In this document: in pieces, positions 1-64,000 of the stretch
Position numbering within the stretch: position 1 is the stretch's first letter
Layout of the letters: each line of letters starts with the position of its first letter
Source of the DNA: Anaerolineae bacterium
GTDB taxonomy: Bacteria; Chloroflexota; Anaerolineae; B4-G1; SLSP01
DNA length: 64,000 nt
Assembly: GCA_016931185.1 (NCBI GenBank)
Contig: JAFGFI010000018.1
Coordinates: 1,135-65,134, forward strand
Direction: 5' to 3'
Program-made: the position numbers and the translations under genes
The notes under the pieces: generated by a model
Databases searched by the model: none
The model's input: the letters and a program-made list of their open reading frames with translations, nothing else
What the model was told of the DNA's origin: nothing

Positions 1-192
1 TGACAACGTACATTTTCTTCCCAGAAAGCTGCTACATCCAGGTCTTGCGTCAAGGTCATAAAATCTTGTTCTATAATCGGCATCTTTTCTTCCTCTTTTA
101 GCGATAGCTCTATCATAACACAATTTCAGCCGTTATCAGCCCGACCCGGTCATAACGAAAATAATCGTTTTTGTTCCACGCGATTGTTTCAT

Positions 193-849
193 TTAATGAC
201 CTCCTGGCTTTAGTTTGTGTAGACACTCCGGGCAAATACCGTGGGTAAATGTCGCTTTAGAATGAGCCTCAATATAATGTTCAACTTCAATCCATTGTCC
301 CTGTTCATCTTGGATTTTACGCCCACACCAAGCGCAGATCGGCACCAAGTCACTCAGGGTTTTGATTGTTTCCAAGGCTGCCTGTAACTCAGTGTTGCGC
401 ACCTGCAATTCACGATTCTGCACGGCCAATTTAATGTTGGCTTCTTCCAAATCTATTTGTAGTTTACGCAAGTACAGATGAGTCCCAACCCGCGCCAATA
501 CTTCCTCCAATTGAAAGGGCTTGGTTACATAATCCACACCGCCGGCCGTAAAAGCCCTAACTTTATCTAGTGGTTCATCCAATGCACTGATGAAAATGAC
601 GGGAATTTCCCTCGTCTTGGGCTGTAATTTCAAACGGGTGCATACTTCATACCCATTTAGACCCGGCATCATAATATCCAACAGGATCAAGTCCGGTGGA
701 TTCAATTCAATCGCTGCCAGCGCGCGTTCACCATCCGTCACAGCTCGTACTTTATAGCCACTCTGCCCCAACATTTGTGAGAGCAAACGCAAATTTGCAG
801 GCGTATCATCTATGATGAGGATATTTTCTCTCTCGGTTGATGTTTCCAT
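193..849 (-). CDS. Response regulator: REC domain, coiled-coil linker, C-terminal four-Cys zinc-ribbon-like output module
   Basis: ORF 193..873. REC motifs ILIIDD, LLDIMMPGLNG (phospho-acceptor Asp) and YVTKPF. C-terminus PICAWCGRK...HGICPEC. The track start at 873 is TTG. ATG at 849 has GGGAGAG about 7 nt upstream and is preferred. Confidence 0.85.
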   Translation of the reverse strand: METSTERENILIIDDTPANLRLLSQMLGQSGYKVRAVTDGERALAAIELNPPDLILLDIMMPGLNGYEVCTRLKLQPKTREIPVIFISALDEPLDKVRAFTAGGVDYVTKPFQLEEVLARVGTHLYLRKLQIDLEEANIKLAVQNRELQVRNTELQAALETIKTLSDLVPICAWCGRKIQDEQGQWIEVEHYIEAHSKATFTHGICPECLHKLKPGGH

Positions 850-868
850 TGATTCTCTCCCAATATAG

Positions 869-915
869 GGCAAGGTTCGGAAATCTTGCCTTTTACCCTT
901 ACACTTTATGCCCTC
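869..915. repeat. Copy 1 of an approx. 45-nt intergenic element (GGCAAGGTTCrGAAAyCTTGC hairpin plus TTTTACnnTTACACTTT tail)
   Basis: GGCAAGGTTCGGAAATCTTGCCTTTTACCCTTACACTTTATGC. Compare with 17512-17555. Confidence 0.6.
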
Positions 916-961
916 TCAAACGTAAAAGTGTAAAGGTAACTTGAACCATCCCCAATATAGA

Positions 962-3900
962 TTATAAATTATTTCCTGGCAGAATAAGCTCCAAAATCTT
1001 AGTATATTCAAAATTATAAAGCCATTGTGTCAATTGTCCGGCTAATTGCGGCATCTGCGATTTTATTTGTACAATCAGAGTTTCCATCCATTCCAAATCA
1101 CCCTCCAGGATCGCCTGGTGTATCTCTTCAATCCACGCGGGATTGAGGGCTTTGATTTGCGCTTCAATAATATCGGAATCCAACTTATCATTTCCGGGCC
1201 ATACCTTCTCAGCGTGAGTTGTTAAGCTTGCTGTTTCCGCTTCCACCGAGGCATGGATAAAACGCAACCCCAAATGGCGCGTCAGAACTTCAAAAATCGC
1301 AGATTCTCGGAATGGCTTACGCACAAAATCATCACAGCCTTCAGCAAGAATACCTTCCCGTTCCTCTTCGAACGCGCTGGCCGTTAACGCGACAATAATG
1401 GGATACTGATGGCTCGATTTGTTGATTCTGGACTTGATCCGCCTCGTTGCCTCGTACCCGTCCATCCTTGGCATCCGCATATCCATAAAGATAAGATGTG
1501 GTTGCCATCTTTCCGATATAGCAACAGCTTCTTCACCATTGACGGCCTCACAAACGTCAAATCCAAGTGGTGTTAATAATTTTACCAACAACACGCGGCT
1601 GGCTTCATCATCCTCTACAATAAGGATGCGATAAACCGGTTGCCCTGGTTCGAGTCCGATAACCCGGCGCGCAGTGCGAGCATCTACTTCCCTAGCCACG
1701 TCTACAACTTCCGCCTGGATATCAAATGAGAATACGGAACCAACCCCAACCTCGCTTTGCACTGTCAAATCCCCACCCATTAACCGCACATATTCGCGGC
1801 TGATGGGTACCCCCAGTCCTGTACCCTGCCGCGATAGCTGTCCACTTTCGGTTTGTACAAAGGCTTCAAAAACTTTGTCTATCTCATCCGGTGCGATGCC
1901 AACGCCAGTATCCTTCACCTCGAAATGCAACTGAATGGGGGGAGGAGTATCAAGAATAGAAAATGAAGAATGAAAATCAGTTCCTTGATTCTCATCGCTC
2001 ACTTCCTGATTTCCAGTCTGTGACTTTCGCTCCTCGGTTCTCCATTCTCTATTCTCAACTTTCATCGTAATCCCTCCCTTTCTGGTAAACTTGACTGCAT
2101 TTCCCAAAAGGTTAATAAGAATTTGCCGGAGTTTGCCTTGATCGGCATAAATATGGCGCGGCACACTTGATGCAAAGTCAAATACCATAGTCAGTCCCCC
2201 TTGTTCCGCACGCAGGCTGAACATTTCCCCCAATCCTAAAAGCATCTCGTGTAAATCAAAAACTTCTGGCTGCAAAGTTTCCCGTCCAGCCTCAATCTTC
2301 GAGAGATCAAGCACATCATTGATAAGTGCAAGCAAGTGTGCGCCACTGCGTTCAATGATGTCTAAATTTTCACGTTGTTCCTGTGTCAAATTAGGAGCAT
2401 GGCTTATCAATTCGCTAAACCCCAAGACCGCATTGAGCGGTGTACGCAATTCATGGCTCATATTTGCCAAGAATACACTCTTAGCACGGTTGGCAGCTTC
2501 GGCATTTTCTTTAGCTTGAATCAATTCAGCTTCCATTCGCTTGCGCTCCGTGATATCATGAACGATGGAGTAGAGCAACTGTTGCTCCCCCATCTGGATT
2601 GGACCACTATACACCTCCACATCCCGCACCTCACCACTTGCCAGACGATGACGGAAAAAAAAGTGGCGGCGAGCTTCGCTTTTGGCCTGCTGCATTTCTT
2701 CGTAGACCTGTGCTGCGGACAATATGTTAATCTCAGTAATAAGCCGCGTCGTGAGTTCCGCACGCGTATAACCATAGTACGCGGATGCGGCCAAGTTCGC
2801 ATCTACAATACGCCCCGTTTCCGGGTCAATCAACAGCATCACTGCATAGTTATTATTAAACATACTGTGGTAACGTTCTTCACTCTCGCGCAATACACGG
2901 TTGATGGCTTCAATGCGCCGGGCCATATCATAAGCGCGCTCTTCGCTGGCACGGAAATTTTGCTCACGGGCTATAATTGCCCGCACCATAGTCTGAAAGC
3001 GGGTATGGATGCTGGTAAGTTCATCAAAACGGTAATGAATGCTCTCATCAGTATCAGGAAGACGTCCATTTTCTAACGCTTCTAATTTATGCGTCAATTG
3101 GGAGATAGGCAGAAGAACAGAGCGCGCAATCTGACGATTTTTGATACCCGCCAGGAGCATCAATCCCCCCAACAGCCCTGACAGGAAAAGAACCAGCAAC
3201 CGCTGCAAGGTCATAGGCAAATCTGTAGGAATTAGAAGCAATACATTGGCACCCACAGCCCGCTCTTCGGCAATGAGAGGTATCCAATGCCGTCCGCCCA
3301 CAATTAGGGTGCGGCGCATAGAGACCGGCCCTGTCCATTTTTTTAAGTCGAAGGAATACAAATTCAATTCAGGATCCGAAGAGACTATCACAAGGCCATC
3401 TTGCGAAATTAACATCACGGGGGTGCCAGAAAATCGGGAGTGTTGCACTATCAATTCCTGGATATATGCAAGGTTCATACGGCCTAGATACAAAGTTTCG
3501 TTATGCCGGTAAGCATAATAAATACTAGGAGTATCATCCTCATATCCTCGCATAATATCAGAAAAAAGATCTTTCCCTACCCCTCTGTTTAAATAACTCC
3601 CCAATTTTCCCCCAGAAAAGGAAAAACCAGGAAATACCAAACTACCCGGCACAGCCTTGTAAACTTGCACTACTCGGAATTCTGTATCTAACTGGTAGAG
3701 ATCAGAATAATCCGTGAACATACTTTGGGCAATGGTCAGTCGCTCCGCTTCGGGCAGGGTCGCCAAAAGGTCAAGTTTTCGACTCGCCTCGGTAAGCTGA
3801 CTTTTCAGGAAGAATGTCACTTTGTCTGCATCGGCCAGATGCAATTCCAAGTAACTACGATTGACCCATTCAAGTGTAATCCAGATGCCGGCCGACAGAA

Positions 3901-3982
3901 TAATGGCTGTCAGGATAAGCGCGCTAACTTCTAGTAATAGGAAGTAAGTATAAAAAGTTTTTCGACGCCCGCGCTTTACCAA
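962..3982 (-). CDS. Hybrid sensor histidine kinase (two TM helices around an extracytoplasmic domain, PAS, DHp, HATPase_c with insertion, REC, C-terminal helical domain)
   Basis: 1006-aa ORF with TTG start. H-box MSHELRTPLN, N-box NLLGNAVKFT, G1 DTGVGI, G2 GTGLGV. Receiver ILIVEDD...FMDMRMPRMDG...FVRKPF. PAS-like ERYHSMFNNNYAVMLLIDPETGRIVDAN. Confidence 0.9.
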   Translation of the reverse strand: MVKRGRRKTFYTYFLLLEVSALILTAIILSAGIWITLEWVNRSYLELHLADADKVTFFLKSQLTEASRKLDLLATLPEAERLTIAQSMFTDYSDLYQLDTEFRVVQVYKAVPGSLVFPGFSFSGGKLGSYLNRGVGKDLFSDIMRGYEDDTPSIYYAYRHNETLYLGRMNLAYIQELIVQHSRFSGTPVMLISQDGLVIVSSDPELNLYSFDLKKWTGPVSMRRTLIVGGRHWIPLIAEERAVGANVLLLIPTDLPMTLQRLLVLFLSGLLGGLMLLAGIKNRQIARSVLLPISQLTHKLEALENGRLPDTDESIHYRFDELTSIHTRFQTMVRAIIAREQNFRASEERAYDMARRIEAINRVLRESEERYHSMFNNNYAVMLLIDPETGRIVDANLAASAYYGYTRAELTTRLITEINILSAAQVYEEMQQAKSEARRHFFFRHRLASGEVRDVEVYSGPIQMGEQQLLYSIVHDITERKRMEAELIQAKENAEAANRAKSVFLANMSHELRTPLNAVLGFSELISHAPNLTQEQRENLDIIERSGAHLLALINDVLDLSKIEAGRETLQPEVFDLHEMLLGLGEMFSLRAEQGGLTMVFDFASSVPRHIYADQGKLRQILINLLGNAVKFTRKGGITMKVENREWRTEERKSQTGNQEVSDENQGTDFHSSFSILDTPPPIQLHFEVKDTGVGIAPDEIDKVFEAFVQTESGQLSRQGTGLGVPISREYVRLMGGDLTVQSEVGVGSVFSFDIQAEVVDVAREVDARTARRVIGLEPGQPVYRILIVEDDEASRVLLVKLLTPLGFDVCEAVNGEEAVAISERWQPHLIFMDMRMPRMDGYEATRRIKSRINKSSHQYPIIVALTASAFEEEREGILAEGCDDFVRKPFRESAIFEVLTRHLGLRFIHASVEAETASLTTHAEKVWPGNDKLDSDIIEAQIKALNPAWIEEIHQAILEGDLEWMETLIVQIKSQMPQLAGQLTQWLYNFEYTKILELILPGNNL

Positions 3983-3987
3983 AGCTC

Positions 3988-6591
3988 CTACTCCATATTT
4001 GAAGGCGTGACGGTTACCCGCAGAGTGATTCCGCCTTTATCCGTGAATTTGATCGCATTGCTGAGCAAATTGATGAGTACTTGGCGCAACTTGCCCACGT
4101 CCGCACGGATATAACGGGGGACATCCGGTGTGAGATCAAAGACCACAGTCAATCCCTTCTGTTGAGCGCGCAAGCTGAACATCTCACCTAACCCCAGAAG
4201 CATTTCGTGCAGATCGAAGACTTCCGGTTGTAACTCAATCCGCCCGGCCTCAATCTTGGACAGGTCAAGAACATCATTGATGAGTGCAAGCAGATGTTCT
4301 CCACTGCGCTCAATGATTTCCAGATTTTCACGCTGTGTCTGAATGAGATTCGGATCACGCGTCATTAATTCACTGAAGCCCAGAACCGCATTGAGGGGGG
4401 TGCGCAATTCGTGGCTCATATTTGCCAAGAACTCACTTTTGGCACGGTTGGCAGCTTCGGCTAGACGCAACGCAGTTTCCGCGGCTTGAGTGCGTTCTTC
4501 AGCGAAAGCTTTAGCCTGTTGTAAAATTTCTTCTGTTTGTTTACGCGCGGTGATGTCGCTCACAATTCCACAAGCGTACTCTTGCCCCTGGAATTGTACA
4601 TAATTGGTGCGCACTTCCACCGGATAAATGATACCATCTTTCTTTTTGTACAAACTTTCAAAAATCAATGCTCCTTGCTGCTTAAGTCTCTGCCAAAGTA
4701 CAGACCATAGTGCATCAGTATAATCGGAAACTAAGTCGGTAACACCTAACGTCAGCAATTCCTCGTGCGTATACCCCATACACCGGCAAGCCGCTTCATT
4801 GACGTAAACGACATGTCCATCGGCAGTCACCCAATATGCAGCGTCGACCATGTGATCCACAACAAATTGTGTAAAACGCAAAGCCTCTTCAATCCGCACT
4901 TGTTCTGTCACATCCGTAGAAATGCCTACCATACCGGTAGGATTCCCCTCTGCATCATATACCACCCAAGTACGTGTATCCAGGATAAATTCTTGATGCT
5001 GGCGATTGTAGTTGATCACCCGCACCTGCCATGCCCCATGTTGAAGGGTCTGATAAACAATATCATCCTGGATGACACTTCTATCCGGATTTTCACCCAG
5101 AATATGCACTGTTGTACCGAGTAATTCCTCGTGTGACCGTCCGGTTTGTTGAATAACAGCATCATTAACATAGGTAATCCGGCCTTCCAAATCTGTGGCA
5201 ATGATCAAGTCTTTAATTTGTTCTAATAACATAGCCTGAAAACGCAACTGCTCTGCGATCTGTGTGCGTTCTGCGATTTCCTGTTCCAGACGGCGATTGC
5301 TCCGGCGCAGGTCAGTGGTACGCACTCGTACCTGGAACTCCAAATCGGCATTGAGTTCCATCAAATCCTGACGTACCAGATGTAACCGTCGCGTCTGCCG
5401 GGTCAAAATGATCACTAATCCCAACAATACACCAAATCCGAATATGACACTGATAATCTGCCATCGGTAAAGTTCCCAAGTGGAATACTGCCGGTTTTTG
5501 ATAATACTTTCTGGCGGTAGGGTAGATAGTGGAATACGGTAACGTTGTAAGGCCAGATGATCGAAAATGAAGCGATCACCATTTTCGGTTAGGACCGGAA
5601 TGGCACTCGCGGACTCGCCGCGCAGGATACGCAATCCCAATCGCGTGGCTGCACGGGCTTGTTGCTCAATACTATACATATACCCGCCCACCGTCCCGGT
5701 ACCGATGAACTGATCGTAACTACTTAATACCGGTACGGATGAAACCATCGCCAGTTCACGCAGTGCATCAATGGGACGGTAAGTAATACCGGCTGCATCT
5801 TCAAACATCAAACGATACATTATTACTGATGTTTGGGGTAACATCGCTGCGCGCCGTTTGATCTCCGTAAGTGGTAAATCAGACCAATCCGTTACTTGCA
5901 CCTGATCCTGTAATGCCGCCTTTAAATCTGCTGCTGGCACCAGGTAACTGCGATCCGCGGCGCCCACTCCATATACGAGAATAACTTCAGTGATGCCGGG
6001 GAATGCATGTAGGATCCACTGCACAGATAGCTGATTATCTACAATCCCTGTGACTCCCGTGACATCGGAGGGAAGCTGCCACGTCGCTATCTGTTCGGTG
6101 GCAATGTCATAGAAAATGACTGGCGTATCCGGAAGAATGTCCGCGCGCTGCGCCAACCATAAATTTAGCATACGCTCACTACTAACCAGCACCAAGTCTA
6201 TCGGCCTATCGCGGTATTTGCGTGTATACAGTGCGAAAAGTTCTTGCTGATAGGTCTCATCGCTGAAACGGGCAAGATCTAAATACTCATAGTATAGATC
6301 GAGAGCTAAATCATCTGCCTGACCCAATTCTTCCCGAATCGCTTGCAATGCTAACGTATAAGATGGCAAATCAAATTGATAAGGGAATAGCAGCAAAACG
6401 GCCTTTTGCGTGGGTAACTCTATTTCCCGCAATGTAACTGCTGTTAATGTGCCGGTTGGCATTTGACTGAGCAACAACAGACTTAACAGTAATAGCCAAC
6501 GCCAAGGGGAAATCGTTAAGATATTCTCCATTGAATTCGGAAAGTCAAAAAATCGCAAATTCCAAACCGGACGATTATGAACTTCCCCCAT
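3988..6591 (-). CDS. Sensor histidine kinase paralog (periplasmic solute-binding-like sensor, TM, two PAS, DHp) with truncated ATP-binding domain
   Basis: 867-aa ORF. AAGGGG lies upstream of ATG 6591. Hydrophobic WRWLLLLSLLLLSQ and TM ISVIFGFGVLLGLVIILT. H-box MSHELRTPLN and N-box NLLSNAIKFT are present, but the ORF stops 17 aa later with no DxGxG or GxGLG boxes. Confidence 0.8.
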   Translation of the reverse strand: MGEVHNRPVWNLRFFDFPNSMENILTISPWRWLLLLSLLLLSQMPTGTLTAVTLREIELPTQKAVLLLFPYQFDLPSYTLALQAIREELGQADDLALDLYYEYLDLARFSDETYQQELFALYTRKYRDRPIDLVLVSSERMLNLWLAQRADILPDTPVIFYDIATEQIATWQLPSDVTGVTGIVDNQLSVQWILHAFPGITEVILVYGVGAADRSYLVPAADLKAALQDQVQVTDWSDLPLTEIKRRAAMLPQTSVIMYRLMFEDAAGITYRPIDALRELAMVSSVPVLSSYDQFIGTGTVGGYMYSIEQQARAATRLGLRILRGESASAIPVLTENGDRFIFDHLALQRYRIPLSTLPPESIIKNRQYSTWELYRWQIISVIFGFGVLLGLVIILTRQTRRLHLVRQDLMELNADLEFQVRVRTTDLRRSNRRLEQEIAERTQIAEQLRFQAMLLEQIKDLIIATDLEGRITYVNDAVIQQTGRSHEELLGTTVHILGENPDRSVIQDDIVYQTLQHGAWQVRVINYNRQHQEFILDTRTWVVYDAEGNPTGMVGISTDVTEQVRIEEALRFTQFVVDHMVDAAYWVTADGHVVYVNEAACRCMGYTHEELLTLGVTDLVSDYTDALWSVLWQRLKQQGALIFESLYKKKDGIIYPVEVRTNYVQFQGQEYACGIVSDITARKQTEEILQQAKAFAEERTQAAETALRLAEAANRAKSEFLANMSHELRTPLNAVLGFSELMTRDPNLIQTQRENLEIIERSGEHLLALINDVLDLSKIEAGRIELQPEVFDLHEMLLGLGEMFSLRAQQKGLTVVFDLTPDVPRYIRADVGKLRQVLINLLSNAIKFTDKGGITLRVTVTPSNME

Positions 6592-6609
6592 GCTTTTTCC
6601 CCTTATACT

Positions 6610-8733
6610 TTACAAATGACTCAACTTCAATATAACCGGCAGATACATCTGATGTCCCATCCGTAACACAATGATGCCGTCCAGCGGCGGAAGCACAACT
6701 TGTGTGACAATATGACCGTTGTTCACATCCGGAACCTGTGTTCCCCGGAGCTTGTGGTACGTACCGCCTAAAGGCACAGTTTGTACACTCGCGGTAGCAT
6801 TGGACAACGCCACCCCGCCCGTATAATCACGCCGCCATACATCGCGCCCGCCAGTTTGCAAACGCACATCATCAAACCAGACAGATCCCGTAGTTGCTCC
6901 CACCTCCAGGTGAAACACTGCTGCCGGGTCACTACCAGCCGCGACCCCACTGAATTCATACATCTGCCACGTCGTACTCAGCGCGATGCTCTCAAACCCA
7001 AGATACTCGTTCCATGGAGATGTATTCTGTTGCACTGCTGCCGCAATAGTCCACGCACCATTGGCTTTGGCCCAGAAGGAAAGTGTATATTCTGTGCCGG
7101 AGATAATGTTAACCGGGGATTTGGAAAACTCCACCTCCCAGTCAGTTCCCTGACTCTGCGTTACATCCACTCTAACAGAGGCATTTCCCTCTGCCGCGGT
7201 GCTTGCATCCGTCGTGAATGTGGCCGTATAGCTTTCAGCCGCCCATAGGTCCCACTCGCCCAGCCCCTGCTCGAACGTGCCATCCCCCAATAAGTTAGAC
7301 GTGGTCAGAGCCGGTAAAGCCTGACGGGCCGGACCGAGCGGTTGGCCCAAATATCCCCGACCGAGTCCTGCGCCGTCATATTCATCAAACCAGAGCAAAC
7401 AGAGTGCCCCGTGGCCGTTCGTATTGATCTCATAACTGAAGAAGCCATCGTTAAGCAGGGCGGTTGTCAGACCAAAGCGTAACTTCCGGTAGTTGGGAAC
7501 AAAGCCCGGGTCATCGCAGGGATTATCATAACTGCCATCATCTGTAGGATCAGGGCCACTGTCGTCCTCATAAGTCTCGATCATGGTCAAATTAGGGGAT
7601 TGTGCCTGCGCCATCCACTCAAAATAGCTACCACCATCCACCGGGCCGAAGACCGTCTGTTTCCAGGACACACCGTATGCGGTGCCATCCTCCATCGGAA
7701 AGCCTTCAAAATTGTTGCCATTGAGTACCTCATAATTGGCCATGCCCCAGTTGACAAAAATGATCTTGCCCACTCCAATAGCCTCACGAATAACCTGCTC
7801 ATAGTGGCGTAGGCCTGCATTCCAGGCTGCATCGAAGTCATCATAATTAGTGAGTAGTGTATTCGATTGATCGGGGTCCAGGGTGCGGGCAGTAGAATTG
7901 CCGATAAGCCAACTCTCATCGGCATCACTGCGGTCCAACAAAATACCATCCCAACTCTCACCCGGACTCGCGGTTCCGGCATTAACTAAGGCTATGGCGC
8001 GGCGGGCATTATAATCGGGCCAGATTTCCGGGCCAATTGTAGGGCTGATGATAGCTTGGGGGGATAGTGTGCTCACATTAAGCACCCACGAGTCGGGCCA
8101 GAAGGTCACGTGAGCCGCGATACGTGTACCGGCAGCATGAGTTCCTGCCGGGCGGACATAACCGCGCTGTACGGTGAGGGTTTTGTTGACAGCATCCACC
8201 GCCTCAATGTAGACGCTTTCACTTTCGATTAACGCGGTATCCCCTTCCACAAACAGTGCGTAAGTCTCCGCGCCATCGGTCGCCGTAACAGCGGTCACAT
8301 GAAATAATGTCTCGTTCGCATCCACAGCCTGGGTTAACTCAGAACCGACCTGTGTCAAGAACCACGCTGCCGGAATTTTGATCACTTCCTCATTCTGAGC
8401 TATCTCCCATGGCTCTAAATTTGATCCGGGATAATAACTCAGCTCGCAGGCATTGGTAGCGTTGAGCAACAGGATATCAGGGTTACGCGCGCGCAGGTCG
8501 GGAATAAACTGTTCTGTGCCCGGCCACAGCGCGACCCAATCGTAACGCGCGATATCGTCCAGGGATTGTGTCCATAGATCGGGCCACCACATACCCAGTC
8601 GGGGAAAGCCCGATGGAAGTTGCACCATCCCGGTGACGGGTATAGAGGTAGTATATATGGGAGCAGAATTTATTGCGATAGCGTCATTCGCAGTCAGTAG
8701 ATAAATTATGATAACGATAAGATAGCCTATCAC
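6610..8733 (-). CDS. Secreted glycan-active-like protein with C-terminal CBM4/9-like carbohydrate-binding module
   Basis: 707-aa ORF. GTG start overlaps the upstream stop (GTGA). Signal-like MIGYLIVIIIYLLTANDAIA. C-terminal beta-sandwich-like GTFEQGLGEWDLW...SVWFDDVRLQ. The N-terminal catalytic family was not recognised. Confidence 0.5.
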   Translation of the reverse strand: MIGYLIVIIIYLLTANDAIAINSAPIYTTSIPVTGMVQLPSGFPRLGMWWPDLWTQSLDDIARYDWVALWPGTEQFIPDLRARNPDILLLNATNACELSYYPGSNLEPWEIAQNEEVIKIPAAWFLTQVGSELTQAVDANETLFHVTAVTATDGAETYALFVEGDTALIESESVYIEAVDAVNKTLTVQRGYVRPAGTHAAGTRIAAHVTFWPDSWVLNVSTLSPQAIISPTIGPEIWPDYNARRAIALVNAGTASPGESWDGILLDRSDADESWLIGNSTARTLDPDQSNTLLTNYDDFDAAWNAGLRHYEQVIREAIGVGKIIFVNWGMANYEVLNGNNFEGFPMEDGTAYGVSWKQTVFGPVDGGSYFEWMAQAQSPNLTMIETYEDDSGPDPTDDGSYDNPCDDPGFVPNYRKLRFGLTTALLNDGFFSYEINTNGHGALCLLWFDEYDGAGLGRGYLGQPLGPARQALPALTTSNLLGDGTFEQGLGEWDLWAAESYTATFTTDASTAAEGNASVRVDVTQSQGTDWEVEFSKSPVNIISGTEYTLSFWAKANGAWTIAAAVQQNTSPWNEYLGFESIALSTTWQMYEFSGVAAGSDPAAVFHLEVGATTGSVWFDDVRLQTGGRDVWRRDYTGGVALSNATASVQTVPLGGTYHKLRGTQVPDVNNGHIVTQVVLPPLDGIIVLRMGHQMYLPVILKLSHL

Positions 8734-9815
8734 ATGTTTATAGCCTCCATATCTTCAGCGGTAAGAATTACGTTAATGGCTCCAACATTATCCTCTAAAT
8801 GTGCCATCTTGGTCACACCCGCGATAACCGATGTCGTTACATCATGTGCCAATAACCAGGCGATAGCGAGTTGGGCCAACGTACACTCTTTGCGCTCGGC
8901 AATAACGACCAAGTTCTCCACCCGCTCAAGGTTATCCTCGGTGAGAAATTCTTTAGCCCAGCTTTCTTCCATCAATCGCCCCGCATTATCCAGATTGCCC
9001 TTGCGATAGCGCCCTGTGAGCAATCCTACAGCCAGGGGAATGTAAGGGATCAGGCCAATTTGATTTTCAGCTAAGTAAGTGAGAAAATCTGCTTCATCCG
9101 CCAGGGTGGCTCCTGTTTGAGCCGCCACTCTCGGACGTTGCAACACATTATACGCATTTTGCACCCCGATGATGCGCCGCGAGGGATTGACGGCAACTGC
9201 GGCCAGCGCACTACTCTCGACGGCCAGTTGCGCGCTAGTGCGATTGGAGACGGCTAAATAACGCACTTTACCTTGTGAGACTAAGGTATTCAGCGCGTCC
9301 CAGGTTTCATCCAACGGCGTTTCCCAGGAAGCATCAGGCAATAGCGCCGGCGCGTGATGGTAAAGGAGATCGATAGTACCGGTTTGCAGACGGCGCAAGG
9401 AATCTTCCACTGCCCGGATAATATATTTGCGTGACGCGCCACTCTCGTTAGGTGAGAAATCGCGTGCCAGTTCGTGTTCATCACGCACCGAGTTACGGAC
9501 TTTGGTGGCTAACACCACGCTATCCCGCGCACGCCCCCCCCGGCTTTTGAAATAGCGACCTAACATGCGTTCACTGTTGCCCGATCCCGCGTTGTAGGAA
9601 TTCGCAGTATCCCAATGCGTCACACCTAATTCCAATGCACGGTCAAGTATCTGGAACCCTTCATGTTCACCGACGCGAGAGCCGTCATAAACGGGATCCC
9701 CCCATTTCCACAATCCCAGGCCCACCTCCGACAACCACAAGCCAGACTTACCCAATCGCCGGTATTTCATGCCTCTAAACGTCTTTGTATGTAACACTAT
9801 ATCTTCCTTTCTCAT
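8730..9815 (-). CDS. Aldo/keto reductase family oxidoreductase
   Basis: MKYRRLGKSGLWLSEVGLGLW and DTANSYN motifs. GGAGG lies 10 nt upstream of ATG 9815. An alternative start at 9770 (MKYRRLG) is possible. Confidence 0.85.
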   Translation of the reverse strand: MRKEDIVLHTKTFRGMKYRRLGKSGLWLSEVGLGLWKWGDPVYDGSRVGEHEGFQILDRALELGVTHWDTANSYNAGSGNSERMLGRYFKSRGGRARDSVVLATKVRNSVRDEHELARDFSPNESGASRKYIIRAVEDSLRRLQTGTIDLLYHHAPALLPDASWETPLDETWDALNTLVSQGKVRYLAVSNRTSAQLAVESSALAAVAVNPSRRIIGVQNAYNVLQRPRVAAQTGATLADEADFLTYLAENQIGLIPYIPLAVGLLTGRYRKGNLDNAGRLMEESWAKEFLTEDNLERVENLVVIAERKECTLAQLAIAWLLAHDVTTSVIAGVTKMAHLEDNVGAINVILTAEDMEAINM

Positions 9816-9851
9816 AATGGTATACCCTCCAATTAAGATAACCCCAATGAT

Positions 9852-10733
9852 TTATTTCTCGTAAATCATATTATCCGGCAACCGTAGTAGATATTCACCG
9901 TATTCATTTCCTTTAAGGGTTTCCGCTAATTTATAAAGTTGCACTTTATCAATGAAACCACGCCGGTAGGCAATCTCTTCTGGGCACGAGATCATCATAC
10001 CCTGCCGCTTTTGCACCGCGTGGACGAAGTTAGATGCTTCCAGCAACGACTCATGGGTTCCCGCATCCAACCAAGCCACCCCACGACCGAGGATATCTAC
10101 ACGCAATTCTCCCATCCGCAGGTAGGTGAGATTGACATCGGTAATTTCTAATTCACCGCGCGCTGAAGGTTTGAGATTCTCGGCAATCTCAACCACCCGG
10201 TTGTCATAGAAATAGATGCCCGGCACGGCGAAGTGAGAACGGGGCTGTTTGGGTTTTTCTTCAATGCTCAAGGCTGTACCATTTTCATCGAACTCAACCA
10301 CACCATAGCGCTCCGGGTCACTGACCGGGTAGGCGAAAACCAACGCGCCTGTTTCAAGTTGCGCAGCAGCGCGAAGCTTGTCCGGCAGTCCATGCCCATA
10401 GAAGATATTATCGCCCAGGATCAAGCATACAGGGTTATTGCCGATAAAGGCCTTATCCAACAAAAACGCTTGTGCAATGCCTTTTGGTTCGGCTTGCGCG
10501 CAGTAGGTAAAGTTCAACCCCCACTGGTCACCCTCCTTAAGCAGTGATTGAAACTGCGGCAGTGCTTGCGGGGTACTGATAACAAGAATATCGCGAATAT
10601 TTGCCAGCATCAACATCGAGAGTGGGTAGTAAATCATGGGTTTATCATAAACCGGCTGCATTTGTTTACTTGTGCTCAATGTAATAGGATACAAACGTGT
10701 GCCATGTCCTCCAGCTAAGATGATACCTTTCAT
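9852..10733 (-). CDS. rfbA: Glucose-1-phosphate thymidylyltransferase
   Basis: [18 protein letters not shown] nucleotidyltransferase signature. The 293-aa length is typical of RmlA/RfbA. Confidence 0.9.
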
Positions 10734-10851
10734 TATTTCGTAAGCTCCTTTCAGTTTAGTTTTAATGCGTGAAACATGATGGGTGAAATGTAATGCGTAG
10801 ATACTTCAACGTTTAGGCGTGTTACATAAAACCTAAGCGGATCCTTACATT

Positions 10852-13110
10852 TTACGCTAGTATAGTTTCTAACTGAGATGCAATATACCCTTTACGATTC
10901 ACGTCAGTGATGACAATCTCTTGTCCCGCCTCCATCTTAAATTCTAATACAGGGCACTCCGCATCCTTCCAGGAATTTGCCAGGAGGAAGGTACCGCTGC
11001 TTTCGCTGTAGACGCGGACTTCGCGCAGGATGCCGTTTTCACGCGTTGCACTGACAAGGAACGCGCCTTCGGTGCGGATGCCTTTAAAAGTCACATTAGC
11101 CCAGCGCGCTGGTACACCAGCGAAAATGTAATTAACACCACGCCGTGTGTGGAGCAGCATATCGAGGATAGCAGCAGTCGCCCCCATTCCCGCATCCATC
11201 TGCATCTTCTCCTGGGGGAAGGTCCTCCAAGCAGGCACTATCGCGGGTGTACCGATGAGCGTGAACCCAGGGAAGACACAGTCATGGAGTGTACCGTGTC
11301 CTTCGTTGGTGTAGACACGATCCCAGATTTCAAGCAATAATTCGGCCATCTCGCCATTATCAAAACGGCTGTGCAACATCGCCGCCCAGGGCACACACCA
11401 TCCCGACCACATTCCCATCCCTTGTTTAATCCAAGTGCGCAAACTGCGTTCGTAAATGGCGGACCACATTTCATCAGCAGGGTCGAGTACATCAAAGGGC
11501 ACTATCCCGGCCAGGTGTGAATGATGGCGATGACTTTCTTCTAAAGGTGTCTCCTCCCACAACGCGATCTCTTCGCCACCGGCAGAGCCGATGAGGGCGG
11601 CGCGAGGTAGATTTTGGCGAATATCCTCCCAGAGGGGATCGGGAATTTCACCCAATACAGTGGCGGCCTTTTGCAAATGTTCACACAACCAATGAATACA
11701 GGCCAATTGGAAGCTGGCATTGCGTCCCCAGGCGTTCATCGCTGCGCCGCGATATTCCGGTGATACGCCAACCGGCAACACCCAGGCATCTCCTTCGCGT
11801 TCCAACATCGCTTCATAGACGCGCATCGCGCCAAGCATGAACGGGTAGACGGTCTCACGCAAGAAATCCACATCGCCGGAATAGATGTAGTAGCGATACA
11901 TCATTTCCGAAACCCAGGCCGTGCAGCCGTGATCCACCGAACCTGTCCAGAAACCGCCCATACAAGTACAACGATCATCCACAGCATGAGGTAGCATTAC
12001 GCCATTTCTGAATGGCACGTCTCCGTTGAATGTCGGAGCATCCACAAAGATACGAGCATTTTGGCGCAACTGTGGTTGCCAGGATGCAATCATCTCGAAA
12101 AGTGGCATGAGATGCGCCAACCGGTTGCCGCGATAGGCGGGCCAGTAGCACATTTGCACGTTGATATTGAAGTGGTAGTCACCCGACCACGGTGGCATAT
12201 TGGTTTCCTCGATCCACGGGCCTTGCAGTCCGGCGGGAATACCTTCGGGATGGGTCAGTCCCGCAAATTTGAACATCCCGTAAGTGTAGAGGAAATCAAG
12301 TGTGGCGTTGGGTAAGTCAAGGCAGGGAACATCGTGCCAATAGGTATCCCACCACACAGCGGTGGCAGCGTGGTGTGCGTCAGCTCCAGCAGTGATGGCG
12401 GGCAATAGGGTGGCATAGGCATTGGCTTGCGCGCCGGCAGCATCTTCGCCATAGGACAGCGTGAGCCACAGATTTGCGTCGTCAACACGGTAGCCCACAC
12501 ACAATGGCGGGTCAACCGGACGGGATTGTACCCAGCCGGAAAGCGCGTCACTATCAAAGTATTGCGGTTCCTCGAAAGAAATCTCGCGCAAATATTCACC
12601 AACGTAATCCCAGGACGTAACGCGCTTAACAATGATACTGCCCGGCGCGACATGATCAGAGAAGGCGATATGTAGAACCGGAGCGTCCATAGAGAGAGAA
12701 AGTGTAAATATCTGTGGGCCACTTGGCCCCTCCGCACAGACGGCCACTTGCCCTGTACGCATATCGAGTGTACCGGTGGTGAGATGCATTTCAGAGGCCA
12801 GTACCAACTCAATGCGGCCCAGCGGCAAGAGACTGGGACGGCGAGGTACACCGGGCGTGCTTTCACCCTCTTCAAAAAGCGCGCGCAGCCCGGTTTCGTC
12901 ACCCGCTTCGAGCAAGTGACGGATGTTGGTGTAACTCATCCCCTCAACCCAGGGTTTACCACCACGATGATCCCAGAAGTCGCCTCGATTCAACGTGACG
13001 CGCAGCACGTTGTCTGCGCCCCAGATCATCACCCCCATCACGCCGTTACCGAGCAACATGCCCGTGTGCGTGCGCCGGAGGGGAAAGTGCCATTGTTCTG
13101 TGAAGTGCAT
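10852..13110 (-). CDS. GH95-like glycoside hydrolase (alpha-L-fucosidase-type fold)
   Basis: 752 aa. The N-terminus LLGNGVMGVMIWG...LNRGDFWDHRGG resembles the GH65N_2 / GH95 N-terminal signature. Confidence 0.65.
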   Translation of the reverse strand: MHFTEQWHFPLRRTHTGMLLGNGVMGVMIWGADNVLRVTLNRGDFWDHRGGKPWVEGMSYTNIRHLLEAGDETGLRALFEEGESTPGVPRRPSLLPLGRIELVLASEMHLTTGTLDMRTGQVAVCAEGPSGPQIFTLSLSMDAPVLHIAFSDHVAPGSIIVKRVTSWDYVGEYLREISFEEPQYFDSDALSGWVQSRPVDPPLCVGYRVDDANLWLTLSYGEDAAGAQANAYATLLPAITAGADAHHAATAVWWDTYWHDVPCLDLPNATLDFLYTYGMFKFAGLTHPEGIPAGLQGPWIEETNMPPWSGDYHFNINVQMCYWPAYRGNRLAHLMPLFEMIASWQPQLRQNARIFVDAPTFNGDVPFRNGVMLPHAVDDRCTCMGGFWTGSVDHGCTAWVSEMMYRYYIYSGDVDFLRETVYPFMLGAMRVYEAMLEREGDAWVLPVGVSPEYRGAAMNAWGRNASFQLACIHWLCEHLQKAATVLGEIPDPLWEDIRQNLPRAALIGSAGGEEIALWEETPLEESHRHHSHLAGIVPFDVLDPADEMWSAIYERSLRTWIKQGMGMWSGWCVPWAAMLHSRFDNGEMAELLLEIWDRVYTNEGHGTLHDCVFPGFTLIGTPAIVPAWRTFPQEKMQMDAGMGATAAILDMLLHTRRGVNYIFAGVPARWANVTFKGIRTEGAFLVSATRENGILREVRVYSESSGTFLLANSWKDAECPVLEFKMEAGQEIVITDVNRKGYIASQLETILA

Positions 13111-13133
13111 AATTAGGCTCCTTATTTTATAAA

Positions 13134-14531
13134 TTATAGATCGGGTTTTTCTGCAGAAACGGTGAATTCTCCGATAGTCGATAAAATTGTACTTGGTTGC
13201 ATTACAGAAGAAAGTTGTTGCAGTTGCTTTAAAATGGCCTGCCCCGGCGCTACCTTTCGTCCAATTTGTGTATAAAACTCATTCCGCTCCCGCCGGGCAG
13301 GAAAATGAAACTTGGCCCAATCACTCTGATACCCCAACCTTAGTGTACGTTGTAACACCGTGTGCCCGTAGATAAAGTATGCCCCATCCAAAAACGCCTC
13401 GCGCACAGGTTCCAATTCTGGTACATCGAAGTCATCCACCAACTTGAGGCCGTACTTGTTCATCTCTGTACCCACATTAAGCGGCAGGTCGAGGCGTTGG
13501 GCTAATTCCACCACTTTGTACAAATTTGCCACCTTACGTGCTTTGGTTTCCGGGTCCGCGATATTCCAGTTACGATCGGGGATAATGTTGAGAGCGACAA
13601 TGCCCTTACCGATGAGCAAATCCAACAATTCTTCAATAGCCTGCTCGCCTGCCGATGTGCCATCCAGCCAGGTGGCACATGGGAGTGCGCCGGCAGCAAT
13701 GATGACGGTGTTCACTTCTTCCACACTGGGGAAGGTATCTGGGCTAGGCTGGACATAGCCCACTCCACCGCGCTTCATAAGCTTGCTGCGCACCAGGTCT
13801 TGAATTTTTGGGCCGTCGTCGAGAATAGTAATAATTTGTTCTCTTGCTACCTTGAGCTTATCTGCCCAGAACCCCGCAAGGTCGGTGACCGTGTCACGCG
13901 CGAGATTGACATAAGCAGCGCAGATGTGCCGTTCCGTCGCATTACCTGCCGGTGTGAGCAGTAATACATCGCAGTCATAATCCAATCTTACCGGGTCGAG
14001 GTAAGCGTTCACCTGTTTAATAACACCCCGATTCCGCTGCCCCGCTCGCTCGCGCATACTCTTAAGAATCGCTGTCGCTTTTGTTCCATTCCGATCCATA
14101 GCGTCAGTTGAGACAAAGCCAATGCCCATATAATAGAATATCCCTGGTTCTCCTGGGGAGTTGATCTCGCGGCTGGCAAATTCCGGGATAAAAACACGCG
14201 TTTCCAACCCCGCGCTGCCTCGCACTCCAACGAGATCACAGGCATTGAGAAACTCCTCTACCCCATCTAGCACATCAAAGTCTACGATACCCATCAACTT
14301 GTAGCCTTGCTTCTTTGCCAGCCACGCCAGCGCGCTTGGTGAGTAGCCATAACCATTATAAGAAAAAAAGGTATGGCAGTGCATATTAGCGACTTCTTTC
14401 TCCGGTTCCAGAGGGATTTGTCCGGTTTCGGCGAGATGCACCAGACTCATCAAGGCATCAGCCCTGACTTCGGGATCAAAATCATTAAGTAAGAGTTGTT
14501 GGGTTTCAATTTCTGAAATTTTATCCTTCAT
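13134..14531 (-). CDS. PHP-domain metal-dependent phosphoesterase-like protein
   Basis: HCHTFFSYNGYGYSP...GIVDFD motif typical of PHP domains. 465 aa. Confidence 0.55.
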   Translation of the reverse strand: MKDKISEIETQQLLLNDFDPEVRADALMSLVHLAETGQIPLEPEKEVANMHCHTFFSYNGYGYSPSALAWLAKKQGYKLMGIVDFDVLDGVEEFLNACDLVGVRGSAGLETRVFIPEFASREINSPGEPGIFYYMGIGFVSTDAMDRNGTKATAILKSMRERAGQRNRGVIKQVNAYLDPVRLDYDCDVLLLTPAGNATERHICAAYVNLARDTVTDLAGFWADKLKVAREQIITILDDGPKIQDLVRSKLMKRGGVGYVQPSPDTFPSVEEVNTVIIAAGALPCATWLDGTSAGEQAIEELLDLLIGKGIVALNIIPDRNWNIADPETKARKVANLYKVVELAQRLDLPLNVGTEMNKYGLKLVDDFDVPELEPVREAFLDGAYFIYGHTVLQRTLRLGYQSDWAKFHFPARRERNEFYTQIGRKVAPGQAILKQLQQLSSVMQPSTILSTIGEFTVSAEKPDL

Positions 14532-14558
14532 ATTTCACCTTTAGGTTAAAAGAGGATG

Positions 14559-14578
14559 GCAAGGTTCAGAAACCTTGC
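14559..14578. repeat. Copy 2 of the GCAAGGTT-CAGA-AACCTTGC hairpin
   Basis: Identical hairpin to copy 3, located 28 nt upstream of the PHP-gene start on the minus strand. Confidence 0.6.
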
Positions 14579-14650
14579 TTATCAGATTGACATTTCTAGG
14601 CTAAACAAGGGGAAAGTGTCAATCTAACTTAAACCATGCCAAGAGGATAC

Positions 14651-14686
14651 GTTTACATTTTTAGACACAGACCCAAAAATGTAAAC
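14651..14686. repeat. 12-bp perfect hairpin GTTTACATTTTT / AAAAATGTAAAC
   Basis: 12-nt loop. Followed on the plus strand by atatc TTTTTT. Confidence 0.5.
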
Positions 14687-14749
14687 ATATCTTTTTTGGC
14701 CTTTAGACCGTTAAAACACCGTAAATCTAAACCAGCATTTTATAATATG

Positions 14750-14799
14750 AAACGTGAACCGTGAATGCCTTGTTCGAAATTTCATCACGTTTCACGTTT
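14750..14799. repeat. Inverted repeat AAACGTGAACCGTGA / TCACGTTTCACGTTT
   Basis: 14 of 15 positions complementary. Located downstream of the APH-like gene stop. Confidence 0.5.
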
Positions 14800-14836
14800 T
14801 ATATTTATTGTACTATGGAATATCCGAGATGCCTAT

Positions 14837-15862
14837 TTAAAAGGGCTGTATAAATATTTCCCGCATCTCCGCAAACCGGTTCTCGAATTTTACGCGCATC
14901 GCGGCCATCCACGGTGGATCAAGCGCTGGGTCGGCAGGAACAAGAGCGTTCATATCCCGTGCCATTTTGAAAATGTACATAAACTTAACAAAGCGCGGGA
15001 TCTCATTCAACCAGGAGGTGATAGCCGGGCGGACGGTACGATATCCACTCAGAAAAGTTTCCATAATATGATCGCGCCGGGCCGGGGAAAGATCAAATAC
15101 ATCATCAAGACCAAAAGCCAGATCGGCCACATACCAAAAGTAGGCCGCGTCATCAAAATCGAAGATGTGGTAATGACCTGCTGTACCGTTACCGCTATAC
15201 CAGGCCAGATTATCAATACAAAAATCCCAGTGGATGAGACCATAATCCTCAGGCCCGGTAGGGAGTCCCGCGAGCCAGGTAGCAGCTTGGCCTAAAAAGC
15301 GTCGTCCGTCGTGCTCATGTGATGGTAACCAGGTAGCAACCATTTTGATAATGTCCTGCCACGCAGGTCGCCGACAATCCTCTGGAGGCTGGTATACTTC
15401 CGATGCTTTGTGGACTTTGGCTACTATTTGACCCCAAGCGGCAATTTGTACATCGTCCAGAGTATCAACTTCCAGGTATGGATTGCCCGGGGCCTTCTCA
15501 AAAACAGAAGCATAGAACCCGGCATACGGGCTATTCACTGTCTCTATGTAGGTTCCAGATTCGGAGGGAAGCGCCCGCATTGCAGGAATATCTTGTCGGG
15601 CCAGGTATTTGATAAATTCCAGCTCTGCCTGGATATGCTCATAGGTACGGCCATTTATGCCGTCACCGGCATGGACTAACCGCAAAATGCGCGGCACACC
15701 CTGCTGTTCAAAAGTATAAATCGCATTCGCGCTATACCGTAAATGTTGGAGTGTGCCGACATCGTAATCCCAATGCGCCAATGCTGCGTGTGCCGTGGGC
15801 ATATCTTTTGCTCCTATCTCCGCCTCCGCAACAAGTTGACGCATTACATTTAAATTCATCAT
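14837..15862 (-). CDS. Aminoglycoside-phosphotransferase-fold (APH/ChoK-like) kinase
   Basis: Catalytic loop LIHWDFCIDNLAW (HxDxxxxN) and IFDFDDAAY (DFD metal-binding motif). Confidence 0.7.
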   Translation of the reverse strand: MMNLNVMRQLVAEAEIGAKDMPTAHAALAHWDYDVGTLQHLRYSANAIYTFEQQGVPRILRLVHAGDGINGRTYEHIQAELEFIKYLARQDIPAMRALPSESGTYIETVNSPYAGFYASVFEKAPGNPYLEVDTLDDVQIAAWGQIVAKVHKASEVYQPPEDCRRPAWQDIIKMVATWLPSHEHDGRRFLGQAATWLAGLPTGPEDYGLIHWDFCIDNLAWYSGNGTAGHYHIFDFDDAAYFWYVADLAFGLDDVFDLSPARRDHIMETFLSGYRTVRPAITSWLNEIPRFVKFMYIFKMARDMNALVPADPALDPPWMAAMRVKFENRFAEMREIFIQPF

Positions 15863-15983
15863 AGGCAGTCCCCTGATCGCAAATCAATAAACTGGCTACC
15901 GGACACTTTTTATTAGGATGACGTATCTATCCCAAAAATTACCCTTTGAGCCGGATTGCACGGCTAAAGCCGCCGGAAAAGAG

Positions 15984-16023
15984 GGTATTTTTGATTTCGA
16001 GCTACCTCGAAATCAAAAATACC
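15984..16023 (-). terminator. 18-bp perfect hairpin downstream of the URO-D-like gene
   Basis: GGTATTTTTGATTTCGAG ctac CTCGAAATCAAAAATACC. On the minus strand it is followed by CTCTTTTCC. Confidence 0.4.
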
Positions 16024-16232
16024 TACTTAAAAACGATTTTAGTCGCAAAATCCGACATAATTGCGGCTAAATATCCTACTGTGAAAAAGTGTCTGGTAGC
16101 TAGATCAATAAATCACAAAACCCGCAAAACCTTTACGGACTTTGTAGTATCGCAGGTCATTCGGAAATGAGGCGTCATTCAGAAATGACGTGGGATTTTT
16201 CATCCTTCATTCTTCTTCGCCGGCATCCAATT

Positions 16233-17405
16233 TTACCCAAATGTTTCTCGCATTTTCTCACAATAATATTGTACGTTTTCCCATTTCCCATCCGGTGCGA
16301 TACGGTGATCGGGACAAGGAATGTAACCTCCCAACTCAACCAGGGGCTTGAGGCGTTCGATTTCGGCATCTATGGCAGCATAATCACGGCTAAAGACAAC
16401 CTTATCCATACCACCAACACCGAGCAAGGATTTGCCATATTTCTCACGCCACGGTGCAATACTGGACCGCCACGTACCGACCTCGATAGGAAACATGGTG
16501 TTCACACCATTATCAAGCCAAACGGGCACAAGTTTGGTCACATCACCGTCGCTATCCAGTGAAACAATATCAATGCCATAATGGTTGACCAGTTCAGTGA
16601 TACGCTTGTAGTGCGGGCCTACCATCCTGCGGAATGTTCGCGGACTGATCAGGGGGCCGCTCTTGAAGGAGATATCCTCCCAAAAATGAGCAAAGTCAAA
16701 GGGTGCCGGGCCTCCATCCGGGCAGACCAGTTCCAATGTGGCTTTCGCGGATTGATAACAAAGCTCAGCGACCGTATCTACAATCTCCTGCAACAGGTCA
16801 GGATCATCCGCTAACATATAGGATAGAGGAACTATCCCTAACCAGTTGCGGATCACACCAAAGAGACTGCCGACATGAATGCCATACGGGTTGATCCACA
16901 CACCTTGCCGCAGATAGTCCAAACCGCCCTGGTCAAAACGTACCATTGTACCCTCTACGTTGACCCAAGCGCGGGTGACGCGCTCAATATGATACTGTAA
17001 TTTAGGCCTAAAAACCTCTTCCCACGAAGCACGATCTTTAAGCGTGTGGGATATCTCTTTCGGAATAGATGTGGCATCATCCTTTTCTAGGACAATCACC
17101 CCATCTTCATCCAACACATGGCGCGATCCATCAGGAAATACCTCGATCACTTTACGGCGTATCGGCGGTATCAGCCGCGTTGCCGGAGCATAACACGTGT
17201 TCCAGTTAAAATCAAATCCCAGACGCGCACCAATCTTAGCATCGGTGGGATTCCCATCGCCCCAGGCGCGAGCTTCCTCTTCAGTAATGTGCCCCTCTGC
17301 CGCCCATTTGTCCAGAGTCTCATTCCAATAACCAAAATGGACGACAGGCATCCGGTCATAAGATTCATAATGCAAAATGGCGTGTGTACGTTCTCGATTG
17401 TTCAT
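16233..17405 (-). CDS. Uroporphyrinogen decarboxylase (URO-D) family protein, non-heme context
   Basis: 390-aa ORF with overall URO-D/MtaA-like TIM-barrel sequence character. No neighbouring heme genes. Confidence 0.6.
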   Translation of the reverse strand: MNNRERTHAILHYESYDRMPVVHFGYWNETLDKWAAEGHITEEEARAWGDGNPTDAKIGARLGFDFNWNTCYAPATRLIPPIRRKVIEVFPDGSRHVLDEDGVIVLEKDDATSIPKEISHTLKDRASWEEVFRPKLQYHIERVTRAWVNVEGTMVRFDQGGLDYLRQGVWINPYGIHVGSLFGVIRNWLGIVPLSYMLADDPDLLQEIVDTVAELCYQSAKATLELVCPDGGPAPFDFAHFWEDISFKSGPLISPRTFRRMVGPHYKRITELVNHYGIDIVSLDSDGDVTKLVPVWLDNGVNTMFPIEVGTWRSSIAPWREKYGKSLLGVGGMDKVVFSRDYAAIDAEIERLKPLVELGGYIPCPDHRIAPDGKWENVQYYCEKMRETFG

Positions 17406-17511
17406 AGTATCTCCTTACATAAATAGATGCGTTACACTTTCCGAAATGCGATACACCTGTTTCCATCCATTAACGGTGAACCCCGCTCATGGAAATTTCT
17501 TAAGGCTTTCA

Positions 17512-17555
17512 GGCAAGGTTCAGAAACCTTGCTTTTTACTTTTACACTTTTACGC
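17512..17555. repeat. Copy 3 of the approx. 45-nt element, abutting the stop codon of the GAF/PAS kinase gene
   Basis: GGCAAGGTTCAGAAACCTTGCTTTTTACTTTTACACTTTTACGC. Confidence 0.6.
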
Positions 17556-20500
17556 TATTTTAATGCCTGCGCGACAACCGCAGCAAGTTTCTCCAAACTA
17601 ATAGGCTTAAGCAACCAGTCAACCAATAGTGTGTTGGATTGACTACGTAAATTTTCCAACTCTTCTTTGAGGGGATGTCCCGTCAATAAAATAACACCCG
17701 TTTGGTAACCACGTTCCTGCATAGCACGGAGTAGTGCCATTCCTCCCATTTTAGGCATAACGACATCGCTCAACACCAATACAATGTGTGCATTTTCCGG
17801 GGGAGATTCTAATAAAGAGAGTGCTTCCTGTCCATTTTGAGCTGTAAGCACCTGGTAGTTGAGGCTGTTCAATCCTTCGACCAGTGCAGATTGCGTAGTA
17901 GGATTATCCTCAACCACAAGAACAAACTCACCGTGACCCAGGAATAATTCTGCTGTTGGTAGTAATAAGGGGGGGGAAACCGGCAGTGAGAGGGCCGGCA
18001 AATAGAGGATGAAGGTTGTACCTGCTCCCAAACGCGTATTCACATCAATGTAGCCTTCATGGACCCCAATGATGCCATAAACTTGCGCTAAACCTAACCC
18101 AGATCCTTGTCCGGGCAACTTGGTAGAAAAAAAAGGAGCGAAAATATGAGGTAGCGCATCGGGGGCAATTCCTGTGCCATTATCGGAAACACTGATCCTG
18201 ATCCAATCGCCCGGATTCATTTCAGGAAAAGGCGGAGCGTCCATTTCGGTAATTTGAAAACGTTCTAACTCAAAGCACAGAAGACCTCCCTCAGGCATAG
18301 CATCACGGGCATTGATAGCCAAATTCATAAAGACCTGTTGTAAACGTGCTGGATCGCCACTTATGGTGTAATTTTCCGACCCATAAACCAACTTAACATC
18401 AATATTCTCTGGAAGCGTGCGTTGTAGAATTTGGATATGTTCTTTAAGCAATGGCAACAAATCAAGTGCGCTACGGTCCAACACTGCACGACGACTGAAG
18501 TCGAGAATTTGTGCAATGAGGCGGGTCGCATAATGTGCTTGCTGCGAGATCGTCGTCATACGTTCATGGTCCAACGCTGACAATGATGGAGACCGCGCGG
18601 TCATCTGCGCATAAAGAATAATAGTTGACATGATATTGTTAAAATCATGGGCAATACCGGCTGCCAATTGTCCGACAGAAGCCAATCGCTCTTGGAGTTG
18701 CGTCCGGCGCTGATTTTCGCGTTGCCAGGTGAGATCGCGGATAACCAATACCCAGCTTTTAAAGATCCCCTCGGTTGTAATAGGGCGAGCAATAATCTGG
18801 TAAACGCGATTTTGAACTTCAATTTCGTGCCATAAGTTTTTTGTAGGATAAGTTAAAAATTCACTCAGCGGGCGCCCACCCAAATGTGTGAGTGTTTCCC
18901 CTACTTTAACCCCAGCTAATATAGCCACATCATTGGCTCCCAGTGGATTGACCAGGGCGATACGCCACTTATCCTGCGCCGCGTCGCTGGCAGTCTCTAA
19001 CAGGATAACGCCTTCGGGCACAGTATCCATAATGCGTTGTATTTGTTCGGTCTGCTCCTGAAGTTGTTTTAACAAATACTCTCGTTGAGTTTCTGCATGT
19101 TTGCGGGTCAGTGCATGGGCAAAAATCTCACTGATCAAACGAACGCGTTGAACAATCTCATCGGACCAGGTATATTGGGTCCGATAAGTTGTTACACCAA
19201 GTGCGCCTATAACATTCCCACCCACGCTGAGTGGCACAGATAAGTTAGATTTAATATCCTCTTCGAGACTAACTGCCCTTTCTCGCCATACTGGATCAGA
19301 TAGACTTTCAGGTTGTTCCATAATAATGATTTCCCCATTTCGCAGTTTTTCTATATACAAATCCAGTATATCCATAGATATTTTTGAAGGAAAAGGAACA
19401 ATACCATCAGCCGCATAAGAATGGGAAAGATAAGGTTCAGTTTGTTGTCTCGTAAATTCAAAAATGGTGGCGCGATCTACATCCAGAAAATGGACAAGTG
19501 ATTTGAGCCCGTGGATAATTTGTATATCGATTTGTTTAACCGGCAGATTAATAAACTGGCTGGAAAGATCAGCGAGAAAGGATTCAAAACGCAATCGTTC
19601 CTCCATCTCAATCTGCATCTGCATACGTTGGCTGATATCGCGCGTAATGGCAACGATTTCTTTTGCCACTCCCGTTTCAGGATCGCGCAGGACCTTACTT
19701 GTAGTTTCCATCCAGAGATAGGAACCATCTTTGCGACGCACACGACAGTTTATCAAATGCACAATAGGTTGGTCAAGTACAGTCATGTGGGCGACCCGGA
19801 GAGCCTCTATATCATCAGGATGAAAAAAATCATAAGCACTATGTCCAATCAACTCTTCCGGTTCGTAGCCGAGTAACTGGCGACACAAAGAAGAAACATA
19901 AATATAGATACCCTCAGGATCGTGCCGGGAGATCATATCGGTCGCATTATCCACCAATATCCGGTAACGCGCCTCACTTTCACGGAGTGCTGTCTCTGTC
20001 CGTTTCTTTTGAATCAGTCGCCACATCCCATTCATAATAAGCGTAAGTTGTTGCACATCTGTATCTGTGTAGGGAGTTTGCTTATTTCCCACCCCAGCCA
20101 CCAGCACAATTTTGCCATTATCTATAAGTGGAATATTAAGATGACGCTTGATGGGGATATGCCCTACTGGATACCCGTGTTTCCAGTGATCGAGCTGTTC
20201 ATAATCATTGGTGATAATCGGCTGTCGTTGGCGCACAGTTTCTCCCCATAATCCCATTTTATCAACCGGGTAACAGATGGCAGGGTCAGGAATTTCACAC
20301 GTCTCCATCACGCTTTTAGACCAAGCATGGACCGTAAGTATAGTTTCATCTTCGTTCATAAAGAAGATATAACCGACACTACTGCCCGTCATCTGCACAC
20401 CGGCCTCAAGTGCGAAATCCTTAATAACCTGCTCTGACTGGTCAATCATTTGGGATAGCTGATAAAGCGTTTCAAAGCGCGCCTGTTCTGATTCTGACAT
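17555..20500 (-). CDS. GAF-PAS-GAF hybrid sensor histidine kinase with C-terminal REC
   Basis: 981 aa. H-box AAGIAHDFNNIM, N-box NLAINARDAM, G1 DNGTGI, G2 GSGLGL. Receiver VLVVEDNP...LSDVVMPKMGG...WLLKPI. PAS ESEARYRILVDNATDMISRHD. Confidence 0.9.
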   Translation of the reverse strand: MSESEQARFETLYQLSQMIDQSEQVIKDFALEAGVQMTGSSVGYIFFMNEDETILTVHAWSKSVMETCEIPDPAICYPVDKMGLWGETVRQRQPIITNDYEQLDHWKHGYPVGHIPIKRHLNIPLIDNGKIVLVAGVGNKQTPYTDTDVQQLTLIMNGMWRLIQKKRTETALRESEARYRILVDNATDMISRHDPEGIYIYVSSLCRQLLGYEPEELIGHSAYDFFHPDDIEALRVAHMTVLDQPIVHLINCRVRRKDGSYLWMETTSKVLRDPETGVAKEIVAITRDISQRMQMQIEMEERLRFESFLADLSSQFINLPVKQIDIQIIHGLKSLVHFLDVDRATIFEFTRQQTEPYLSHSYAADGIVPFPSKISMDILDLYIEKLRNGEIIIMEQPESLSDPVWRERAVSLEEDIKSNLSVPLSVGGNVIGALGVTTYRTQYTWSDEIVQRVRLISEIFAHALTRKHAETQREYLLKQLQEQTEQIQRIMDTVPEGVILLETASDAAQDKWRIALVNPLGANDVAILAGVKVGETLTHLGGRPLSEFLTYPTKNLWHEIEVQNRVYQIIARPITTEGIFKSWVLVIRDLTWQRENQRRTQLQERLASVGQLAAGIAHDFNNIMSTIILYAQMTARSPSLSALDHERMTTISQQAHYATRLIAQILDFSRRAVLDRSALDLLPLLKEHIQILQRTLPENIDVKLVYGSENYTISGDPARLQQVFMNLAINARDAMPEGGLLCFELERFQITEMDAPPFPEMNPGDWIRISVSDNGTGIAPDALPHIFAPFFSTKLPGQGSGLGLAQVYGIIGVHEGYIDVNTRLGAGTTFILYLPALSLPVSPPLLLPTAELFLGHGEFVLVVEDNPTTQSALVEGLNSLNYQVLTAQNGQEALSLLESPPENAHIVLVLSDVVMPKMGGMALLRAMQERGYQTGVILLTGHPLKEELENLRSQSNTLLVDWLLKPISLEKLAAVVAQALK

Positions 20501-20580
20501 ACCCTAACTCACACTATCATTTAGATAAGGCAAGTATACTACCTAGAAGTAATGAAGCAACCGTTGGTTTTAAACTGTTG

Positions 20581-20609
20581 TTGACACTGAAAAAAAACTA
20601 GCCTATACT
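20581..20609 (+). promoter_or_regulatory. Sigma70-like promoter TTGACA-17-TATACT upstream of the MBL hydrolase gene
   Basis: TTGACA at 20581-20586, 17-nt spacer, TATACT at 20604-20609. Confidence 0.5.
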
Positions 20610-20730
20610 GATGTATAAGGATTAGGAGTTTTGCTCTTTTCATCTGGAAGTGACTATCAAAAGTTTAGCTGAATGTTATCGTTGAGTTGCTTGCCGATGA
20701 TACAAGTTTTATTTAAAGGTAGCAAAAAAG

Positions 20731-21585
20731 ATGATCATTACTTTTCTCGGGACTGCCGCTGCCAATGCTTTTCCAGAAGCCTTTTGCAAGTGCAAGAATT
20801 GCGAACAGGCACGGCTACTTGGCGGTACAAGTTTGCGAAAACGGTCTGCTCTGTTAGTCAATGATGATTTGCTCATCGACCTCGGCCCTGATATTATGGC
20901 GGCCTCACAAATGCATGGGTGTTCTTTAACCAATGTGAGTTATTGTCTTCAGACGCATCCCCATGCAGACCATTTAGATCTATCTCACCTTCTCTCCCGT
21001 AGTCCGGGATTTGGTGTAATGGGCGCTCCTCTCTTGAATTTTTACGCATCTTCCGAGACATTAAAACGCGCCGCAGAAACTTTTGAAAGAGACCTTGCCG
21101 GTTACGACCTATTATCTTCTGATAGCGAGAGGACTCTCAATCTCAAAATTCACCCCATCGAGCCGCTACACCCTTTCACAGTAGGGCGTTATTCTGTAAT
21201 TGCCTTTCCTGCCAATCATGCTCCCACGATGGGCGCGATGTTGTATGCAGTTGAAGCCAACGGGCGTACCGTTTTTTATGGCACAGATACGGCCACTTTG
21301 CTTGAACAGACTTGGCAGGCGTTTCACCAACATCAATTGCAATTTGATGTTGTCATACTCGACCATACATACGGGCCAAATCAACCAGGGAATGATCATT
21401 TGAGTGCCCATCAGGTCATTGAGCATGTAAAACGTATGCGGGATGAAGGTTTATTACGTCCGAATGCCCGTGCCTTTGCGACGCATATTGCCCATGAAGG
21501 TAACCCTGCACATCCAGAACTGGCAAAATTCGCCGTGCAGAATGGTTACGAAGTTGCATACGATGGGCTTGTTCTTGAAATCTAA
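20731..21585 (+). CDS. MBL-fold metallo-hydrolase (PhnP-like)
   Basis: HPHADH (HxHxDH) motif. N-terminal CKCKNC Cys cluster as in PhnP-type proteins. Confidence 0.8.
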   Translation: MIITFLGTAAANAFPEAFCKCKNCEQARLLGGTSLRKRSALLVNDDLLIDLGPDIMAASQMHGCSLTNVSYCLQTHPHADHLDLSHLLSRSPGFGVMGAPLLNFYASSETLKRAAETFERDLAGYDLLSSDSERTLNLKIHPIEPLHPFTVGRYSVIAFPANHAPTMGAMLYAVEANGRTVFYGTDTATLLEQTWQAFHQHQLQFDVVILDHTYGPNQPGNDHLSAHQVIEHVKRMRDEGLLRPNARAFATHIAHEGNPAHPELAKFAVQNGYEVAYDGLVLEI

Positions 21586-21596
21586 ATGCAACCCAC

Positions 21597-21624
21597 TTGA
21601 CAACTCCCTAAATCCCTGTACAAT
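21597..21624 (+). promoter_or_regulatory. Sigma70-like promoter TTGACA-16-TACAAT upstream of the ROK regulator
   Basis: TTGACA at 21597-21602 and TACAAT at 21619-21624. Confidence 0.5.
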
Positions 21625-21636
21625 ACTTATGTAAGT

Positions 21637-21648
21637 TAAGTTAACTTA
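21637..21648. promoter_or_regulatory. AT-rich palindrome TAAGTTAACTTA, candidate ROK-repressor operator
   Basis: Perfect 12-bp palindrome starting 13 nt downstream of the -10 element, inside a wider TAAGTTAAGTTAACTTATTAAG repeat context. Confidence 0.35.
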
Positions 21649-21787
21649 TTAAGTAACCCAAATCGCTATCCGCAGACCTGAAAGATATTAGGTCCGGTAT
21701 AACTAAAAACACAGGGTTTCCGTAAGCACTAGTTCGATAAATAGGATCTAATCTCGCCTATGGTAGCAACTTGAGTGAAGTAAAGCC

Positions 21788-22981
21788 ATGAAAACACAGA
21801 AAGCGACGCGCAAGCAGACGAAGTTCCATAACCAACGGCTCATCCTTAAGACGATTTATATATATGACCGGATCAGCCGGGCCGATGTGGCGCGCGCTAC
21901 ACATCTGACCCGTCCAACAGTTTCCGGCGCGGTGGCAGAGTTGATAGAAGAAGGGTTGGTTGAAGAAGTCGGGCAGGGACAATCGGAGGGTGGCAAGCCG
22001 CCCATTCTGCTCAGTGTAGCAGATGATGCTCGCCATCTTATCGGTATAGATCTGGCCGAGGGCGAATTTCGCGGGGGTATTGTGGATTTACGGGGCAGGG
22101 TAGTTGCTCACGCGAGTCTGCCGGTCGAGGATCTTAATGGCTCATTGGCACTGGAGCAGGTGTATGCACTCTTGGACACGTTGGTGGCTGCAACGTCCCG
22201 GCCTTTATTGGGCATCGGTATCGGCGCGCCAGGACTAATTGATGCGCGGCACGGGCTTGTGCGCTATGCCGTCAACTTGGATTGGCAAAACTTAGCTTTG
22301 CGTGACCTTTTGACCACACGGTATGCACTGCCCGTCTACGTGGCGAACGATTGCCACGTAGCGGCCCTGGGTGAGTATACCTTCGGACTCCATCCCATAA
22401 CTTCAAACCTGATCGTGATCAAAGTGGGACGCGGCATTGCAGCGGGGATAGTCCTAAACGGCCATTTGTATTACGGCGACGGGTCTGGCGCCGGAGAAAT
22501 CGGCCATGTGCGGGTGGTCGAAGAAGGGATACAGTGCCAATGCGGTCACATCGGCTGCCTGGAAACGGTGGCCAGCGCGCGGGCTATTGTCAAACAAGCT
22601 CAACTGTTAGTCCAGGAGGATACACATAGCGCTCTACATTCATTGGCAGCAACTGTAGATGCCATTAATCTGAATACTGTCTATCATGCCTGGCAAGCCG
22701 GGGATGCCGCGGTGCAAGCGCTCGTCGAAACCGCGGGACGGCATTTGGGCCGCGCGGTAGCCAACCTGATCGGTGCACTGAATATCCACCAGATTGTCCT
22801 GGCGGGCGACCTCACCTGCTTTGGTGATGCGTTGCTCATTCCCATCCGTGAAGAAATGCAACTGCGCGCGATGGAGCCATTAGCCGCGAAGACCCAGATC
22901 AACTTAAGCCAGCTTGCGGGCGATATTGTAATCCAGGGAGCAGCGGCATTGTTGTTGGCAAATGAATTGGGTTTGGTGTAA
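21788..22981 (+). CDS. ROK-family transcriptional regulator (NagC/XylR-like)
   Basis: N-terminal wHTH ISRADVARATHLTRPTVSGAVAELIEEGLV. ROK zinc motif CQCGHIGCLE. Confidence 0.85.
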   Translation: MKTQKATRKQTKFHNQRLILKTIYIYDRISRADVARATHLTRPTVSGAVAELIEEGLVEEVGQGQSEGGKPPILLSVADDARHLIGIDLAEGEFRGGIVDLRGRVVAHASLPVEDLNGSLALEQVYALLDTLVAATSRPLLGIGIGAPGLIDARHGLVRYAVNLDWQNLALRDLLTTRYALPVYVANDCHVAALGEYTFGLHPITSNLIVIKVGRGIAAGIVLNGHLYYGDGSGAGEIGHVRVVEEGIQCQCGHIGCLETVASARAIVKQAQLLVQEDTHSALHSLAATVDAINLNTVYHAWQAGDAAVQALVETAGRHLGRAVANLIGALNIHQIVLAGDLTCFGDALLIPIREEMQLRAMEPLAAKTQINLSQLAGDIVIQGAAALLLANELGLV

Positions 22982-23000
22982 ATAAATTGGAGGTAGAAGT

Positions 23001-24413
23001 ATGGCACAGCCTTTTAAACTGATTCGACCTAAACACGTTCCATCGCTGGACCCGGGATTCCGTCCGGCGGTGTTAGCAAATCGCGCGTTCCAGGAAGATG
23101 TCAGAGCATCGGGGGAAGGGGTGCCACTGGTGTTGGGACTGGAACGGACAAACGACGTTCTCTCTCGATTTGAGACTACGGTATTCCCCGCAGATCATCC
23201 CCAGGCCGGGGCCAATTTTATGTATGTGGAACGCCTGGTGAAGTTTTTGCTCTGGCAACAGGGGGCGTGGAAGATCTACGTAGGCGGATCGCGTGACATT
23301 GGCGACGCTATCGCAGCCACTTATGCTCCGGATGGTGCGCGCGCGTTCGATGCATTCTTTATGGGAAAACAGGTTTATGAGCATCCCTTCACGGTGGTAC
23401 CTTGTGCGGCGGACGAAGTCCCCCCCACGCGGGAAATCAGCCAGCCACTGGGCCGGCACCTCGAGGGCTATCGCATCGGTTTCGATCTAGGCGCGTCGGA
23501 TCGCAAAGTTTCGGCGGTGGTAAACGGCGAGGCTATTTATAGCGAGGAGGTCATTTGGCAGCCTCGAGAAAACGCCGATCCCAACTATCACTATCATGAG
23601 ATTCTAACAGCCTTAAAGACGGCAGCTTCCAAGCTGTCCCGGGTAGATGCTATCGGCGGCAGTTCAGCCGGCATCTATGTAAACAATCGCCCGATGATAG
23701 CCTCTTTGTTCCGGGGCGTACCAGATGAACGCTATGGCGAAATTCGGAATACATTCCAACGACTCCAGGCAGAGTTTAACGTGCCGTTTGAGATTATCAA
23801 TGACGGCGACGTGACCGCGCTGGCAGGGTCAATGTCGCTGGGCGTAAATAGCGTGCTAGGAATCGCGCTCGGTTCAAGTGAAGCGGCAGGATATGTGGAT
23901 CACGAAGGCAATATCACCGGATGGCTTAACGAGTTAGCCTTCGCGCCGGTGGACTACAATCCTGATGCCTCGGTAGATGAATGGTCCTATGATAGGGGTT
24001 GTGGCGTAACTTATTTCTCACAGCAGGCCGTCTTCCGGCTCGCACCAAAGGTAGGTATTAATATTCCGGCAGAGATGACCGATGCTGAGAAACTCAAATT
24101 TGTGCAACATAGGCTGGAGATGGGGGATGCAGGCGCGATCCAGATCTGGCAGAATATCGGCATCTATATGGGCTATGCCCTAGCCCACTATGCCGATTTC
24201 TACGATCTGGCGCATGTCTTAATCCTGGGACGCTGCACATCCGGACGTGGTGGGGCTTTGATTATGGAAGGCGCAAACATGGTGTTGGCATCGGAATTCC
24301 CGGAATTGGCCACCAGGCTTACGCTGCATCTGCCAGATGAACAGAGCCGCCGTGTTGGGCAGTCTATTGCCGCCGCCAGTTTGCCGCAGATTGGAGATCG
24401 GGTAACAAAATGA
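23001..24413 (+). CDS. ASKHA-fold (ROK-like) sugar kinase with N-terminal extension
   Basis: GFDLGASDRKVSAV phosphate-1 motif and INDGDVTALAG. GGAGG lies upstream of the ATG. 470 aa. Confidence 0.55.
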   Translation: MAQPFKLIRPKHVPSLDPGFRPAVLANRAFQEDVRASGEGVPLVLGLERTNDVLSRFETTVFPADHPQAGANFMYVERLVKFLLWQQGAWKIYVGGSRDIGDAIAATYAPDGARAFDAFFMGKQVYEHPFTVVPCAADEVPPTREISQPLGRHLEGYRIGFDLGASDRKVSAVVNGEAIYSEEVIWQPRENADPNYHYHEILTALKTAASKLSRVDAIGGSSAGIYVNNRPMIASLFRGVPDERYGEIRNTFQRLQAEFNVPFEIINDGDVTALAGSMSLGVNSVLGIALGSSEAAGYVDHEGNITGWLNELAFAPVDYNPDASVDEWSYDRGCGVTYFSQQAVFRLAPKVGINIPAEMTDAEKLKFVQHRLEMGDAGAIQIWQNIGIYMGYALAHYADFYDLAHVLILGRCTSGRGGALIMEGANMVLASEFPELATRLTLHLPDEQSRRVGQSIAAASLPQIGDRVTK

Positions 24414-24600
24414 CCTGGGGAAGGCATAGCCTGGGATATGATCGGAGAATTTCTCATTGATGGCTGATGGTTCACCGGCAGGTGGATATAAATTTACAGT
24501 CTGAAGGCCGGAGCATAAGGTTTTTTGCGGATATTGTCTCAATTTGCAAATAATATCTTTAATCTGCCGCTTTAGCGGCTTATTTTCTAAGGAAGAAAAA

Positions 24601-25464
24601 ATGAAATTCAACCAATACAGTGCGCAGGTTTTTGTTCCTGATGGACGCCCAGTACAGGATGCGTTAGCAAGTACAACACATCTAGCGATTGGCGCGCATC
24701 AGGATGATCTTGAAATTATGGCTATAGATGGTATTCTCGCTTGTTTTCAAAATCCGCACAAGGCATTTACTGGGGTAGTAGTTGCAGACGGTCGGGGAAC
24801 CCCCCGGGCAGGATTATATGGCGAGTGTACCGATGATCAGATGTGGACTATTCGCAACAAGGAACAGAAGAAAGCTGCCGTCTTGGGCGAATATGCGGCC
24901 CTGGTATTGTTAGATTACCCGAGCCGCGTGGTAAAGGATAGTGGCAATGTGCAGCCTATCGAGGACCTGGTGCAAGTGTTGCAGTTAGCGAGACCGGAGG
25001 TGGTGTACGCACATAATCTCGCCGACAAACACCCCACCCATGTCGCGGTAACGCTCCGGGTAATCACGGCAATCCGCCAACTGCCGCCGGAGGAACGTCC
25101 TCAACATCTCTATGGTTGTGAAGTCTGGCGTGATCTGGATTGGATGGTGGATACCGACAAGGTAGCCTTTGACTGCTCAACACACGAGGGATTACAAGCC
25201 GCGCTGGTGGGTGTTTTTGATTCGCAGGTGGTAGGCGGCAAGCGTTATGATCTGGCGACAACGGGCCGCCGTCGCGCCAATGCCACGTATTATGAATCCC
25301 ACGCCACCGATGTAAGCACTGGCTTGAGCTTCGCGATGGATCTTTCTCCGTTGATTCAAGAGGAATCCCTTGATCCCGCGGATTACGTCCAGGCGCGTAT
25401 CCAGAATTTCGCGGAGGATGTGAGGCAACGGATTGCAGAATTAAGAACCCCGGTTTTTTCTTAA
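24601..25464 (+). CDS. PIG-L/LmbE-family N-acetylglucosaminyl deacetylase
   Basis: HLAIGAHQDDLEIMA motif. AAGGAAG lies upstream of ATG 24601. The track ORF starts earlier, at 24544. Confidence 0.75.
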   Translation: MKFNQYSAQVFVPDGRPVQDALASTTHLAIGAHQDDLEIMAIDGILACFQNPHKAFTGVVVADGRGTPRAGLYGECTDDQMWTIRNKEQKKAAVLGEYAALVLLDYPSRVVKDSGNVQPIEDLVQVLQLARPEVVYAHNLADKHPTHVAVTLRVITAIRQLPPEERPQHLYGCEVWRDLDWMVDTDKVAFDCSTHEGLQAALVGVFDSQVVGGKRYDLATTGRRRANATYYESHATDVSTGLSFAMDLSPLIQEESLDPADYVQARIQNFAEDVRQRIAELRTPVFS

Positions 25465-25495
25465 AGACTAGCTTTCTAAAAATAAGGAGCTTGAT

Positions 25496-26548
25496 ATGAC
25501 GGACCTTACACATTCTCATCTTTACCAAGAAATCCACCAGCAACCGCAGGTGTTAGCGCGGTTGCTGGATGAGGGAAAGGAAAGTATTCAGGCGTTAGCC
25601 AATGCAATCCAGGAACGGCAAATTTCGCATGTGGTGATCGCAGCCCGTGGGACAAGTGACAATGCGGGCCGGTATGCTAAATACCTGTTGGGTGCGGTGA
25701 ATCATTTACCCGTAGGATTGGCAACCCCTAGCCTCTTTTCTGTTTACGAGCAACCGCCGACATTTGGCAACGCGCTGGTACTAGGAATCAGCCAGAGCGG
25801 GAAAAGTCCCGACATTGTCTCGGTATTGGCCGAGGCGCAACGTCAGGGCGCGTTGACGGCAACGCTTACGAACTTCCCTGGGTCTAATTTGGGAAAAGTG
25901 GCGGATTATGTGATTGATTTGCGCGCAGGTGAAGAAAAGGCCGTTGCGGCGACCAAGACCTACACCAGTGAGCTGGCCGCGATTGCGCTGTTGAGCAGCG
26001 CGCTGTGCGGAGATGCCTGTATCACAAACGCACTGGAAACGATCCCAGAAAAGGTAGCTGCAACGCTGAAATTGCATACCCAAATTGCACAGGTTGCAGA
26101 ACGTTACCGCTATATGCAGACGTGCGTAACCATTGGTCGAGGGTATAATTATGCAACGGCGTTTGAGTTATCGTTGAAGCTCAAAGAACTGACGTACACG
26201 GTTGTAGAACCTTACAGTAGTGCGGATTTCATGCACGGACCACTGGCCTTGATCGAACATGGCTTCCCGGTCATTGTGATCGCGCCATCAGGAAGATTAT
26301 TGCCAGAGATGAAAACGTTTATCCATACCCTGAAAGTTCGTGAGGCAGAAGTGATTGTCATCAGCGATGATGCGGAAGCGTTGTCAATAGCGCGCGTGCC
26401 ATTAGCTCTACCAGAAGGCGTGCCGGAGTGGCTCTCCCCTCTTACCGCCATTGTGCCAGGCCAGCTTTTTGCAATGTACCTGGCCCACGCGAAAGACTAC
26501 GATCCTGATCATCCGCGCGGGCTGCTGAAAGTGACGGAAACGCGGTAG
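25496..26548 (+). CDS. Double-SIS-domain sugar-phosphate isomerase/deaminase (NagB-II / AgaS-like)
   Basis: [13 protein letters not shown] signature. 350 aa, consistent with two SIS domains. Confidence 0.75.
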
Positions 26549-26629
26549 AAAGGGTAAGGACAATCAAGGTTGCCCTAGATTAAAAATTACGCATCATGTT
26601 TCACCCTAAGTACAATTAGGAGATAGCTA

Positions 26630-27922
26630 ATGAAGGTTACAACGATTGGTGGCGGGTCAACGTATACACCGGAGTTGGTGCAGGGGTTTATCGAACGCTA
26701 TGAATCCCTGGGGCTGCGGGAATTATGGTTAATGGATATTGACGCAGAGCGGCTGGGTATCGTGGGTGGGTTTGTACAACGGATGGTGGCCGCGGCCGGC
26801 GCGCCATTCAAGATTCACCTGACCACTGACCGCCGTGAAGCTATCGCGGGCGCGGACTTTGTCACTACACAAATCCGGGTGGGGGGTATGGCAGCCCGCC
26901 GTGAAGATGAATACCTGGGCCGCCGCTGGAACCTGGTCGGACAGGAAACGACGGGTATCGGAGGTATGGCGAAGGCCCTGCGCACCGTGCCCGTGATGCT
27001 CTCCATCGCCGAGGAGATGCGCGAACTCTGCCCTGACGCCTGGCTGGTCAACTTCACCAACCCATCAGGCCTGGTGACGGAGGCTCTGCAACGGTACGCG
27101 CCAGGGATGCGCTCGGTGGGGTTGTGTAATGGGCCTATCGGCTATCAAATGCACATTGCAAAGGAAGTGGGCATTGACGATCCCTTTGCCGTACATCTGG
27201 ATTATCTGGGGCTAAATCACCTGGCATGGATCCGGGGGGCAAGGGTGACTAAAGCCCCTATGAAAGATCAGGATATCTGGCCTGAACTGTTAGCGAAAAC
27301 TATCACTTGGACAAAAGAAACCGATAGCGATCCCCTACCTGCCGAAGTGTTAGAACGGGTAGGTATACTCAGCAATTACTACCTGCGATATTATTACCGC
27401 ACGCAGAGTGTGTTGGCAGATCAGGCGCAGGGGAAACTATCCCGTGCGGAGCAGGTGATGGAAATTGAGAAGACACTGCTGGCGAAGTATACCGATCCTA
27501 CACTGGATACAATGCCACCGGAGTTAATGCAGCGCGGCGGAGCATACTACTCCACTGTCGCCGTCCAATTGATCGCGGCCATTGCCCTTGACCTGGACCA
27601 GGAGCATATTGTTAATACCCGCCAGGAGGGGGCCGTACCGGGCATCCCGGCAGATTGGGTCATGGAATTGCCCTGCCGAGTAAATGCGCAGGGACTCCAT
27701 CCACTGCCGGCAGAACCATTACCGCTCTTTGTAGACGGTCTACTGCGCACCGTCAAAGCGTATGAATTGCTCACGGCAGAGGCAGCGGTAACGGGCAACC
27801 GTGACCTGGCGCTCCAGGCTCTCATCGTCCACCCTCTCGGTCCCGATGTAGACAAAGCGATGGCAGTATTAGAAGATATGATTGACACGCATGAAGCATA
27901 TTTGGGATATTTGAGGGCGTGA
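26630..27922 (+). CDS. Family 4 glycoside hydrolase (6-phospho-glycosidase type)
   Basis: MKVTTIGGGSTYTPELV NAD-binding N-terminus and LVNFTNPSG GH4 signature. Confidence 0.85.
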   Translation: MKVTTIGGGSTYTPELVQGFIERYESLGLRELWLMDIDAERLGIVGGFVQRMVAAAGAPFKIHLTTDRREAIAGADFVTTQIRVGGMAARREDEYLGRRWNLVGQETTGIGGMAKALRTVPVMLSIAEEMRELCPDAWLVNFTNPSGLVTEALQRYAPGMRSVGLCNGPIGYQMHIAKEVGIDDPFAVHLDYLGLNHLAWIRGARVTKAPMKDQDIWPELLAKTITWTKETDSDPLPAEVLERVGILSNYYLRYYYRTQSVLADQAQGKLSRAEQVMEIEKTLLAKYTDPTLDTMPPELMQRGGAYYSTVAVQLIAAIALDLDQEHIVNTRQEGAVPGIPADWVMELPCRVNAQGLHPLPAEPLPLFVDGLLRTVKAYELLTAEAAVTGNRDLALQALIVHPLGPDVDKAMAVLEDMIDTHEAYLGYLRA

Positions 27923-28022
27923 AGCGTAAAACGTAATTTGAAGGAATTTCCATACAATGAATGAAAACAGGTGCATCGCACTTCGGAAAGTGCGACTCAC
28001 CGATTTGTGAAGGAGCGCGCTC

Positions 28023-28988
28023 ATGATCTTCTTAGGCATTGATGTTGGCGCGAGTAAAACGCACGCGGTGTTGGCCGATGAAAGCGGGTTTGTACTCGGT
28101 GTGGGACGCGCGGGATGTGCAAATTGGGAAGTCGTGGGATTGGATGGCGCGGGCGCGGCGTTAAAAACTTCCATTGATCAAGCGTTGGAAGCCGCCAATG
28201 CAACACCCGCGAGGATCACAGCCAGCGGCTATGGCCTGGCAGGTCTGGACTGGCCCAGCGATGAGACACGACTTGGCCCGGTGGTGGATGCCCTGGCGCT
28301 ACATGGCCCTTATACAATGGTCAATGACGCAGTTTTGCCATTGCGCGCGGGCACGGTAGATGGTGTGGGTCTGGCGGCTATCGCCGGGTCAGGGACAACC
28401 GTGGTGGGGCGCAACCGGGCAGGACAGATGGCGCGCAGTTTTGGCGCGGGCTACCCCTTCACCGATTGGGGCGGCGCGGGAGATATTGTAATGGCGGCAG
28501 TCAACGCGGTTGCGGCGGAGTATAAGGGCCTGGGACCGAAGACATCGCTTTCGGCGCGGATGTTGGCGGTCACGGGCTGCACAGAATTGGGGGAATTTCT
28601 CGAGAAGTTGATGCGGTGGCAGGTAAAAATGGATGGAACATTTGCCCCCCAAGTCTTTGCCGCTGCCCACGAAGGCGACGCTGCCGCGCTTGAAATTGTA
28701 CAGCGTGTAGGGTATGCGATTGGTGCAAATGTAGTTGCCGTAGCTCGCCGTCTGGATATGTTGAACACAAACTTTGATCTGGTCACAGCCGGTGGAGTTT
28801 TCTCCAGCCGCAGTAACTTACTCTATGATAGTCTGCGGGACACTGTAAGAGCAGAAGCTCCGGGAATTACAATTGTTCATTTGCAGGCACAACCCGTAGT
28901 TGGCGCGCTGCTGTTGGCAGCGGATTTAGTTAAACAGCCGGTGGATAAGGATGTTTTAGCAGGGCAAGTAGTTAAAGCGCTGGCCTAA
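28023..28988 (+). CDS. BadF/BadG/BcrA/BcrD-type ATPase (N-acetylglucosamine kinase-like)
   Basis: FLGIDVGASKTHAVLADESG ASKHA phosphate-1 motif. 321 aa. Confidence 0.75.
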   Translation: MIFLGIDVGASKTHAVLADESGFVLGVGRAGCANWEVVGLDGAGAALKTSIDQALEAANATPARITASGYGLAGLDWPSDETRLGPVVDALALHGPYTMVNDAVLPLRAGTVDGVGLAAIAGSGTTVVGRNRAGQMARSFGAGYPFTDWGGAGDIVMAAVNAVAAEYKGLGPKTSLSARMLAVTGCTELGEFLEKLMRWQVKMDGTFAPQVFAAAHEGDAAALEIVQRVGYAIGANVVAVARRLDMLNTNFDLVTAGGVFSSRSNLLYDSLRDTVRAEAPGITIVHLQAQPVVGALLLAADLVKQPVDKDVLAGQVVKALA

Positions 28989-28993
28989 AGTTT

Positions 28994-29629
28994 ATGACAA
29001 AAATACAGAAGCCGGGAATCGAGGCGGAAGCACAATTTTGGGCGCAAGGATGGATTCACGTGGCCGGGATAGATGAGGCTGGGCGAGGAGCATGGGCAGG
29101 ACCGGTGTATGCGGGCGCAGTTGTCCTGCCCCCACAGATGGAGATCTTAGATATGCTGGCTGGGGTGCGTGATTCTAAGACCCTGTCCGCACGCCAACGG
29201 GAGCAGCTATACCAGCGTATCCAGGAGGTCGCACTGGCTGTCGGCATAGGATGGGCCACCGCTAGGGAAATCGACATTCAGGGAATTGTGCCCGCTACGC
29301 GATTAGCTATGCACCGTGCCCTGGATACATTGACAGTTTCTCCCCAAGCGCTGGTCATTGATGCATTGTCATTACCCGACACTCCCTTGCCACAGCAAGC
29401 CTTTCCGTATGCTGACGCGCTTTCGCTTTCCGTAGCGGCGGCAGGCATTGTAGCGAAAGTCAACCGCGACCGTTGGCTAATCACCGAAGCCGACCTCTCC
29501 TATCCAGGATACGGCTTTGCTACCCATAAAGGCTATGGCACGCGGCAACACCAGACTGCCCTGGATACATTGGGAATTTGTCCACTTCACCGGCGCAGCT
29601 TTCGCCCCGTCAAGGCACGGCTGAAATGA
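28994..29629 (+). CDS. rnhB: Ribonuclease HII
   Basis: VAGIDEAGRGAWAGPV catalytic motif. 211 aa. Confidence 0.9.
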   Translation: MTKIQKPGIEAEAQFWAQGWIHVAGIDEAGRGAWAGPVYAGAVVLPPQMEILDMLAGVRDSKTLSARQREQLYQRIQEVALAVGIGWATAREIDIQGIVPATRLAMHRALDTLTVSPQALVIDALSLPDTPLPQQAFPYADALSLSVAAAGIVAKVNRDRWLITEADLSYPGYGFATHKGYGTRQHQTALDTLGICPLHRRSFRPVKARLK

Positions 29630-29631
29630 TA

Positions 29632-29675
29632 GTCAAACGTCAGATGTTAAGATGTTCTGACGCATGACGTTTGAC
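29632..29675. repeat. ACGT-core palindromic element with two mutually exclusive pairings
   Basis: GTCAAACGTCA(G) can pair with CTGACG (29657-29662) or with TGACGTTTGAC (29665-29675). Confidence 0.55.
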
Positions 29676-29712
29676 ACATTTACTTGCTCCTTTCATTCAC
29701 AATGTACCGGTT

Positions 29713-30909
29713 ATGAACATCGTAATGATTGGCCCCTTCGGCCTGTATCCACGAATGACGATGCGGGTACGCGCGCTGCCGCTAGCGCGCGCGTTAGTCG
29801 CGCGCGGACATAATGTGACCCTTTTGCTTCCCCCATGGCAAAATCCACGGGACGCTGGACATTGCTGGATAGATGAAGGGGTACATATTGAAAATATGCC
29901 ACTGCCTACCGGCGTACCAGGTTGGTTTCATTGGCGGCTGACGGCAGCGTTAGCACATCGCGCGCGCACGTTAGCTCCAGATGTGGTCCACGTCTTTAAA
30001 CCCAAAGCCTATGCCGGGCTGGCACACCTGGCACTGGCACGTCATTTACCGGTGGTGGTAGATGCCGACGATTGGGAAGGTCCGGGGGGCTGGAACGACC
30101 TTTCTCCCTACCCTACGTTGCTCAAGCAATTCTTCACCTGGCAAGAACACTGGGGTCTGACCCACGCCGGCGCGGTGACGGTCGCCAGCCGCGCGCTGCA
30201 AACCCTGGTTTGGGCTACCGGGCGGGCAGTCGAGAGTGTGTTCTATCTACCCAATGGCTTTATCCAACGTGAATCGGCCCCAGGAACAAAGCAAACTGTC
30301 ACAGATACTGGCAATGTACGGCCAACGTTGCTGCTCTACACCCGCTTTTTCGAATTTGATCTGGAAAGGTTATGGCGCGTGGTTCAGGGAGTACGAGGCC
30401 ATTATCCTGATACGCGGCTGCTTGTTATAGGCAAAGGTTTTTTCGAAGAAGAAAAGCGTCTGCTGGCTTTAGCCCGCGAAGCAGATTGGTCTGTAGTGGA
30501 GACAGACACGCTTGTTGCCGATACAGACCTGGTGTACACCGGCTTTGTCCCTCCAGAAACATTGCCTGACTACTTTTCACAAGCCACAGTAGCCCTTTAT
30601 CCCTTTGATGATACGCTGCTTAACCGCACTAAATGCCCTGTAAAGTTAATGGATTTATTGGCGGCAGGTGTGCCTGTAGTGGGCGAAGCAGTGGGGCAGA
30701 TTGTTGAAGATATACGTAGTGGAGAAAGCGGAATTTTGGTCATGCCGGGAGATGAACAGGCCTTCATTGCAGCGGTATTGAAACTCATAGATAATGCTGT
30801 CTATCGTCGTGAACTAGGAAACCATGCTATTGAAGATATGCGCGCGCGCTTCACATGGGGACGGTTGGTTTCTGTCGCTGAAGCGGCCTACAAATATGTT
30901 ACGTATTGA
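29713..30909 (+). CDS. GT4-family (GT-B) glycosyltransferase
   Basis: MNIVMIGPFG start typical of GT4. C-terminal EGxG-type region GESGILVMPGDEQA. The track start at 29671 is TTG inside a hairpin element, so ATG 29713 is preferred. Confidence 0.8.
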   Translation: MNIVMIGPFGLYPRMTMRVRALPLARALVARGHNVTLLLPPWQNPRDAGHCWIDEGVHIENMPLPTGVPGWFHWRLTAALAHRARTLAPDVVHVFKPKAYAGLAHLALARHLPVVVDADDWEGPGGWNDLSPYPTLLKQFFTWQEHWGLTHAGAVTVASRALQTLVWATGRAVESVFYLPNGFIQRESAPGTKQTVTDTGNVRPTLLLYTRFFEFDLERLWRVVQGVRGHYPDTRLLVIGKGFFEEEKRLLALAREADWSVVETDTLVADTDLVYTGFVPPETLPDYFSQATVALYPFDDTLLNRTKCPVKLMDLLAAGVPVVGEAVGQIVEDIRSGESGILVMPGDEQAFIAAVLKLIDNAVYRRELGNHAIEDMRARFTWGRLVSVAEAAYKYVTY

Positions 30910-30934
30910 CAACTTGATCGTATGATTCTATAAT
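30906..30934 (+). promoter_or_regulatory. Perfect-consensus sigma70 promoter TTGACA-17-TATAAT upstream of the aldolase gene
   Basis: TTGACA at 30906-30911 overlaps the TGA stop of the glycosyltransferase gene. TATAAT at 30929-30934. Confidence 0.6.
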
Positions 30935-30975
30935 GCTCAGGTATTTTGATTATTTTATACTAAGGAGAAATAGAT

Positions 30976-31893
30976 ATGCCGTTAGTGACAACACGAGAAA
31001 TGCTTCAAGCTGCCCTGAAAGGGCACTTTGCGGTTGGCGCGTTCAATGCCAACAATATGGAGATGGTTCAGGCCATCGTCGAGGCGGCAACCGAAGAGCG
31101 CGCGCCCGTGATCTTGCAGGTCAGTCAGGGGGCGATCCGCTACGCAGGACTGCCCTTTGCCGCAGGGCTGGTCAAGATCGCCGCAGAGAATACCGATATT
31201 CCTGTCGCCTTGCATCTTGATCATGGCACCGATTTTGACCAAAATGTACTCTGCCTGCGCGCAGGATTCACTTCACTAATGTTCGATGGGTCAAGTCTAC
31301 CCCTGGAAGAAAATATTGTAATCAGCAAGCGTGTCTGTGACATCGCCCACATTTGCGGTATTCCTGTTGAGACGGAGCTGGGCAAAGTACTCAAACGTGG
31401 AGCGACGCCGGAAGAAGTTAAAGATGCTATGGCCAAGCCCGAAGATGCCAAGCGCTTTATTGAAGAGACCGGGGCGGATTCATTAGCCGTCGCTGTAGGA
31501 TCCATCCACGCATTGCTTTCCAAAACTGCACTGCTTGACATAGAACGACTGGAAGAAATCCACCAGATTATTCCTGAGATCCCCCTGGTGTTGCATGGAT
31601 CATCGGGCGTAATCGAAGATAGCGTGGTTGAAGCGCTGGATCATGGGGTTGCTAAAGTCAATGTTGCCACCTATCTATCACAGGTATTCACGTTTACACT
31701 GTTTGAGCAACTAAAGCAGCATCCAACAGTTGAGGATCCGCGCAAGCATTTAGTTCCGGCCCGCGATGCCGCCAAAGAGCGTGTGCGCGAGAAGATTCGC
31801 CTTTTCCGCTCCAATGGCACTGTCACCAGCAGTGGTTCATTCAAAAGTCCGCCAACTCAACACCGTGTCGCCGACATCGGTGAACCAGAATGA
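30976..31893 (+). CDS. Class II fructose/tagatose-bisphosphate aldolase
   Basis: AVGAFNANNMEMVQAIVEAA and ALHLDHG motifs. AAGGAG lies upstream of the ATG. Confidence 0.85.
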   Translation: MPLVTTREMLQAALKGHFAVGAFNANNMEMVQAIVEAATEERAPVILQVSQGAIRYAGLPFAAGLVKIAAENTDIPVALHLDHGTDFDQNVLCLRAGFTSLMFDGSSLPLEENIVISKRVCDIAHICGIPVETELGKVLKRGATPEEVKDAMAKPEDAKRFIEETGADSLAVAVGSIHALLSKTALLDIERLEEIHQIIPEIPLVLHGSSGVIEDSVVEALDHGVAKVNVATYLSQVFTFTLFEQLKQHPTVEDPRKHLVPARDAAKERVREKIRLFRSNGTVTSSGSFKSPPTQHRVADIGEPE

Positions 31894-31902
31894 TCATGTA
31901 AT

Positions 31903-33042
31903 ATGGTAACCGTCTCCAATCAAGACAAAGCGGCCATCTGGAAGGCTTTTAATGCCGGCCATCCGGTGCGCGTGCCTGTTACCCTGATAACCAACCCACG
32001 CATCATTTTGCTCGATCCGCGTCTCAATCCAAAAGGGATCACGTTCGAGCAATACTTCGTCGATCCGGCAACAATGGTCGAAGTACAATTGCAGCACGCG
32101 CTCTACCGTGCCCAGGTCATCAACCGTTACTGTGATGAACCTGCCGGTCTGCCTGAATACTGGACGGTCTACGTCGATTACCAGAACACATACGAGGCTG
32201 CTTTTTTTGGAGCGGAAATTATCTATCGTCCAGGACAAGTCCCCGATGTGCGGCCACCCTACACCGGTGAACGCCGTGAGGCAATCTTTGACATAGATAT
32301 TGACCGTCCATTGAGCCAGGGTATTTTCCGTCAAGGGTTAGAAACTTACGCGCGTATGGTTGAGTTGACCGACAAGATGACATTTAAGGATCGTCCGGTC
32401 AAGATCACCCCCTATTTTGTCGGCGGGACCGATGGGCCGGTAACAGTGGCGATGAACGTGCGAGGAACCGAGTTCATGACCGATTTAGCACTTAATCCAG
32501 ACTATGCCCAACGGCTGATGGCGTGGATTACCGGCGCCGCCATTACGCGCGTCCGCGCGTTCCGTGCTTATTGGGATCAACCGGATGTGGGTGGGGGGCT
32601 GGCCGACGATTCTATTCAACTTATCAGCGCGCGGATGTATCGCGAGATGGTATTACCTCACCACCGTCGTTACTTGGACGCGCTGTGCCCAGGTCAGGCA
32701 CGTGGCATTCACCTCTGCGGGGATGCCACGCGCCATTTCAAAACTATCCACGACGCACTCAATGTATGGGATTTTGATACCGGTTTCCCGGTAAACTTTA
32801 GTAGGTTACGGCAGGAACTTGGTCCTGATACCACCATTCGTGGCGGGGTTGAGGTCACGTTACTGCTACATGGCACACCAGAAGCCGTTTACGCGCGGAC
32901 GAAAGATATTTTACAATCTGGAATTAAACAAGGGGGGAAATTCATCTTGCGCGAGGCCAACAACCTCCCCCCCCGCGTACCGGAAGGAAATCTAGCCGCG
33001 ATGTATCAGGCTTGCCTGGATTATGGAAATTATGAGGCGTAA
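31903..33042 (+). CDS. URO-D family protein (second paralog, sugar-gene context)
   Basis: 379-aa ORF with URO-D-like sequence character, tightly packed between the aldolase and the 678-aa protein. Confidence 0.55.
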   Translation: MVTVSNQDKAAIWKAFNAGHPVRVPVTLITNPRIILLDPRLNPKGITFEQYFVDPATMVEVQLQHALYRAQVINRYCDEPAGLPEYWTVYVDYQNTYEAAFFGAEIIYRPGQVPDVRPPYTGERREAIFDIDIDRPLSQGIFRQGLETYARMVELTDKMTFKDRPVKITPYFVGGTDGPVTVAMNVRGTEFMTDLALNPDYAQRLMAWITGAAITRVRAFRAYWDQPDVGGGLADDSIQLISARMYREMVLPHHRRYLDALCPGQARGIHLCGDATRHFKTIHDALNVWDFDTGFPVNFSRLRQELGPDTTIRGGVEVTLLLHGTPEAVYARTKDILQSGIKQGGKFILREANNLPPRVPEGNLAAMYQACLDYGNYEA

Positions 33043-33045
33043 GAT

Positions 33046-35082
33046 ATGAGCGAACTACGACTTGAAGATTGGATGATGCCCGCGGCGGACCTCGGTCCGG
33101 AAAACCCGTTTCCCCCGCTACAAACGACACGCGATATCCATACCCAAACACAGCAAGAAATACCCGGTATTCCTGCCGAAATGCTGCGAAATATGGCTTA
33201 TGGGCATGTTCCCAATATTTTGCCCTATACTATCCAGGACGGCTACACGCGCGAGCGCAAGCCTCGCGCATTTCGAACCGCAGTGCTGGAGAATGAATAT
33301 CTGCGCGCGACTTTTCTCCTGGAATTCGGCGGGCGGCTTTGGTCATTGCTGCACAAACCCTCCGGGCGAGAACTCCTGGATACTAACCCTGTCTTCCAAC
33401 CGGCAAACCTGGCACTGCGCAACGCCTGGTTCAGCGGGGGAGTAGAGTGGAATATCGGCATCATCGGTCACTCACCGTTTACGTGCTCTCCATTGTTTGC
33501 CGCGCAACTGCACACACCGGACGGAACGCCGGTGCTGCGCCTGTACGAATGGGAACGGATTCGCCAGGTACCTTTTCAAATTGATGCTTACCTGCCCGAT
33601 GTCTCGCCGGTACTTTTCGTGCGAGTGCAAATCCTTAATCCCCATAACCATGAAGTGCCTATGTACTGGTGGTCCAATATCGCTGTGCCTGAGACTTCCC
33701 ACACGCGCGTCTTGGTTCCTGCAGACAAAGCCTACTCATTCGGTTACGGCGGGCCCGGGTTAGATGTTGCCTCCATCCCCGTGGTAGATGGTATTGACAT
33801 CACCTACACCACCAACATCAGTCGTTCTGCCGATTTCTTCTTTCACATCCCTGATGGGCAGCGGCACTGGATCACGGCACTGGACGAAAATGGGCGTGGC
33901 TTGATTCAAACCTCAACCGCGCAGTTGCAGGGACGGAAATTGTTCCTCTGGGGAATGGGAGCCGGCGGACGGCGATGGCAAACGTTCCTTTCACAACCTG
34001 GACAGGCGTACATCGAAATTCAGGCCGGCTTGGCGCGCACACAAAAAGAGCACCTGCCAATGCCGGCAGGCGCAGAATGGATGTGGCTTGAGGCTTACGG
34101 GATGATGGAGACCGATCCGGCAGCCGTACATAACCAAGATTGGTCATTGGCTCGCCAGGTGGTAGCCGATCGTCTGGAACAACTTATTCCTCGTGAAGCA
34201 CTTGACGCCGAGTTTGCGCGCAGTGCGGCATTTGCCGACCGTCCGCCCGAAACGATCTTACAGCATGGCTCAGGATGGGGCACGCTGGAACGTCTCCGCC
34301 GCGAGATAGCGGGGGAACCCCCTTTCTGCTCTACAGCACTGGACTTCGATACGGCATCGCTAGGGGAAGCACAAACGCCCTGGCTCGCGTTGCTCAATGA
34401 TGGCGTGCTGCCTGCCCTCGATCCCCACATAGAACCACGCGCCTTTATCGTGCAGAAAGAGTGGCGCACATTGCTTGAAAGGGCGATTTCTGTTGAAGAA
34501 AACGGAAATTGGTTAGCCTGGCTGTACCTGGGTGTGATGCGTTACCAGGATGGGGAGCGCGACGGCGCGCGACAAGCCTGGGAAAGGTCACAAGCACAGA
34601 CCGCGACCCCGTGGGCTGCGCGGAATCTCGCGTTGCTTGCCTGGGAAGAGCAGCGATTCGATGATGCAACCGTCCTGTATACGGCTGCATTGCGCCTGCG
34701 CCCAGACCTCCCGCAGCTCGCAATAGAATGTGGGCGGATGTTGCTAGAAATGGAACGGCCTCGCGAATGGTTAAATTTACTCGCGGAGTTGCCCGAGGGA
34801 TCCCGTACGCTGGGCCGTGTACGGTTGTTGGAAGGGCAAGCAGCACTAGCAGTGGGTGACTTTGCACGTGTCGCCTCCCTGTTTTCCGAATCTCTGACCA
34901 TTGAGGATCTGCGCGAAGGAGAAAGATCGCTTTCCCATCTCTGGTTTGCATATCACGAGCAGCGTTTGAGCGTCGCGGAAAATGTGCCCATTGACGAGGG
35001 ACTCCGTGCCCGCGTGCGCCGGGAATTCCCTGTGCCAGAGGCTATTGACTTCCGTATGTCAAGCGATACCCCTACGGTATAG
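33046..35082 (+). CDS. DUF5107-like protein with C-terminal TPR-like repeats
   Basis: 678 aa. The motif region FQPANLALRNAWFSGGVEWNIGIIGHSPFT resembles DUF5107 proteins as I recall them. C-terminal helical repeats (LALLAWEEQRFDDATVLYTAALRLRPD). Confidence 0.45.
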   Translation: MSELRLEDWMMPAADLGPENPFPPLQTTRDIHTQTQQEIPGIPAEMLRNMAYGHVPNILPYTIQDGYTRERKPRAFRTAVLENEYLRATFLLEFGGRLWSLLHKPSGRELLDTNPVFQPANLALRNAWFSGGVEWNIGIIGHSPFTCSPLFAAQLHTPDGTPVLRLYEWERIRQVPFQIDAYLPDVSPVLFVRVQILNPHNHEVPMYWWSNIAVPETSHTRVLVPADKAYSFGYGGPGLDVASIPVVDGIDITYTTNISRSADFFFHIPDGQRHWITALDENGRGLIQTSTAQLQGRKLFLWGMGAGGRRWQTFLSQPGQAYIEIQAGLARTQKEHLPMPAGAEWMWLEAYGMMETDPAAVHNQDWSLARQVVADRLEQLIPREALDAEFARSAAFADRPPETILQHGSGWGTLERLRREIAGEPPFCSTALDFDTASLGEAQTPWLALLNDGVLPALDPHIEPRAFIVQKEWRTLLERAISVEENGNWLAWLYLGVMRYQDGERDGARQAWERSQAQTATPWAARNLALLAWEEQRFDDATVLYTAALRLRPDLPQLAIECGRMLLEMERPREWLNLLAELPEGSRTLGRVRLLEGQAALAVGDFARVASLFSESLTIEDLREGERSLSHLWFAYHEQRLSVAENVPIDEGLRARVRREFPVPEAIDFRMSSDTPTV

Positions 35083-35094
35083 AGCCAAGAAAAA

Positions 35095-35130
35095 AGCGAC
35101 GCCTCTCTATTGTAGAGAAGCGTCGCTTTC
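35095..35130 (+). terminator. Hairpin terminator after the 678-aa gene
   Basis: AGCGACGCCTCTC / GAGAAGCGTCGCT arms (one mismatch), 7-nt loop, A-run before and a short T-run after. Confidence 0.55.
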
Positions 35131-35444
35131 CAATACCCCCTAATCAAGGCCATTTCGAACCCCTAGATTCCTTAATACGGATTCAAAAAACACCCTCAAA
35201 CCCTCGTTTCTGTCTGGAGCAGGTGACAGAAAACGATAATCACTCACAAAACTAAACGGTTACATTTTGGATAAAGAGCCATTAGAGAATCCAAATTTGA
35301 GTCGGAATCTGTGATAAAATCTACGGTAGTCATAAGATTCTTCTTTATGCTGCGGGTTACCCGTCATTCATACCTTGAAGAAACACTAACAGCAAAGTTT
35401 ATGTAGATGTACATTTATTCTTAAGGAGAATCAGGTATCGGCGG

Positions 35445-36434
35445 ATGAGGTCATCTGATAAGTATATGTGGATAGAACGTGAATTGAAATACTTTGCAAG
35501 TTTATCTTATATGAGTAAAAGCATAGATGCATCTATATCCAGTGGTGTAACGATTGGGGCGTTTGATGGTGTGCATCTTGGACATCAGGCTCTGATTCAT
35601 TCTGTGGTTGAGAACGCACACGGAATGGGGGTACAGGCAGTGGCGGTAACTTTTGACCCTCTTCCACGCCAAGTGTTGGGACGTGCAGTACACACGATGC
35701 TTTCCGATATTGAAGAACGCGTTGACCTGTTAGGTCATTTAGGATTAGATGGCGTGATTGTGTTGCCATTTAACCAGCAGATGGTGTCAATGCCGGCTCA
35801 GGCCTTTGTCGAATTCTTAGTTCACCGCTTAGGGATGCGCCATTTGTGGGCCGGTGCGGATTTTGCGTTAGGGCATCGGCGTGAGGGGGATATCGCATAT
35901 CTGACTACAGCCGGGCGGGAAAAAGGCTTCACCGTCCATCTTTTTGACAAGGTGGTGCAATGGCAAGGCGTGCCAGTGCGCAGCAGTCGCGTGCGTCAAG
36001 CATTACAAAACGGTAACCTAGATGAAGCTAATGGGTGTTTGGGGCGCCCTTATCGCCTTTCTGGTGTAGTGGGATATGGGGATAGACGAGGGCATACGTT
36101 GGGATTTCCAACGGCGAACCTGGATTTACCGGAGGCACGGCTGCGCCCCGCTAATGGCGTGTATATTTGTCGCGCACATCTGACGATGGGAAGTTTTAAT
36201 GCACTTACCAATGTCGGGACCCGTCCTACCTTCAACAATCGTCCTCCCACAGTAGAAGCTCACTTGTTGAACTTCTCCGCGAATATTTATGGTGAGCAGA
36301 TAAAATTAGATTTTCTACATTATTTACGCCCAGAGATAAAGTTTTCCTCCGTAGATGTGCTGGTTAAACAGATGCAGCAAGATGAGCTAATGGCAAGGGA
36401 TTGGCTGGATGGCAGGATCAAACCATTACCATAG
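35445..36434 (+). CDS. ribF: Bifunctional riboflavin kinase / FAD synthetase
   Basis: GAFDGVHLGHQALI nucleotidyltransferase motif and C-terminal riboflavin kinase region GFPTANL. Start uncertain (35445, 35466 or 35511). Confidence 0.85.
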   Translation: MRSSDKYMWIERELKYFASLSYMSKSIDASISSGVTIGAFDGVHLGHQALIHSVVENAHGMGVQAVAVTFDPLPRQVLGRAVHTMLSDIEERVDLLGHLGLDGVIVLPFNQQMVSMPAQAFVEFLVHRLGMRHLWAGADFALGHRREGDIAYLTTAGREKGFTVHLFDKVVQWQGVPVRSSRVRQALQNGNLDEANGCLGRPYRLSGVVGYGDRRGHTLGFPTANLDLPEARLRPANGVYICRAHLTMGSFNALTNVGTRPTFNNRPPTVEAHLLNFSANIYGEQIKLDFLHYLRPEIKFSSVDVLVKQMQQDELMARDWLDGRIKPLP

Positions 36435-36496
36435 TGTTATTGGTGCAGGATCACGCTAGATCGAAGAGATGTATTAGCATTATAAATGAGTGAATA

Positions 36497-37312
36497 ATGA
36501 ACAAAAAATTAAAAATTGAAAGTCAAAGGAAAGATACATTTTGCCAACAATTGCGGGAACTACCCGCATTCCGTGCACTGTTACGCGCGGTGGAAGCGGA
36601 TTTTTATACAGATTTGCCATTGCCCCATCCTATTCTCGATCTGGGATGTGGCGATGGACACTTTGCGTCGGTGGCTTTCACCGAGAAACTAGATATGGGG
36701 TGTGACCCCTGGTGGTCGCCGCTCCAGGAGGCACAGAAGCGAGCGAGGTATCGCGTGTTGTCGCGTGCCAGCGGGGCCGGGTTGCCTTTTCCTGATGCCA
36801 GCTTTGCTACAGTTATCAGTAATTCTGTATTGGAACATATTCCCGCTGTTGAGCCGGTGATCCACGAGGTAGCGCGTGTGCTTAAGCCCGAGGGCTGGTT
36901 CCATTTCTGTGTTCCAGGGCCAAATTTTCGACGATTTCTCTCTGTAGCACGTGGTTTGGAGGCAATTGGATTGAGGGGATTGGCAGAAAGTTATCGGAAG
37001 CTCTTTGATCGCATCTCACGCCATTACTATTACGACACACCGGAAGCGTGGCAGGCACGGCTTGAGCGCGCCGGATTGCAGTTAGAGCGATGGTGGAGCT
37101 ATTTTTCACCCGGGGCATTAGCAGCTTTGGAATGGGGACATCCACTAGGATTGCCCTCGGTAATAGTGAAAAAACTCAGCGGACGATGGTTGTTGGTGCC
37201 ACAACGTTGGAATCTCGCGTTGACCGAGGCATTACTGCGTCGTTATTATGAAGAACCCTTACCTGAAGAGGGAGCCTATCTATTTTTTGTGGCTAAAAAA
37301 CCCGGTTTTTAA
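36497..37312 (+). CDS. Class I SAM-dependent methyltransferase
   Basis: ILDLGCGDGH motif I. 271 aa. Confidence 0.75.
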   Translation: MNKKLKIESQRKDTFCQQLRELPAFRALLRAVEADFYTDLPLPHPILDLGCGDGHFASVAFTEKLDMGCDPWWSPLQEAQKRARYRVLSRASGAGLPFPDASFATVISNSVLEHIPAVEPVIHEVARVLKPEGWFHFCVPGPNFRRFLSVARGLEAIGLRGLAESYRKLFDRISRHYYYDTPEAWQARLERAGLQLERWWSYFSPGALAALEWGHPLGLPSVIVKKLSGRWLLVPQRWNLALTEALLRRYYEEPLPEEGAYLFFVAKKPGF

Positions 37313-37329
37313 GAAAAACCGGGTTTTTT
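37296..37329. terminator. Bidirectional palindromic terminator spanning the overlapping stops of two convergent methyltransferase genes
   Basis: AAAAACCCGGTTTTT aag AAAAACCGGGTTTTT(T), with both TAA stops in the centre. Confidence 0.6.
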
Positions 37330-38553
37330 CTGTATAACGAGTAAACTGCTACCCTTATTACGCTTGCGTTTGACCACGCGCAGCGACTTCTCTGCATCCA
37401 CCTGTTTCTGGAAACGCGTGATTGTAGTGGAGGTTGCAGCCACGAGAACTATTCCCCCTACAGCCAGGCAAGCCAACATCTGTTGCAACGTGTGCGCGAG
37501 CGTTTGCAGCGTATGTTCTGTTCTAAGTATCCCCATAACGAGAGTTACCGGCTGATGTTCTGAGATCCGCAGGTCTACTTGATGCACTGCCGTAATCTGT
37601 TCTGCCGGGCATCCGTTCTGGATTAAATTGTACTCGGCATAACGTAAGCTTAAAAGATCGCGATCTGCCAGGATGAGGGCGTTGGGATGGCTATGTATCC
37701 ACAATGCCACGGGGATATGCCCCTGTCCTGGATTAAAGATTAGAGTACGTTCAACTGCACCCGTAACATGTGCGAGCATCCCATGCAAGAGCAATTCGCT
37801 TTGATAACTTAGCGTGTCAAATTCCGGTAGGCCATACGCAGTTTGAAGTGTGTAGGTGATATTTTTAAAGTTTAGATGTAGCTCTTCCCGCAGGTAGATA
37901 CCCTTATGGATGGAATTTTCTACAGATCCAGGAGTGTTGTCATCAGTTCTAGGAACGGATGTCCGCCACCGGTAATGAAATACGGTGTGGTCAGAACGTG
38001 TTTCTCGCAGCAATACCTCAATATCGGAAGAAGCCAGTACTGTATCCACATAGGTCGCCAACGGATTGACAATGACAATGGCAACCTGTCCTTCTGGATT
38101 GAGATAGTGACGGGCATCCAACAGCAATGCGGTGATAACACTTTCCCCGGCTTTGCCTGGAATATTGGAGACTATAAGATCAAAATCCTGTACCGGTACG
38201 TCATCGTAACCCAGACTGCCGTATACTTCTACATCGGGAATTCCATTCAAATCCGCATTTTGGCGCGCATAGGCTACAGCCAGGGCGTCGCGATCCACCA
38301 GGTGAACTATACGTGTGGGATCTTGCTTTTTGAGCGTCAGACCGATGGGACCATAACCACACCCTAAATCTAAAATTTTTTGTGTGTTTTGGGGCAAATC
38401 CTCCAGGGTACTAAGCAGAAAGCGTGTACCTACATCGATTTGGTGACTGCTGAACAAGTCCTGCGAGACCCGGAACTGTAAGCCAAAACGCACATCCTGT
38501 CCACTGTACCAAAAATCAATCACCTTCTTAAAATATATATCGGGTTCTGTCAT
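37309..38553 (-). CDS. Two-lobed methyltransferase (RsmC/RlmG-like small-domain methyltransferase)
   Basis: ILDLGCGYGPIGL motif I and SNIPG (NPPxH-like position). A second degenerate lobe is present. 414 aa. Confidence 0.6.
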   Translation of the reverse strand: MTEPDIYFKKVIDFWYSGQDVRFGLQFRVSQDLFSSHQIDVGTRFLLSTLEDLPQNTQKILDLGCGYGPIGLTLKKQDPTRIVHLVDRDALAVAYARQNADLNGIPDVEVYGSLGYDDVPVQDFDLIVSNIPGKAGESVITALLLDARHYLNPEGQVAIVIVNPLATYVDTVLASSDIEVLLRETRSDHTVFHYRWRTSVPRTDDNTPGSVENSIHKGIYLREELHLNFKNITYTLQTAYGLPEFDTLSYQSELLLHGMLAHVTGAVERTLIFNPGQGHIPVALWIHSHPNALILADRDLLSLRYAEYNLIQNGCPAEQITAVHQVDLRISEHQPVTLVMGILRTEHTLQTLAHTLQQMLACLAVGGIVLVAATSTTITRFQKQVDAEKSLRVVKRKRNKGSSLLVIQKKPGFS

Positions 38554-38618
38554 TGTTTCACATTGCTTCTGGAATAGATCATCGTATGAGTTTTTATCTC
38601 AATTGGAGAGTACACTAT

Positions 38619-38729
38619 CGTAAAACGTAAGGCAGTAAGCTACAAGTTGCGAGTTAGGAGTTAAGAAGATTCTCGCGGATAGCGCAAATCTCGCTAAGTA
38701 ACAGTGTAAAGAACTGCTTACGTTTTACG
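38619..38729. repeat. Long-range inverted repeat CGTAAAACGTAAGGCAGT / ACTGCTTACGTTTTACG
   Basis: Arms at 38619-38636 and 38713-38729 (one bulged G), about 76 nt apart, in the intergenic region between two minus-strand genes. Confidence 0.55.
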
Positions 38730-38739
38730 CTTCATTGTG

Positions 38740-39741
38740 TTATTCACACTTGATGGGCATACCCCCCTGCGCCGCCGATGCCTTAATTGCATCGTAGAGA
38801 CGAGCCATACGCAGGCCGACTTCGGGCGGGCTAGGATTAGGGAAATCGCCGTTGCGCACAGCGAGAAATTGCTCCCACGCGCCCAGTGAGGGGGGCAGTT
38901 CTACCGGCACAAAATCCGGTTCCCCATCACGTTGTACCTCAAGCCAGCGCCCCCACGCGCCGGTATGGACGATCCCCTCGGTGCAGAAGACGCGGATATC
39001 AGATTTACAGGTACGCACGGTCTCACCACAGCCGTGCAAGGTGACGAGCGCGCCAGAAGCCAGCCGTCCGATGACAACAGCTAACGTTTCCACGGGACGC
39101 CCGTAGTCATTGGTCCAAGCGGCTACCTCCACAAACTCCTCCCCTGCCAGGTCCGCGACGGTATTGAGCAGGTGCGCGCCGGTATCGAACATAAAGCCAC
39201 CGCCGGAAATCTCCGGCACCTGCCGCCACTTGCCTGCCGTGCCCGGCCCCCAGCGCTGCCAGATGGTGCCACTGATGCTGAGCAGCTTACCCAACTCGCC
39301 AGAGCGCAGCAGGTACACTGCTTCCCGGATTTCCGGCGATAGGCTGCCATTGAAGGCCACGACTAATAACCTGCCCGTCCGGTCACGGGTCTCAATAAGA
39401 CTGCGAGCTTCTTCTGCATTCATCACCATCGGCTTTTCGAGCAACACATCTACCCCCGCTTCCAGACACATCTTCGCTTGGTCGTGGTGATAAGCGTGGG
39501 GCGTGATAATAAAGACCGCGTCAGGTTTGTACGTTGCCAGCAATTTATCCAGGTCCGGCTCATTGGGCGGTACCTCAAAGCCTGCTTCCTCAAACACTGC
39601 CGCCGTCGCCTCTAACGCATCCGGAGCAGGTTCGCACAGTGCGACAATCTCCGTCTTTTCCGTCATCTGCAATATTCCGCGCAAATGATGACGCGCCATT
39701 CCACCACAGCCGATCAGGGCCATTTTCACTTGTTGTGTCAT
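38740..39741 (-). CDS. Gfo/Idh/MocA-family NAD(P)-dependent oxidoreductase
   Basis: [15 protein letters not shown] Rossmann N-terminus and LLEKPM motif. Confidence 0.85.
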
Positions 39742-39765
39742 GAAAATTCCTCCATACCTAAAAGA

Positions 39766-41025
39766 TTACTGGATTTCCAGCAACTCTACTTCAAAAATCA
39801 GTGTAGCATTAGGCGGGATAATGTCACCCGCGCCGGTAGCGCCATATCCTAACTCGGCAGGGACAACGAGTTGGCGCAGGCCACCGACTTTCATCGTTGC
39901 CATGCCTTCTTCCCAACCATCGATTACCTCGCCTGCACCTAGCGCAAAGGTAAAAGGTTCACCGTATAACAGAGAACTATCAAACTGTAAGCCATCGGTC
40001 AGCCAGCCGGTGTAGTGAACACTCACGAGTTGCCCAGTTTCCGGCGTGAGGCCGTCGCCTACCTCAAGATCATAATATTTGAGGCCGCTCTCGGTGGTCT
40101 CGTACAGTTCCTCACGGATTTCCTTTGGGGAAGCAGGTGGCCCTTCACGCGTGTCAAGCAATTCAACCTCAAAAATCAGCGTCGTGTTGGGCGGGATGAA
40201 GTCGCCCAGTCCTTCTTCGCCATAGCCCAATTCCGGCGGAACGACTAACTGGCGCTGTCCACCCACTTGCATCGAGACAATACCCTCTTCCCAACCGGGG
40301 ATAATATGGTTGGCGCCAATCTGGAAGACCAACGGTTCCCCACGATCTATCGAGCTATCAAGCTTGGTGCCATCTTCCAACCAGACCGTGAAATCCGAAG
40401 TCACAATATCACCCAGAGAGGGTATATCGCCAGAACCCTCAATGAAGTCGTAATACTTGAGGCCACTATCCGCTAAAACATAATCCTTCTCCTCTACAAC
40501 AGTGGGATCGGCCGGAGAACCGGCTTTGACCGCTACCAACTCAACCTCGAAAATAAGCGTGGCATCGGGTGGAATCACCTCGCCCGCGCCCGCTTCACCA
40601 TAAGCTAATTCCGGTGGAATGATGAGCTTAGCCTGTCCGCCCACGGCCATCATAGCGATACCCTCATCCCATCCCTCAATGACCTGCCCCTGTCCAAGCG
40701 AAAATTGCAGGGGCTCACCGCGATTATACGAACTGTCAAATATCGTCCCATCCTCCAGCATACCTGTATAGTGTACGGACACGATTTCGCCAACCTGGGG
40801 ATGCGCGCCGGTCCCCGCTTGCACTTCGATATATTGCAATCCACTGGCTGTGACCGTCGCTTCTGGGTCTACGCCCGATGTGGCATTGGTAGCAACGGTC
40901 GCAGTTGGGGCCGGCGTTGGCGTATAAGTGGGGGTCGCCGTCGGCTCCGGGGTAGCCGTAGCACACGCGCTCACCATCATTAAAGTCAACATCACACTTA
41001 CAATCCTGCATAATATTTGCTTCAT
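39766..41025 (-). CDS. Lipoprotein with three tandem FKBP-type peptidyl-prolyl isomerase domains
   Basis: Lipobox-like LMMVSAC. The motif G(Q/E)VI(E/P/D)GW(D/E)EG...M.VGG...L..PPEL(A/G)YG occurs three times. Confidence 0.85.
   Translation of the reverse strand: MKQILCRIVSVMLTLMMVSACATATPEPTATPTYTPTPAPTATVATNATSGVDPEATVTASGLQYIEVQAGTGAHPQVGEIVSVHYTGMLEDGTIFDSSYNRGEPLQFSLGQGQVIEGWDEGIAMMAVGGQAKLIIPPELAYGEAGAGEVIPPDATLIFEVELVAVKAGSPADPTVVEEKDYVLADSGLKYYDFIEGSGDIPSLGDIVTSDFTVWLEDGTKLDSSIDRGEPLVFQIGANHIIPGWEEGIVSMQVGGQRQLVVPPELGYGEEGLGDFIPPNTTLIFEVELLDTREGPPASPKEIREELYETTESGLKYYDLEVGDGLTPETGQLVSVHYTGWLTDGLQFDSSLLYGEPFTFALGAGEVIDGWEEGMATMKVGGLRQLVVPAELGYGATGAGDIIPPNATLIFEVELLEIQ
39769..40870 (-). 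repeat. Intragenic triplication of an FKBP domain-coding unit
   Basis: Three consecutive units of about 115-125 codons share the same motif order in the translated protein. Confidence 0.7.
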
Positions 41026-41096
41026 CTCAAAATCCTTTTTTAAAATTTTACCTAACGAAAGATATTATACCACCATCACACTGTTCTATTTGTCTA

Positions 41097-41125
41097 TTTA
41101 CAAAGATAAAAATCTGTTTTATAAT
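41097..41125 (+). promoter_or_regulatory. Sigma70-like promoter TTTACA-17-TATAAT upstream of yeeE-like/msrPQ genes
   Basis: TTTACA at 41097-41102 and TATAAT at 41120-41125. Confidence 0.5.
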
Positions 41126-41140
41126 AAATAATAAACATAT

Positions 41141-41183
41141 CTTCCAGGAAGTTTCTGTTAGTGGACAGTCAGCTTCCTGGAAA
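41141..41183. promoter_or_regulatory. Pair of CTTCCWGGAAG palindromic sites (candidate operators)
   Basis: CTTCCAGGAAG at 41141-41151 and CTTCCTGGAAa at 41173-41183. Centres are 32 bp apart, between the promoter-like element and the RBS. Confidence 0.4.
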
Positions 41184-41205
41184 ATCTTAGGAGGTAACAA
41201 CAATT

Positions 41206-41724
41206 GTGTTTACGATGACATATTGGTCGCCCTATTGGGTCGGGATAGGAATAGGAATTTTAAGCTGGTTGACGTTTTTGTTATCCGATAAGCCCATTGG
41301 GTGTTCTACAGCGTTCAGTCGCTTCAGTGGGATGATTGAGCAAAGGATACGCGGAAAGGGAGCAGTTATGAAAAAGCCCTACTACCAGAAGGTCACCCCC
41401 GTCATCACTTGGGATGTAATGTTGGTAGTAGGAATTCTGATCGGTTCCTTGCTCTCTGCCCGGCTTTCCGGCGAGTTTGCGTTGCGTTGGACACCTGAGA
41501 TGTGGGCCACGACCTTTAGCAGCAGTCCACTGCTCCGTGTATTTGTCGCCTTCGTGGGTGGCATCTTGATGGGGATAGGCTCTCGTTGGGCGGGTGGTTG
41601 CACCAGCGGGCACGGGATCAGTGGCACACTCCAACTTGCGGTAAGCAGTTGGCTCGCAGTAATGTGCTTTTTTGTGGGTGGCATTGTCACAGCGATGCTC
41701 ATTTTCCGCGTGTTTGCAGGCTGA
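41206..41724 (+). CDS. YeeE/YedE-family sulfur-compound transporter half
   Basis: Multi-TM protein with GGCTSGHG motif. GTG start. Confidence 0.7.
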   Translation: MFTMTYWSPYWVGIGIGILSWLTFLLSDKPIGCSTAFSRFSGMIEQRIRGKGAVMKKPYYQKVTPVITWDVMLVVGILIGSLLSARLSGEFALRWTPEMWATTFSSSPLLRVFVAFVGGILMGIGSRWAGGCTSGHGISGTLQLAVSSWLAVMCFFVGGIVTAMLIFRVFAG

Positions 41725-41956
41725 ATTAGGACAGACATCCCTGTCCATCCGGTAAACTGAGTCATGAATAGATAATGGATGAAAACAGATGCATCGCACA
41801 GCGGAAAATGCAACGCACCTATGTACAGAGGAATTACTCATTAACACGGTGCGTTCACCAACAGTAGAATAAAAGTTTAAGACAAAACCAAGTTTTCAAG
41901 GGTTTTCACAATTTACCAATTTTAAATTTGCCAATTTGCGATTTTCAAGGGAGAAT

Positions 41957-42517
41957 ATGATGTTGGAGAAAATACACTCAAATCAACGGTTACAGTTAGG
42001 CCTGGGACTGGCAGCGGGCGTTGTGTTTGGATTCTTGCTACAAAAAGGGGGCGTGTCTTCTTACGATGTAATCCTGGGCCAGTTATTACTCACCGATTTC
42101 ACTGTAGTCAAGGTAATGCTCACTGCTGTAATTACGGGAATGTTAGGGATTCACGTATTGAAGAGTTTGGGCTGGGTTCACCTGCACCCCAAACCCGGTT
42201 CAGTAGGGACCACCGTTGTCGGGGGGCTGATCTTCGGAGTAGGATTTGCCGTCCTGGGCTACTGCCCCGGCACTATTGTAGGGGCAATCGGACAAGGTTC
42301 ACTAGATGCGCTGACCGGTGGCTTGCTCGGCATTCTGATCGGCGCGTGGGGCTTTGCCACCTTCTCTCCCAAACTAGAAAAGCCCATCCTGATCAAAGGT
42401 AACTTCGGTACCCTCACCTTGCCGGAATTGCTCAAGGTGAAGCCGTGGTTCGTTGTCATCCCGCTGGCGATGGGGTTGACCTTACTGCTGGTTGGATTGG
42501 AGATAGGGGGACTGTAA
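41957..42517 (+). CDS. YeeE/YedE-family transporter second half
   Basis: Multi-TM protein with LGYCPGT motif. AAGGGAG lies upstream of ATG 41957. The track start at 41936 is a non-ATG codon. Confidence 0.7.
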
Positions 42518-42554
42518 GGGGCGAAGGATAAAAGAACTATCTGTTGGAGGTACG

Positions 42555-43562
42555 ATGATTAAGATTAAATCTTCAGAGATTACGCCGGAGCACGTGTATC
42601 TCTCGCGGCGCAAGTTTTTACAAGCAATGGGTATGATAACCGGGCACGCATTATTGACAGCGTGCCGTGGTCCGGGACAGTCTACAAGCATGCCAGCAGC
42701 GGATGTGGTTGCGCCGGTTACGTCTGTACCGCATGAAACACAAGGCGCGCAAGTGGCGACCAAAGCCGAGAGCTTACCAACCGCGAGTGCGGCGGCTGAC
42801 GAGTTAGGCAATGCACTCACACCTCTTGAGGCGATTGCCAATTATACAAACTACTACGAGTTTTCGGTGAGGAAAGAGGCCGTAGCCGGACTGGTAGGCG
42901 ATTTCGAGACCTCGCCCTGGAGCATCCAGGTTGGTGGCCTGGTAGAGAAACCCAGGCGATTCGATCTCGATGACCTGCGCAAGTTTGAGTCAGAGGAACG
43001 TATCTACCGGATGCGTTGTGTTGAAGCGTGGTCGATGGTGATCCCGTGGCTCGGATTTCCACTGGCAAAGCTGTTGAAGGTAGTTGAACCGCAATCCAAC
43101 GCTAAGTACGTACGATTTGAGACGTTCTACGATCCCAACCAGATGCCGGGCACTAAATCCATGTCACTGCCCTGGCCTTATGTTGAAGGGCTGCGATTGG
43201 ATGAAGCACTGCACGATCTCACATTGCTGGCTACCGGTCTGTATGGTAACCCTTTGCCCGTGCAGAACGGCGCGCCCGCGCGCCTGGTAGTGCCCTGGAA
43301 ATACGGGTTTAAAAGCATCAAGTCTATCGTCAAGATTGAATTGGTGGAGTACATGCCCACCTCACTTTGGATGGCGTCAGGGCCAAACGAATATGGCTTC
43401 TGGGCTAACGTCAACCCAGATGTACCGCATCCGCGCTGGTCCCAGGCGACCGAACGTCTCATTGGGGAAAATAAACGTCGCGCGACGTTGTTGTTCAACG
43501 GTTATGCAGAAGAAGTGGCGGAGCTTTATCCGGATCTTGATGACCGGCAGTGGTATTACTGA
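42555..43562 (+). CDS. msrP: Protein-methionine-sulfoxide reductase, molybdopterin catalytic subunit
   Basis: Tat-like [30 protein letters not shown] closely resembles the YedY/MsrP core. Confidence 0.85.
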
Positions 43563-44176
43563 TGTTAAATCGAACATGGTGGAAGCGACACGGGTTCCTA
43601 ATTGCCGTTCATATTGGCGCACTGTTGCCGTTGGGCTTACTCGTGCTGGATTATGCGCAACAACGATTCCTGGTTGATCCGGTGCGGGAGATTATGACCC
43701 GCACCGGTAGAATTGCGTTAACGGTGCTGTTGCTTTCTCTGACTTGCACGCCCGTTTATGTGCTTTTCCGCTTCAAGCCTGTACTGCGCGCGCGCCGTCC
43801 TTTAGGATTATATGCCTTTCTCTACGCTATGATCCACTTCTTAACATTTGCCGGATGGGATTACGGCTTTAACCTACGCCTTCTTTGGCAAGCCATCACT
43901 TATCAGCGTTTTATCATTGCCGGTGCTATCGCTCTCATCATCTTATTGCTCCTGGCAGTCACATCCACCCAGGAGTGGCAACACCGGTTGGGCAAACACT
44001 GGCAACGGTTGCATCGTACCGTCTACCTGGCGGCCATGCTGGTCATCCTCCACTTTTTCTGGCTGGCAAAAACTCCAGACCGTCCCATGCGTTATGCGCT
44101 GTTGCTAGGGGGACTCCTTATGCTGCGCTTGCCGCAAATAAAACAGGTGGTTACTAACATTCGAAAGGGAAAGTAA
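43562..44176 (+). CDS. msrQ: Protein-methionine-sulfoxide reductase heme-binding membrane subunit
   Basis: Six-TM ferric-reductase-like protein with conserved His residues. ATG 43562 overlaps the msrP stop as TGATG. The track start at 43550 is GTG. Confidence 0.8.
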   Translation: MLNRTWWKRHGFLIAVHIGALLPLGLLVLDYAQQRFLVDPVREIMTRTGRIALTVLLLSLTCTPVYVLFRFKPVLRARRPLGLYAFLYAMIHFLTFAGWDYGFNLRLLWQAITYQRFIIAGAIALIILLLLAVTSTQEWQHRLGKHWQRLHRTVYLAAMLVILHFFWLAKTPDRPMRYALLLGGLLMLRLPQIKQVVTNIRKGK

Positions 44177-44178
44177 AC

Positions 44179-44191
44179 CTTCCAGGAAGTT
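44179..44191. promoter_or_regulatory. Third CTTCCAGGAAG(TT) site directly after the msrQ stop
   Basis: The 13-mer CTTCCAGGAAGTT is identical to 41141-41153. Confidence 0.4.
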
Positions 44192-44332
44192 ATGTGCGTA
44201 TTACACAAACTAAAATCGTGGAATAATGCAAAGTCTCTGCACTTACTATGCCATCTTAAGCGCACCCAGATACGCGACAAGAATGTCGCGGCTACATCTT
44301 CCCCATGATTTGTCCTATACCTTCTAAGCAGG

Positions 44333-44361
44333 TTGACAAAGTCCCATGTCTGATGTAAAAA
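44333..44361 (+). promoter_or_regulatory. Sigma70-like promoter TTGACA-17-TAAAAA
   Basis: TTGACA at 44333-44338 and TAAAAA(T) at 44356-44361, about 30 nt upstream of ATG 44393. Confidence 0.4.
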
Positions 44362-44392
44362 TATCCTACCTATATACTAGGAGGTAAGCTCT

Positions 44393-44812
44393 ATGAAACA
44401 TGTCGCAGTTTTTGAAGGGCTTGTGGTGGATGAATTTGACAATCCTTTAGCCGTCACCTACATAGGAGATGTGCCTCACTATGTTGTGGACGATGCCGGT
44501 TTCCTGCGTCACATTCCCTCGGAAAAGGTCGATCGTCAAGTTTTAGAGCAAATGCAGGAAAATGTTCTCGCCAATCGCGACCTGGTGGTAGATGGAATGA
44601 TGAATTTTATGGGAAAGGATGATCTATTTACGAAAGCCGCGGTAGAAACCTCTATCGCTCAAATGAATGAACATATAGAGCAGTTATTCCAAACAGGCAT
44701 CCCAGAGGATGCGCGCGCCTGGCTGGGTATGATGGGATTTTCAATCGTCATCAATTATCATGGAGATGTGATTACAATCAATATGCCCGAAGCTGTAGAT
44801 TATGATGAGTAA
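44393..44812 (+). CDS. Hypothetical acidic protein
   Basis: 139-aa ORF with AGGAGG upstream, its own promoter-like element and a downstream terminator. Confidence 0.5.
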   Translation: MKHVAVFEGLVVDEFDNPLAVTYIGDVPHYVVDDAGFLRHIPSEKVDRQVLEQMQENVLANRDLVVDGMMNFMGKDDLFTKAAVETSIAQMNEHIEQLFQTGIPEDARAWLGMMGFSIVINYHGDVITINMPEAVDYDE

Positions 44813-44852
44813 AACAACTTATATAAACCTGCAAAGTATACATAATATACTG

Positions 44853-44885
44853 ACGTATAAAAGCCAAGTTTTTATACGTTTTTTC
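44853..44885 (+). terminator. Rho-independent terminator
   Basis: ACGTATAAAA / TTTTATACGT 10-bp stem, 7-nt loop, then TTTTT. Confidence 0.7.
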
Positions 44886-44993
44886 AGTGGAGTCACAACT
44901 TGTCCTTAACCTTTAACGTATAGTAGGATGGGAGTGTTTCTTACATATCCCATCTATATTCAACAATAAATATCACGCAACAGGAGTGTTACC

Positions 44994-45257
44994 ATGACAA
45001 AGCATGAACTTAAATCAAAAGAAGCAGCGGATCAACTGGGATTTTTCCTTACTCCACTGTCCTTGCGGGGAATTCCGGTCTGGCTAACATATTTGGCCGG
45101 CCTGGTCGGGTTACTCTATGTCCTTAATCCAACCGCCGGTGTGATAGAAGCTATCCCCGACAATCTCCCCTTTATAGGCAACCTGGATGAGGGTGTCGCT
45201 TTCACCCTGCTCTGGTATAGCTTGGTAGAACTTTTCGAGGGACATAAGTATCGTTAA
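44994..45257 (+). CDS. Small membrane protein, DUF1232 (YkvA)-like
   Basis: IPDNLPFIGNLDEGVAFTLL motif typical of DUF1232. Confidence 0.5.
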   Translation: MTKHELKSKEAADQLGFFLTPLSLRGIPVWLTYLAGLVGLLYVLNPTAGVIEAIPDNLPFIGNLDEGVAFTLLWYSLVELFEGHKYR

Positions 45258-45335
45258 TGGATAGGTGTGTTTCATCACCAGTAATTATTAGCGTCTGCGC
45301 ACCAATTTCTGGTATAATAGTATTGGAGGTAGTGT

Positions 45336-45641
45336 ATGGCAATGCAGATGACTCTTCGAGAACAAATTCTGATGCGTCTGGTAGAAGTCATTGACCCGGA
45401 GACGGGTGTGGACGTATTACGTATGCGCTTAGTGCAGGACCTGGATGTGGAAGAAGGTACCGGCAAAGCCACGTATACCTTTAGACCCTCTTCTCCTCTC
45501 TGTCCCCTGGCACACAGCCTCGCAGTAGATATCAAACATGCTGTCGCCAGTGTTGATGGTATCACGCAACAAACTATCACGGTGACGGATTACGTCAACG
45601 CGGCGGAATTGACCGAGATTATCAACAGCGATGATGTATAG
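45336..45641 (+). CDS. DUF59 / MIP18-family Fe-S assembly-related protein
   Basis: LVEVIDPETGVDVLRMRLV motif and a conserved Cys in SSPLCPLA. Confidence 0.7.
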   Translation: MAMQMTLREQILMRLVEVIDPETGVDVLRMRLVQDLDVEEGTGKATYTFRPSSPLCPLAHSLAVDIKHAVASVDGITQQTITVTDYVNAAELTEIINSDDV

Positions 45642-45666
45642 AAAAACTATTTAGGAGAAAGAAACT

Positions 45667-45900
45667 ATGCCGATTTATGAATATCGTTGTCAGGAATGTG
45701 GTACCCCATTTGAAGCACGCCGCTCTATGCGCGATGCAGACACGCCTATCGCGTGCCCTAAATGCGGCAGCACGCACGCCAAACGCGGGCTGTCACTGTT
45801 TTTTGCCTCTGGCAGTAGTGGTGTCATTAAAGGGGCCAGCGGTGGCAGTTCATGCAGTTCGTGCGGTGGAGGTTCCTGTGCCTCATGTGGTGGGCACTAA
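45667..45900 (+). CDS. FmdB-family zinc-ribbon protein
   Basis: MPIYEYRCQECG...CPKCGS and a C-terminal Gly/Ser/Cys tail. Confidence 0.8.
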   Translation: MPIYEYRCQECGTPFEARRSMRDADTPIACPKCGSTHAKRGLSLFFASGSSGVIKGASGGSSCSSCGGGSCASCGGH

Positions 45901-45924
45901 TCGCAATCATATATTCCCATCAAA

Positions 45925-45956
45925 AAGCCGCTACCCTCGCCGGATAGCGGCTTTTT
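45925..45956 (+). terminator. Rho-independent terminator after the FmdB-like gene
   Basis: AAGCCGCTA / TAGCGGCTT stem, 11-nt loop, T-run. Confidence 0.7.
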
Positions 45957-45982
45957 GTGTCATTCTTTAAGTTTCGCACGGA

Positions 45983-46078
45983 AGACTACAAAAGTCTCAG
46001 CAGACACTTGGTTGCTGAGTGGTGTCCGTTCAACGAAGTGACCGATCTATAAAGTCACTCGTAAGACTTTTGCAGTCT
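45983..46078. repeat. Long-range inverted repeat AGACTACAAAAGTCT / AGACTTTTGCAGTCT
   Basis: 14 of 15 positions complementary, arms about 66 nt apart. An internal CTCAGCA/TGCTGAG hairpin is present. Confidence 0.45.
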
Positions 46079-46101
46079 GGGGTTATACAAAAACCCTCAA
46101 C

Positions 46102-46130
46102 TTGAAAAACATGTAAGTTATTGTTAAAAT
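46102..46130 (+). promoter_or_regulatory. Sigma70-like promoter TTGAAA-17-TAAAAT
   Basis: TTGAAA at 46102-46107 and TAAAAT at 46125-46130, upstream of the methyltransferase ATG 46153. Confidence 0.45.
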
Positions 46131-46152
46131 ATGTTTAGCATCATTTCAATTT

Positions 46153-46869
46153 ATGGAATCATTAGATCGTCTTGAATATTATCGCCGCCGGTATGCGCTG
46201 CTACGTCCAGGATGGCAACCGGGAACAGCACGCTACGAACGGCAGGTTGCACGGCATCTTACTGCCACAACCCGGGTCCTGGATCTGGGATGTGGTCGGG
46301 GGGGCATTGTGGAACGCTTAATGAATCAGGGGCAATGGATTGGACAAGACCCGGATTGGGCATCGGTGCAAACACACCGCTGTCCCGATTTGCCGCGTTT
46401 GCAAGCGATTTCGGAACGGCTCCCCTTCGCCCCCGCGTCCTTCGATATCGTGGTCTGCTCCTGGGTATTGGAGCATGTCCCCGATCCTGCCGCGATATTT
46501 AAAGAAATTACACGTGTGTTGCGGCCTGGAGGACGGTTTATCTTTCTCACTCCCAACGCTCGCCATCCTATTCCCTATCTCAGCCGGGTATTAGCGCGCC
46601 TGATCCAGTTACAGCGCTATGTCGTCTCCCGTACTTATCGCCGCAGTATCAAGGACACGTTTCCTGTGTATTACCGGGCCAATACCCCGGAAATCATCGA
46701 TCAAGCGGCGGTTTGCGCCGGTTTGCGCCTGGTACATCTCACCCTTGTGGATGACCCGGCCTATTTTTCTTGGAATGAGGTTACATTTCAACTTGCAGCG
46801 CGTATGGAAACGCTGCTGCCTGTTACCTGGAAAGTGCATTTAATCGGTGAGTACAGGTTAGCTGTATAG
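46153..46869 (+). CDS. Class I SAM-dependent methyltransferase
   Basis: VLDLGCGRGG motif I and LRPGGRFIFLTPN. Confidence 0.75.
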   Translation: MESLDRLEYYRRRYALLRPGWQPGTARYERQVARHLTATTRVLDLGCGRGGIVERLMNQGQWIGQDPDWASVQTHRCPDLPRLQAISERLPFAPASFDIVVCSWVLEHVPDPAAIFKEITRVLRPGGRFIFLTPNARHPIPYLSRVLARLIQLQRYVVSRTYRRSIKDTFPVYYRANTPEIIDQAAVCAGLRLVHLTLVDDPAYFSWNEVTFQLAARMETLLPVTWKVHLIGEYRLAV

Positions 46870-46885
46870 GAAAGGAACTATACGT

Positions 46886-47722
46886 ATGAGAGACCCCACC
46901 CTTATCAGTAGTTCAGGTAGTTTTCCCGTTGAGCTGATTTTGCTGTTATTTGTCCTCCTCGGTATTATTGGATTGACCATCTGGATCACGCGTTATTTCA
47001 ATCAACAACGCTCAAAACCCAATGTTGAAAATCAAGAACCCCAGGGGGAATTATCCAACCCGGCGTACACACCCTCACTATTGTTGACCCTGGACCATTC
47101 TGCAGCAGAGCAATGGGATATCCTCATCCAGGGAAAGCGCTATCGCACACTTGAAGAAGTCCCAGATGATACGGTACGGCGCGAGGTTGTGGCCGGGTTG
47201 CGCCAGTTGGCCGGGTTTGCCCGGGGCTATTTGCGCTCGCAACAGGCTGCAACTGCCACCGGGCAAGCTGAGCTGGCACAGGAAGAACGCGCGGTTGTCC
47301 CACAATCCGCACCCTTCCCGCCGCGCCCGGCGCCAGTAGGAAACACAGCCCCTACATCTCCACCGATCCAAGAGTCTGTATCCGGCAGATTGCCGATACA
47401 GTCTATTGCTCAGCGCATCTCCGCACAGACGGGGACATTATCTACCCAGCGATTTGATGAACAAGACCGGCTGCGGACCCCTAACCGGCCTGCCGATTTA
47501 ATGCCCACCATCGACCTGGCAAGAGAGATCGGGGACATCGTCAATGAAATGATCGCGCTCAAACCCGAACTGGCCGGGCGATCTATTCGCTTACAAAATG
47601 CTCCTGGCGGCGGCATCAATTTTGCCATTGATGGGCAAGTATACGCAGATGTAGACCATATTCCTGATCCTAACATCCAAGCTTTGATCCGCGCGGCTAC
47701 CAAGGAGTGGGAACGGAGATAA
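46886..47722 (+). CDS. Hypothetical membrane-anchored Pro/Gln-rich protein
   Basis: 278-aa ORF with one N-terminal TM (VELILLLFVLLGIIGLTIWI). No recognised domain. Confidence 0.45.
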   Translation: MRDPTLISSSGSFPVELILLLFVLLGIIGLTIWITRYFNQQRSKPNVENQEPQGELSNPAYTPSLLLTLDHSAAEQWDILIQGKRYRTLEEVPDDTVRREVVAGLRQLAGFARGYLRSQQAATATGQAELAQEERAVVPQSAPFPPRPAPVGNTAPTSPPIQESVSGRLPIQSIAQRISAQTGTLSTQRFDEQDRLRTPNRPADLMPTIDLAREIGDIVNEMIALKPELAGRSIRLQNAPGGGINFAIDGQVYADVDHIPDPNIQALIRAATKEWERR

Positions 47723-47723
47723 A

Positions 47724-49139
47724 TTGTCACGTAAACAGTATCATATTTGGACGATTGGCTGTCAAATGAATGTAGCCGACTCACAACGTGTAGCGGCGGG
47801 ATTGGAACGATTGGGCTATACGCCCGCAACACGCATTAAAGATGCGGACATTATCATTCTTAATACCTGTGTCGTGCGCCAACAACCGGAAGATAAGGCT
47901 GTGGGACGATTAACACAGCTCAAACCCTGGAAAGAGCGTCATCCCGAGGGTATCCTAGCCTTGATGGGATGCATGGTAGGCACGCGAGAGGCCAATACGC
48001 TCCGGGAGCGCTTCCCATGGGTAGATCTCTTCCTTCCGCCCTCCGATCCTACAGAACTGTGGGCCACGTTGGCCGAGCAAGGCCATCTTAGTGAGGCTGA
48101 AACTCTGATCGCCGATGCGGAAGCGCGCCGCCTGGCCTTAAGCCGGGTAGACACCGTGCTACCTCTATCTGAAGAAGGACAGGTCGTCAGCACTTACATC
48201 CCCATTGTGTTAGGTTGCTCTCACGCCTGTACCTATTGCGTAATTCCTTACCGTCGGGGCGCGGAGCGGAGCCGCCCTCCTGACGTAATCCTGGCAGAAG
48301 CCGCGCAAATGGCCGCGCAGGGCGTCAAAGAAATCACATTGCTAGGGCAGATCGTGGATCGTTACGGTTATGATCTGCCAATGTTTGAGAATACCAAGGA
48401 ACCTCCCCTCGTCACCCTTCTGCGCGATATTCATGTTATTGACGGCCTGGAACGCATCCGTTTCCTCACCAGCCATCCTAACTGGATGCGCGACGATCTG
48501 TTGTGTGCCGTCGCGGACCTGCCCAAAGTCTGCGAGCATATCGAAGTTCCCATCCAAGCCGGGGATGATGAGGTATTGGCCAGGATGCGGCGCGGTTACA
48601 CCGTTGCTGACTATCGCCAATTGGTGGCGCGCATCCGCGAGTTTATCCCCGGCGCGTCCATTGCGACGGACATTATTGTAGGATTCCCCGGTGAAACCGA
48701 ACGTCAATTCCGGCACACCTATGACTTACTGGCAGAGCTGCGGCTGGATAAAGCCCACATCGCGCGCTACTCCTCGCGCCCGCGCACCGTTGCCACGCGC
48801 CAGTTCCAAGATGATGTCCCCGAAGCAGAAAAAGAACGCCGCCGCAAAGCCCTGGATGAACTACAATCCGGCATCTTAGCCGGCCTGAACGCGCGGTACC
48901 TGGATCAAACCGTACCTGTGCTGGTGGAGGGCAAACACACGCGGAAGGACCGGTGGTTCGGACGCACCCGTACCGACCGGCTGGTGTTCTTCGCTTCTGA
49001 GGACAACTGGCTCGGATATACAGCGCGCGTGCGTATCACTTGGACCGGGCCGTGGTCTCTGATCGGTGAATTGGATACTGAAGACCAGGGGCAAGATTCC
49101 GGTTCGCTGATGAGTGCTTGTAGTTCTGAAGCACTGTAA
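47724..49139 (+). CDS. miaB: tRNA-2-methylthio-N6-dimethylallyladenosine synthase
   Basis: TIGCQMNVADS N-terminus and radical-SAM CSHACTYCVIPYRRG. TTG start preceded by GGAG. Confidence 0.9.
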   Translation: MSRKQYHIWTIGCQMNVADSQRVAAGLERLGYTPATRIKDADIIILNTCVVRQQPEDKAVGRLTQLKPWKERHPEGILALMGCMVGTREANTLRERFPWVDLFLPPSDPTELWATLAEQGHLSEAETLIADAEARRLALSRVDTVLPLSEEGQVVSTYIPIVLGCSHACTYCVIPYRRGAERSRPPDVILAEAAQMAAQGVKEITLLGQIVDRYGYDLPMFENTKEPPLVTLLRDIHVIDGLERIRFLTSHPNWMRDDLLCAVADLPKVCEHIEVPIQAGDDEVLARMRRGYTVADYRQLVARIREFIPGASIATDIIVGFPGETERQFRHTYDLLAELRLDKAHIARYSSRPRTVATRQFQDDVPEAEKERRRKALDELQSGILAGLNARYLDQTVPVLVEGKHTRKDRWFGRTRTDRLVFFASEDNWLGYTARVRITWTGPWSLIGELDTEDQGQDSGSLMSACSSEAL

Positions 49140-49200
49140 AGACAGGATATCCCAGGCGGTAACTGCTTCCGTCAAAACCCGGGCAAAAGAGTCATTACAG

Positions 49201-49238
49201 GTCAAACGTCAAACTTCAAGTTTGACGTTTGACGTTTC
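49201..49238 (+). terminator. Perfect 14-bp hairpin downstream of miaB (member of the ACGT-core repeat family)
   Basis: GTCAAACGTCAAAC ttcaa GTTTGACGTTTGAC followed by GTTTC. Confidence 0.5.
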
Positions 49239-49290
49239 ATTCCGTGGTATACTATGCCTATTGATAACATCTATGCAAGGAGCATATCCA

Positions 49291-50646
49291 ATGAATACTG
49301 CCCCAATGAACATTGGCCCAATGAATATTGGCATAGTCGGTGCAGGCGTGACCGGCTTAACCGCCGCTTATGATTTACTCAAAATGGGACACAGTGTAAC
49401 CGTCTACGAAGCCCGCCCCTACGTCGGCGGGTTGGCTGCCGGTTTCAAGGACCCGGCCTGGGAGTGGCCTTTGGAACGTTTCTACCATCACATCTTCGCC
49501 AGTGATAAGGATATTATCGGCTTACTCAACGAACTCGGTATCGGTGACCGGCTTTACTTTCCCAGTTCTATAACTTCCATCTACTACAAGGGTGAAATCT
49601 ACCCCATGACGCGGGAGCAGGGCGGGTTGATGGGGATTGTCCTGCAGGTGTTATCGTTTAAACCCCTATCCTTCTTCAACCGGCTGCGCTTTGGCGCAGT
49701 GAGCGCGTATATCCGCTATACCCCTTTCTGGAAGTCCCTGGAGCGCGTCACCGCGCACGAGTGGCTGCAAAAGATGGTGGGGAAACAAGCTTACGAAGTC
49801 TCCTGGCAACCGCTCTTAGAGGGTAAATTTGGCCCCTACTATAAGCAGGTGAATATGGCGTGGTTCTGGGCGCGCCTGGCTGCCCGCACTCCCCAATTAG
49901 GCTATTTTGAGGGGGGCTTCCAGGGTATCCTGGATTCGCTGGCGGATAAGGTGCGTATTATGGGCGGTGAGATTCGATTGGAAACTCATGTCCGGGGAAT
50001 TCACCCGGAGGGAGGGACAGCCGGAGACCGTGCCCAGACTGGCATCCGCCTCGAACTGGGGACGGGCAATGTAGTCCATGATCGCGTGCTGGCGACATGC
50101 TCCCCCGAAATGTTGAAAGAGCGCACGCCCGCGCTGCCTGCTTCCTACACGGCAGGATTGGATAAACTTAAGTCAATGGGCGCGGTAGTATTGGTACTCG
50201 CGGTCAAGCAATCGGTGACCGGCGGGCACTACTGGATTAATATTCCCAAGCGCGAGGGGTTCCCTTTCCTGGCCTTTGTGGAACATACCAACTATGTGGA
50301 TAAGCAACACTATGGAGGCGATACTATTATTTTCTGCGGTGATTATTTGCCCCAGGGACACGCTTACTTTGATATGTCGCCGGAGGAGATACTCGACGCC
50401 TTCCTCCCAGGTATCCAACGGCTGAATCCCGCCTTTGACCGTTCCTGGATTCGCAATTACTGGAAATTCAGCGAGATCTACGCCCAGCCTGTGCCCTTTG
50501 TCAATCATTCCACCAACATCCCGCCTTTACAAACCCCGATTCCCAATTTATACATGGCAAACATGAGCCAGGTCTACCCGTGGGATCGCGGCAGCAATTA
50601 CGCGGTCGAGATGGGACGGCGCGTGGCAAGATTGATGGGACGGTAG
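49291..50646 (+). CDS. FAD-dependent amine-oxidase/desaturase-fold oxidoreductase
   Basis: IGIVGAGVTGLTAAYDL dinucleotide-binding motif. AAGGAG lies 9 nt upstream of ATG 49291. The track ORF starts at 49114 inside the miaB tail. Confidence 0.75.
   Translation: MNTAPMNIGPMNIGIVGAGVTGLTAAYDLLKMGHSVTVYEARPYVGGLAAGFKDPAWEWPLERFYHHIFASDKDIIGLLNELGIGDRLYFPSSITSIYYKGEIYPMTREQGGLMGIVLQVLSFKPLSFFNRLRFGAVSAYIRYTPFWKSLERVTAHEWLQKMVGKQAYEVSWQPLLEGKFGPYYKQVNMAWFWARLAARTPQLGYFEGGFQGILDSLADKVRIMGGEIRLETHVRGIHPEGGTAGDRAQTGIRLELGTGNVVHDRVLATCSPEMLKERTPALPASYTAGLDKLKSMGAVVLVLAVKQSVTGGHYWINIPKREGFPFLAFVEHTNYVDKQHYGGDTIIFCGDYLPQGHAYFDMSPEEILDAFLPGIQRLNPAFDRSWIRNYWKFSEIYAQPVPFVNHSTNIPPLQTPIPNLYMANMSQVYPWDRGSNYAVEMGRRVARLMGR
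49302..49331 (+). repeat. Tandem 15-nt duplication at the 5' end of the oxidoreductase gene
   Basis: CCCAATGAACATTGG CCCAATGAATATTGG, encoding PMNIG-PMNIG. Confidence 0.7.
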
Positions 50647-51044
50647 GCAGATCTGTATCTATCATCAGAGTTCGCGGATCGAACTGTTACTCCCCAATAG
50701 CCGCCGCCGATGACTGAGACGGCCCCTTGCCATTGCGGCGGAGATTACGGACCACTAATGGTCCATTGTGGAACTACTCTGGTATCACGTCCCGCAGCCG
50801 CCATGCTTGCCTAGACGGCGGGGGCGCTCTTCCCAAGCTTTCTTGGCGCTCAAAAAGCAGTGGCTGAGTTAACCATGGTTCCTGTGATACTACCAGTGAA
50901 TGCAATTTGCATTTTATTTAAATACTATCTATAATAAAAAGTAAAGTGCCCCCACCATAACGGAAGCAGTTACCCGATCAGGTGGCATCAACACCGAATC
51001 GAACCCTTAGCTATTATGGCTAAAAAACATCTAATATAATCACA

Positions 51045-51081
51045 ACACGCCGCCTGGTCAATAACGAACTAGGCGGCGTGT
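51045..51081. other. 11-bp GC-rich hairpin in the island junction
   Basis: ACACGCCGCCT (15-nt loop) AGGCGGCGTGT. No adjacent U-tail on the plus strand. An A-run lies about 17 nt upstream, which is a T-run on the minus strand. Confidence 0.35.
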
Positions 51082-51385
51082 CACATTGATAGAAGATTGT
51101 TTAATTTGATATCGTCCCATATTGTGGTTTAGACTGATATTGCACCTGAGCAAGTAAGGTAGGAAAAGATTCTCCACACTATTAAAGATAACGAGAACTA
51201 TCGGCAGATACAAGGCAAATATCCATGGTTTAGATTTCACGCACTCAATAGTTTGGCGGGGCGAGTGGCAGTGACTTGGCAACGAAGGAACGTAGGTCAT
51301 TATGTAACTCAAGCTCAAAAACTTTACTCCCCTTCCCTTTCAATGATAGGGTGACAACTTGAATTATGTATCAACAAGGAGGGAT

Positions 51386-54300
51386 ATGATGGTCAACATT
51401 AATGCAGCGAGTAAAGAACAGTTAGTTAAGCTGGCGGGAATTGGTGAGGCAAAAGCTGAAAAGATCATAACTTTTAGAGAATCTGGTGGTATCATTAACA
51501 ATATCGAAGAACTAAGGAAAATCGCTGAAGTGCAACCGCATTACTTGGCGGCACTAGAGGCAGAAATTGATTTTCATTTAGATGAAAACTCTGATAGTTT
51601 GTCTTTTATAACTGCACGGCCTTCACTTGACCTAATATCCAAACCACAAATATCTTCCGTGTTCCCAACTGATCCCTACACACCCGTAAAACCTTTGCCA
51701 TTACCTCTCTTTGGTGCCTATCAATTCACAGTGAATTTTGAGAGAATGAATAATTGCCCATTGCCCGATCTTTCAGGATATCAGTTGCTGGTAGGATATC
51801 GCATTGGTAATGTCATCACGGAATCCAAAACCCATATTCGGGAACGGACAAAAACTTATAATCTTGGTAAAAAACCTGCAATTACTATCAGTATCCCTAA
51901 ACCATTCTTGCCGGCTGCTTTTTTGGAGAATGAATTTGAACTTATTTTGTTATCTCCCGAAGAGATTACGGTATACCGTTCGTCTTTTGAGATTGATGAG
52001 GGCGATCAAGTAACAATTGGTGTCCCGCTCTATGGACAACAAACATTGGAAATTACCTGGAATAAGAATGTCGATTACAGAGGTCTCTCTTTAGAGTTAG
52101 CGTATTCGATGAATAGAGGCGCTTCAGGGATAATCGAAAGCACAAAGTCTTTTGAGTTAGGAGGAGAAGAATCTCTACAAGTTGAGTTTGATACATTTGG
52201 GCAAGTGGAAAAGCTCAGTGTTGCAGTTTACTCTAATGAAGGAATTCTTGTTTATCACAGCAAATCTACTTGGGCGGAATTGGGGGGCACAGGAAATGCA
52301 AAAAGCATAAAATGTAAGCTACCAATGCCTGAGGAAATTATATTCAATGTATCGCTTGGGCAAGGTTTATACCAAGATCATCAATTGGTGGCTAACTTTT
52401 ATATACTCGATGAAAAGACACTTTCAACCATCTGTCAGATAGAAGAAAACTATTCGATTACCTCGGAGGGGAAGTCTAAAGTTAAACTGGCTCATTACGG
52501 GCTTGTCAAAGAAATTACACTGACAGTTTATGCTCCTGCGGGGGAAGTTATTGGTAAAAAGACAATAATAAATACAGATTGGAGCGATGGAGGCACAATT
52601 ACAATTGATGCGCCACCGCGTCAACGTGCTGGGGGCAGTGGGCTTGATGAAACGCTTCCTAACCGCCCGAAAAAGACTACAGGACGGGCTATTGACGTAA
52701 GAGGGAAGAAAAAGCTTGAGGGTATTCAGATCATAATCTATGCTTCAAAAGTTCCAAACCCGCAAGAGGCAGATTATGTGCCTCTGTTAGTGCTTCAAAC
52801 CGAGACGGACGGATATTTCTTGTTTGATACGCCAATAGGGTATTATGAGAAAGCGTATGCTATGGTAGGAACACCCAAAAAGGGCGAAGCTGAGAAAGGT
52901 GTATGTAAAGTTGATATCTGTCTTGAACCGGACTTTGTAGAAAAACTCCAACAAGGTGGCCCTCCTAAGAAAGTTGAAAAAAAATTCTTCCCGGGGCGCT
53001 TGCTTTTGGTTATTGATGCTGAATCTGAGTCGCATGGCAAGGATGGGGGCGATTGCGACGATTGCAAAGACTTGAATTTTCATCGTCACAAAGCAGTCGT
53101 AGATGAATTCTCATACTATACAGTGGTTCGAACCACTGAACCTGACATTCAAGGGTATACATTGGAAGAGGATGGGGATGTAACTCTCCAAAAAGTCTTG
53201 GAAGTTGCACCTATCGTTGGGGAAGATGCGAACAGCATACCTCTTGCTATGCGATTTCAGCCAGTGCGTCGCTCCATATTGAATAAATATGTGAATGACC
53301 GGCGAGGTTTGACACTAACAACATTGAAAAAAGCATTGGCAGAAAGTAATGCACGGAAATTGCGGGAACTTATTAAGCCAACGCGCCGCCATCAAACACC
53401 AGGAAGGCACACGTTAGATTTAGATCATGCTATTGATTGGGATAAAGACCCCACTATTTATCAAGCTACAACAATCGCTCATGGCCACTTACTGCACTAT
53501 AAGCAGGAGTGGAAGAACAACGGGTTCGGCATAGGAGATTTGCTCTACAGTTTACCGCTTGCTCCCGGGCAGCAAAAACAAATTGTAGTATTTGACTGGG
53601 AACGCCGTGATTCAGCAAGCCGCAGCGAATCTCTCGATTACCAAGAGAGTCTCTACAATTCCTTAACTCGTGATCGTGATGTAAACGAGATTGTTACGGG
53701 GGTCTTGCGTGAAAGTGTGCGCGGCGGGTCAACAGCTAAAACATCGTCTCGTTCCGGGGGATTGGGTATTGCCGCCATTTCTGGCTCAGTAGGGGGGCTG
53801 TTGGGGATTGCAGGCGGTTCAAGTAAGTCTAGTTCCACTGCTTGGCAAGACTCTTCTCGCAATACAGCATTGCAGGACATGCAACAAATTCGTGACCGGA
53901 CCGTTCAGTCGGCGAACTCGGTCCGTAGTCTGCGTAGCACTGTGGTGACCACGGCAACTCAAGGTGAACGCTTCTCGGTGGAAACAGAGGTTATTGCGAA
54001 TTATAATCACTGTCATTCACTCACAATGCAATACTTCGAAGTATTGCGGCATATGCAAGTTGAAGTACGACTTTCATCAGTGCAAGAGTGTCTATTCATT
54101 CCTTTGATAATGTCGTCTTTTGATCACCAAAAGATTTTACGTTGGCGCGAACCCCTTGCCGGATACATACTTGATGAACAGCTACGCTGTGGCTTTGATG
54201 CAATAGGGCGGATCGAAAACGATTATGAGGGAAGTGACTTGCCTGAAGGTATGTATGCAGAAGATGAAATTGAATACTGGTCTGGTGATTTATATATCAA

Positions 54301-56545
54301 ATTTGATATTCCCTGCCCGGCAGATCTGGAACTCTTTGAAAAAAAGGAGGAGTTGCGTGAGGCTTTATCGCCTTTTATATTCTGGGGATCTTCCATTGAT
54401 CGGTTAATTGACAAAGTTTATGAACAAGCGGCTAACAAGCGTAATGAAGCCTTCTACCGTTTCGTAGCCCCCGAAATTGCAGCGGCAATTGCAGATAAGC
54501 TGCGATTTACAGCAGTTATTCGGCAAGAAAGTAATGAATACTCCGTAGAACTAAATGTTGATACAACACTGGTTTCACGGTTCCAAAATGGACAAAACCA
54601 TTACATCAGCGTGCGAGAACTTACTAGGCAAACTCCCATCAAGCGCATAGATATTGAGGCTATTACAATCCATATTGATGCAAGCACACAATTGAAAAGC
54701 GGCGAGAGCATTGAAGAATTTTTACCCAGTAACACACGGATCATTGTAACCTCAGGCAGTATGAACTATCGCAGTAAGCACTATTCAGGGCTTTTATTCA
54801 AGTCTTCGCGCATCAACAACGACTTAGTTGGCTATGGGGGGGTTTCTTCTAATGATTACGTACGTATCCCAACCCCACTGAGTCACGAGGAAATGCGAAA
54901 CCCCCGGAACGAGGATCTCGAATCAGCCGATCATCTGCGACAGCATTTGAATGACAATCTGGAGTACTATCACAAAATCATCTGGATGAATATGAGCCCA
55001 GAACGTCGCTTTATGTTCCTGGATGGCATTCGGATAACCGATTATTCGGAAGGGGATCGGTATCCTTCTGGCGTGATCAGAAGTGTTGCTTCAGTTGTGG
55101 AAAACAGAGTGATTGGTATTGCCGGGAATAGCTTGGTGATGCCGGTGGCCCCGGGTTTTCGATTGGATCCCAATACACGCGGCCAATATGTAGACCTTCT
55201 TTCCCTTTATCAACCATTGACTCCAGTTGAACCCATTAATATCACGATACCAACGAAAGGCGTATTTGCCGAAGCAGTCATAGGAAAATGCAATAGTTGT
55301 GAGAAAATCCAAAATGATCGCTTCTGGAAATGGGAAGAACATCCAATACCTCACGCACCGACTGAAATTGCAGCAATCGGCACTGAAAGCCGTCGTAGCG
55401 CGCCGCTTGATACTACACCTTCAAGTCTTCCTAATCCTGTGGTTAATATTCAAAATGCCCCGGCGATTCCTGATCCTACAGGGTTATCAGCCGCCGCCAA
55501 CTTGTTAGAACAGGCACGTTTTGAGGATATCACCGGCTTAACTCAGAACCAACAAAATGCCCTGGAAGCATTAAAAGCGTCGCTTAGTGCAGCTCAGGCA
55601 TTTGGTTCGAAGGCTGGCGATATGGCAGCGTTGGGAGCGCAACTTGATAGTATCAGGATCGCTAAAGAAAACAACTTGATCGGTGAAGACAAAGCGCGAG
55701 AACTGAGCGAAAAAGCAATTGAGAATGCTGCCGCCGGTGGGGGAACACCGATTACTGAAGGCTTGTCTGAGTTGAAAAAAGTTCGGGAGATGGCAAAAAA
55801 TGGCACGATTACTGGGGATGTGGAACAAACCGTTACCGACGCTGTTGTCAGTAAAATTAAGCAGGACGCTCAAGGAAAGAAAGATAGTGATATTGGTCAA
55901 ATCATAGATAGAGGCGCATCATTGGTGGGAACAGGTATGGTTACAAATATGACTGCAAAGGCCACTGAGCCGGATGGTAAAACGTCCGAATTGACGTTAG
56001 CGAGTAGCGTAGTAGCTATGCCCCCCACGCCAAAACTGATACTAAGGAGAACAGGAGTTGAGTTTGAAGTTAGCTGCCCCACTGATTTTAGCCCGATTAC
56101 AATTGGTAATTTCAGAACTGTATGTGAGAACGGGAAGCTATATTATTGGGATACTACTGAGTCAGATAAGAATCATAAAAAATTGGTAAAAGGATATCGG
56201 AGCAAGTTAATTGTAGAAAATCCAGATGGCACATCTGAAGAATTTGATGCAATTGAACGGGCTAATGGTTTTACGCATCTTAAAGAAGGCACCTATCAAG
56301 CTACCTGTGAGCCAAGGGCCAGCCATCAAGATAAAGAGGAAATATTGGTGAAGGAGGCCATCTTCATCCATGTGGCAAACTACCCATATCAATTGCATGG
56401 GTGCATTGCACCTGGAGAAATTTGGCCGGAATTTGGTGTTTCCAATTCTACAGCCACATTAGCTAGAATCAATAGCCTCTTGGGATGGGAAAGCGGAAAG
56501 AAAATCGAGCTCGTAGTGAAAGGTTACAAGGAAAAGCCTGGATGA
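51386..56545 (+). CDS. Giant multidomain protein of unknown function (HhH, 3 beta-sandwich-like repeats, CarboxypepD_reg-like, conserved core with glycine-zipper, YkuD-like HGC C-terminal domain)
   Basis: Track ORF 51359..56545 has a TTG start. AAGGAGGG lies directly upstream of ATG 51386. ComEA-like HhH NAASKEQLVKLAGIGEAKAEKI. Glycine zipper GLGIAAISGSVGGLLGIAGG. C-terminal IHVANYPYQLHGCIAPG. Confidence 0.7.
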   Translation: MMVNINAASKEQLVKLAGIGEAKAEKIITFRESGGIINNIEELRKIAEVQPHYLAALEAEIDFHLDENSDSLSFITARPSLDLISKPQISSVFPTDPYTPVKPLPLPLFGAYQFTVNFERMNNCPLPDLSGYQLLVGYRIGNVITESKTHIRERTKTYNLGKKPAITISIPKPFLPAAFLENEFELILLSPEEITVYRSSFEIDEGDQVTIGVPLYGQQTLEITWNKNVDYRGLSLELAYSMNRGASGIIESTKSFELGGEESLQVEFDTFGQVEKLSVAVYSNEGILVYHSKSTWAELGGTGNAKSIKCKLPMPEEIIFNVSLGQGLYQDHQLVANFYILDEKTLSTICQIEENYSITSEGKSKVKLAHYGLVKEITLTVYAPAGEVIGKKTIINTDWSDGGTITIDAPPRQRAGGSGLDETLPNRPKKTTGRAIDVRGKKKLEGIQIIIYASKVPNPQEADYVPLLVLQTETDGYFLFDTPIGYYEKAYAMVGTPKKGEAEKGVCKVDICLEPDFVEKLQQGGPPKKVEKKFFPGRLLLVIDAESESHGKDGGDCDDCKDLNFHRHKAVVDEFSYYTVVRTTEPDIQGYTLEEDGDVTLQKVLEVAPIVGEDANSIPLAMRFQPVRRSILNKYVNDRRGLTLTTLKKALAESNARKLRELIKPTRRHQTPGRHTLDLDHAIDWDKDPTIYQATTIAHGHLLHYKQEWKNNGFGIGDLLYSLPLAPGQQKQIVVFDWERRDSASRSESLDYQESLYNSLTRDRDVNEIVTGVLRESVRGGSTAKTSSRSGGLGIAAISGSVGGLLGIAGGSSKSSSTAWQDSSRNTALQDMQQIRDRTVQSANSVRSLRSTVVTTATQGERFSVETEVIANYNHCHSLTMQYFEVLRHMQVEVRLSSVQECLFIPLIMSSFDHQKILRWREPLAGYILDEQLRCGFDAIGRIENDYEGSDLPEGMYAEDEIEYWSGDLYIKFDIPCPADLELFEKKEELREALSPFIFWGSSIDRLIDKVYEQAANKRNEAFYRFVAPEIAAAIADKLRFTAVIRQESNEYSVELNVDTTLVSRFQNGQNHYISVRELTRQTPIKRIDIEAITIHIDASTQLKSGESIEEFLPSNTRIIVTSGSMNYRSKHYSGLLFKSSRINNDLVGYGGVSSNDYVRIPTPLSHEEMRNPRNEDLESADHLRQHLNDNLEYYHKIIWMNMSPERRFMFLDGIRITDYSEGDRYPSGVIRSVASVVENRVIGIAGNSLVMPVAPGFRLDPNTRGQYVDLLSLYQPLTPVEPINITIPTKGVFAEAVIGKCNSCEKIQNDRFWKWEEHPIPHAPTEIAAIGTESRRSAPLDTTPSSLPNPVVNIQNAPAIPDPTGLSAAANLLEQARFEDITGLTQNQQNALEALKASLSAAQAFGSKAGDMAALGAQLDSIRIAKENNLIGEDKARELSEKAIENAAAGGGTPITEGLSELKKVREMAKNGTITGDVEQTVTDAVVSKIKQDAQGKKDSDIGQIIDRGASLVGTGMVTNMTAKATEPDGKTSELTLASSVVAMPPTPKLILRRTGVEFEVSCPTDFSPITIGNFRTVCENGKLYYWDTTESDKNHKKLVKGYRSKLIVENPDGTSEEFDAIERANGFTHLKEGTYQATCEPRASHQDKEEILVKEAIFIHVANYPYQLHGCIAPGEIWPEFGVSNSTATLARINSLLGWESGKKIELVVKGYKEKPG

Positions 56546-56576
56546 GAGAACACTTAAACATTGACGGAGGTCTAAA

Positions 56577-57128
56577 ATGAATCGCATATTTAGCATCGCT
56601 CAAGGGATATCCGTTCCCGACGGAACAACCGTATATCCTTTCCTGAATTCCAAGGACGAGACTAGCGGCTTACCCTGGAGTCTCTTGGATGGTTTTAGTC
56701 TCTCGGCTGGGGTGGTTGCGCCTAAGAGTTCATCCAAGATACACATTATGCCCTTGGTGACTCAGGTGACCTTTGTCCTTGAGGGTACTATCGAAATATG
56801 GATGAAAGGCTCAGAAAATCCAGAGCCATACAAGCAGGTTTTGACCTCACGACAAGCGATTCTAACCAATCCCGGTGCTTTTTTCCAACTCGTCAATAGC
56901 TCTATGGCGGTTTGCTGGTTGCTCTACATCGTTAGCCCTGCCTATGTATTTGAACTTAGTGATGAGAACGAAGTGATATACGATGACTCAATCATTCTCA
57001 ATGAAAATTGGAAAGAATTAGAAGCAAAAAACTGGCTTTCAGCAAACCCTTGTGATGTTGAAAAGATGCGAGAAGATAGGGCAGTTGCATCTGCACGATT
57101 GGCGGCACAGTCGCGAGCGAGATCATAA
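56577..57128 (+). CDS. Cupin-like beta-barrel protein (no clear metal-binding His cluster)
   Basis: 183-aa ORF with GGAGG upstream. SKIHIMPLVTQVTFVLEGTIEIWMKG and PGAFFQLVN resemble the two cupin motifs. Confidence 0.45.
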   Translation: MNRIFSIAQGISVPDGTTVYPFLNSKDETSGLPWSLLDGFSLSAGVVAPKSSSKIHIMPLVTQVTFVLEGTIEIWMKGSENPEPYKQVLTSRQAILTNPGAFFQLVNSSMAVCWLLYIVSPAYVFELSDENEVIYDDSIILNENWKELEAKNWLSANPCDVEKMREDRAVASARLAAQSRARS

Positions 57129-57204
57129 TAATGCCAATCATTTATCTGAGTCATACTATACCTGAACGGTTGTAGTTTACTATATTTACGACGGAGATAC
57201 TATT

Positions 57205-58617
57205 ATGCCCACTCAAGCGGATTACGAAACAGATGGTATCTTACCTATCATCTATCAACAACTACGTTCTACATTGATAGACTGCGGCCCCTTCTCCAGT
57301 CACGACGAACTCAAAGCCGTTTTCGTCGACAACCGCATCCACCCTTGGCGCAAGTGGATACCTGAAGCCAAAAGCGCCAGCAGCCGCGTCGAAGCCGTTA
57401 TTGACTTTCTCTACAACCAATATACCAGTACGCAGGACAATGCTTTGGTACTGCTGTTGCATGTGTTGAGCGAACGCAAAGAAACTGGTGATGCTTGTCA
57501 TCAAAAGTTGTTCAAATTAGCTGATGATCTCAGCAAAGGATTAGAATCCCATCTTTCTCCTGATGGAACACCACTAACACCACCACCCGATATGTTGCCC
57601 CGGAAATCCTACGATCACTTCACAGGCCGTGCGAAAGAACTACAACAGTTATTGGATGCGCTCCGCAACCCAGATCAGTACCAGTTGATTGCTATATACG
57701 GGTTGGGCGGTATTGGCAAAACTGCATTGGCCCGCGAAGCGTTGGAAGATTGCCGCGATGAGAAATTATTCCAGCACATCGTTTGGATGAGTGCCAAGAC
57801 AGAGCGTTTTGAAGGGGAGGGGACCCATAGACTACCGGTTTCTTCTTTTTCTCTTGACGACATTCTGAATGAAATTGCGCGCCAGTGTCACTTGCCTCAT
57901 CTAGCAAAACTCCCGTCTACAGAAAAGGTTGCGAATATCCAACACATTCTGGCTAACCGCCCTGTGCTCATCGTATTGGACAATATGGAAACGGTCAAAG
58001 ATTGTAAGGAAGTTGTAGGACAATTGGTCGAACTTTTAACAGGGCAAACCAAGTTTTTATTGACCAGCAAACTCCATATTACAAACATCAGCGCTTTTGA
58101 AATGCGCTTGCTAGGGCTTTCACCAGAGAATGGCGAGCTTTTTATGCGTCGCGAAGGCCGCAGTCAAGGTGCATCGGAAGTTGCGGATGCACCTTCAGAC
58201 ATACTTCAGAATATCGTGGGGGTATGCGGCGGTGCTCCGTTAGCGATGAAATTGATCGTCAGCCAATTAAAGCGCCGCGCTTTACAAGATGTGCTGGATA
58301 ATCTTAAAGTGGTTACGTCTGATGGCCCCGACTACGACTTCTACCGCTTTATTTACAAAGGCTCTTGGGATTTATTGAGCTTGGATGCCAAAAAAGTGTT
58401 GGTTTCGATGTCAGTCTTTGATTTGGAGAGCGGTGGGCGCGCTGATATGATGCGCGAGGTCAGCGATGTGGCCCCAGATGCCTTTGAAGACGCGGTGGTT
58501 GAACTGGTGATGATGTCATTAACGAACCTGGTAGGGCAGTTAGGCCAACGGCGCTACACACTGCATCAATTGACCTACTATTTCATTTTATCAGACATTG
58601 TAAAGAAATGGGGGTAA
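57205..58617 (+). CDS. NB-ARC (AP-ATPase) STAND NTPase with N-terminal helical adaptor-like domain
   Basis: Walker A IYGLGGIGKTALA, Walker B VLIVLDNME, GxP motif CGGAPLAMKLI. About 140 aa of helical N-terminal extension. Confidence 0.8.
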   Translation: MPTQADYETDGILPIIYQQLRSTLIDCGPFSSHDELKAVFVDNRIHPWRKWIPEAKSASSRVEAVIDFLYNQYTSTQDNALVLLLHVLSERKETGDACHQKLFKLADDLSKGLESHLSPDGTPLTPPPDMLPRKSYDHFTGRAKELQQLLDALRNPDQYQLIAIYGLGGIGKTALAREALEDCRDEKLFQHIVWMSAKTERFEGEGTHRLPVSSFSLDDILNEIARQCHLPHLAKLPSTEKVANIQHILANRPVLIVLDNMETVKDCKEVVGQLVELLTGQTKFLLTSKLHITNISAFEMRLLGLSPENGELFMRREGRSQGASEVADAPSDILQNIVGVCGGAPLAMKLIVSQLKRRALQDVLDNLKVVTSDGPDYDFYRFIYKGSWDLLSLDAKKVLVSMSVFDLESGGRADMMREVSDVAPDAFEDAVVELVMMSLTNLVGQLGQRRYTLHQLTYYFILSDIVKKWG

Positions 58618-58620
58618 AGA

Positions 58621-59829
58621 GTGATGAGTGAAGAACCTGAATGGCTGTCATTTTATCAAGATCGGGGACGCCGGCACGCAACCCTGGCATTAGCGTTTGC
58701 AGTACAGCACGGGCAAAATACACCGGAGGCACATCAGCAGTTGGCACAGGAACTCCCCAACATGGTCAGGGCGCTAGAGTGGATGCAAACGCACACTCAC
58801 TGGCACAATATCGCACATTTGTTCTCGGCTTTGTGGGAAGAAAGCCGATTTCTACAGGATCGTGGCCCGGCTCCTGCGTACCTCATTGAGGGAAAAGGGC
58901 ATTTGCTGCCTGCTGCCGATTTGCTCCCCCTGCTGGAAATGGGTGTGCTGGCGGCACGCGAACTAAAGGATAACCATAAACTATGCATGTGTTTAAACGC
59001 ACTGGGAAGCACGTTGCGAGCAATGGGCAAGGTTGATGAGGCGCTTGCGCTACATAATGAAGCCTTGACCATAGCACAGCAATTCGAGGATGCATCTCCT
59101 GCGCGCCAGACGCTTTCTCTTTTGGGCATGGTGTGGATTGATAAAGATGTAAACCAGGCGTTACCTCACTTGCAAAAGGCACTTAACACACCAGTATCCC
59201 ACACCAATGTGGAACTGGATATTGATCTCTTTGGCGCACTTGCAACCGCTCACGCGCAACTGGGGCAAATGGCATTGTTGAACCAGCTAAGCGAGCCGGG
59301 AAAGGCGGCTTTCGAGAAGGCCGCTACCTATCTGGAAAAGGCATTAGGCTTAGCAACAAAATCCCAGGATAAGCGACGCCAGGCAGAACTATATCACCAA
59401 CGTGGGTATTTGCGCAGCGTTACAAATGACTTGGAGAATGCGCGTGCCGATTTTCAGCAGGCTGCCGACCTTAGTAAAGAAGTAGGCCATCAATGGGGAT
59501 ATGGACGAGCTTTACAGGCTTTAGGAGTTCTGCGTATACAAATCGGGCAGGTAGCGCAGAACACCAATAAAGTCGCGCTAGGTATCACCGATTTAGAAAA
59601 GGCTCTGACGTTGCTAGAACAAACCGGGGATGGAGAAATCATAGCTTCCACATTGGCAGCCTTAGGCCAGGGATATGCGCTTTTGGGGCAGTTAGATATG
59701 GCAAAAGCACATTTGGAACATGCATTGGAAGTTATCAAGGCTTTTAGTGATTTACCCAAGATCGCAGCCTTGGAACAGGCGATTTTGCCGTTATTAGCTT
59801 ATGTAAAGCAAGCGAAAGGAGAAAAGTGA
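58621..59829 (+). CDS. TPR-repeat protein (expected sensor arm of the preceding NB-ARC module)
   Basis: 402-aa ORF, same reading frame as 57205..58617, separated by TAA plus one codon. Repeated A..Y...G / L..A..I helical pairs (ALALHNEALTIAQQFED, AELYHQRGYLRSVTNDLENARADF). Confidence 0.75.
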   Translation: MMSEEPEWLSFYQDRGRRHATLALAFAVQHGQNTPEAHQQLAQELPNMVRALEWMQTHTHWHNIAHLFSALWEESRFLQDRGPAPAYLIEGKGHLLPAADLLPLLEMGVLAARELKDNHKLCMCLNALGSTLRAMGKVDEALALHNEALTIAQQFEDASPARQTLSLLGMVWIDKDVNQALPHLQKALNTPVSHTNVELDIDLFGALATAHAQLGQMALLNQLSEPGKAAFEKAATYLEKALGLATKSQDKRRQAELYHQRGYLRSVTNDLENARADFQQAADLSKEVGHQWGYGRALQALGVLRIQIGQVAQNTNKVALGITDLEKALTLLEQTGDGEIIASTLAALGQGYALLGQLDMAKAHLEHALEVIKAFSDLPKIAALEQAILPLLAYVKQAKGEK

Positions 59830-59830
59830 G

Positions 59831-60892
59831 ATGGTTATACCAGCTTTGATGATCGGATTGTTAATTGCTAAAGGACTGACGGTGGTCGGACCAAAGCACG
59901 AATACCTGGAAAAACATGATCCAAATCTCCCCTTCTACGAAGAAGACACTTTTCCTACCTTGTTGGAGAAAATAGCGCCTTACACACATTCGAGGTTTCA
60001 GCTACACATAAATCGTTCGGCCGATCTTTTTGCTCAATTACACACAATGTTGATGCTTTTGCAAGGGGCAACTATGGATTTCGCAAAGGGTAGGATTGAT
60101 CATTCCAACATGCAGCCAGGGTATCAGTATGATAATTACGAAACTATTCTTGTGAATGCTTATAGTAATGAGGAGGACAAAAAGATAATTGACGGCAAAC
60201 TAAACGCAATTTCCAAAGTATCTGATGAGAGCTTTGGTGAGTATATTATTGATCATTACCAAGATATGGCGAAGTGTTTGGTGGGATATTTGGATATAGC
60301 ATCGAAATTAACAAACGGTTTTGACATTTCGGGCTGCTTAAATGAATGTCAAAATACCATAGGGAAGTTACCACCCGGTGACTCTATTAAAAAGACATGC
60401 ATGACTGAGTTCCTGGCATTAACGCGCCTTCTGTTTTCTGGGGTAGATTTAAAGAAGGTGCTGGACTTAGCTACTAACTTAAATCTAAATGTTCCTCCTC
60501 ACGAATGGCTTGATCAACAATTATCAGCGGGTACCCTATGGCAGGACGTGGTAAATTATTATGCTTCTCCTGCCGCTACATCTAAGGCAAAACTTACCCT
60601 GAGTCATATCTATGTGATGTTGGAAGAAAGTTATTGGTTTTACAATAGAATTCGCTATAAAGACCCTCATAATCCGGAGATGAGCAACAATCGATTAGGC
60701 ATAGATTTTAAATGCGCGATCGGATTTGATGATGAAGGAAAGTGTGACAATCTAAATACAGGCCAACTTCCTGCTGGATACCAAGCCACATGGGAGAAGT
60801 TGCGTCTGGCGTTACATGGCGCAGTCGCGTGGTATATGTATTGCCTCTGCGCTTATGCAGTAAATGAGATTAAAGCTGCGTTAACCCCGTGA
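59831..60892 (+). CDS. Orphan protein with N-terminal hydrophobic helix
   Basis: 353-aa ORF. Its ATG lies 1 nt after the TPR stop, which suggests translational coupling. N-terminal MVIPALMIGLLIAKGLTVVG. No recognised domain. Confidence 0.5.
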   Translation: MVIPALMIGLLIAKGLTVVGPKHEYLEKHDPNLPFYEEDTFPTLLEKIAPYTHSRFQLHINRSADLFAQLHTMLMLLQGATMDFAKGRIDHSNMQPGYQYDNYETILVNAYSNEEDKKIIDGKLNAISKVSDESFGEYIIDHYQDMAKCLVGYLDIASKLTNGFDISGCLNECQNTIGKLPPGDSIKKTCMTEFLALTRLLFSGVDLKKVLDLATNLNLNVPPHEWLDQQLSAGTLWQDVVNYYASPAATSKAKLTLSHIYVMLEESYWFYNRIRYKDPHNPEMSNNRLGIDFKCAIGFDDEGKCDNLNTGQLPAGYQATWEKLRLALHGAVAWYMYCLCAYAVNEIKAALTP

Positions 60893-60983
60893 TCTCTACT
60901 CGCGGGCGGTTGCGTGAGTGTGGGCAGAACCGTGTAAATGTCGGTTCTACTCTACATATCACTTGTTATAAGGAGAGTGAGCA

Positions 60984-63900
60984 ATGACTGAGCAATCCAC
61001 GTATCAGGATTTTGATGTATTCCTAGACTGTAAATTGGATGCGAACAATAATTTCCAAAACATCACACTTAAAGATGCTGAGGGTAACAAATGTACAGTT
61101 CATTACAACTTTTCAAAACCTGTTGGGAGGATTAAAAAAGCGATGGCAATGGCCAAGCACACTACAGAATCTTCTCAATGGCTAGACGAATTAGGCGCGG
61201 AACTTCAAGGGCTTTTCTTTCCCAATACCGGTGAAGGCCGCAACTTAACTGATAAATTCTGCGGGTTTCTAAAAAAGTTGGGAAACTCAGGCAAGGCGCG
61301 GCTCCGGTTATTTTATCCCAACGATGTGAATAAAATTATTGCGTTGCTGGGTGTTCCCTGGGAGTATCTCTATCTAGACTCGCAGTGTACTGGATTAGAA
61401 AAGAGTTACTTGTGCCTCAACAAACGTTTTTCGCTGGTGCATTGTTTGATCAATAAACCAGAAGAACTTGGCAAATGCGAACACTTACCTCTTAAAGCAT
61501 CTTTCTATATGCATTTAGAGAATGTGCAATCGGTAATTAAGGAGCTTGATATAATTCAATATTTAGCTCTTGGAGAAAAAGAAAAGCTTGCATTCGCAGG
61601 GAATGACCCTCAGAGGAAAGGCGAAATAGATTTGCTTGTTCAGCGCGCTAACGATTTGGTTATTATGTACAAGGAGATAGCCTATGATCTGAAGCAGTCT
61701 GGGCGCCCTCATATTATCCAACTATCAGGATATCATGAGATGCTAGAAAAAGAACATATACAGTGGGCAACTGAGACCTTTGACATAATCCAATATTTGG
61801 CTCATGGAGATATTGACGGACTGGCGTTAGCAAACGGTGACACCTACAAGAAAGCAGAAATAATAAACGATATTCAGAAACCTAAGACTAAAGTTGTTAT
61901 TCTAGGTGTGTGTAGTAGCGCGAGTAGTTACTCAGGAGCAGCCGTGGCTTTCCATGAAGCCGGTGTCCCCATTGTCGTTGGAATGACCCAGATAACCGCT
62001 ACATCCGTAGCCAGTAGTTTCTTAGAAGCCTTGTACACGCAGTTAGCAGAACGTCTGTGTAGTGTGGAAGAAGCGGTGGCAGTCGCTCGGAGTCAGTTAT
62101 ACGAAGAGAAGGGTTGCGATCAATTTTCTTTGCATTGGGGAATACCGCGCCTCTTTATGCGCAGTACTCATAGCGACCTCATTGACCGACAATCCTTGTA
62201 TGAACGTGTCTATAACATATCCACTTGCAAAGAAATCAGAGAAAAAATCCTGCCACCGGAACAATCGATAGATATTCAATCTTTTGTTCGTTGGTCAAAA
62301 ACTTTGAGAGAATGGATTGATAGCGAGAAAGTAGGCATGCTTTATCTTTATGGCCGGGATGGGAGTGCCAAAAGTACCGAGGTGGCGCGCTTGTTACACG
62401 AGTACGATGGACAGAACAATAAACCTAAGCTGTTAGGCCACTTTTGCCGTAATGATGATCATCAAACTTCTAATCCTCTCATATTCGTTCGCGACTCGCT
62501 GTACCCCCAGCTTGAAGATTACTATGGGGCTGACTTTTATCGAGGATACTTGAGAGGGGTGTTTCCTAGGGCTGCTTATGACGCTAGATTTGCATTTTAC
62601 AATCTATTTCTCCTTCCCCTTAGCCGAATTCGCGAGAAAAACCCAGAGGCCCGTTTGCCTACAATTATTATCGACGCAATTGATGATGCTGTAGCGCGCT
62701 ATCCAAGCGAGTCTATTCTTGATCTGTTAATTGACCACCAACATGCGATCACCCAAGTTGCTCGCGTGATCATTACCGGTAACTACTCAGAAGAACCTGA
62801 TTCTCCTCATCAACGCATTCGCGTGGAACTGGAACCGGAGATTATTAGCATATCAGAAGATATTATATCTTGTGGACAACTACCAACCATCAAAGAGACT
62901 GATATTGAAGAAAAGATACCAGATGCATCGCTGCGAGCGCTCACTTTTAAGCACATAAACGAAATTTGTGAACCGGAGCAAAAAATGCAATTGTGGCGCT
63001 TCTTGTCGGATTGTGGTGCTGATCTGCGCAAAGTCTTATGTGGGATAAGCAAGTCGGACAAAAAACCGCTTCCATTGGAAAACTACTATCAAGCGTATTT
63101 GGATATTGTGAAGAGTAAGAATGAATATGCTGAAGACTTGCTACGCGTGTTGCTTGTTGCATATAGACCGCTCTCGGCAAAGTTTTTGAAACAACTTTTT
63201 CAAGAAGTAGAAATCTTGAATGTTTCAAAGGTTATGGACGAGATGCCGGCATTTATTCATAGTACGGATAGTGTTTACACATGTCACAGCAGTATCAGAC
63301 GCTTTCTAAATGAAAAACTTTTCTTTTGCCCCGATCCTAACAAAATCATAAAACCCCCGCGTGATGAAAGTCTTAAGCCGAATTATAGCGCCAGGTCAGA
63401 TGCTCATGGTTTTTTTATGAATTTATATGCCGGGGAGGAGATGGTCAAATTGCAAAATTGGTATGAATTGAATGAAAAATGGGGGAACTATGTTCAAAAT
63501 TACCTACCTTTGCATGCCTACAAGTGTTATCAGTATGCCTGTTATGGTTATATGGAAATATCAAATGAAATTGATGATCCTGCGGAACTTTGGGATCACT
63601 TTTCCCAAGAGTATGACCAAGGAATCAGAGATGGTGAATATTATACGCGGTCTAGTCTGGGAAATTTAAATTATGTAGACGGGCAGTCTTGGAATAGGCG
63701 TTCTCTTAGTGCAATGGCATTTCTACACCTTATCAGCCAACCTTCTTTTCGCGAATTCCGTATGTACACAGAAGGCACAGAGGCAGTTGTTGACGATATG
63801 CTTTTTGGTTTAAGAGTTACTTTGTTTGAACACATGTTGAACCTTTCAATTATGCTTGCTCCCAATTATGGATCAAAAGAATACAGTAAACATAGACAAG

Positions 63901-64000
63901 GTTTTGCTCGCTTGATAACAGCTTACGAGCATATTCTGGACATTTTAACGGAGGATAAAGAGAAGGAGTTGATCGGCCTCGAACGAAAAGTACGAGGGGT
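60984..64000 (+). CDS. CHAT (caspase-fold) protease fused to a P-loop STAND-like NTPase; 3' partial
   Basis: Not in the ORF track because no stop occurs before the window end. My hand translation from ATG 60984 (AGGAGAG upstream) stays open to 64000. LRLFYPNDV...LGVPWEYLYLD. His in QYLAHGD (codon about 61803-61805). Cys in VVILGVCSSASS (codon about 61911-61913). P-loop-like LYLYGRDGSAKST and Walker-B-like PTIIIDAIDDA. Confidence 0.75.
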   Translation, partial: MTEQSTYQDFDVFLDCKLDANNNFQNITLKDAEGNKCTVHYNFSKPVGRIKKAMAMAKHTTESSQWLDELGAELQGLFFPNTGEGRNLTDKFCGFLKKLGNSGKARLRLFYPNDVNKIIALLGVPWEYLYLDSQCTGLEKSYLCLNKRFSLVHCLINKPEELGKCEHLPLKASFYMHLENVQSVIKELDIIQYLALGEKEKLAFAGNDPQRKGEIDLLVQRANDLVIMYKEIAYDLKQSGRPHIIQLSGYHEMLEKEHIQWATETFDIIQYLAHGDIDGLALANGDTYKKAEIINDIQKPKTKVVILGVCSSASSYSGAAVAFHEAGVPIVVGMTQITATSVASSFLEALYTQLAERLCSVEEAVAVARSQLYEEKGCDQFSLHWGIPRLFMRSTHSDLIDRQSLYERVYNISTCKEIREKILPPEQSIDIQSFVRWSKTLREWIDSEKVGMLYLYGRDGSAKSTEVARLLHEYDGQNNKPKLLGHFCRNDDHQTSNPLIFVRDSLYPQLEDYYGADFYRGYLRGVFPRAAYDARFAFYNLFLLPLSRIREKNPEARLPTIIIDAIDDAVARYPSESILDLLIDHQHAITQVARVIITGNYSEEPDSPHQRIRVELEPEIISISEDIISCGQLPTIKETDIEEKIPDASLRALTFKHINEICEPEQKMQLWRFLSDCGADLRKVLCGISKSDKKPLPLENYYQAYLDIVKSKNEYAEDLLRVLLVAYRPLSAKFLKQLFQEVEILNVSKVMDEMPAFIHSTDSVYTCHSSIRRFLNEKLFFCPDPNKIIKPPRDESLKPNYSARSDAHGFFMNLYAGEEMVKLQNWYELNEKWGNYVQNYLPLHAYKCYQYACYGYMEISNEIDDPAELWDHFSQEYDQGIRDGEYYTRSSLGNLNYVDGQSWNRRSLSAMAFLHLISQPSFREFRMYTEGTEAVVDDMLFGLRVTLFEHMLNLSIMLAPNYGSKEYSKHRQGFARLITAYEHILDILTEDKEKELIGLERKVRG

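Follow-up and report, generated by a model that had tools for sequence, protein, structure and literature searches.

The locus described here occupies the downstream end of the window, the whole 64,000-nucleotide stretch of DNA that was analysed, and consists of six co-directional genes, g1–g6, on the plus strand (block 51386–64115). As the earlier note had claimed, all six open reading frames are present and tightly spaced, with gaps of 31, 76, 3, 1, and 91 nt from g1 through to g6, where a single nucleotide separates the stop codon of g4 from the ATG of g5. The window closes within g6. In an identical Logan contig (L004) the g6 stop is found 115 nt past the window end and is followed by a gene on the opposite strand; therefore, the block ends with g6. 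No terminator-like sites are predicted between the block genes on the plus strand, the g2/g3 gap included. The coordinates of all features are collected in Table 1.

Table 1. Genes and features of the block and its upstream edge (coordinates refer to the window).
Feature	Coordinates	Strand	Remarks
AT-rich intergenic region	50647..51385	+	upstream edge of the island, candidate g1 promoter region; GC 0.458 vs 0.539 in the preceding 4.6 kb
g1, giant protein	51386..56545	+	1719 aa from the NCBI start; member of a large unnamed polymorphic family
g1 HHH_3	51392..51562	+	N-terminal ComEA-type helix-hairpin-helix domain; Pfam E 1.4e-13, PDB ComEA E 9e-6
g1 conserved family core	52646..55768	+	~1000 aa, no Pfam model; invariant motifs LPLAPGQ, NYNHCH, CNSCE
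g1 hydrophobic segment GGLGIAAISGSVGGLLGIAGG	53756..53818	+	glycine-zipper-like; Ser/Thr-rich stretches on either side
g1 variable C-terminal tail	55769..56542	+	DUF5675 at 56261-56479
g2	56577..57128	+	183 aa, weakly cupin-like
g3	57205..58617	+	470 aa; bDLD1 57238-57516; NB-ARC/AP-ATPase 57634-58284
In-frame TAA	58615..58617	+	single stop between g3 and g4 in one shared reading frame; read from sequence
g4, TPR protein	58621/58624..59829	+	401-402 aa; TPR_12 E 1.7e-18
g5	59831..60892	+	353 aa, predicted all-alpha near-orphan; N-terminal TM helix 59831-59893
g6	60984..64000, on to 64115	+	1043 aa; CHAT, STAND NTPase, ~440-aa conserved helical C-terminal region
g6 CHAT	61749-62138	+	Pfam, 34 bits; dyad H274/C310
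g6 NPHP3_N STAND NTPase	62298-62777	+	32 bits; Walker A GRDGSAKST, Walker B IIIDAIDD

The shift in composition that had been suspected by eye holds once it is computed. The GC content of the block is 0.443; it is 0.504 over the remainder of the window and 0.61 in the 410 nt that follow g6, which places the block (0.44) below surroundings that range from 0.50 to 0.61. GC3 is 0.44 in the block and 0.53 outside it (Mann-Whitney p = 0.002), and the tetranucleotide L1 distance from the block to the rest is 0.253, where 20 same-size chunks of the rest give 0.085–0.164. A tRNA, an integrase, a flanking direct repeat, and a CRISPR array were looked for and none was found. The AT-rich region ahead of g1 contains several sigma-70-like sites, for example at 50906-50935, which are matches to the consensus only; an Rfam search of this region gave no match, and its RNA fold is not unusual (z = 0.14).

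The longest g1 reading frame begins at a TTG codon at 51359, upstream of the NCBI start. The AlphaFold model of the core (mean pLDDT 75) contains very long beta-hairpins, and Foldseek returns weak matches for it, only to the pores of beta-pore-forming toxins (E about 3e-4, TM about 0.06). The glycine-zipper-like segment is the sole hydrophobic window in g1 and is modelled, with low confidence, at the tip of a long hairpin. In the tail, the Pfam match is to DUF5675 and not to the YkuD model; it scores 25 bits on full-length g1 and 28.9 bits on the tail alone, with a cut-off of 26.7. An HGCIAPG motif occurs at residues 1680-1686. A structural comparison in a recent preprint lists DUF5675 as a C82-like candidate lysin domain (bioRxiv 10.64898/2026.04.11.717860). 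The g1 tail is probably a peptidoglycan-acting peptidase with a C82/YkuD-like fold. The entire tail is absent from the closest homolog of g1 (P0002, 58% identity).

A phmmer search places relatives of the g1 core in 3411 representative clusters (50% level), 1682 of them at E<1e-30, and a scan for the exact motifs finds the family in 275 GTDB species from phyla that include Bacteroidota, Actinomycetota, Pseudomonadota, Myxococcota, and Chloroflexota. The nearest relatives in that scan come from Flavobacteriaceae and Desulfobacterota (61-67% identity), with the Anaerolineales copies at 46-48%, a pattern that fits the low GC and an arrival in this genome by transfer. A single match was obtained in 2.9 million viral contigs; the family is cellular, not phage-borne. 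Its N-termini carry HHH-type domains (HHH_3) in 28 of 82 members and otherwise nothing recognisable. The 82 tails contain 21 different Pfam families and align with a mean column identity of 9%. Peptidase_C70 is present in 17 of them and M23, Amidase_2, and PETase-like domains in 4 each; M15_4, muramidase, Amidase_6, DUF2272, OmpA, tyrosinase, and reprolysin domains are also seen, and DUF5675 occurs in g1 only. The family, which is broad across phyla and has a core that lacks a Pfam model, merits separate attention, and learning how its members get to their target could uncover a new path for delivering antibacterial enzymes.

The earlier note had proposed the giant protein as an effector of a six-gene system, a role that the neighbourhoods of its relatives do not bear out. 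Within 10 kb of 80 g1-family loci from many phyla, relatives of g2–g6 were found at none (blastp at 1e-5, phmmer at 1e-2). Nor is any neighbour family conserved across these loci, and there is no conserved secretion-system neighbour. The genes behave as stand-alone units that at times occur as tandem duplicates, and a co-directional raw ORF lies within 200 nt downstream at only 34 of 61 loci, with no conserved family among these ORFs. Downstream of the closest homolog are unrelated HAD and CAT genes and none of g2–g6. The more than 3,400 core clusters, the 80 loci lacking g2–g6, and this last neighbourhood together lead us to conclude that the g1 family is independent of genes like g2–g6.

The architecture of the g1 family, a constant large body with hypervariable C-terminal enzymes, is that of polymorphic toxins such as Rhs, CdiA, LXG, and TANFOR, and further points of likeness are the tandem paralogs and the small ORF that follows the gene at roughly half of the loci. 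Unlike in those toxins, nothing in the g1 core matches a known trafficking or repeat domain, and a linked secretion system is lacking; the tails are mostly cell-wall hydrolases or proteases rather than nucleases or deaminases, and no cognate immunity family emerged from the loci. We read g1 as a putative autonomous polymorphic toxin. The designation of g2 as cupin-like stands only in weak form, with Cupin_2 as its one Pfam match, below the cut-off (E 0.006), and a PDB cupin at E 0.12. No relatives of g2 were found in the 80 giant-family loci or in plasmids. Purely by inference, it is possible that g2 is the immunity partner of the g1 tail.

The N-terminal domain of g3 is a death-like adaptor, bDLD1 (PF20689, residues 12-104), that scores 36.9 bits with full-length g3 and 40.9 bits when only the N-terminus is scanned (cut-off 25). 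It is followed by the NB-ARC domain, which at 61.6 bits is above the Pfam cut-off and contains Walker A (GLGGIGKT, 166-173), Walker B (LIVLDNME, 255-262), and GxP (GGAPLA, 342-347) motifs. In relatives of g3/g4, such as a 773-aa Anabaena protein, the NB-ARC and TPR regions are located in one polypeptide, and g4 is presumed to supply the g3 NTPase with its sensor or scaffold half. The TAA that separates them is either a genuine g3/g4 split or a nonsense mutation. A second bDLD1 was sought by Pfam (E<=10) in the tail of g1, in g2 and g5, and at both ends of g6, by hhalign against the g5 and g6 profiles, and by phmmer over all window ORFs. Pfam returned none, the hhalign probability is below 1%, and phmmer finds only g3. 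Therefore, the homotypic partner expected for g3 is missing from the locus and the window.

The g5 protein, noted previously as an orphan, is better called a near-orphan, since one homolog exists among 5.8 billion proteins. It has no match in Pfam at E<=10, gasdermin included, and a bacterial gasdermin operon was rejected as an identity for the locus on this basis. The transmembrane helix shows a conserved pattern, M.IP.LMIGLLIAKG.T, with conserved Gly/Ala positions. The AlphaFold model is unusable (pLDDT 37), and g5 is predicted, with low confidence, to be all-alpha rather than beta-rich. At the junction of the g4 stop and the g5 start, the DNA is conserved in a relative (L006) whose g5 protein is 46% identical. 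With this junction conserved in so diverged a relative, g5 is still plausible as a partner or effector, as had been suggested.

In g6, the His/Cys dyad of the CHAT domain is kept in a comparison with 9 distant CHAT proteins; the identity of g6 to other CHAT proteins is 23-29% and confined to the CHAT domain. The Walker motifs are intact in both NTPases of the block (g3 and g6), and no recognised repeat is seen in the C-terminal 440 aa of g6. Most of the domain calls in the earlier note are thus upheld (TPR, NB-ARC, CHAT with an NTPase, and the orphan), the cupin being weak and the death-like domain of g3 having been missed. It had also asked whether homologs of these genes co-occur in other genomes: they do not for g1, they do for g4–g5, and they probably do for g5–g6. 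For the g3–g6 module two relatives were found, with the g4/g5 junction conserved in one of them; relatives of g5 and g6 number only two or three, all on short contigs, and so provide few observations for the four-gene module.

None of the models in PADLOC-DB v2.0.0 matched the six proteins as a named system, in agreement with the initial impression that the combination has no name. The generic TPR model alone recognises g4 (1.8e-11), g3 gives P-loop-only matches to PDC-S27 and Avs4 (E 8e-4 to 6e-3), and g1, g2, g5, and g6 have no match. The description of the locus as "undescribed" does not hold for its general class, which is catalogued by Kaur et al. 2020/2021 (PMC7159879, PMC8195603) as death-like-domain STAND proteins with adjacent caspases. 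The same catalogue contains caspases bearing a death-like domain beside AP-ATPases, and a transmembrane protein beside caspase-X proteins in which STAND is among the possible domains. The g3–g6 genes form a rare combination in a class that comparative genomics has already charted; they resemble these systems and the CARD-NLR systems and have full membership in none.

The closest likeness is to the death-like-domain (EAD) STAND-caspase systems of multicellular bacteria. As in those systems, a death-like adaptor is fused to the core NTPase, here bDLD1 ahead of the TPR-associated STAND/AP-ATPase (g3), a caspase-superfamily protease is encoded in adjacent genes, and the host belongs to a filamentous Chloroflexota lineage. 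The predicted logic, NTP-dependent oligomerisation and then protease activation, would also be shared. The differences are that neither the locus nor the window was found to encode an effector with a second adaptor copy (the "EAD principle"), that MoxR-vWA, iSTAND, and trypsin components are absent, and that the caspase-like protease has a STAND NTPase of its own. The two-gene EACC1-caspase membrane system ("System 4" of Kaur 2020) comprises a 5′ gene with a conserved single transmembrane helix rich in small residues, as in g5, and a 3′ gene whose product has a caspase-fold protease in its N-terminal part and variable domains after it, STAND NTPases possibly among them, as in g6. That system is mainly actinobacterial, and its 5′ gene encodes a helix with short flanks, whereas g5 has no Pfam match and is much longer, with a predicted helical domain of ~330 aa after the helix.

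Anti-phage or lysis function has been established experimentally for CARD-NLR/type II gasdermin systems (Wein et al. 2023, PMC10312443) and LypABC (Banks et al. 2026, PMC13236601). In these, too, one operon encodes an adaptor with a death fold, an NLR-like ATPase that carries repeats, one or more proteases, and a lethal effector. In them, however, the CARD is on a trypsin-like protease, of which there are two, whereas here the death-fold is on the ATPase, CHAT is fused to a second STAND, and genes for a gasdermin, a nuclease, or a phospholipase are absent; none of the six proteins contains a trypsin or subtilase domain. The tripartite layout of g6, in which an effector at the N-terminus precedes a central STAND NTPase and a helical region at the C-terminus, is that of Avs/bNACHT proteins, but g6 does not match the PADLOC Avs1-4 or bNACHT models. 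A type III-E CRISPR Craspase (TPR-CHAT) was also considered and rejected, with no repeat array in the window and no Cas domain in the scanned block and flank proteins.

Taken together, the explanation that we favour, and consider moderately probable, is that horizontal transfer brought the block into this Anaerolineae genome as a low-GC accessory island, in which two functionally independent conflict modules lie side by side. Module A would be g1, perhaps with g2, and would combine the constant ~1000-aa core, often preceded by HHH, with an exchanged C-terminal enzyme. On the moderate-confidence model, the core's long beta-hairpins around the glycine zipper may insert into or cross the envelope and thereby deliver the enzyme to the cell wall, making g1 an antibacterial toxin with g2 as candidate immunity protein. 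Module B would be g3–g6, a rare apoptosis-like module of NLR type. In it, g3 and g4, with one stop codon between them, would form an Apaf-1-like NB-ARC ATPase with a death-like adaptor and a TPR sensor, g5 would be a helical protein anchored in the membrane and coupled in translation to g4, and g6 would combine a caspase-like CHAT protease with a STAND NTPase of its own and, at the C-terminus, a helical sensor region. An invader-derived ligand may be bound by the repeat or sensor regions, upon which NTP-dependent oligomerisation would gather and activate the CHAT domains, and proteolysis of a target, for which g5 is the nearest candidate, would lead to growth arrest or cell death. If active, module B would extend the bacterial relatives of apoptosomes and inflammasomes by a rare architecture, one with a death-fold on an NB-ARC/TPR ATPase, a coupled membrane orphan, and a caspase-fold protease with its own STAND switch, and it could show how two NLR-like switches cooperate.

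All six genes may be co-transcribed and functionally coupled in this genome, and the original proposal was a single system in which the STANDs sense, CHAT transduces, and the giant and/or g5 executes; altruistic lysis by CHAT-cleaved g1 would be one way for this to work. The gaps of 1-91 nt, common strand, common low GC, and absence of predicted internal terminators favour such a system, as do the likely lytic enzyme in the g1 tail and the precedent of LypABC, in which NLR-like and protease components control cell lysis (PMC13236601). Tight spacing and common composition are nonetheless not proof of a single system. With STAND, CHAT, and g5 neighbours at 0 of 80 g1-family loci, unrelated genes following the closest homolog, a family that stands alone or in tandem, and no g1 or g2 on the contigs of g5/g6 relatives, short though these are, we regard one integrated system as very unlikely. 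Least probable is its specific form, in which a captured giant cell-wall toxin serves as executioner of the Apaf-like sensor and CHAT-STAND protein through proteolytic licensing of altruistic lysis; were it true, a bacterial apoptosome would be wired to an endogenous "holin-endolysin-in-one" protein. A division into three or more independent units, g1 (with g2), a g3-g4-g5 sensor with g5 as membrane effector, and g6 alone as an Avs/bNACHT-type protein, draws on the complete effector-NTPase-sensor layout of g6, the coupling and conserved junction of g4/g5 as compared with the 91 nt between g5 and g6, and a sibling run in which g5-like and g6-like genes are on separate contigs without detectable overlap, the g5′ gene being followed by a hairpin-containing spacer. 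However, upstream sequence exists for just one other g6 relative (P0009), and there a gene on the same strand, at least 320 aa long and not returned by the g5 search, ends 35 nt upstream. Between g5 and g6, with their relatives, there is little difference in rarity or in divergence (46-49% identity), and they come from the same samples, and described pairs of a transmembrane protein with caspase-X have exactly the g5-g6 gene order. Such a division therefore appears unlikely.

Finally, module B might be a regulatory or developmental device, such as an AfsR/SARP-like NB-ARC-TPR regulator or a housekeeping CHAT protease, or a decaying remnant inactivated by the nonsense codon, since the in-frame stop may mean that g3/g4 are decaying. 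Consistent with this, g3/g4 weakly resemble AfsR-type and RiPP-associated TPR-ATPases in NCBIfam, a single TAA splits the two, and each gene is a singleton for which hardly any relatives exist. We consider this quite improbable: no DNA-binding (BTAD/HTH) domain is found in g3/g4, whose N-terminus is the death-like adaptor, the catalytic and NTP-binding motifs are all intact, and the TAA is followed by a good RBS and ATG with intact downstream ORFs. An island of foreign composition beside a toxin gene is, moreover, a typical setting for a conflict locus, and the initial view of the STAND and CHAT genes as conflict-type is supported.

Six plus-strand ORFs fill the window from 51386 to its end, encoding proteins MBN1872820–MBN1872825 on a 65,659-nt contig of a metagenome-assembled Anaerolineae bacterium. 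They are referred to here as g1 (the 1719-aa giant), g2 (183 aa), g3 (470 aa), g4 (the TPR protein), g5 (a 353-aa near-orphan), and g6 (the CHAT-STAND protein). The intergenic gaps from g1 to g6 are 31, 76, 3, 1, and 91 nt, and there are no terminator-like hairpins between the block genes on the plus strand. An independent assembly, Logan contig L004 (run SRR13394437), matches the window without any difference from 52525 on; it was recovered through g5, and looking up the exact NCBI sequence of g1 gave no contig. In L004, g6 is 1043 aa long, its stop lies 115 nt past the window, and a gene on the opposite strand follows. The block therefore consists of exactly six genes.

The computed composition bears out the description of this block as an AT-rich island. 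The GC content is 0.443 in the block versus 0.504 in the other 51 kb, 0.539 in the 4.6 kb directly upstream, and 0.61 in the 410 nt after g6, and GC3 is 0.44 versus 0.53 in the rest (p = 0.002). The tetranucleotide distance between the block and the rest is 0.253, compared to 0.085–0.164 for twenty same-size chunks of the rest. Low GC (0.45–0.47) is also seen at window 193–6591 and 17555–21585, which carry large PAS/GAF hybrid histidine kinases and a response regulator, and so low GC alone is not unique to the island; the GC of the island is below that of the kinase genes, and its tetranucleotide usage also differs. The chromosomal genes on the 5′ side are of ordinary kinds and encode a MiaB-like radical-SAM enzyme, an amine oxidase, and methyltransferases; histidine kinases, glycoside hydrolases, and ribF are among the more distant genes in the window. 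Within the amine-oxidase gene, which precedes the island, three copies of a 15-nt unit, CCAATGAATATTGGC, lie at window 49288–49332. No tRNA, integrase, or CRISPR array was found, nor were att-like direct repeats of ≥10 nt at the island edges; Rfam gave no match over the window, and the fold of the intergenic region upstream of g1 is unremarkable.

Domains and conserved elements of the block proteins, with positions where available
Protein or element	Position	Extent	Content	Source
g1			N-terminal ComEA-type HHH_3; C-terminal DUF5675	Pfam
g1 family core	window 52646–55768	~1000 aa	invariant motifs LPLAPGQ, NYNHCH, CNSCE	
g3	residues 12–104 (bDLD1)		bDLD1 (bacterial death-like domain 1), then NB-ARC	Pfam
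g4			TPR	Pfam
g6			CHAT; NPHP3_N-type STAND P-loop	Pfam
g6 almost invariant C-terminus	L004 11200–11591	g6 residues about 975–1005		

The domains found in the block proteins are listed in the table. With the g1 tail alone as the query, the DUF5675 match exceeds the cut-off, and the bDLD1 of g3 had been missed in the earlier note. The Pfam match of g2 to Cupin_2 reaches only E 0.006, below threshold, and a PDB cupin scores E 0.12, and g5 has no Pfam match even at E ≤ 10. The NTPase motifs are intact in both g3 (Walker A GLGGIGKT, Walker B LIVLDNME, GxP GGAPLA) and g6 (Walker A GRDGSAKST, Walker B IIIDAIDD), and the CHAT dyad of g6, His274/Cys310, lines up with the corresponding His and Cys residues in nine distant CHAT proteins. 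A comparison of the block proteins to PADLOC-DB gave no system-level match.

The ORFs, their spacing, and their composition confirm the six-gene block itself. The earlier note had proposed it as a candidate STAND/CHAT conflict system, and this interpretation stands only in part, as conflict-type genes on a foreign island. At 80 g1-family loci (L007–L086, taken with up to 10 kb on each side), no relatives of g2, g3, g5, or g6 were found (blastp 1e-5, phmmer 1e-2), and the sole g4 match is a marginal TPR match. There is no positionally conserved neighbor family across the 80 loci when ORFs overlapping the giant gene are removed, and HAD, CAT, and unrelated genes lie downstream of the closest g1 homolog. 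By the refutation test that the earlier note set for co-occurrence of homologs, the claim of a six-gene unit fails for g1. The best g1 relatives occur in Flavobacteriaceae and Desulfobacterota (61–67% core identity), and Anaerolineales copies reach only 46–48%, which indicates a separate horizontal acquisition. The integrated six-gene model is very improbable. Most likely, the block is a foreign island on which two mutually independent conflict modules sit side by side, a picture that we favor with some reserve. Module A, g1 and perhaps g2, would be an autonomous polymorphic giant that attacks the cell wall, with a possible immunity gene. Module B, g3–g6, would be a rare combination of a death-domain/NB-ARC-TPR pair, a TM-orphan, and a CHAT-STAND protein that may act as an NLR-like, protease-executed defense or cell-death switch.

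The giant is not an orphan, as a word-indexed homolog search that gave only 4 proteins had made it appear. Exhaustive HMMER with g1 residues 640–1470 as the query retrieved thousands of relatives of the core, in 3,411 representative clusters at 50% identity, 1,682 of them at <1e-30. The proteins range in length from 1,100 to 2,600 aa, and the core occupies their central part. Scanning a single genome for each GTDB species with the motif patterns LPLAPGQKK and VANYNHCH confirms the family in at least 275 species from many phyla; among the hosts are Flavobacteriaceae, Saprospiraceae, Streptomyces, Mycobacterium, Legionella, Myxococcus, Bdellovibrio, Nitrospira, Verrucomicrobia, Acidobacteria, and Chloroflexi. 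A relative is present in 1 of 2.9 million viral contigs. The single "phage" record with a g1 relative, MT835996, is an unverified, unannotated high-GC scaffold and was given no weight in favor of a phage origin. Database entries label family members as hypothetical, HHH-domain, or OmpA-family proteins, no Pfam model covers the core, and no name for the family was found in the literature. Of the by-products of the analysis, this unnamed family of giants has the broadest relevance.

The family is polymorphic at the C-terminus, with cell-wall hydrolases and proteases shuffled among its members. The nearest homolog, P0002 (58% identical to g1), stops exactly at the start of the g1 tail. Among 82 family tails, Pfam identifies Peptidase_C70 in 17 and M23, Amidase_2, and PETase-like domains in 4 each; C39-like, tyrosinase, reprolysin, M15_4, muramidase, Amidase_6, DUF2272, and OmpA domains also occur, and DUF5675 is seen only in the protein from the window. 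A 2026 preprint groups DUF5675 structurally with the C82 (L,D-transpeptidase/YkuD) peptidases as a candidate lysin domain (bioRxiv 10.64898/2026.04.11.717860). The DUF5675 region of g1 contains an HGCIAPG motif, which lends support to the "YkuD-like" remark of the earlier note. At the N-terminus, HHH_3 is present in 28 of the 82 members, and no secretion-related domain was found in any of them. Tandem paralog pairs occur in 11 of the 80 loci (L046, L054, L061, L065, L068, L071, L072, L080, L081, L082, and L085), arranged head-to-tail and typically with the longer member (~600-aa tail) followed by the shorter (~200-aa tail). The g2 gene is not found beside the tail-less homolog, which fits g2 as an immunity protein of g1. 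Searches for informative g2 relatives and for g2 in plasmids returned none, and raw-ORF statistics downstream of g1-family members gave no clear signal on an immunity gene; we regard g2 as a possible immunity gene of g1. An AlphaFold model of the g1 core from a 70-sequence alignment (mean pLDDT 75) predicts several β-hairpins of 20–30 residues per strand, with the glycine-zipper segment placed, at low confidence, at a hairpin tip. No global match emerged from Foldseek searches of PDB and BFVD, and the matches obtained are weak (E about 3e-4, TM about 0.06). Pore states of β-pore-forming toxins (lysenin, aerolysin, anthrax PA, epsilon toxin, and CDTb) account for most of them, including all the best-scoring ones, a likeness that we treat as a lead and not as a result.

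Within module B, g3 and g4 share a reading frame and are separated by a single TAA at 58615–58617, followed by a purine-rich stretch and an ATG. In their relatives, NB-ARC and TPR belong to a single polypeptide, as in a 773-aa Anabaena "tetratricopeptide repeat protein", whose residues 122–454 align with g3. The TAA reflects a real split with translational coupling, a recent nonsense mutation, or an assembly error. The g5 start lies 1 nt past the g4 stop. Among 5.8 billion proteins g5 has one homolog, P0006 (46% identity), and the N-terminal hydrophobic helix is strongly conserved between them (M.IP.LMIGLLIAKG.T). The protein is predicted to be all-α; an AlphaFold model from the two-sequence alignment was unusable (pLDDT 37), and no fold search was made from it. 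The contig that encodes P0006 opens with the final codons of a g4-like gene, and the g4/g5 junction DNA is nearly identical in the two contigs, GAAAGGAGAAAAGT[G/A]AGATG, so g4–g5 coupling is conserved at 46% protein identity. Two homologs of g6 were found, P0008 and P0009 (49% identity). The P0009 gene (JGI 3300075153) is preceded, at a distance of 35 nt, by the end of a gene on the same strand that encodes at least 320 aa. Despite the 49% overall identity, the extreme C-terminus of the three proteins is almost invariant (ARLxTAYExxLDILTEDKxKxLIxLxRKVRG), and this element may serve in interaction or autoinhibition. No relatives of g5 or g6 were found in viral contigs, and none of g6 in plasmids. 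Metagenomes scanned with the g6 alignment yielded nothing but distant proteins that match in CHAT alone, with no g5 relative in their neighborhoods. The g3–g6 module is real but very rare.

Fusions of bDLD1 to STAND NTPases have been described by Kaur et al., together with an "EAD principle", by which a second copy of the adaptor is placed on an effector, operons that pair death-like-domain caspases with AP-ATPases, and a two-gene system in which a conserved-TM protein (EACC1) is encoded 5′ of a caspase-X protein with a variable part that may be a STAND NTPase (PMC7159879, PMC8195603). The g3/g4 and g5/g6 pairs are similar in layout to these, but a search of the locus and the window revealed no second bDLD1, and g5 matches no family. 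Module B also shares its general plan, in which a death-fold adaptor is combined with an NLR-like ATPase and a protease, with the CARD-NLR/gasdermin systems and LypABC, which have been validated by experiment (PMC10312443, PMC13236601). In those systems, however, the CARD is found on trypsin-like proteases, which are absent from the block. The CARD-NLR systems also contain a cryptic C-terminal CARD that is detected only by structure prediction, which may be compared to the almost invariant g6 C-terminus. By analogy, module B may work like the Kaur-type and CARD-NLR systems, and by the tests run it is a member of none of them.

Finally, a diverged sibling (46–49% identity) of g4–g5 (contig L006) and of g6 (contig L005) is present in SRR13394437, the run of the window's genome; the contig of P0008 is 3.2 kb long and comes from the run that also contains P0006. 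No overlap joining L006 and L005, which are separate short contigs, was found. The end of L006 (...CTGGCACA) and the start of L005 (TGTGCCA...) are mutual reverse complements, and the assembly may therefore have broken at an inverted repeat.

Follow-up and report, generated by a model that had tools for sequence, protein, structure and literature searches.

The giant protein of 1,719 aa encoded on the plus strand at positions 51,386 to 56,545 (stop codon included) of the window, i.e. the whole analyzed stretch of 64,000 nucleotides from an Anaerolineae bacterium, belongs to a large and unnamed family of multi-domain proteins. When the predicted sequences are compared, the members share a conserved core of some 1,000 aa, and a helical linker connects it with a C-terminal enzyme, usually a cell-wall-cutting one, that close relatives swap freely. 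We tentatively favor the explanation that the giant is a Sec-independent, polymorphic antibacterial effector attacking the cell envelope, so that the family could be described as a single-gene 'carrier plus warhead' system. Since no export route was identified, we infer secretion from the nature of the C-terminal domains alone.

In the mechanism that we propose, the giant would be an antibacterial effector that attacks the cell wall, and it would leave its producer through a Sec-independent route, either autonomously or upon lysis. The core may take the C-terminal enzyme up to an envelope membrane or through it, using a Ser/Thr-bracketed zipper hairpin among very long beta-hairpins in the manner of beta-barrel pore-formers or translocases. 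The N-terminal helix-hairpin-helix (HhH) and the three beta modules next to it might be an optional binding module, e.g. one that recognizes a surface ligand or DNA outside the cell. We are clearly more doubtful about the idea that a single chain achieves its own export, needing neither Sec nor Tat nor a dedicated secretion apparatus, with an oligomerizing beta-barrel or zipper core carrying the covalently linked, exchangeable envelope-degrading enzyme through a membrane.

Reading frame, family extent and genomic context

The gene is a single open frame starting with an ATG, a few bases 5' of which lies an AAGGAGG. It can be extended upstream by 9 codons at most (to a TTG at 51,359), and hence a hidden signal peptide is impossible. 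An identical copy of the protein is on deposit from an Anaerolineae MAG and a relative with 58% identity matches it across aa 2-1447, so the open frame is not a sequencing artefact and the interruption that an earlier note on this DNA had considered is not seen. That note also described the protein as lacking a signal peptide, and we agree: a folded HhH begins at residue 3, none of the 137 full-length relatives has a signal-like N-terminus, and no Sec- or Tat-type N-terminus was found in any member examined. No trafficking domain of Pfam or NCBIfam was found in the giant. Having neither an export signal nor adhesin Pfam families it is indeed no conventional surface adhesin. An Rfam scan and scans for promoters and terminators gave nothing useful.

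The earlier note had proposed to define the family and its genomic neighbors through the core; the family turns out to be large and the neighbors are not conserved. The core at aa ~430-1450 defines at least 3,391 clusters at 50% identity (E<=1e-3), 1,664 of them at E<=1e-30, from more than 10 phyla covering both monoderm and diderm bacteria. The carriers include Streptomyces, Mycobacterium, Legionella, Myxococcus, Bdellovibrio, Flavobacteriia, Chloroflexota and Acidobacteriota, among others. The distribution is sporadic, with 337 pattern-matched loci in 185,579 species genomes, and some copies of the gene are on plasmids; the genomic context varies. Among 152 relatives the coverage is near full at aa ~450-1450, while only ~9-12 cover aa 1-300 and one covers aa 1600-1719. 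Many of the bacteria with the gene are multicellular or grow as filaments, and some genomes have tandem paralogs. We found no publication on this family in our literature searches. The whole-protein word-indexed search gave three matches, its returned candidates seeming limited to about the query length; with a query of 511 aa all matches were shorter than 900 aa and most were fragments from contig ends, and with a profile of 118 aa all were of ~200 aa or less. Two short fragments of the family, P0233 and P0239, lie on long contigs; they were considered as orphan cassettes and set aside, as they resemble fragmented pseudogenes or assembly frameshifts.

The 80 loci compared, which come from more than 10 phyla, had no neighbor in common when their 1,013 flanking ORFs were clustered by BLAST. 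Examined with Pfam, 150 flanking ORFs yielded 138 families, each in no more than four loci, and no conserved operon, secretion system, immunity or phage genes lie beside the giant in these 80 loci. Hcp is encoded directly 3' of the giant in two of the 80, both from Chitinophagaceae. In the window, the gene lies in a low-GC stretch beside conflict-system genes, with a bDLD1-NB-ARC STAND, a TPR protein and a CHAT-STAND directly downstream. A downstream gene of 183 aa was considered as an immunity partner and rejected, since a 43%-identical homolog elsewhere has no adjoining giant.

N-terminal modules and the conserved core

The domain order given in the earlier note is correct, from a ComEA-like HhH through three similar beta-rich modules, a CarboxypepD_reg-like segment, a Cys/Asp cluster, a conserved-looking core and a long helical region to a YkuD-like end, and nearly all of these features are confirmed below. 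The ComEA-type HhH at aa 3-59 (51392..51562, plus strand, as are all features below) matches Pfam HHH_3 with E 1.7e-13 and 50.9 bits, above the gathering cut-off of 27, and its top PDB sequence matches are ComEA structures. However the giant is not a member of the ComEA family (NCBIfam TIGR01259), scoring 41.5 bits against a cut-off of 152.35; it has no membrane anchor, and the HhH makes up 57 of its 1,719 residues. The HhH is an accessory module and does not define the family, being carried by 36 of 136 full-length close relatives. In ComEA, HhH domains of this type function outside the cytoplasm. The three beta-rich modules at aa 100-215, 216-318 and 319-412 (51683..52621) are homologous repeats according to hhalign (probability 90-95%, E 1.7e-8 to 1.7e-6), and the N-terminal arrangement containing them is common to only ~9-12 of 152 relatives in the coverage profile.

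The region conserved family-wide opens with a beta-sandwich, perhaps transthyretin/CarboxypepD_reg-like, at aa ~430-545 (52673..53020), which the AF2 model gives with pLDDT about 90. Its PDB matches are only weak transthyretin-like ones (Foldseek E 2e-3 to 4e-2, TM on target 0.4-0.55); one homolog matches Pfam CarboxypepD_reg at 4.9e-4, while the giant itself has no Pfam match there. Next comes the Cys/Asp cluster DGGDCDDCKD at aa 553-562 (53042..53071), whose CxC pattern recurs in the family consensus.

The core proper, aa ~565-1345 (53078..55420), has no known family or fold. It contains the motifs DWD (aa 685-687), HGH (699-701), LPLAPGQ (724-730), NYNHCH (~871-877), CNSCE (1302-1306) and RFWKWEE (1312-1318), among which AHGH...LPLAPGQ (aa 698-732) and NYNHCH form invariant or near-invariant alignment columns across the family. 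The invariant HGH, NHCH and CxxCE suggest a metal site or a catalytic center, which our effector model does not explain. An intein/HINT reading of NHCH was set aside, as Pfam Hint does not match and the motif lies within a predicted beta-hairpin. Searches of the core against Pfam, NCBIfam, PADLOC, PHROGs and PDB sequences gave no match, nor did a search of the PDB sequences using a profile of the family alignment. The structure search proposed in the earlier note gives no known fold either. Foldseek against the PDB with a model of 1,041 aa gave a hit list dominated by the transthyretin-like domain, and a second AF2 model without this domain gave only sub-significant matches to pore-forming toxins. 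Against BFVD, Foldseek gave one match, to an uncharacterized giant-virus protein (E 7e-6). We dropped an HK97-capsid-like reading of a long hairpin and a 'spine' helix, as the Foldseek hits include no capsid.

The core also has a Ser/Thr-bracketed glycine-zipper segment at aa 780-826 (53723..53863). The zipper GGLGIAAISGSVGGLLGIAGG at aa 791-811 lies inside this segment between very long beta-hairpins, and its pattern is kept in all 23 of the 23 aligned relatives. The 19-mer with the peak hydrophobicity of the whole protein is an internal Gly-rich segment at aa 793 (Kyte-Doolittle 1.58). In the AF2 model the Ser/Thr flanks pair as a hairpin with the zipper at its tip between strands of 28 residues, at low pLDDT, which is below 50 in the glycine-rich segment. 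The modeled segment is a candidate membrane-insertion element. In this low-confidence model it fits a glycine zipper just as well as the insertion loop of a pore-former.

Two groups of membrane-active toxins may resemble this segment. The beta-pore-formers aerolysin/ETX-MTX2, lysenin, anthrax protective antigen (PA) and iota-toxin Ib have very long beta-hairpins like those modeled for the giant, and their insertion hairpins have a flexible Gly/hydrophobic loop between Ser/Thr tracts to which the candidate element may correspond. Such a Ser/Thr-flanked flexible loop is a signature of the membrane-insertion hairpins of beta-pore-formers, and PA and Ib carry enzymes through their barrel. Beta-pore-forming toxins make up 30 of the top 50 Foldseek PDB matches of the core, but these matches are not significant (best E 0.011, with probability 0.18 and TM <0.1; probability <=0.35 and TM <0.2 throughout), and there is no significant sequence match and no Pfam match to these toxins. 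The giant is also several times larger, and its enzyme and the putative translocator are one fused chain. The N-terminus of Tde1 (PMC10240207), the T7SS toxin TelE (PMC10434224) and EsxX (PMC12744356), all glycine-zipper membrane-active toxins, likewise have a GxxxG zipper that is repeated within a segment of moderate hydrophobicity; in the T6SS effector Tde1 the zipper is required for the effector to cross the target-cell membrane (PMC10240207). However each of their zippers belongs to a small helical domain, and these toxins are substrates of secretion systems, whereas the zipper of the giant forms an internal loop within the ~1,000-aa core, and no secretion system was identified for the giant.

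Linker and exchangeable C-terminal domains

A helical linker at aa ~1366-1540 (55481..56005) separates the core from the C-terminal domain. AF2 predicts aa ~1366-1450 and further parts of it to be helical, the coverage by relatives drops in it, and the similarity to close relatives stops at differing linker points, from aa 1439 to 1549. The exchangeable domain, or tail, at aa ~1545-1719 (56018..56542) matches Pfam DUF5675 with 28.7 bits (cut-off 26.7) when the C-terminal 281 aa are searched alone and with 25.0 bits in the whole protein, and also matches phrog_1501 (E 7.9e-7). DUF5675 is C82-like (bioRxiv 10.64898/2026.04.11.717860). The tail has IFIHV...LHGCIAPGE at aa 1656-1678, with HGC at aa 1671-1673, which may be the catalytic His...Cys motif of the (S/H)GC type; it has no Pfam YkuD match and no match among structures or PDB sequences. 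We predict that it is a peptidoglycan-active cysteine enzyme.

None of the other 151 close relatives in the coverage profile has the DUF5675 tail, and a metagenome scan with this tail gave no match. Our census of the tails covers the 150 cluster representatives closest to the giant, in a family with more than 3,000 such clusters. The tails of 137 relatives fall into 49 clusters; the 12 closest cores alone have seven tail clusters, and one relative is tailless. The tail families are Peptidase_C70, YkuD, M23, Amidase_2, GH25, Muramidase, M15_4, PG_binding_1, OmpA, DUF2272, C11, the metzincins Reprolysin-like and M43, GH75 chitosanase and Tyrosinase; as classes these comprise amidases, peptidases and muramidases of peptidoglycan, PG-binding domains and proteases besides the chitosanase and the tyrosinase. 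By eye, we also recognized an HExxH zincin motif in one tail cluster and a GHSRGG hydrolase motif, apparently of a lipase, in another. No nuclease, deaminase or ADP-ribosyltransferase was found among the 56 tails scanned. Judged by their domain assignments, the recognizable tails all target the cell envelope or extracellular polymers. Many tail clusters have no recognized domain, and about a quarter of the close relatives have tails of such types. Two loci encode a protein that binds or cuts the wall (PG_binding_1+M15_4 in one, SH3_3 in the other) as a separate gene 12-32 bp 3' of the giant, in line with a coupling of core and wall hydrolase.

Known toxin systems and alternative explanations

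The family has much in common with the polymorphic toxin systems, i.e. the CdiA, Rhs, LXG, MafB and MuF toxins (Zhang, Iyer, Aravind et al. 2012, PMC3482391): a long conserved N-terminal or central region, variable C-terminal enzymes swapped between close relatives, a sporadic spread, a proneness to horizontal transfer, and tandem paralogs in some genomes. However the giant has no TPS, PAAR/VgrG, LXG/WXG, MuF or Sec signal, its family has no adjoining immunity gene in the 80 loci and no orphan cassettes were seen, and the tails found are directed only at the envelope, with nucleases, deaminases and ADP-ribosyltransferases absent. A text search of the polymorphic-toxin survey (PMC3482391) found nothing relevant to the core, which is not among the families listed there. 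A modular, wall-directed C-terminal killing domain is also found in the colicin M family (PMC5821083), pesticin, lysostaphin and zoocin A, and colicins likewise have no signal peptide and are freed by lysis. In contrast to the giant, colicins have their own operons with immunity and lysis genes as well as defined receptor and translocation domains, and the class III bacteriolysins (lysostaphin and zoocin A) are small and Sec-secreted. The core is absent from the colicin-like bacteriocins and the bacteriolysins alike.

An improbable alternative is that the giant waits in the cytoplasm as a self-directed suicide or lysis effector, serving abortive infection or programmed cell death, where some trigger, perhaps foreign DNA on the HhH, would let the zipper core perforate the membrane of its own cell in a holin-like way and the enzyme destroy the wall from inside. 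The DNA-binding N-terminus, the absence of signal peptides in all members and of an immunity gene, the defense-system-like combination of sporadic spread and swapped effector domains, and the low-GC stretch where the giant lies directly 5' of the STAND and TPR genes are all consistent with it. But PADLOC assigns none of its families to the giant, the neighbors in the 80 other loci are mostly housekeeping genes and not defense islands, and about three quarters of the close relatives have no HhH. The GH75 chitosanase, tyrosinase and metzincin tails and the catalysis-free OmpA and PG-binding ones would make no sense for self-lysis, and the adjoining Hcp in two loci points to export. Equally improbable in our opinion is an endogenous envelope scaffold that anchors to or remodels the cell's own wall through its C-terminal PG-binding or PG-cutting domain, serving growth, filament or septum architecture, or DNA transfer through the wall. 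A ComEA-type HhH combined with a wall hydrolase is known from DNA-transport machines, and this pairing in the giant, the OmpA and PG_binding_1 tails, the wall or envelope direction of every identifiable tail and the many filamentous or multicellular carriers would all suit a scaffold. Its sporadic spread, the plasmid occurrence and varied contexts, and the lack of conserved partner genes of any such machine argue against it, and close relatives swap tails among which the protease, lipase-like and chitosanase ones suit weaponry better.

The earlier note suggested a nucleic-acid-sensing or chromosome-associated role for a cytoplasmic-looking giant built around its HhH, and we consider this very unlikely. 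The HHH_3 domain is genuine and an export signal is absent, but the HhH is accessory and the family is defined by the core and the envelope-directed tails; no further nucleic-acid-related domain was found in Pfam or NCBIfam. The impression of a cytoplasmic protein is probably misleading, since the substrates of the tails (peptidoglycan, envelope proteins and lipid) lie outside the cytoplasm. A virion protein of a phage or mobile element in a prophage remnant, e.g. a tail-associated lysin or an ejection protein, is effectively refuted. The giant size with a lysin-type C-terminal domain does recall tail-associated lysins, and DUF5675 and phrog_1501 are common in phages; a phage structural family was also a possibility raised in the earlier note. 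However the core has no PHROG match, the only match in 50,697 phage records has genes for a solute symporter and an epimerase but none from phages, IMG/VR has a single locus in 2.9 million contigs against the 337 in genomes, and no phage genes flank the giant in the window or in the 80 loci.

If the antibacterial effector explanation is true, it raises the question of how a protein of 190 kDa that lacks both a signal peptide and partner genes puts a wall-degrading enzyme outside the cytoplasm. The annotation 'helix-hairpin-helix domain-containing protein' misleads for this family, which would be a natural catalog of lytic domains upon one common scaffold. Thousands of giant 'hypothetical proteins' would then be one antibacterial effector family.

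The giant gene and its core

The giant gene at 51386-56545 (+) of the window is one uninterrupted frame of 1,719 codons, starting at an ATG with AAGGAGG before it. Just nine further codons are open upstream of this ATG, and hence a missed signal peptide is impossible. An identical protein was deposited for an Anaerolineae MAG with 'helix-hairpin-helix domain-containing protein' as its only name, and residues 2-1447 align collinearly with a 58%-identical relative, which makes the ORF a genuine, conserved gene; the interruption that the earlier note had allowed for was not found.

The domain reading in that note largely stands. The N-terminal ComEA-like helix-hairpin-helix (HhH) is Pfam HHH_3 (residues 3-59, E 1.7e-13), with ComEA as the top PDB sequence match, and the three beta modules (100-215, 216-318 and 319-412) are homologous repeats by hhalign (probability 90-95%). 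The segment called CarboxypepD_reg-like is a beta-sandwich in a confident model (residues ~430-545), and the sole structural relatives of this sandwich, all weak, are transthyretin-like folds. The YkuD-like end matches Pfam DUF5675 (28.7 bits against a gathering cut-off of 26.7, fragment scan) and contains an HGC motif; DUF5675 has been classed as C82-like, i.e. YkuD-like (2026 preprint, bioRxiv 10.64898/2026.04.11.717860). Just ahead of it, residues 1551-1589 (56036-56152), which include two spaced cysteines, weakly match a complement-control (Sushi/CCP) module of factor H-related protein 2 (E about 0.02), probably by chance.

An exhaustive HMMER search with residues 560-1400 against cluster representatives at the 50% identity level gave 3,391 representatives at E<=1e-3, 1,664 of them at E<=1e-30; giants of 1,100-2,600 aa make up almost all of the best 150. 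Relatives mapped on the giant (n=152) cover residues ~450-1450 nearly in full, and the core motifs fall in invariant columns of the family alignments, so the impression of a conserved core was correct. The N-terminal 300 residues are common to about 9-12 of the 152, and the last ~170 are matched in none of the 151 other relatives. Searches of Pfam, NCBIfam, PADLOC and PHROGs gave no match to the core, and neither did PDB sequences searched by single sequence or family profile; we found no paper in the literature and no Pfam, NCBIfam or structure entry describing it.

Two AlphaFold2 models, of residues 420-1460 (mean pLDDT 74.6) and 680-1340 (mean pLDDT 75.8), agree on a predicted order that starts with the beta-sandwich and a helical segment. 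Next, at ~698-739, the models place a hairpin that has a strand of 28 residues and bears the HGH and LPLAPGQ motifs, followed by a low-confidence stretch of ~90 residues, a helix of 22-24 residues, a second hairpin at ~862-907 (29-residue strand, NYNHCH motif) and a confident alpha/beta body at ~960-1300 that closes with the invariant CNSCE motif; after this body they predict a proline-rich stretch, then a long helical linker. The low-confidence stretch holds GGLGIAAISGSVGGLLGIAGG (residues 791-811), the most hydrophobic segment of the giant, with a repeated GxxxG zipper whose pattern is kept in 23 of 23 aligned relatives. The Ser/Thr-rich tracts flanking it are paired as a hairpin by AlphaFold2, the glycine-rich region itself being modelled at low confidence. 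Foldseek found no significant match of the core model in the PDB. Beta-barrel pore-formers make up 30 of the top 50 weak matches (E 0.011-1.3), i.e. aerolysin, lysenin, epsilon toxin, parasporin-2, C. perfringens enterotoxin, iota Ib, anthrax PA and leukocidins; this resemblance is a lead only, as any long hairpin may attract such matches.

Distribution and exchangeable tails

A scan of GTDB species genomes gave 337 family loci. The carriers among the 80 retrieved include Bacteroidota, Chloroflexota, Actinomycetota (Streptomyces, Mycobacterium), Legionella, Myxococcus, Bdellovibrio, Desulfobacterota, Verrucomicrobiota, Acidobacteriota, Gemmatimonadota, Melainabacteria and a heliobacterium, among others. 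Family copies lie on plasmids or megaplasmids of Streptomyces, Ralstonia, Bacillus, Nostoc and Haladaptatus. Members or fragments also occur in archaeal records (a Nitrosopumilus MAG, L028, and the Haladaptatus plasmid matches), in the fungus Dendryphion nanum (P0248) and possibly in the giant virus Yasminevirus (a BFVD match), reflecting either real inter-domain transfer or binning and contamination. Several genomes (L055, L066 (Mycobacterium), L065, L072, L075, L076, L080 and L081) encode two tandem members, for example 1,821 aa and then 1,369 aa, and at L055, L076 and L081 an ORF of 92-96 aa without a Pfam match separates the two, which could make a two-component variant in which the small product is an adaptor.

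Our tail census covers the 150 closest family representatives, using Pfam scans of 56 tail representatives and precomputed fragment annotations. By similarity, 49 clusters can be told apart among the 137 tails of more than 140 aa. Seven different tail clusters are represented on the twelve cores nearest the window protein, one relative is tailless, and similarity to relatives stops at varying points of the helical linker (residues 1439 to 1549). Peptidase_C70 forms the biggest cluster (30 members), an HExxH zincin motif marks the second-largest, and a GHSRGG alpha/beta-hydrolase nucleophile elbow (GxSxG) the third-largest, both assigned by eye. Other tail families are DUF2272, a papain/CHAP-like peptidase family (PMC10318531), Peptidase_M23, Amidase_2, GH25, Muramidase, Peptidase_M15_4, YkuD, PG_binding_1, OmpA, Peptidase_C11, reprolysin-like and M43 metallopeptidases, GH75 chitosanase and tyrosinase. 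Several clusters have no domain recognised in Pfam scans of their representatives, and no nuclease, deaminase or ADP-ribosyltransferase tail was seen among the 56 scanned representatives and annotated fragments. Two loci encode a protein that binds or cuts the wall in a gene of its own, 12-32 bp after the giant and not fused to it: PG_binding_1 plus Peptidase_M15_4 at L008 (14387-15208), and SH3_3, apparently with a CHAP-like region, at L012 (10799-11470). These separate genes tie the core independently to wall hydrolases.

Export and genomic surroundings

The absence of a signal peptide extends to the relatives: judged by N-terminal hydrophobicity, all 137 full-length ones lack a signal-like N-terminus. 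Apart from generic ABC ATPases, clustering of 1,013 flanking ORFs (crude longest-ORF calls) from 83 loci gave no conserved neighbour, and the 150 immediate neighbours surveyed with Pfam yielded 138 families, each in at most four loci and chiefly housekeeping. A 183-aa gene downstream of the giant has a 43%-identical homologue on a metagenome contig without a giant nearby. The sole secretion-system link among the 80 loci is an Hcp gene (T6SS_HCP) 12-33 bp downstream of the giant in two Chitinophagaceae genomes (L057, 13435-13935, E 1e-17; L059, 3353-3856, E 5e-21).

The core could have belonged to a phage family, yet it has no PHROGs match, and we rejected a phage origin. A search of 50,697 phage records gave a single match to the family, and IMG/VR holds one locus in 2.9 million contigs. 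The matching record (L086, GenBank MT835996.1, 'UNVERIFIED Bacteriophage sp.', faecal virome) encodes, besides a member whose tail is DUF2272, a sodium:solute symporter and an epimerase; it has no recognisable phage gene and is probably bacterial DNA caught in the virome.

Directly downstream of the giant, on the same strand, conflict-system-type genes occupy 57205-64000. The first encodes a STAND NTPase of the type bDLD1 (bacterial Death-like domain)-NB-ARC (57205-58617), and genes for a TPR protein (58621-59829) and for a protein of 353 aa without annotation (59831-60892) follow; the last, from 60984 to past the window end, encodes a STAND protein (CHAT-protease/NPHP3_N) of at least 1,005 aa. 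This linkage was not seen at the other loci. Over 46-50 kb the G+C content is about 0.52-0.55; from ~50700 on it drops, to about 0.45 over the giant and 0.42 where the window ends, and a 740-bp non-coding gap (50647-51385) precedes the giant. The low G+C and the gap suggest that the giant and the STAND genes lie in a horizontally acquired stretch adjoining housekeeping genes (a methyltransferase, a MiaB-like radical SAM enzyme and an amine oxidase). Farther upstream (42555-44176), an MsrP/MsrQ-like pair (Oxidored_molyb, then a Ferric_reduct membrane protein) and a sulphur-transport gene are ordinary housekeeping with no bearing on the giant.

Proposed role of the family

The family combines a conserved core with an envelope-directed enzyme that is exchangeable; its members have no Sec/Tat signal and are genetically autonomous. 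Taken whole, the reading of the giant as an antibacterial effector against the wall or envelope is a serious but tentative candidate. The protein would leave its producer by a Sec-independent route, and the glycine-zipper/beta-hairpin element of the core might carry the C-terminal enzyme as far as a membrane or through it; this specific mechanism of self-translocation we consider unlikely as it stands. The warhead of the window protein would be a predicted YkuD-like cysteine enzyme cutting peptidoglycan peptide stems, and the HhH and the three beta repeats may serve as optional binding modules.

The earlier note had suggested a nucleic-acid-sensing or chromosome-associated role. That proposal was built on the HhH, an accessory domain carried by 36 of 136 close relatives, and we do not retain it. 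The HhH of ComEA acts outside the cytoplasm, so binding of extracellular DNA by that of the giant is plausible. A self-lysis or abortive-infection effector would agree with the missing signal peptide and immunity gene and with the STAND/CHAT genes near the giant in the window, but it is contradicted by the chitosanase, tyrosinase and peptidoglycan-anchor tails, by the housekeeping neighbourhoods at other loci and by the giant having no PADLOC match. Swapped tails and a sporadic distribution are likewise hard to square with an endogenous envelope scaffold.

The architecture of this putative effector works the same way as that of polymorphic toxins (PMC3482391), but their defining adjacent immunity gene and known trafficking module are both missing from the family, and a text search of that survey did not find the core among its families. 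The giant is similar in logic to colicin-like bacteriocins with wall-directed killing domains (colicin M family, PMC5821083) and shares one motif with glycine-zipper effectors (PMC10240207), but is a member of neither. As the core has no paper and no Pfam, NCBIfam or structure entry, we rate the giant as a polymorphic effector with an undescribed delivery core, and it is a real possibility that the family relies on a new principle of delivery.

What the first reader, a model, noticed from the sequence alone, without database searches (positions are those of the whole stretch)
53753..53818. Glycine-zipper hydrophobic segment embedded in Ser/Thr-rich linkers inside the giant protein
The segment SGGLGIAAISGSVGGLLGIAGGSS has repeated GxxxG spacing and is flanked by polar low-complexity stretches (STAKTSSRS and SSKSSSTAWQDSSR). 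Glycine zippers are established membrane-inserting and pore-forming elements in several toxins. It is the only strongly hydrophobic stretch I saw in an otherwise soluble-looking protein. That would fit a latent membrane-disrupting effector unmasked by proteolysis, for example by the neighbouring CHAT protease.
Basis: partly seen in the sequence, partly recalled or inferred. Interest (0 to 1): 0.6.

Follow-up and report, generated by a model that had tools for sequence, protein, structure and literature searches.

The report
Glycine-rich hairpin in giant protein
The glycine-rich hydrophobic stretch is real and is a conserved hallmark of a very large, undescribed family of stand-alone giant bacterial proteins with exchangeable cell-wall enzymes; sequence patterns show it is the tip of a long two-stranded hairpin that probably inserts into a membrane, and I found no link to the neighbouring CHAT protease.

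Summary
The segment SGGLGIAAISGSVGGLLGIAGGSS (aa 799-822, nt 53753-53824) exists as described. It is the most hydrophobic window of the 1,719/1,728-aa protein.

It is not a local oddity. All 248 aligned homologues keep it, including members only about 36% identical. The family has at least 3,375 clusters at 50% identity and occurs in at least 315 species, from Bacteroidota to Streptomyces, Mycobacterium and Legionella.

The Ser/Thr "linkers" are not linkers. Alternate positions on both flanks and inside the Gly segment are 90-100% small residues. The opposite face changes from charged to hydrophobic towards a central Gly-Pro turn. Segment length is 15, 19, 23, 27 or 31 in 91% of members, and the turn stays centred. 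Covarying pairs lie on the antiparallel register (p about 1e-8).

This points to a symmetric beta-hairpin with a hydrophobic tip. That is the pattern of a pore-toxin stem rather than a glycine-zipper helix. AlphaFold places it at low confidence in a roughly 26-residue beta-ribbon, not in a core. Foldseek matches only beta-barrel pore toxins, and weakly.

Membrane insertion is therefore plausible but unproven. The CHAT link is not supported: none of 87 homologue loci has a CHAT, TPR or orphan neighbour, and one has a weak STAND-ATPase match.

The parts
51386..56545 (+). Giant gene. It is 1,719 aa from the ATG at 51386; the ORF opens at the TTG at 51359, giving 1,728 aa, which is the numbering used in this report.
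   Evidence: The collection holds the 1,719-aa form (P0002). It is a single copy in its own genome.
51392..51562 (+). N-terminal ComEA-like helix-hairpin-helix domain (aa 12-68). There is no signal peptide before it.
   Evidence: Pfam HHH_3 at 1.4e-13. PDB ComEA hits. The sequence starts MMVNINAASKEQL....
53126..55378 (+). Conserved family core (aa 590-1340). No Pfam, NCBIfam or PDB sequence match. It contains invariant HGH, NYNHCH and CNSCE motifs.
   Evidence: AF2 mean pLDDT is 71.8, and 80-95 for aa ~920-1320.
53723..53863 (+). Inferred long beta-hairpin (aa 789-835): Ser/Thr-rich strand, Gly-rich hydrophobic tip, Ser/Thr-rich strand.
   Evidence: Dyad periodicity of small residues on both arms, in register. 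Covariation on the antidiagonals i+j = 22-25. AF2 gives strands 782-807 and 812-837 in the sub-fragment model at pLDDT 41-52.
53753..53824 (+). The reported Gly-rich hydrophobic segment SGGLGIAAISGSVGGLLGIAGGSS (aa 799-822). The central turn is at G809-S810 (nt 53783-53788), which corresponds to the family's G-P turn.
56261..56479 (+). C-terminal DUF5675 domain (C82/YkuD-like, probably acting on peptidoglycan) with an LHGCIAPG motif. This is the exchangeable 'enzyme head' of this family member.
   Evidence: Pfam DUF5675 scores 30 bits against a 26.7-bit cut-off when the C-terminus is scanned alone. phrog_1501 also matches. A preprint groups DUF5675 structurally with C82 peptidases among predicted phage lysins (10.64898/2026.04.11.717860).

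Best explanation
The segment is the hydrophobic, glycine-rich tip of a long symmetric beta-hairpin, about 25 residues per arm with a turn at G809-S810. The hairpin sits in the conserved core of a widespread family of stand-alone giant proteins. These proteins have an N-terminal ComEA-like HhH domain, beta-sandwich modules, a core of about 750 aa and an exchangeable C-terminal enzyme that mostly acts on the cell wall. Here that enzyme is a C82/YkuD-like DUF5675 domain.

One face of the hairpin carries only Gly/Ala/Ser/Thr. The other face is charged far from the turn and hydrophobic for about 11 residues per arm next to it. The most likely mechanism (inferred, not shown) is that the core oligomerises when triggered. 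The hairpins would then line up into a beta-barrel or beta-sheet stem whose tips insert into a lipid bilayer. This would anchor the protein or open a pore, giving the C-terminal enzyme access to peptidoglycan.

I cannot tell whether the bilayer is the producer's own cytoplasmic membrane (self-export or autolysis) or a target cell's membrane. The element works independently of the neighbouring STAND/TPR/CHAT cassette, which merely shares the same low-GC island.
For: SHOWN:
- The segment is conserved in 248 of 248 homologues and in members at 36% identity.
- The family has 3,375 clusters with E<=1e-3 and 1,654 with E<=1e-30, and occurs in at least 315 GTDB species.
- Segment length is congruent to 3 mod 4 in 226 of 248 members. 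Pro and the turn stay centred as the length changes 19, 23, 27, 31, and indels and charged residues sit at the centre.
- Alternate positions -6 to 8 on arm 1 and 19 to 31 on arm 2 are 90-100% small residues. They are in register for a turn at positions 12-13. The opposite face switches from polar/charged to hydrophobic towards the turn (parity permutation p = 0.01 and 0.05).
- 10 of the top 15 covarying pairs lie on i+j = 22-25, against 33 of 377 eligible pairs (hypergeometric p = 1.5e-8). The top pair is -1/26, the predicted cross-strand pair.
- AF2 never buries the segment. It is a low-confidence tip or hairpin beside confident 28-residue strands.
- Foldseek top hits are almost all pore states of beta-barrel pore toxins or tube-forming phage tail proteins.
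- There is no signal peptide, yet C-terminal domains across the family work outside the cytoplasm: M23, M15, muramidase, DUF2272, LysM, OmpA, PG_binding_1, tyrosinase.
- There are no conserved partner genes.

FROM THE LITERATURE:
- Ser/Thr-rich strands flank the membrane-inserting hairpin of aerolysin-type toxins (PMC4179158).
- Glycine-rich GxxxG segments permeabilise membranes in bacterial effectors (PMC10240207).
Against: - There is no experimental datum.
- AF2 confidence over aa 750-870 is below 50. Foldseek TM-scores are 0.05-0.2 with rmsd of 15-45 A, so fold homology to pore toxins is not established. The hits may only reflect long hairpins.
- The tip is not classically amphipathic. Its putative lumen face is Gly/Ala rather than Ser/Thr, and arm 2 shows alpha-like periodicity near the turn.
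- The Wimley-White octanol scale predicts unfavourable insertion as a helix.
- In this particular protein, position 1 of the tip is Arg, where 86% of the family have a hydrophobic residue.
- The covariation test has only 127 distinct sequences and no phylogenetic correction beyond APC.
- No oligomer could be modelled.
Confidence: 0.5

Rival explanations
1. The segment is a single-pass glycine-zipper transmembrane helix. It would anchor the protein with the HhH-bearing N-terminal half in the cytoplasm and the enzyme-bearing C-terminal half outside. The GxxxG faces would drive helix-helix oligomerisation.
For: The common length is 19-23 uncharged residues and the Kyte-Doolittle score of 1.58 is the protein's maximum. 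The family pattern is G4xxxG8xxxG12 and G15xxxG19xxxG23. Arm 2 shows 100-110 degree periodicity. This topology would elegantly put a DNA-binding HhH domain inside and the peptidoglycan enzymes outside.
Against: There is a central Gly-Pro, and often charged residues and Pro-rich insertions sit in the middle (IIPAGDVPIP, IIPIEVPIG). Length varies from 15 to 31 in symmetric steps around that centre. Dyad periodicity runs continuously from the flanks into the segment. Covariation is antiparallel between the two halves. The Wimley-White dG is positive in 229 of 248 members. AF2 gives no helix there.
Confidence: 0.13
2. The segment is not membrane-related. It is a conserved Gly-rich flexible loop or beta-ribbon used for self-assembly. 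The small-residue face would pack tightly against another sheet or subunit, like a steric zipper or a tube wall. Alternatively it acts as a mobile lid or plug inside the core.
For: The segment is 43% Gly and AF2 pLDDT is below 50. Among the Foldseek hits are phage collar, tail-tube and flagellar LP-ring proteins, whose long hairpins build soluble or wall-spanning tubes rather than lipid pores. An all-small face is ideal for close sheet-sheet packing.
Against: Hydrophobic residues are strictly kept on the exposed face only within about 11 residues of the turn, and charge is absent there in about 80% of members. The family needs some way to cross a membrane, and no other conserved hydrophobic element or partner exists.
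Confidence: 0.27
3. The giant protein is a latent membrane-disrupting effector of the adjacent STAND/CHAT system, and the CHAT protease cleaves it to unmask the glycine zipper, as happens with gasdermin.
For: The genes are co-directional and lie in one low-GC island. Caspase-like proteases do activate pore-formers in bacterial gasdermin systems (my own knowledge of the field).
Against: None of 87 homologue loci has a CHAT, TPR or orphan-353 neighbour. Only one has a weak STAND hit. Six loci read gene by gene show none. The giant protein has no death-like adaptor domain to match the bDLD1 domain of the NB-ARC protein. The giant family is huge, whereas the cassette's orphan gene has one homologue in 5.8 billion proteins.
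Confidence: 0.04

Closest known systems
Membrane-inserting stem hairpins of beta-barrel pore-forming toxins (aerolysin/ETX-MTX2 family, lysenin; anthrax-PA/iota-Ib/CDTb-type translocases)
   Same: Both have a long beta-hairpin whose tip-proximal outer face is hydrophobic and whose other face is small or polar. Both are flanked by Ser/Thr-rich strands (PMC4179158). These proteins are the only recurrent Foldseek matches.
   Different: There is no sequence or Pfam relationship and TM-scores are at most 0.2. The tip is Gly-rich rather than alternating Ser/Thr with hydrophobic residues. The hairpin is embedded in a 1,700-aa cytoplasmically made protein with no signal peptide. The protein carries its own enzyme on the same chain.
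Glycine-zipper membrane-permeabilising segments of bacterial effectors (Tde1 N-terminus, TelE, EsxX; VacA)
   Same: Both have repeated GxxxG in an uncharged hydrophobic stretch within a toxin or effector-like protein. In those effectors the stretch is proposed to carry the cargo across a membrane (PMC10240207, PMC10434224, PMC12744356).
   Different: Those segments are thought to be helical and are terminal. Here the evidence favours a beta-hairpin in the middle of a conserved core. No Pfam Gly-zipper family matches.
Polymorphic toxin systems (Rhs, CdiA, LXG, MafB and others)
   Same: Both have a conserved long scaffold with highly variable C-terminal enzymatic domains. Both are patchy, accessory and located in genomic islands.
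   Different: There is no recognised trafficking domain and no linked secretion system. There is no obligatory downstream immunity gene: a co-directional ORF within 150 nt occurs in 28 of 61 loci, and a small one in 17 of 61. The heads are mostly peptidoglycan enzymes or binders rather than nucleases or deaminases.
Phage tail or ejection proteins that combine a membrane-penetrating hydrophobic loop with a muralytic domain (phi29 tail knob gp9; T5 pb2)
   Same: The functional logic is the same: a DNA-associated module, long beta or tube-forming elements, a hydrophobic membrane-penetrating loop and a peptidoglycan hydrolase in one machine (PMC6542822 for phi29; pb2 from my own knowledge). Weak Foldseek hits to phi29, Andhra and P68 tail parts were found.
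   Different: The family is essentially absent from phage genomes. The one hit in 50,697 records is a mislabelled bacterial scaffold. The gene stands alone among cellular genes.

Membership tests
Aerolysin-type beta-pore-forming toxins (ETX_MTX2/aerolysin) | Sequence or profile match to the family's pore-forming module | tested here: not met
   There are no Pfam hits at E<=0.1 on the whole protein or at E<=10 on the segment. Neither the protein nor the family profile matches any PDB pore-toxin sequence.
Aerolysin-type beta-pore-forming toxins (ETX_MTX2/aerolysin) | Fold similarity of the elongated beta-sheet module | tested here: inconclusive
   The top Foldseek hits are lysenin, epsilon-toxin, aerolysin and parasporin-2. 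However, E is 1e-4 to 1e-2, TM is 0.05-0.17, and the model has pLDDT below 50 in the hairpin.
Aerolysin-type beta-pore-forming toxins (ETX_MTX2/aerolysin) | Insertion hairpin with dyad periodicity, flanked by Ser/Thr-rich strands | tested here: met
   The flanks are Ser/Thr-rich. A stripe of small residues at alternate positions lies in register on both arms, and hydrophobic residues on the other face occur only near the turn. Covariation is antiparallel.
Glycine-zipper membrane proteins (Pfam Gly-zipper_Omp/OmpA/YMGG, Rick_17kDa_Anti) | Profile match to a Gly-zipper family | tested here: not met
   Scanning the 81-aa region and the family consensus at E<=10 gave no Gly-zipper family.
Glycine-zipper membrane proteins (motif level) | Consecutive (G/A/S)xxxGxxxG motifs in a hydrophobic stretch | tested here: met
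   This protein has G812xxxG816xxxG820. The family has G4xxxG8xxxG12 and G15xxxG19xxxG23.
Polymorphic toxin systems | Conserved scaffold with variable C-terminal toxin or enzyme domains | tested here: met
   C-termini include tyrosinase, DUF2272, M23, M15_4, muramidase, C70, C39-like, C11, LysM, OmpA and DUF5675.
Polymorphic toxin systems | Cognate immunity gene immediately downstream | tested here: not met
   Only 17 of 61 loci have a small co-directional ORF within 150 nt. In about half of the loci the next gene is on the opposite strand. Downstream proteins are unrelated to one another.
Polymorphic toxin systems | N-terminal trafficking domain or linkage to a secretion system | tested here: not met
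   The N-terminus is an HhH domain. No secretion genes recur in 79 loci. The T2SS next to the Lysobacter copy is a one-off.
Protease-activated bacterial pore-formers (gasdermin plus caspase-like/CHAT operons) | Conserved adjacency of the pore-former and the protease | tested here: not met
   No CHAT was found in 87 homologue loci. The gene-by-gene Pfam lists of six loci show none.
DUF5675 / peptidase C82-like (YkuD fold) for the C-terminal head | Pfam gathering score and a His...Gly-Cys catalytic-type motif | tested here: met
   The score is 30.0 bits against a 26.7-bit cut-off when the last 174 aa are scanned alone. The sequence contains ...IHVANYPYQLHGCIAPG.... The structural grouping with C82 comes from 10.64898/2026.04.11.717860. 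Catalytic activity was not tested.

The most novel reading that the evidence does not exclude
The family is an undescribed class of autonomous envelope-breaching machines. A cytoplasmically made giant protein would oligomerise through its core into a beta-barrel whose Gly-rich hairpin tips pierce a membrane. Its own C-terminal enzyme would be threaded or exposed through or beside that pore. This would be a one-polypeptide equivalent of a binary-toxin translocase, or of a holin-endolysin pair, needing no dedicated secretion system and no immunity gene. It would be present in hundreds of species, including Legionella, Mycobacterium, Streptomyces, Myxococcus and Bdellovibrio.
Probability: 0.3. 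Interest if true: 0.85.

Novelty: new variant of a known kind. Interest (0 to 1): 0.66.

Why it matters
If the hairpin really inserts into membranes, it is the working part of a very large protein family with no Pfam model for its core, no solved relative and no paper that I could find. The family has at least 3,375 clusters at 50% identity across more than ten phyla. It would explain how 1,500-2,600-aa proteins without signal peptides bring peptidoglycan hydrolases, tyrosinases and proteases to the cell envelope.

That would add either a new route of protein export or autolysis, or a new kind of interbacterial weapon. It would also provide a compact, sequence-defined element (about 47 residues) that can be tested directly in liposomes. 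Finally, it corrects the local annotation: the giant gene and the STAND/CHAT cassette are two separate passengers of one genomic island.

Tried and rejected
- Sequence searches gave nothing for the core. Pfam, NCBIfam, PADLOC and PHROGs on the whole protein and on six sub-fragments returned only HHH_3 and DUF5675/phrog_1501.
- PDB sequence searches with the protein and with the family profile returned only HhH proteins.
- A phage origin is rejected. The one phage-database hit is an 'UNVERIFIED' scaffold carrying a solute symporter and an epimerase.
- CHAT or STAND linkage is rejected.
- I tried to trace the cassette from the other side through the 353-aa orphan. That failed because it has one homologue on a 1.2-kb contig and none in 400 genomes of the phylum.
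- An immunity-gene arrangement is not found.
- A stable TM helix is not supported by the Wimley-White scale.
- Fourier periodicity of the 23-mer alone was ambiguous: arm 1 looked beta-like and arm 2 alpha-like. The wider parity, length and covariation analyses resolved this.
- Re-folding the 226-aa sub-fragment gave a worse model (pLDDT 56.7), so its Foldseek hits carry little weight.
- Literature searches found no description of the family. I tried glycine zipper with HhH with polymorphic toxin, DUF2272 with HHH_3, and Legionella peptidase C39 with amidase.
Full report
1. OBSERVATION

The ORF 51359..56545 (+) translates without stops to 1,728 aa. The public collection holds the 1,719-aa form, which starts at the ATG at 51386 (P0002).

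The quoted peptide SGGLGIAAISGSVGGLLGIAGGSS is aa 799-822, which is nt 53753-53824.

A Kyte-Doolittle scan ranks LGIAAISGSVGGLLGIAGG first in the protein, at 1.58 against 1.28 for the next window. This confirms it is the only markedly hydrophobic stretch. On the Wimley-White octanol scale, however, it is not a favourable TM helix.

2. THE PROTEIN AND ITS FAMILY

Pfam finds only two domains:
- an N-terminal ComEA-like HHH_3 domain at aa 12-68, starting at residue 3 of the ATG form, so there is no signal peptide;
- a C-terminal DUF5675 domain. It scores 25 bits in the whole protein and 30 bits, above the gathering cut-off, when the last 174 aa are scanned alone.

A recent preprint groups DUF5675 structurally with C82 (YkuD-type) peptidases among predicted phage lysins. 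The motif LHGCIAPG is present.

The roughly 750-aa core (aa 590-1340) matches nothing in Pfam, NCBIfam, PADLOC, PHROGs or PDB sequences, even when searched as a 61-sequence profile.

The core is nonetheless very common:
- 887 or more hits in the word-indexed search, at 44-67% identity over aa 650-1150;
- 3,375 clusters at 50% identity with E<=1e-3, and 1,654 with E<=1e-30, in the exhaustive search;
- 315 GTDB species hit by just two peptide patterns. These include Flavobacteriaceae, Saprospiraceae, Desulfobacteraceae, Streptomyces, Mycobacterium, Myxococcus, Bdellovibrio, Legionella (including L. pneumophila), Chloroflexi, Acidobacteria, Verrucomicrobia, Nitrospira and Melainabacteria.

Most members keep the HhH head. 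The C-termini differ: tyrosinase, DUF2272, M23, M15_4, muramidase, PG_binding_1, LysM, OmpA, C70, C39-like and C11. In Legionella the C-terminus is a papain-like domain plus an amidase.

3. CONTEXT

The gene is accessory:
- it is absent from 40 relatives of the same family or order;
- it is absent from 400 other genomes of the phylum;
- it lies in a block of 40-48% GC that begins near nt 51000, next to housekeeping genes at 52-58% GC.

Downstream lie a 183-aa weakly cupin-like ORF, a bDLD1-NB-ARC ATPase, a TPR protein, a 353-aa orphan and a CHAT-NTPase.

None of these travels with the giant gene elsewhere:
- Six homologue neighbourhoods read gene by gene show unrelated neighbours.
- Clustering all flanking ORFs of 79 loci finds only one recurrent neighbour, a second giant paralogue in tandem in 11 of 79 loci.
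- tblastn of the five window proteins against 87 loci (1.49 Mb) gives a single weak STAND hit and no CHAT.

Only 17 of 61 loci have a small co-directional ORF within 150 nt downstream. The downstream proteins are unrelated to one another. The toxin-immunity layout of classical polymorphic toxins is therefore absent.

The family is also not a phage family. The sole phage-database hit is a mislabelled bacterial scaffold. It does occur on 33 plasmids.

4. ANATOMY OF THE SEGMENT

All 248 homologues aligned over aa 760-870 keep an uncharged Gly-rich stretch between two very conserved motifs:
- upstream: SRDRDINEIV....E..RGGS.A.T;
- downstream: S.ASS.AWQ.SSR....L..LRDRT.QSA..VRSQRSTVVQT..QGE.

Members at 36-37% identity keep it as well. 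The stretch is 43% Gly and free of charge in about 80% of members.

Three family-level patterns define its shape.

(a) Length. 226 of 248 segments are 15, 19, 23, 27 or 31 residues long, that is 3 mod 4. Insertions, prolines and the occasional charged residues sit in the middle (GAIIGPVGAL, then AVVPAGPVPLGG, then GIIPAGDVPIPFG). The mean Pro position tracks the midpoint: 10.5, 12.9, 14.2 and 17.6 for lengths 19, 23, 27 and 31. The two halves therefore grow and shrink together by two residues each.

(b) Periodicity. Results for the 128 members of the 23-residue class are as follows:
- Positions -6, -4, -2, 0, 2, 4, 6 and 8 are 90-100% Gly/Ala/Ser/Thr.
- Positions 19, 21, 23, 25, 27, 29 and 31 are 100% Gly/Ala/Ser/Thr.
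- These two stripes pair exactly (i+j = 25) if the turn is at positions 12-13, which are G and P in the family and G809-S810 here.
- The other face is variable and charged far from the turn (positions -5, -3; 24-30). It is hydrophobic near the turn (positions 1, 5, 7, 11; 14, 18, 20).

The 'Ser/Thr-rich linkers' are thus the outer parts of the same two strands.

(c) Covariation. With APC-corrected mutual information on 127 distinct sequences, the best pair is -1/26. Ten of the top 15 pairs fall on the antidiagonals 22-25, against 33 of 377 eligible pairs (hypergeometric p = 1.5e-8). This test has no phylogenetic correction beyond APC.

Together these patterns indicate a symmetric antiparallel hairpin, most simply a beta-hairpin. 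Steps of two residues per arm preserve which side each residue faces. GxxxG spacings do exist (G4/G8/G12 and G15/G19/G23), and the second arm alone has alpha-like periodicity. A helical hairpin is therefore not excluded, but a single continuous TM helix fits poorly.

5. STRUCTURE PREDICTION

AF2 on aa 590-1340 with a 61-sequence alignment gives a mean pLDDT of 71.8:
- aa ~920-1320 are confident (80-95);
- two pairs of very long strands are fairly confident: aa 707-734/739-752 and aa 867-880/888-915;
- aa 750-870 fall below 50. Strands 783-799 and 820-836 flank the Gly segment, which is drawn as the tip.

The 226-aa sub-fragment model is poorer (pLDDT 56.7). It draws one continuous hairpin, aa 782-807 and 812-837, with the turn at 808-811. 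That is exactly where the sequence analysis puts it.

Foldseek against the PDB returns almost only proteins whose long hairpins build oligomeric barrels: lysenin, epsilon-toxin, aerolysin, parasporin-2, anthrax PA, CDTb, iota-Ib, V. cholerae cytolysin, and the tail or collar proteins of phi29, Andhra and P68. These come with E of 1e-4 to 1e-2, TM of 0.05-0.2 and very large rmsd. BFVD gives nothing solid. I take this as a statement about local geometry, not homology.

If the six strands form a simple meander, the invariant YSLPLAPGQ and ANYNHCH turns would lie at the same end as the Gly tip. This is an inference from the DSSP order only, because I had no coordinates.

6. MECHANISM

Shown:
- a deeply conserved, symmetric, two-armed element with a hydrophobic tip;
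- no signal peptide;
- C-terminal domains that work on or in the cell wall;
- no conserved partner genes.

Inferred:
- The tip inserts into a bilayer, probably after oligomerisation of the core into a barrel-like stem.
- This fits the known association of Ser/Thr-rich strands with the insertion hairpins of aerolysin-type toxins (PMC4179158).
- It also fits the membrane-permeabilising role of Gly-rich GxxxG segments in effectors (PMC10240207).

The data do not say whether the membrane is the producer's own (self-export or autolysis) or that of another cell. The lack of immunity genes argues weakly against a classical sibling-killing toxin. I put the membrane-hairpin model at about 0.5, a non-membrane assembly or loop role at about 0.27, a single-span glycine-zipper helix at about 0.13, and CHAT-dependent activation at about 0.04.

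7. COMPARISON AND NOVELTY

The element works like a pore-toxin stem hairpin or a fusion loop. It fails the sequence and fold membership tests for the aerolysin and Gly-zipper families.

The protein resembles polymorphic toxins in having swappable heads. It lacks their trafficking domain, their secretion-system linkage and their immunity gene.

I found no publication describing the family. I rate it a new variant of a known kind, namely a membrane-inserting hairpin in an undescribed carrier family. There is a substantial chance that the whole machine is something new.

Noticed in passing
window 53126-55378 (core); alignment A1: Across 61 homologues the motifs HGH (aa 708-710), NYNHCH (aa 881-886) and CNSCE (aa 1311-1315) are invariant or nearly so. 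This looks like a metal-binding or catalytic site in the otherwise unannotated core. NYNHCH sits at a predicted hairpin turn.
   Followed up: partly
loci L022, L064, L069 and eight others of L011-L089: In 11 of 79 homologue loci a second giant paralogue lies directly adjacent on the same strand, 10-440 nt away.
   Followed up: partly
L068 (L. pneumophila subsp. fraseri) and cluster 1: A 1,735-aa homologue is common in Legionella pneumophila: a 194-member cluster seen on hundreds of contigs. It is annotated only as 'peptidase C39 / papain-like cysteine protease / N-acetylmuramoyl-L-alanine amidase'. It lacks the HhH head but keeps the Gly hairpin (ASAGIGGVVGGLLFGVSGG).
   Followed up: partly
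window 51000-64000: GC drops from 52-58% to 40-48% at about nt 51000. The giant gene and the NB-ARC/TPR/orphan/CHAT cassette share one low-GC island but appear to be independent passengers.
   Followed up: partly
window 57205-59829: The NB-ARC ORF (57205..58617) and the TPR ORF (58621..59829) are in the same frame, separated by a single stop. This could be a split or read-through STAND protein.
   Followed up: no
L008 (MT835996.1): This 'UNVERIFIED Bacteriophage sp.' scaffold from the phage collection carries a family member with a DUF2272 head, next to a sodium:solute symporter and an epimerase. It looks like a high-GC bacterial contig, not a phage.
   Followed up: yes
(plasmids) and L035: Family members occur on plasmids of Psychrobacter, Polaromonas, Bacillus tropicus, Nostoc and the archaeon Haladaptatus, and in a Nitrosopumilus MAG. 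This hints at transfer across domains, or at binning contamination.
   Followed up: no
window 56577-57128: A 183-aa ORF lies 32 nt downstream of the giant gene, with only a weak Cupin_2 hit. It has no counterpart next to the seven other homologue genes I compared, so it is not a conserved immunity partner.
   Followed up: partly
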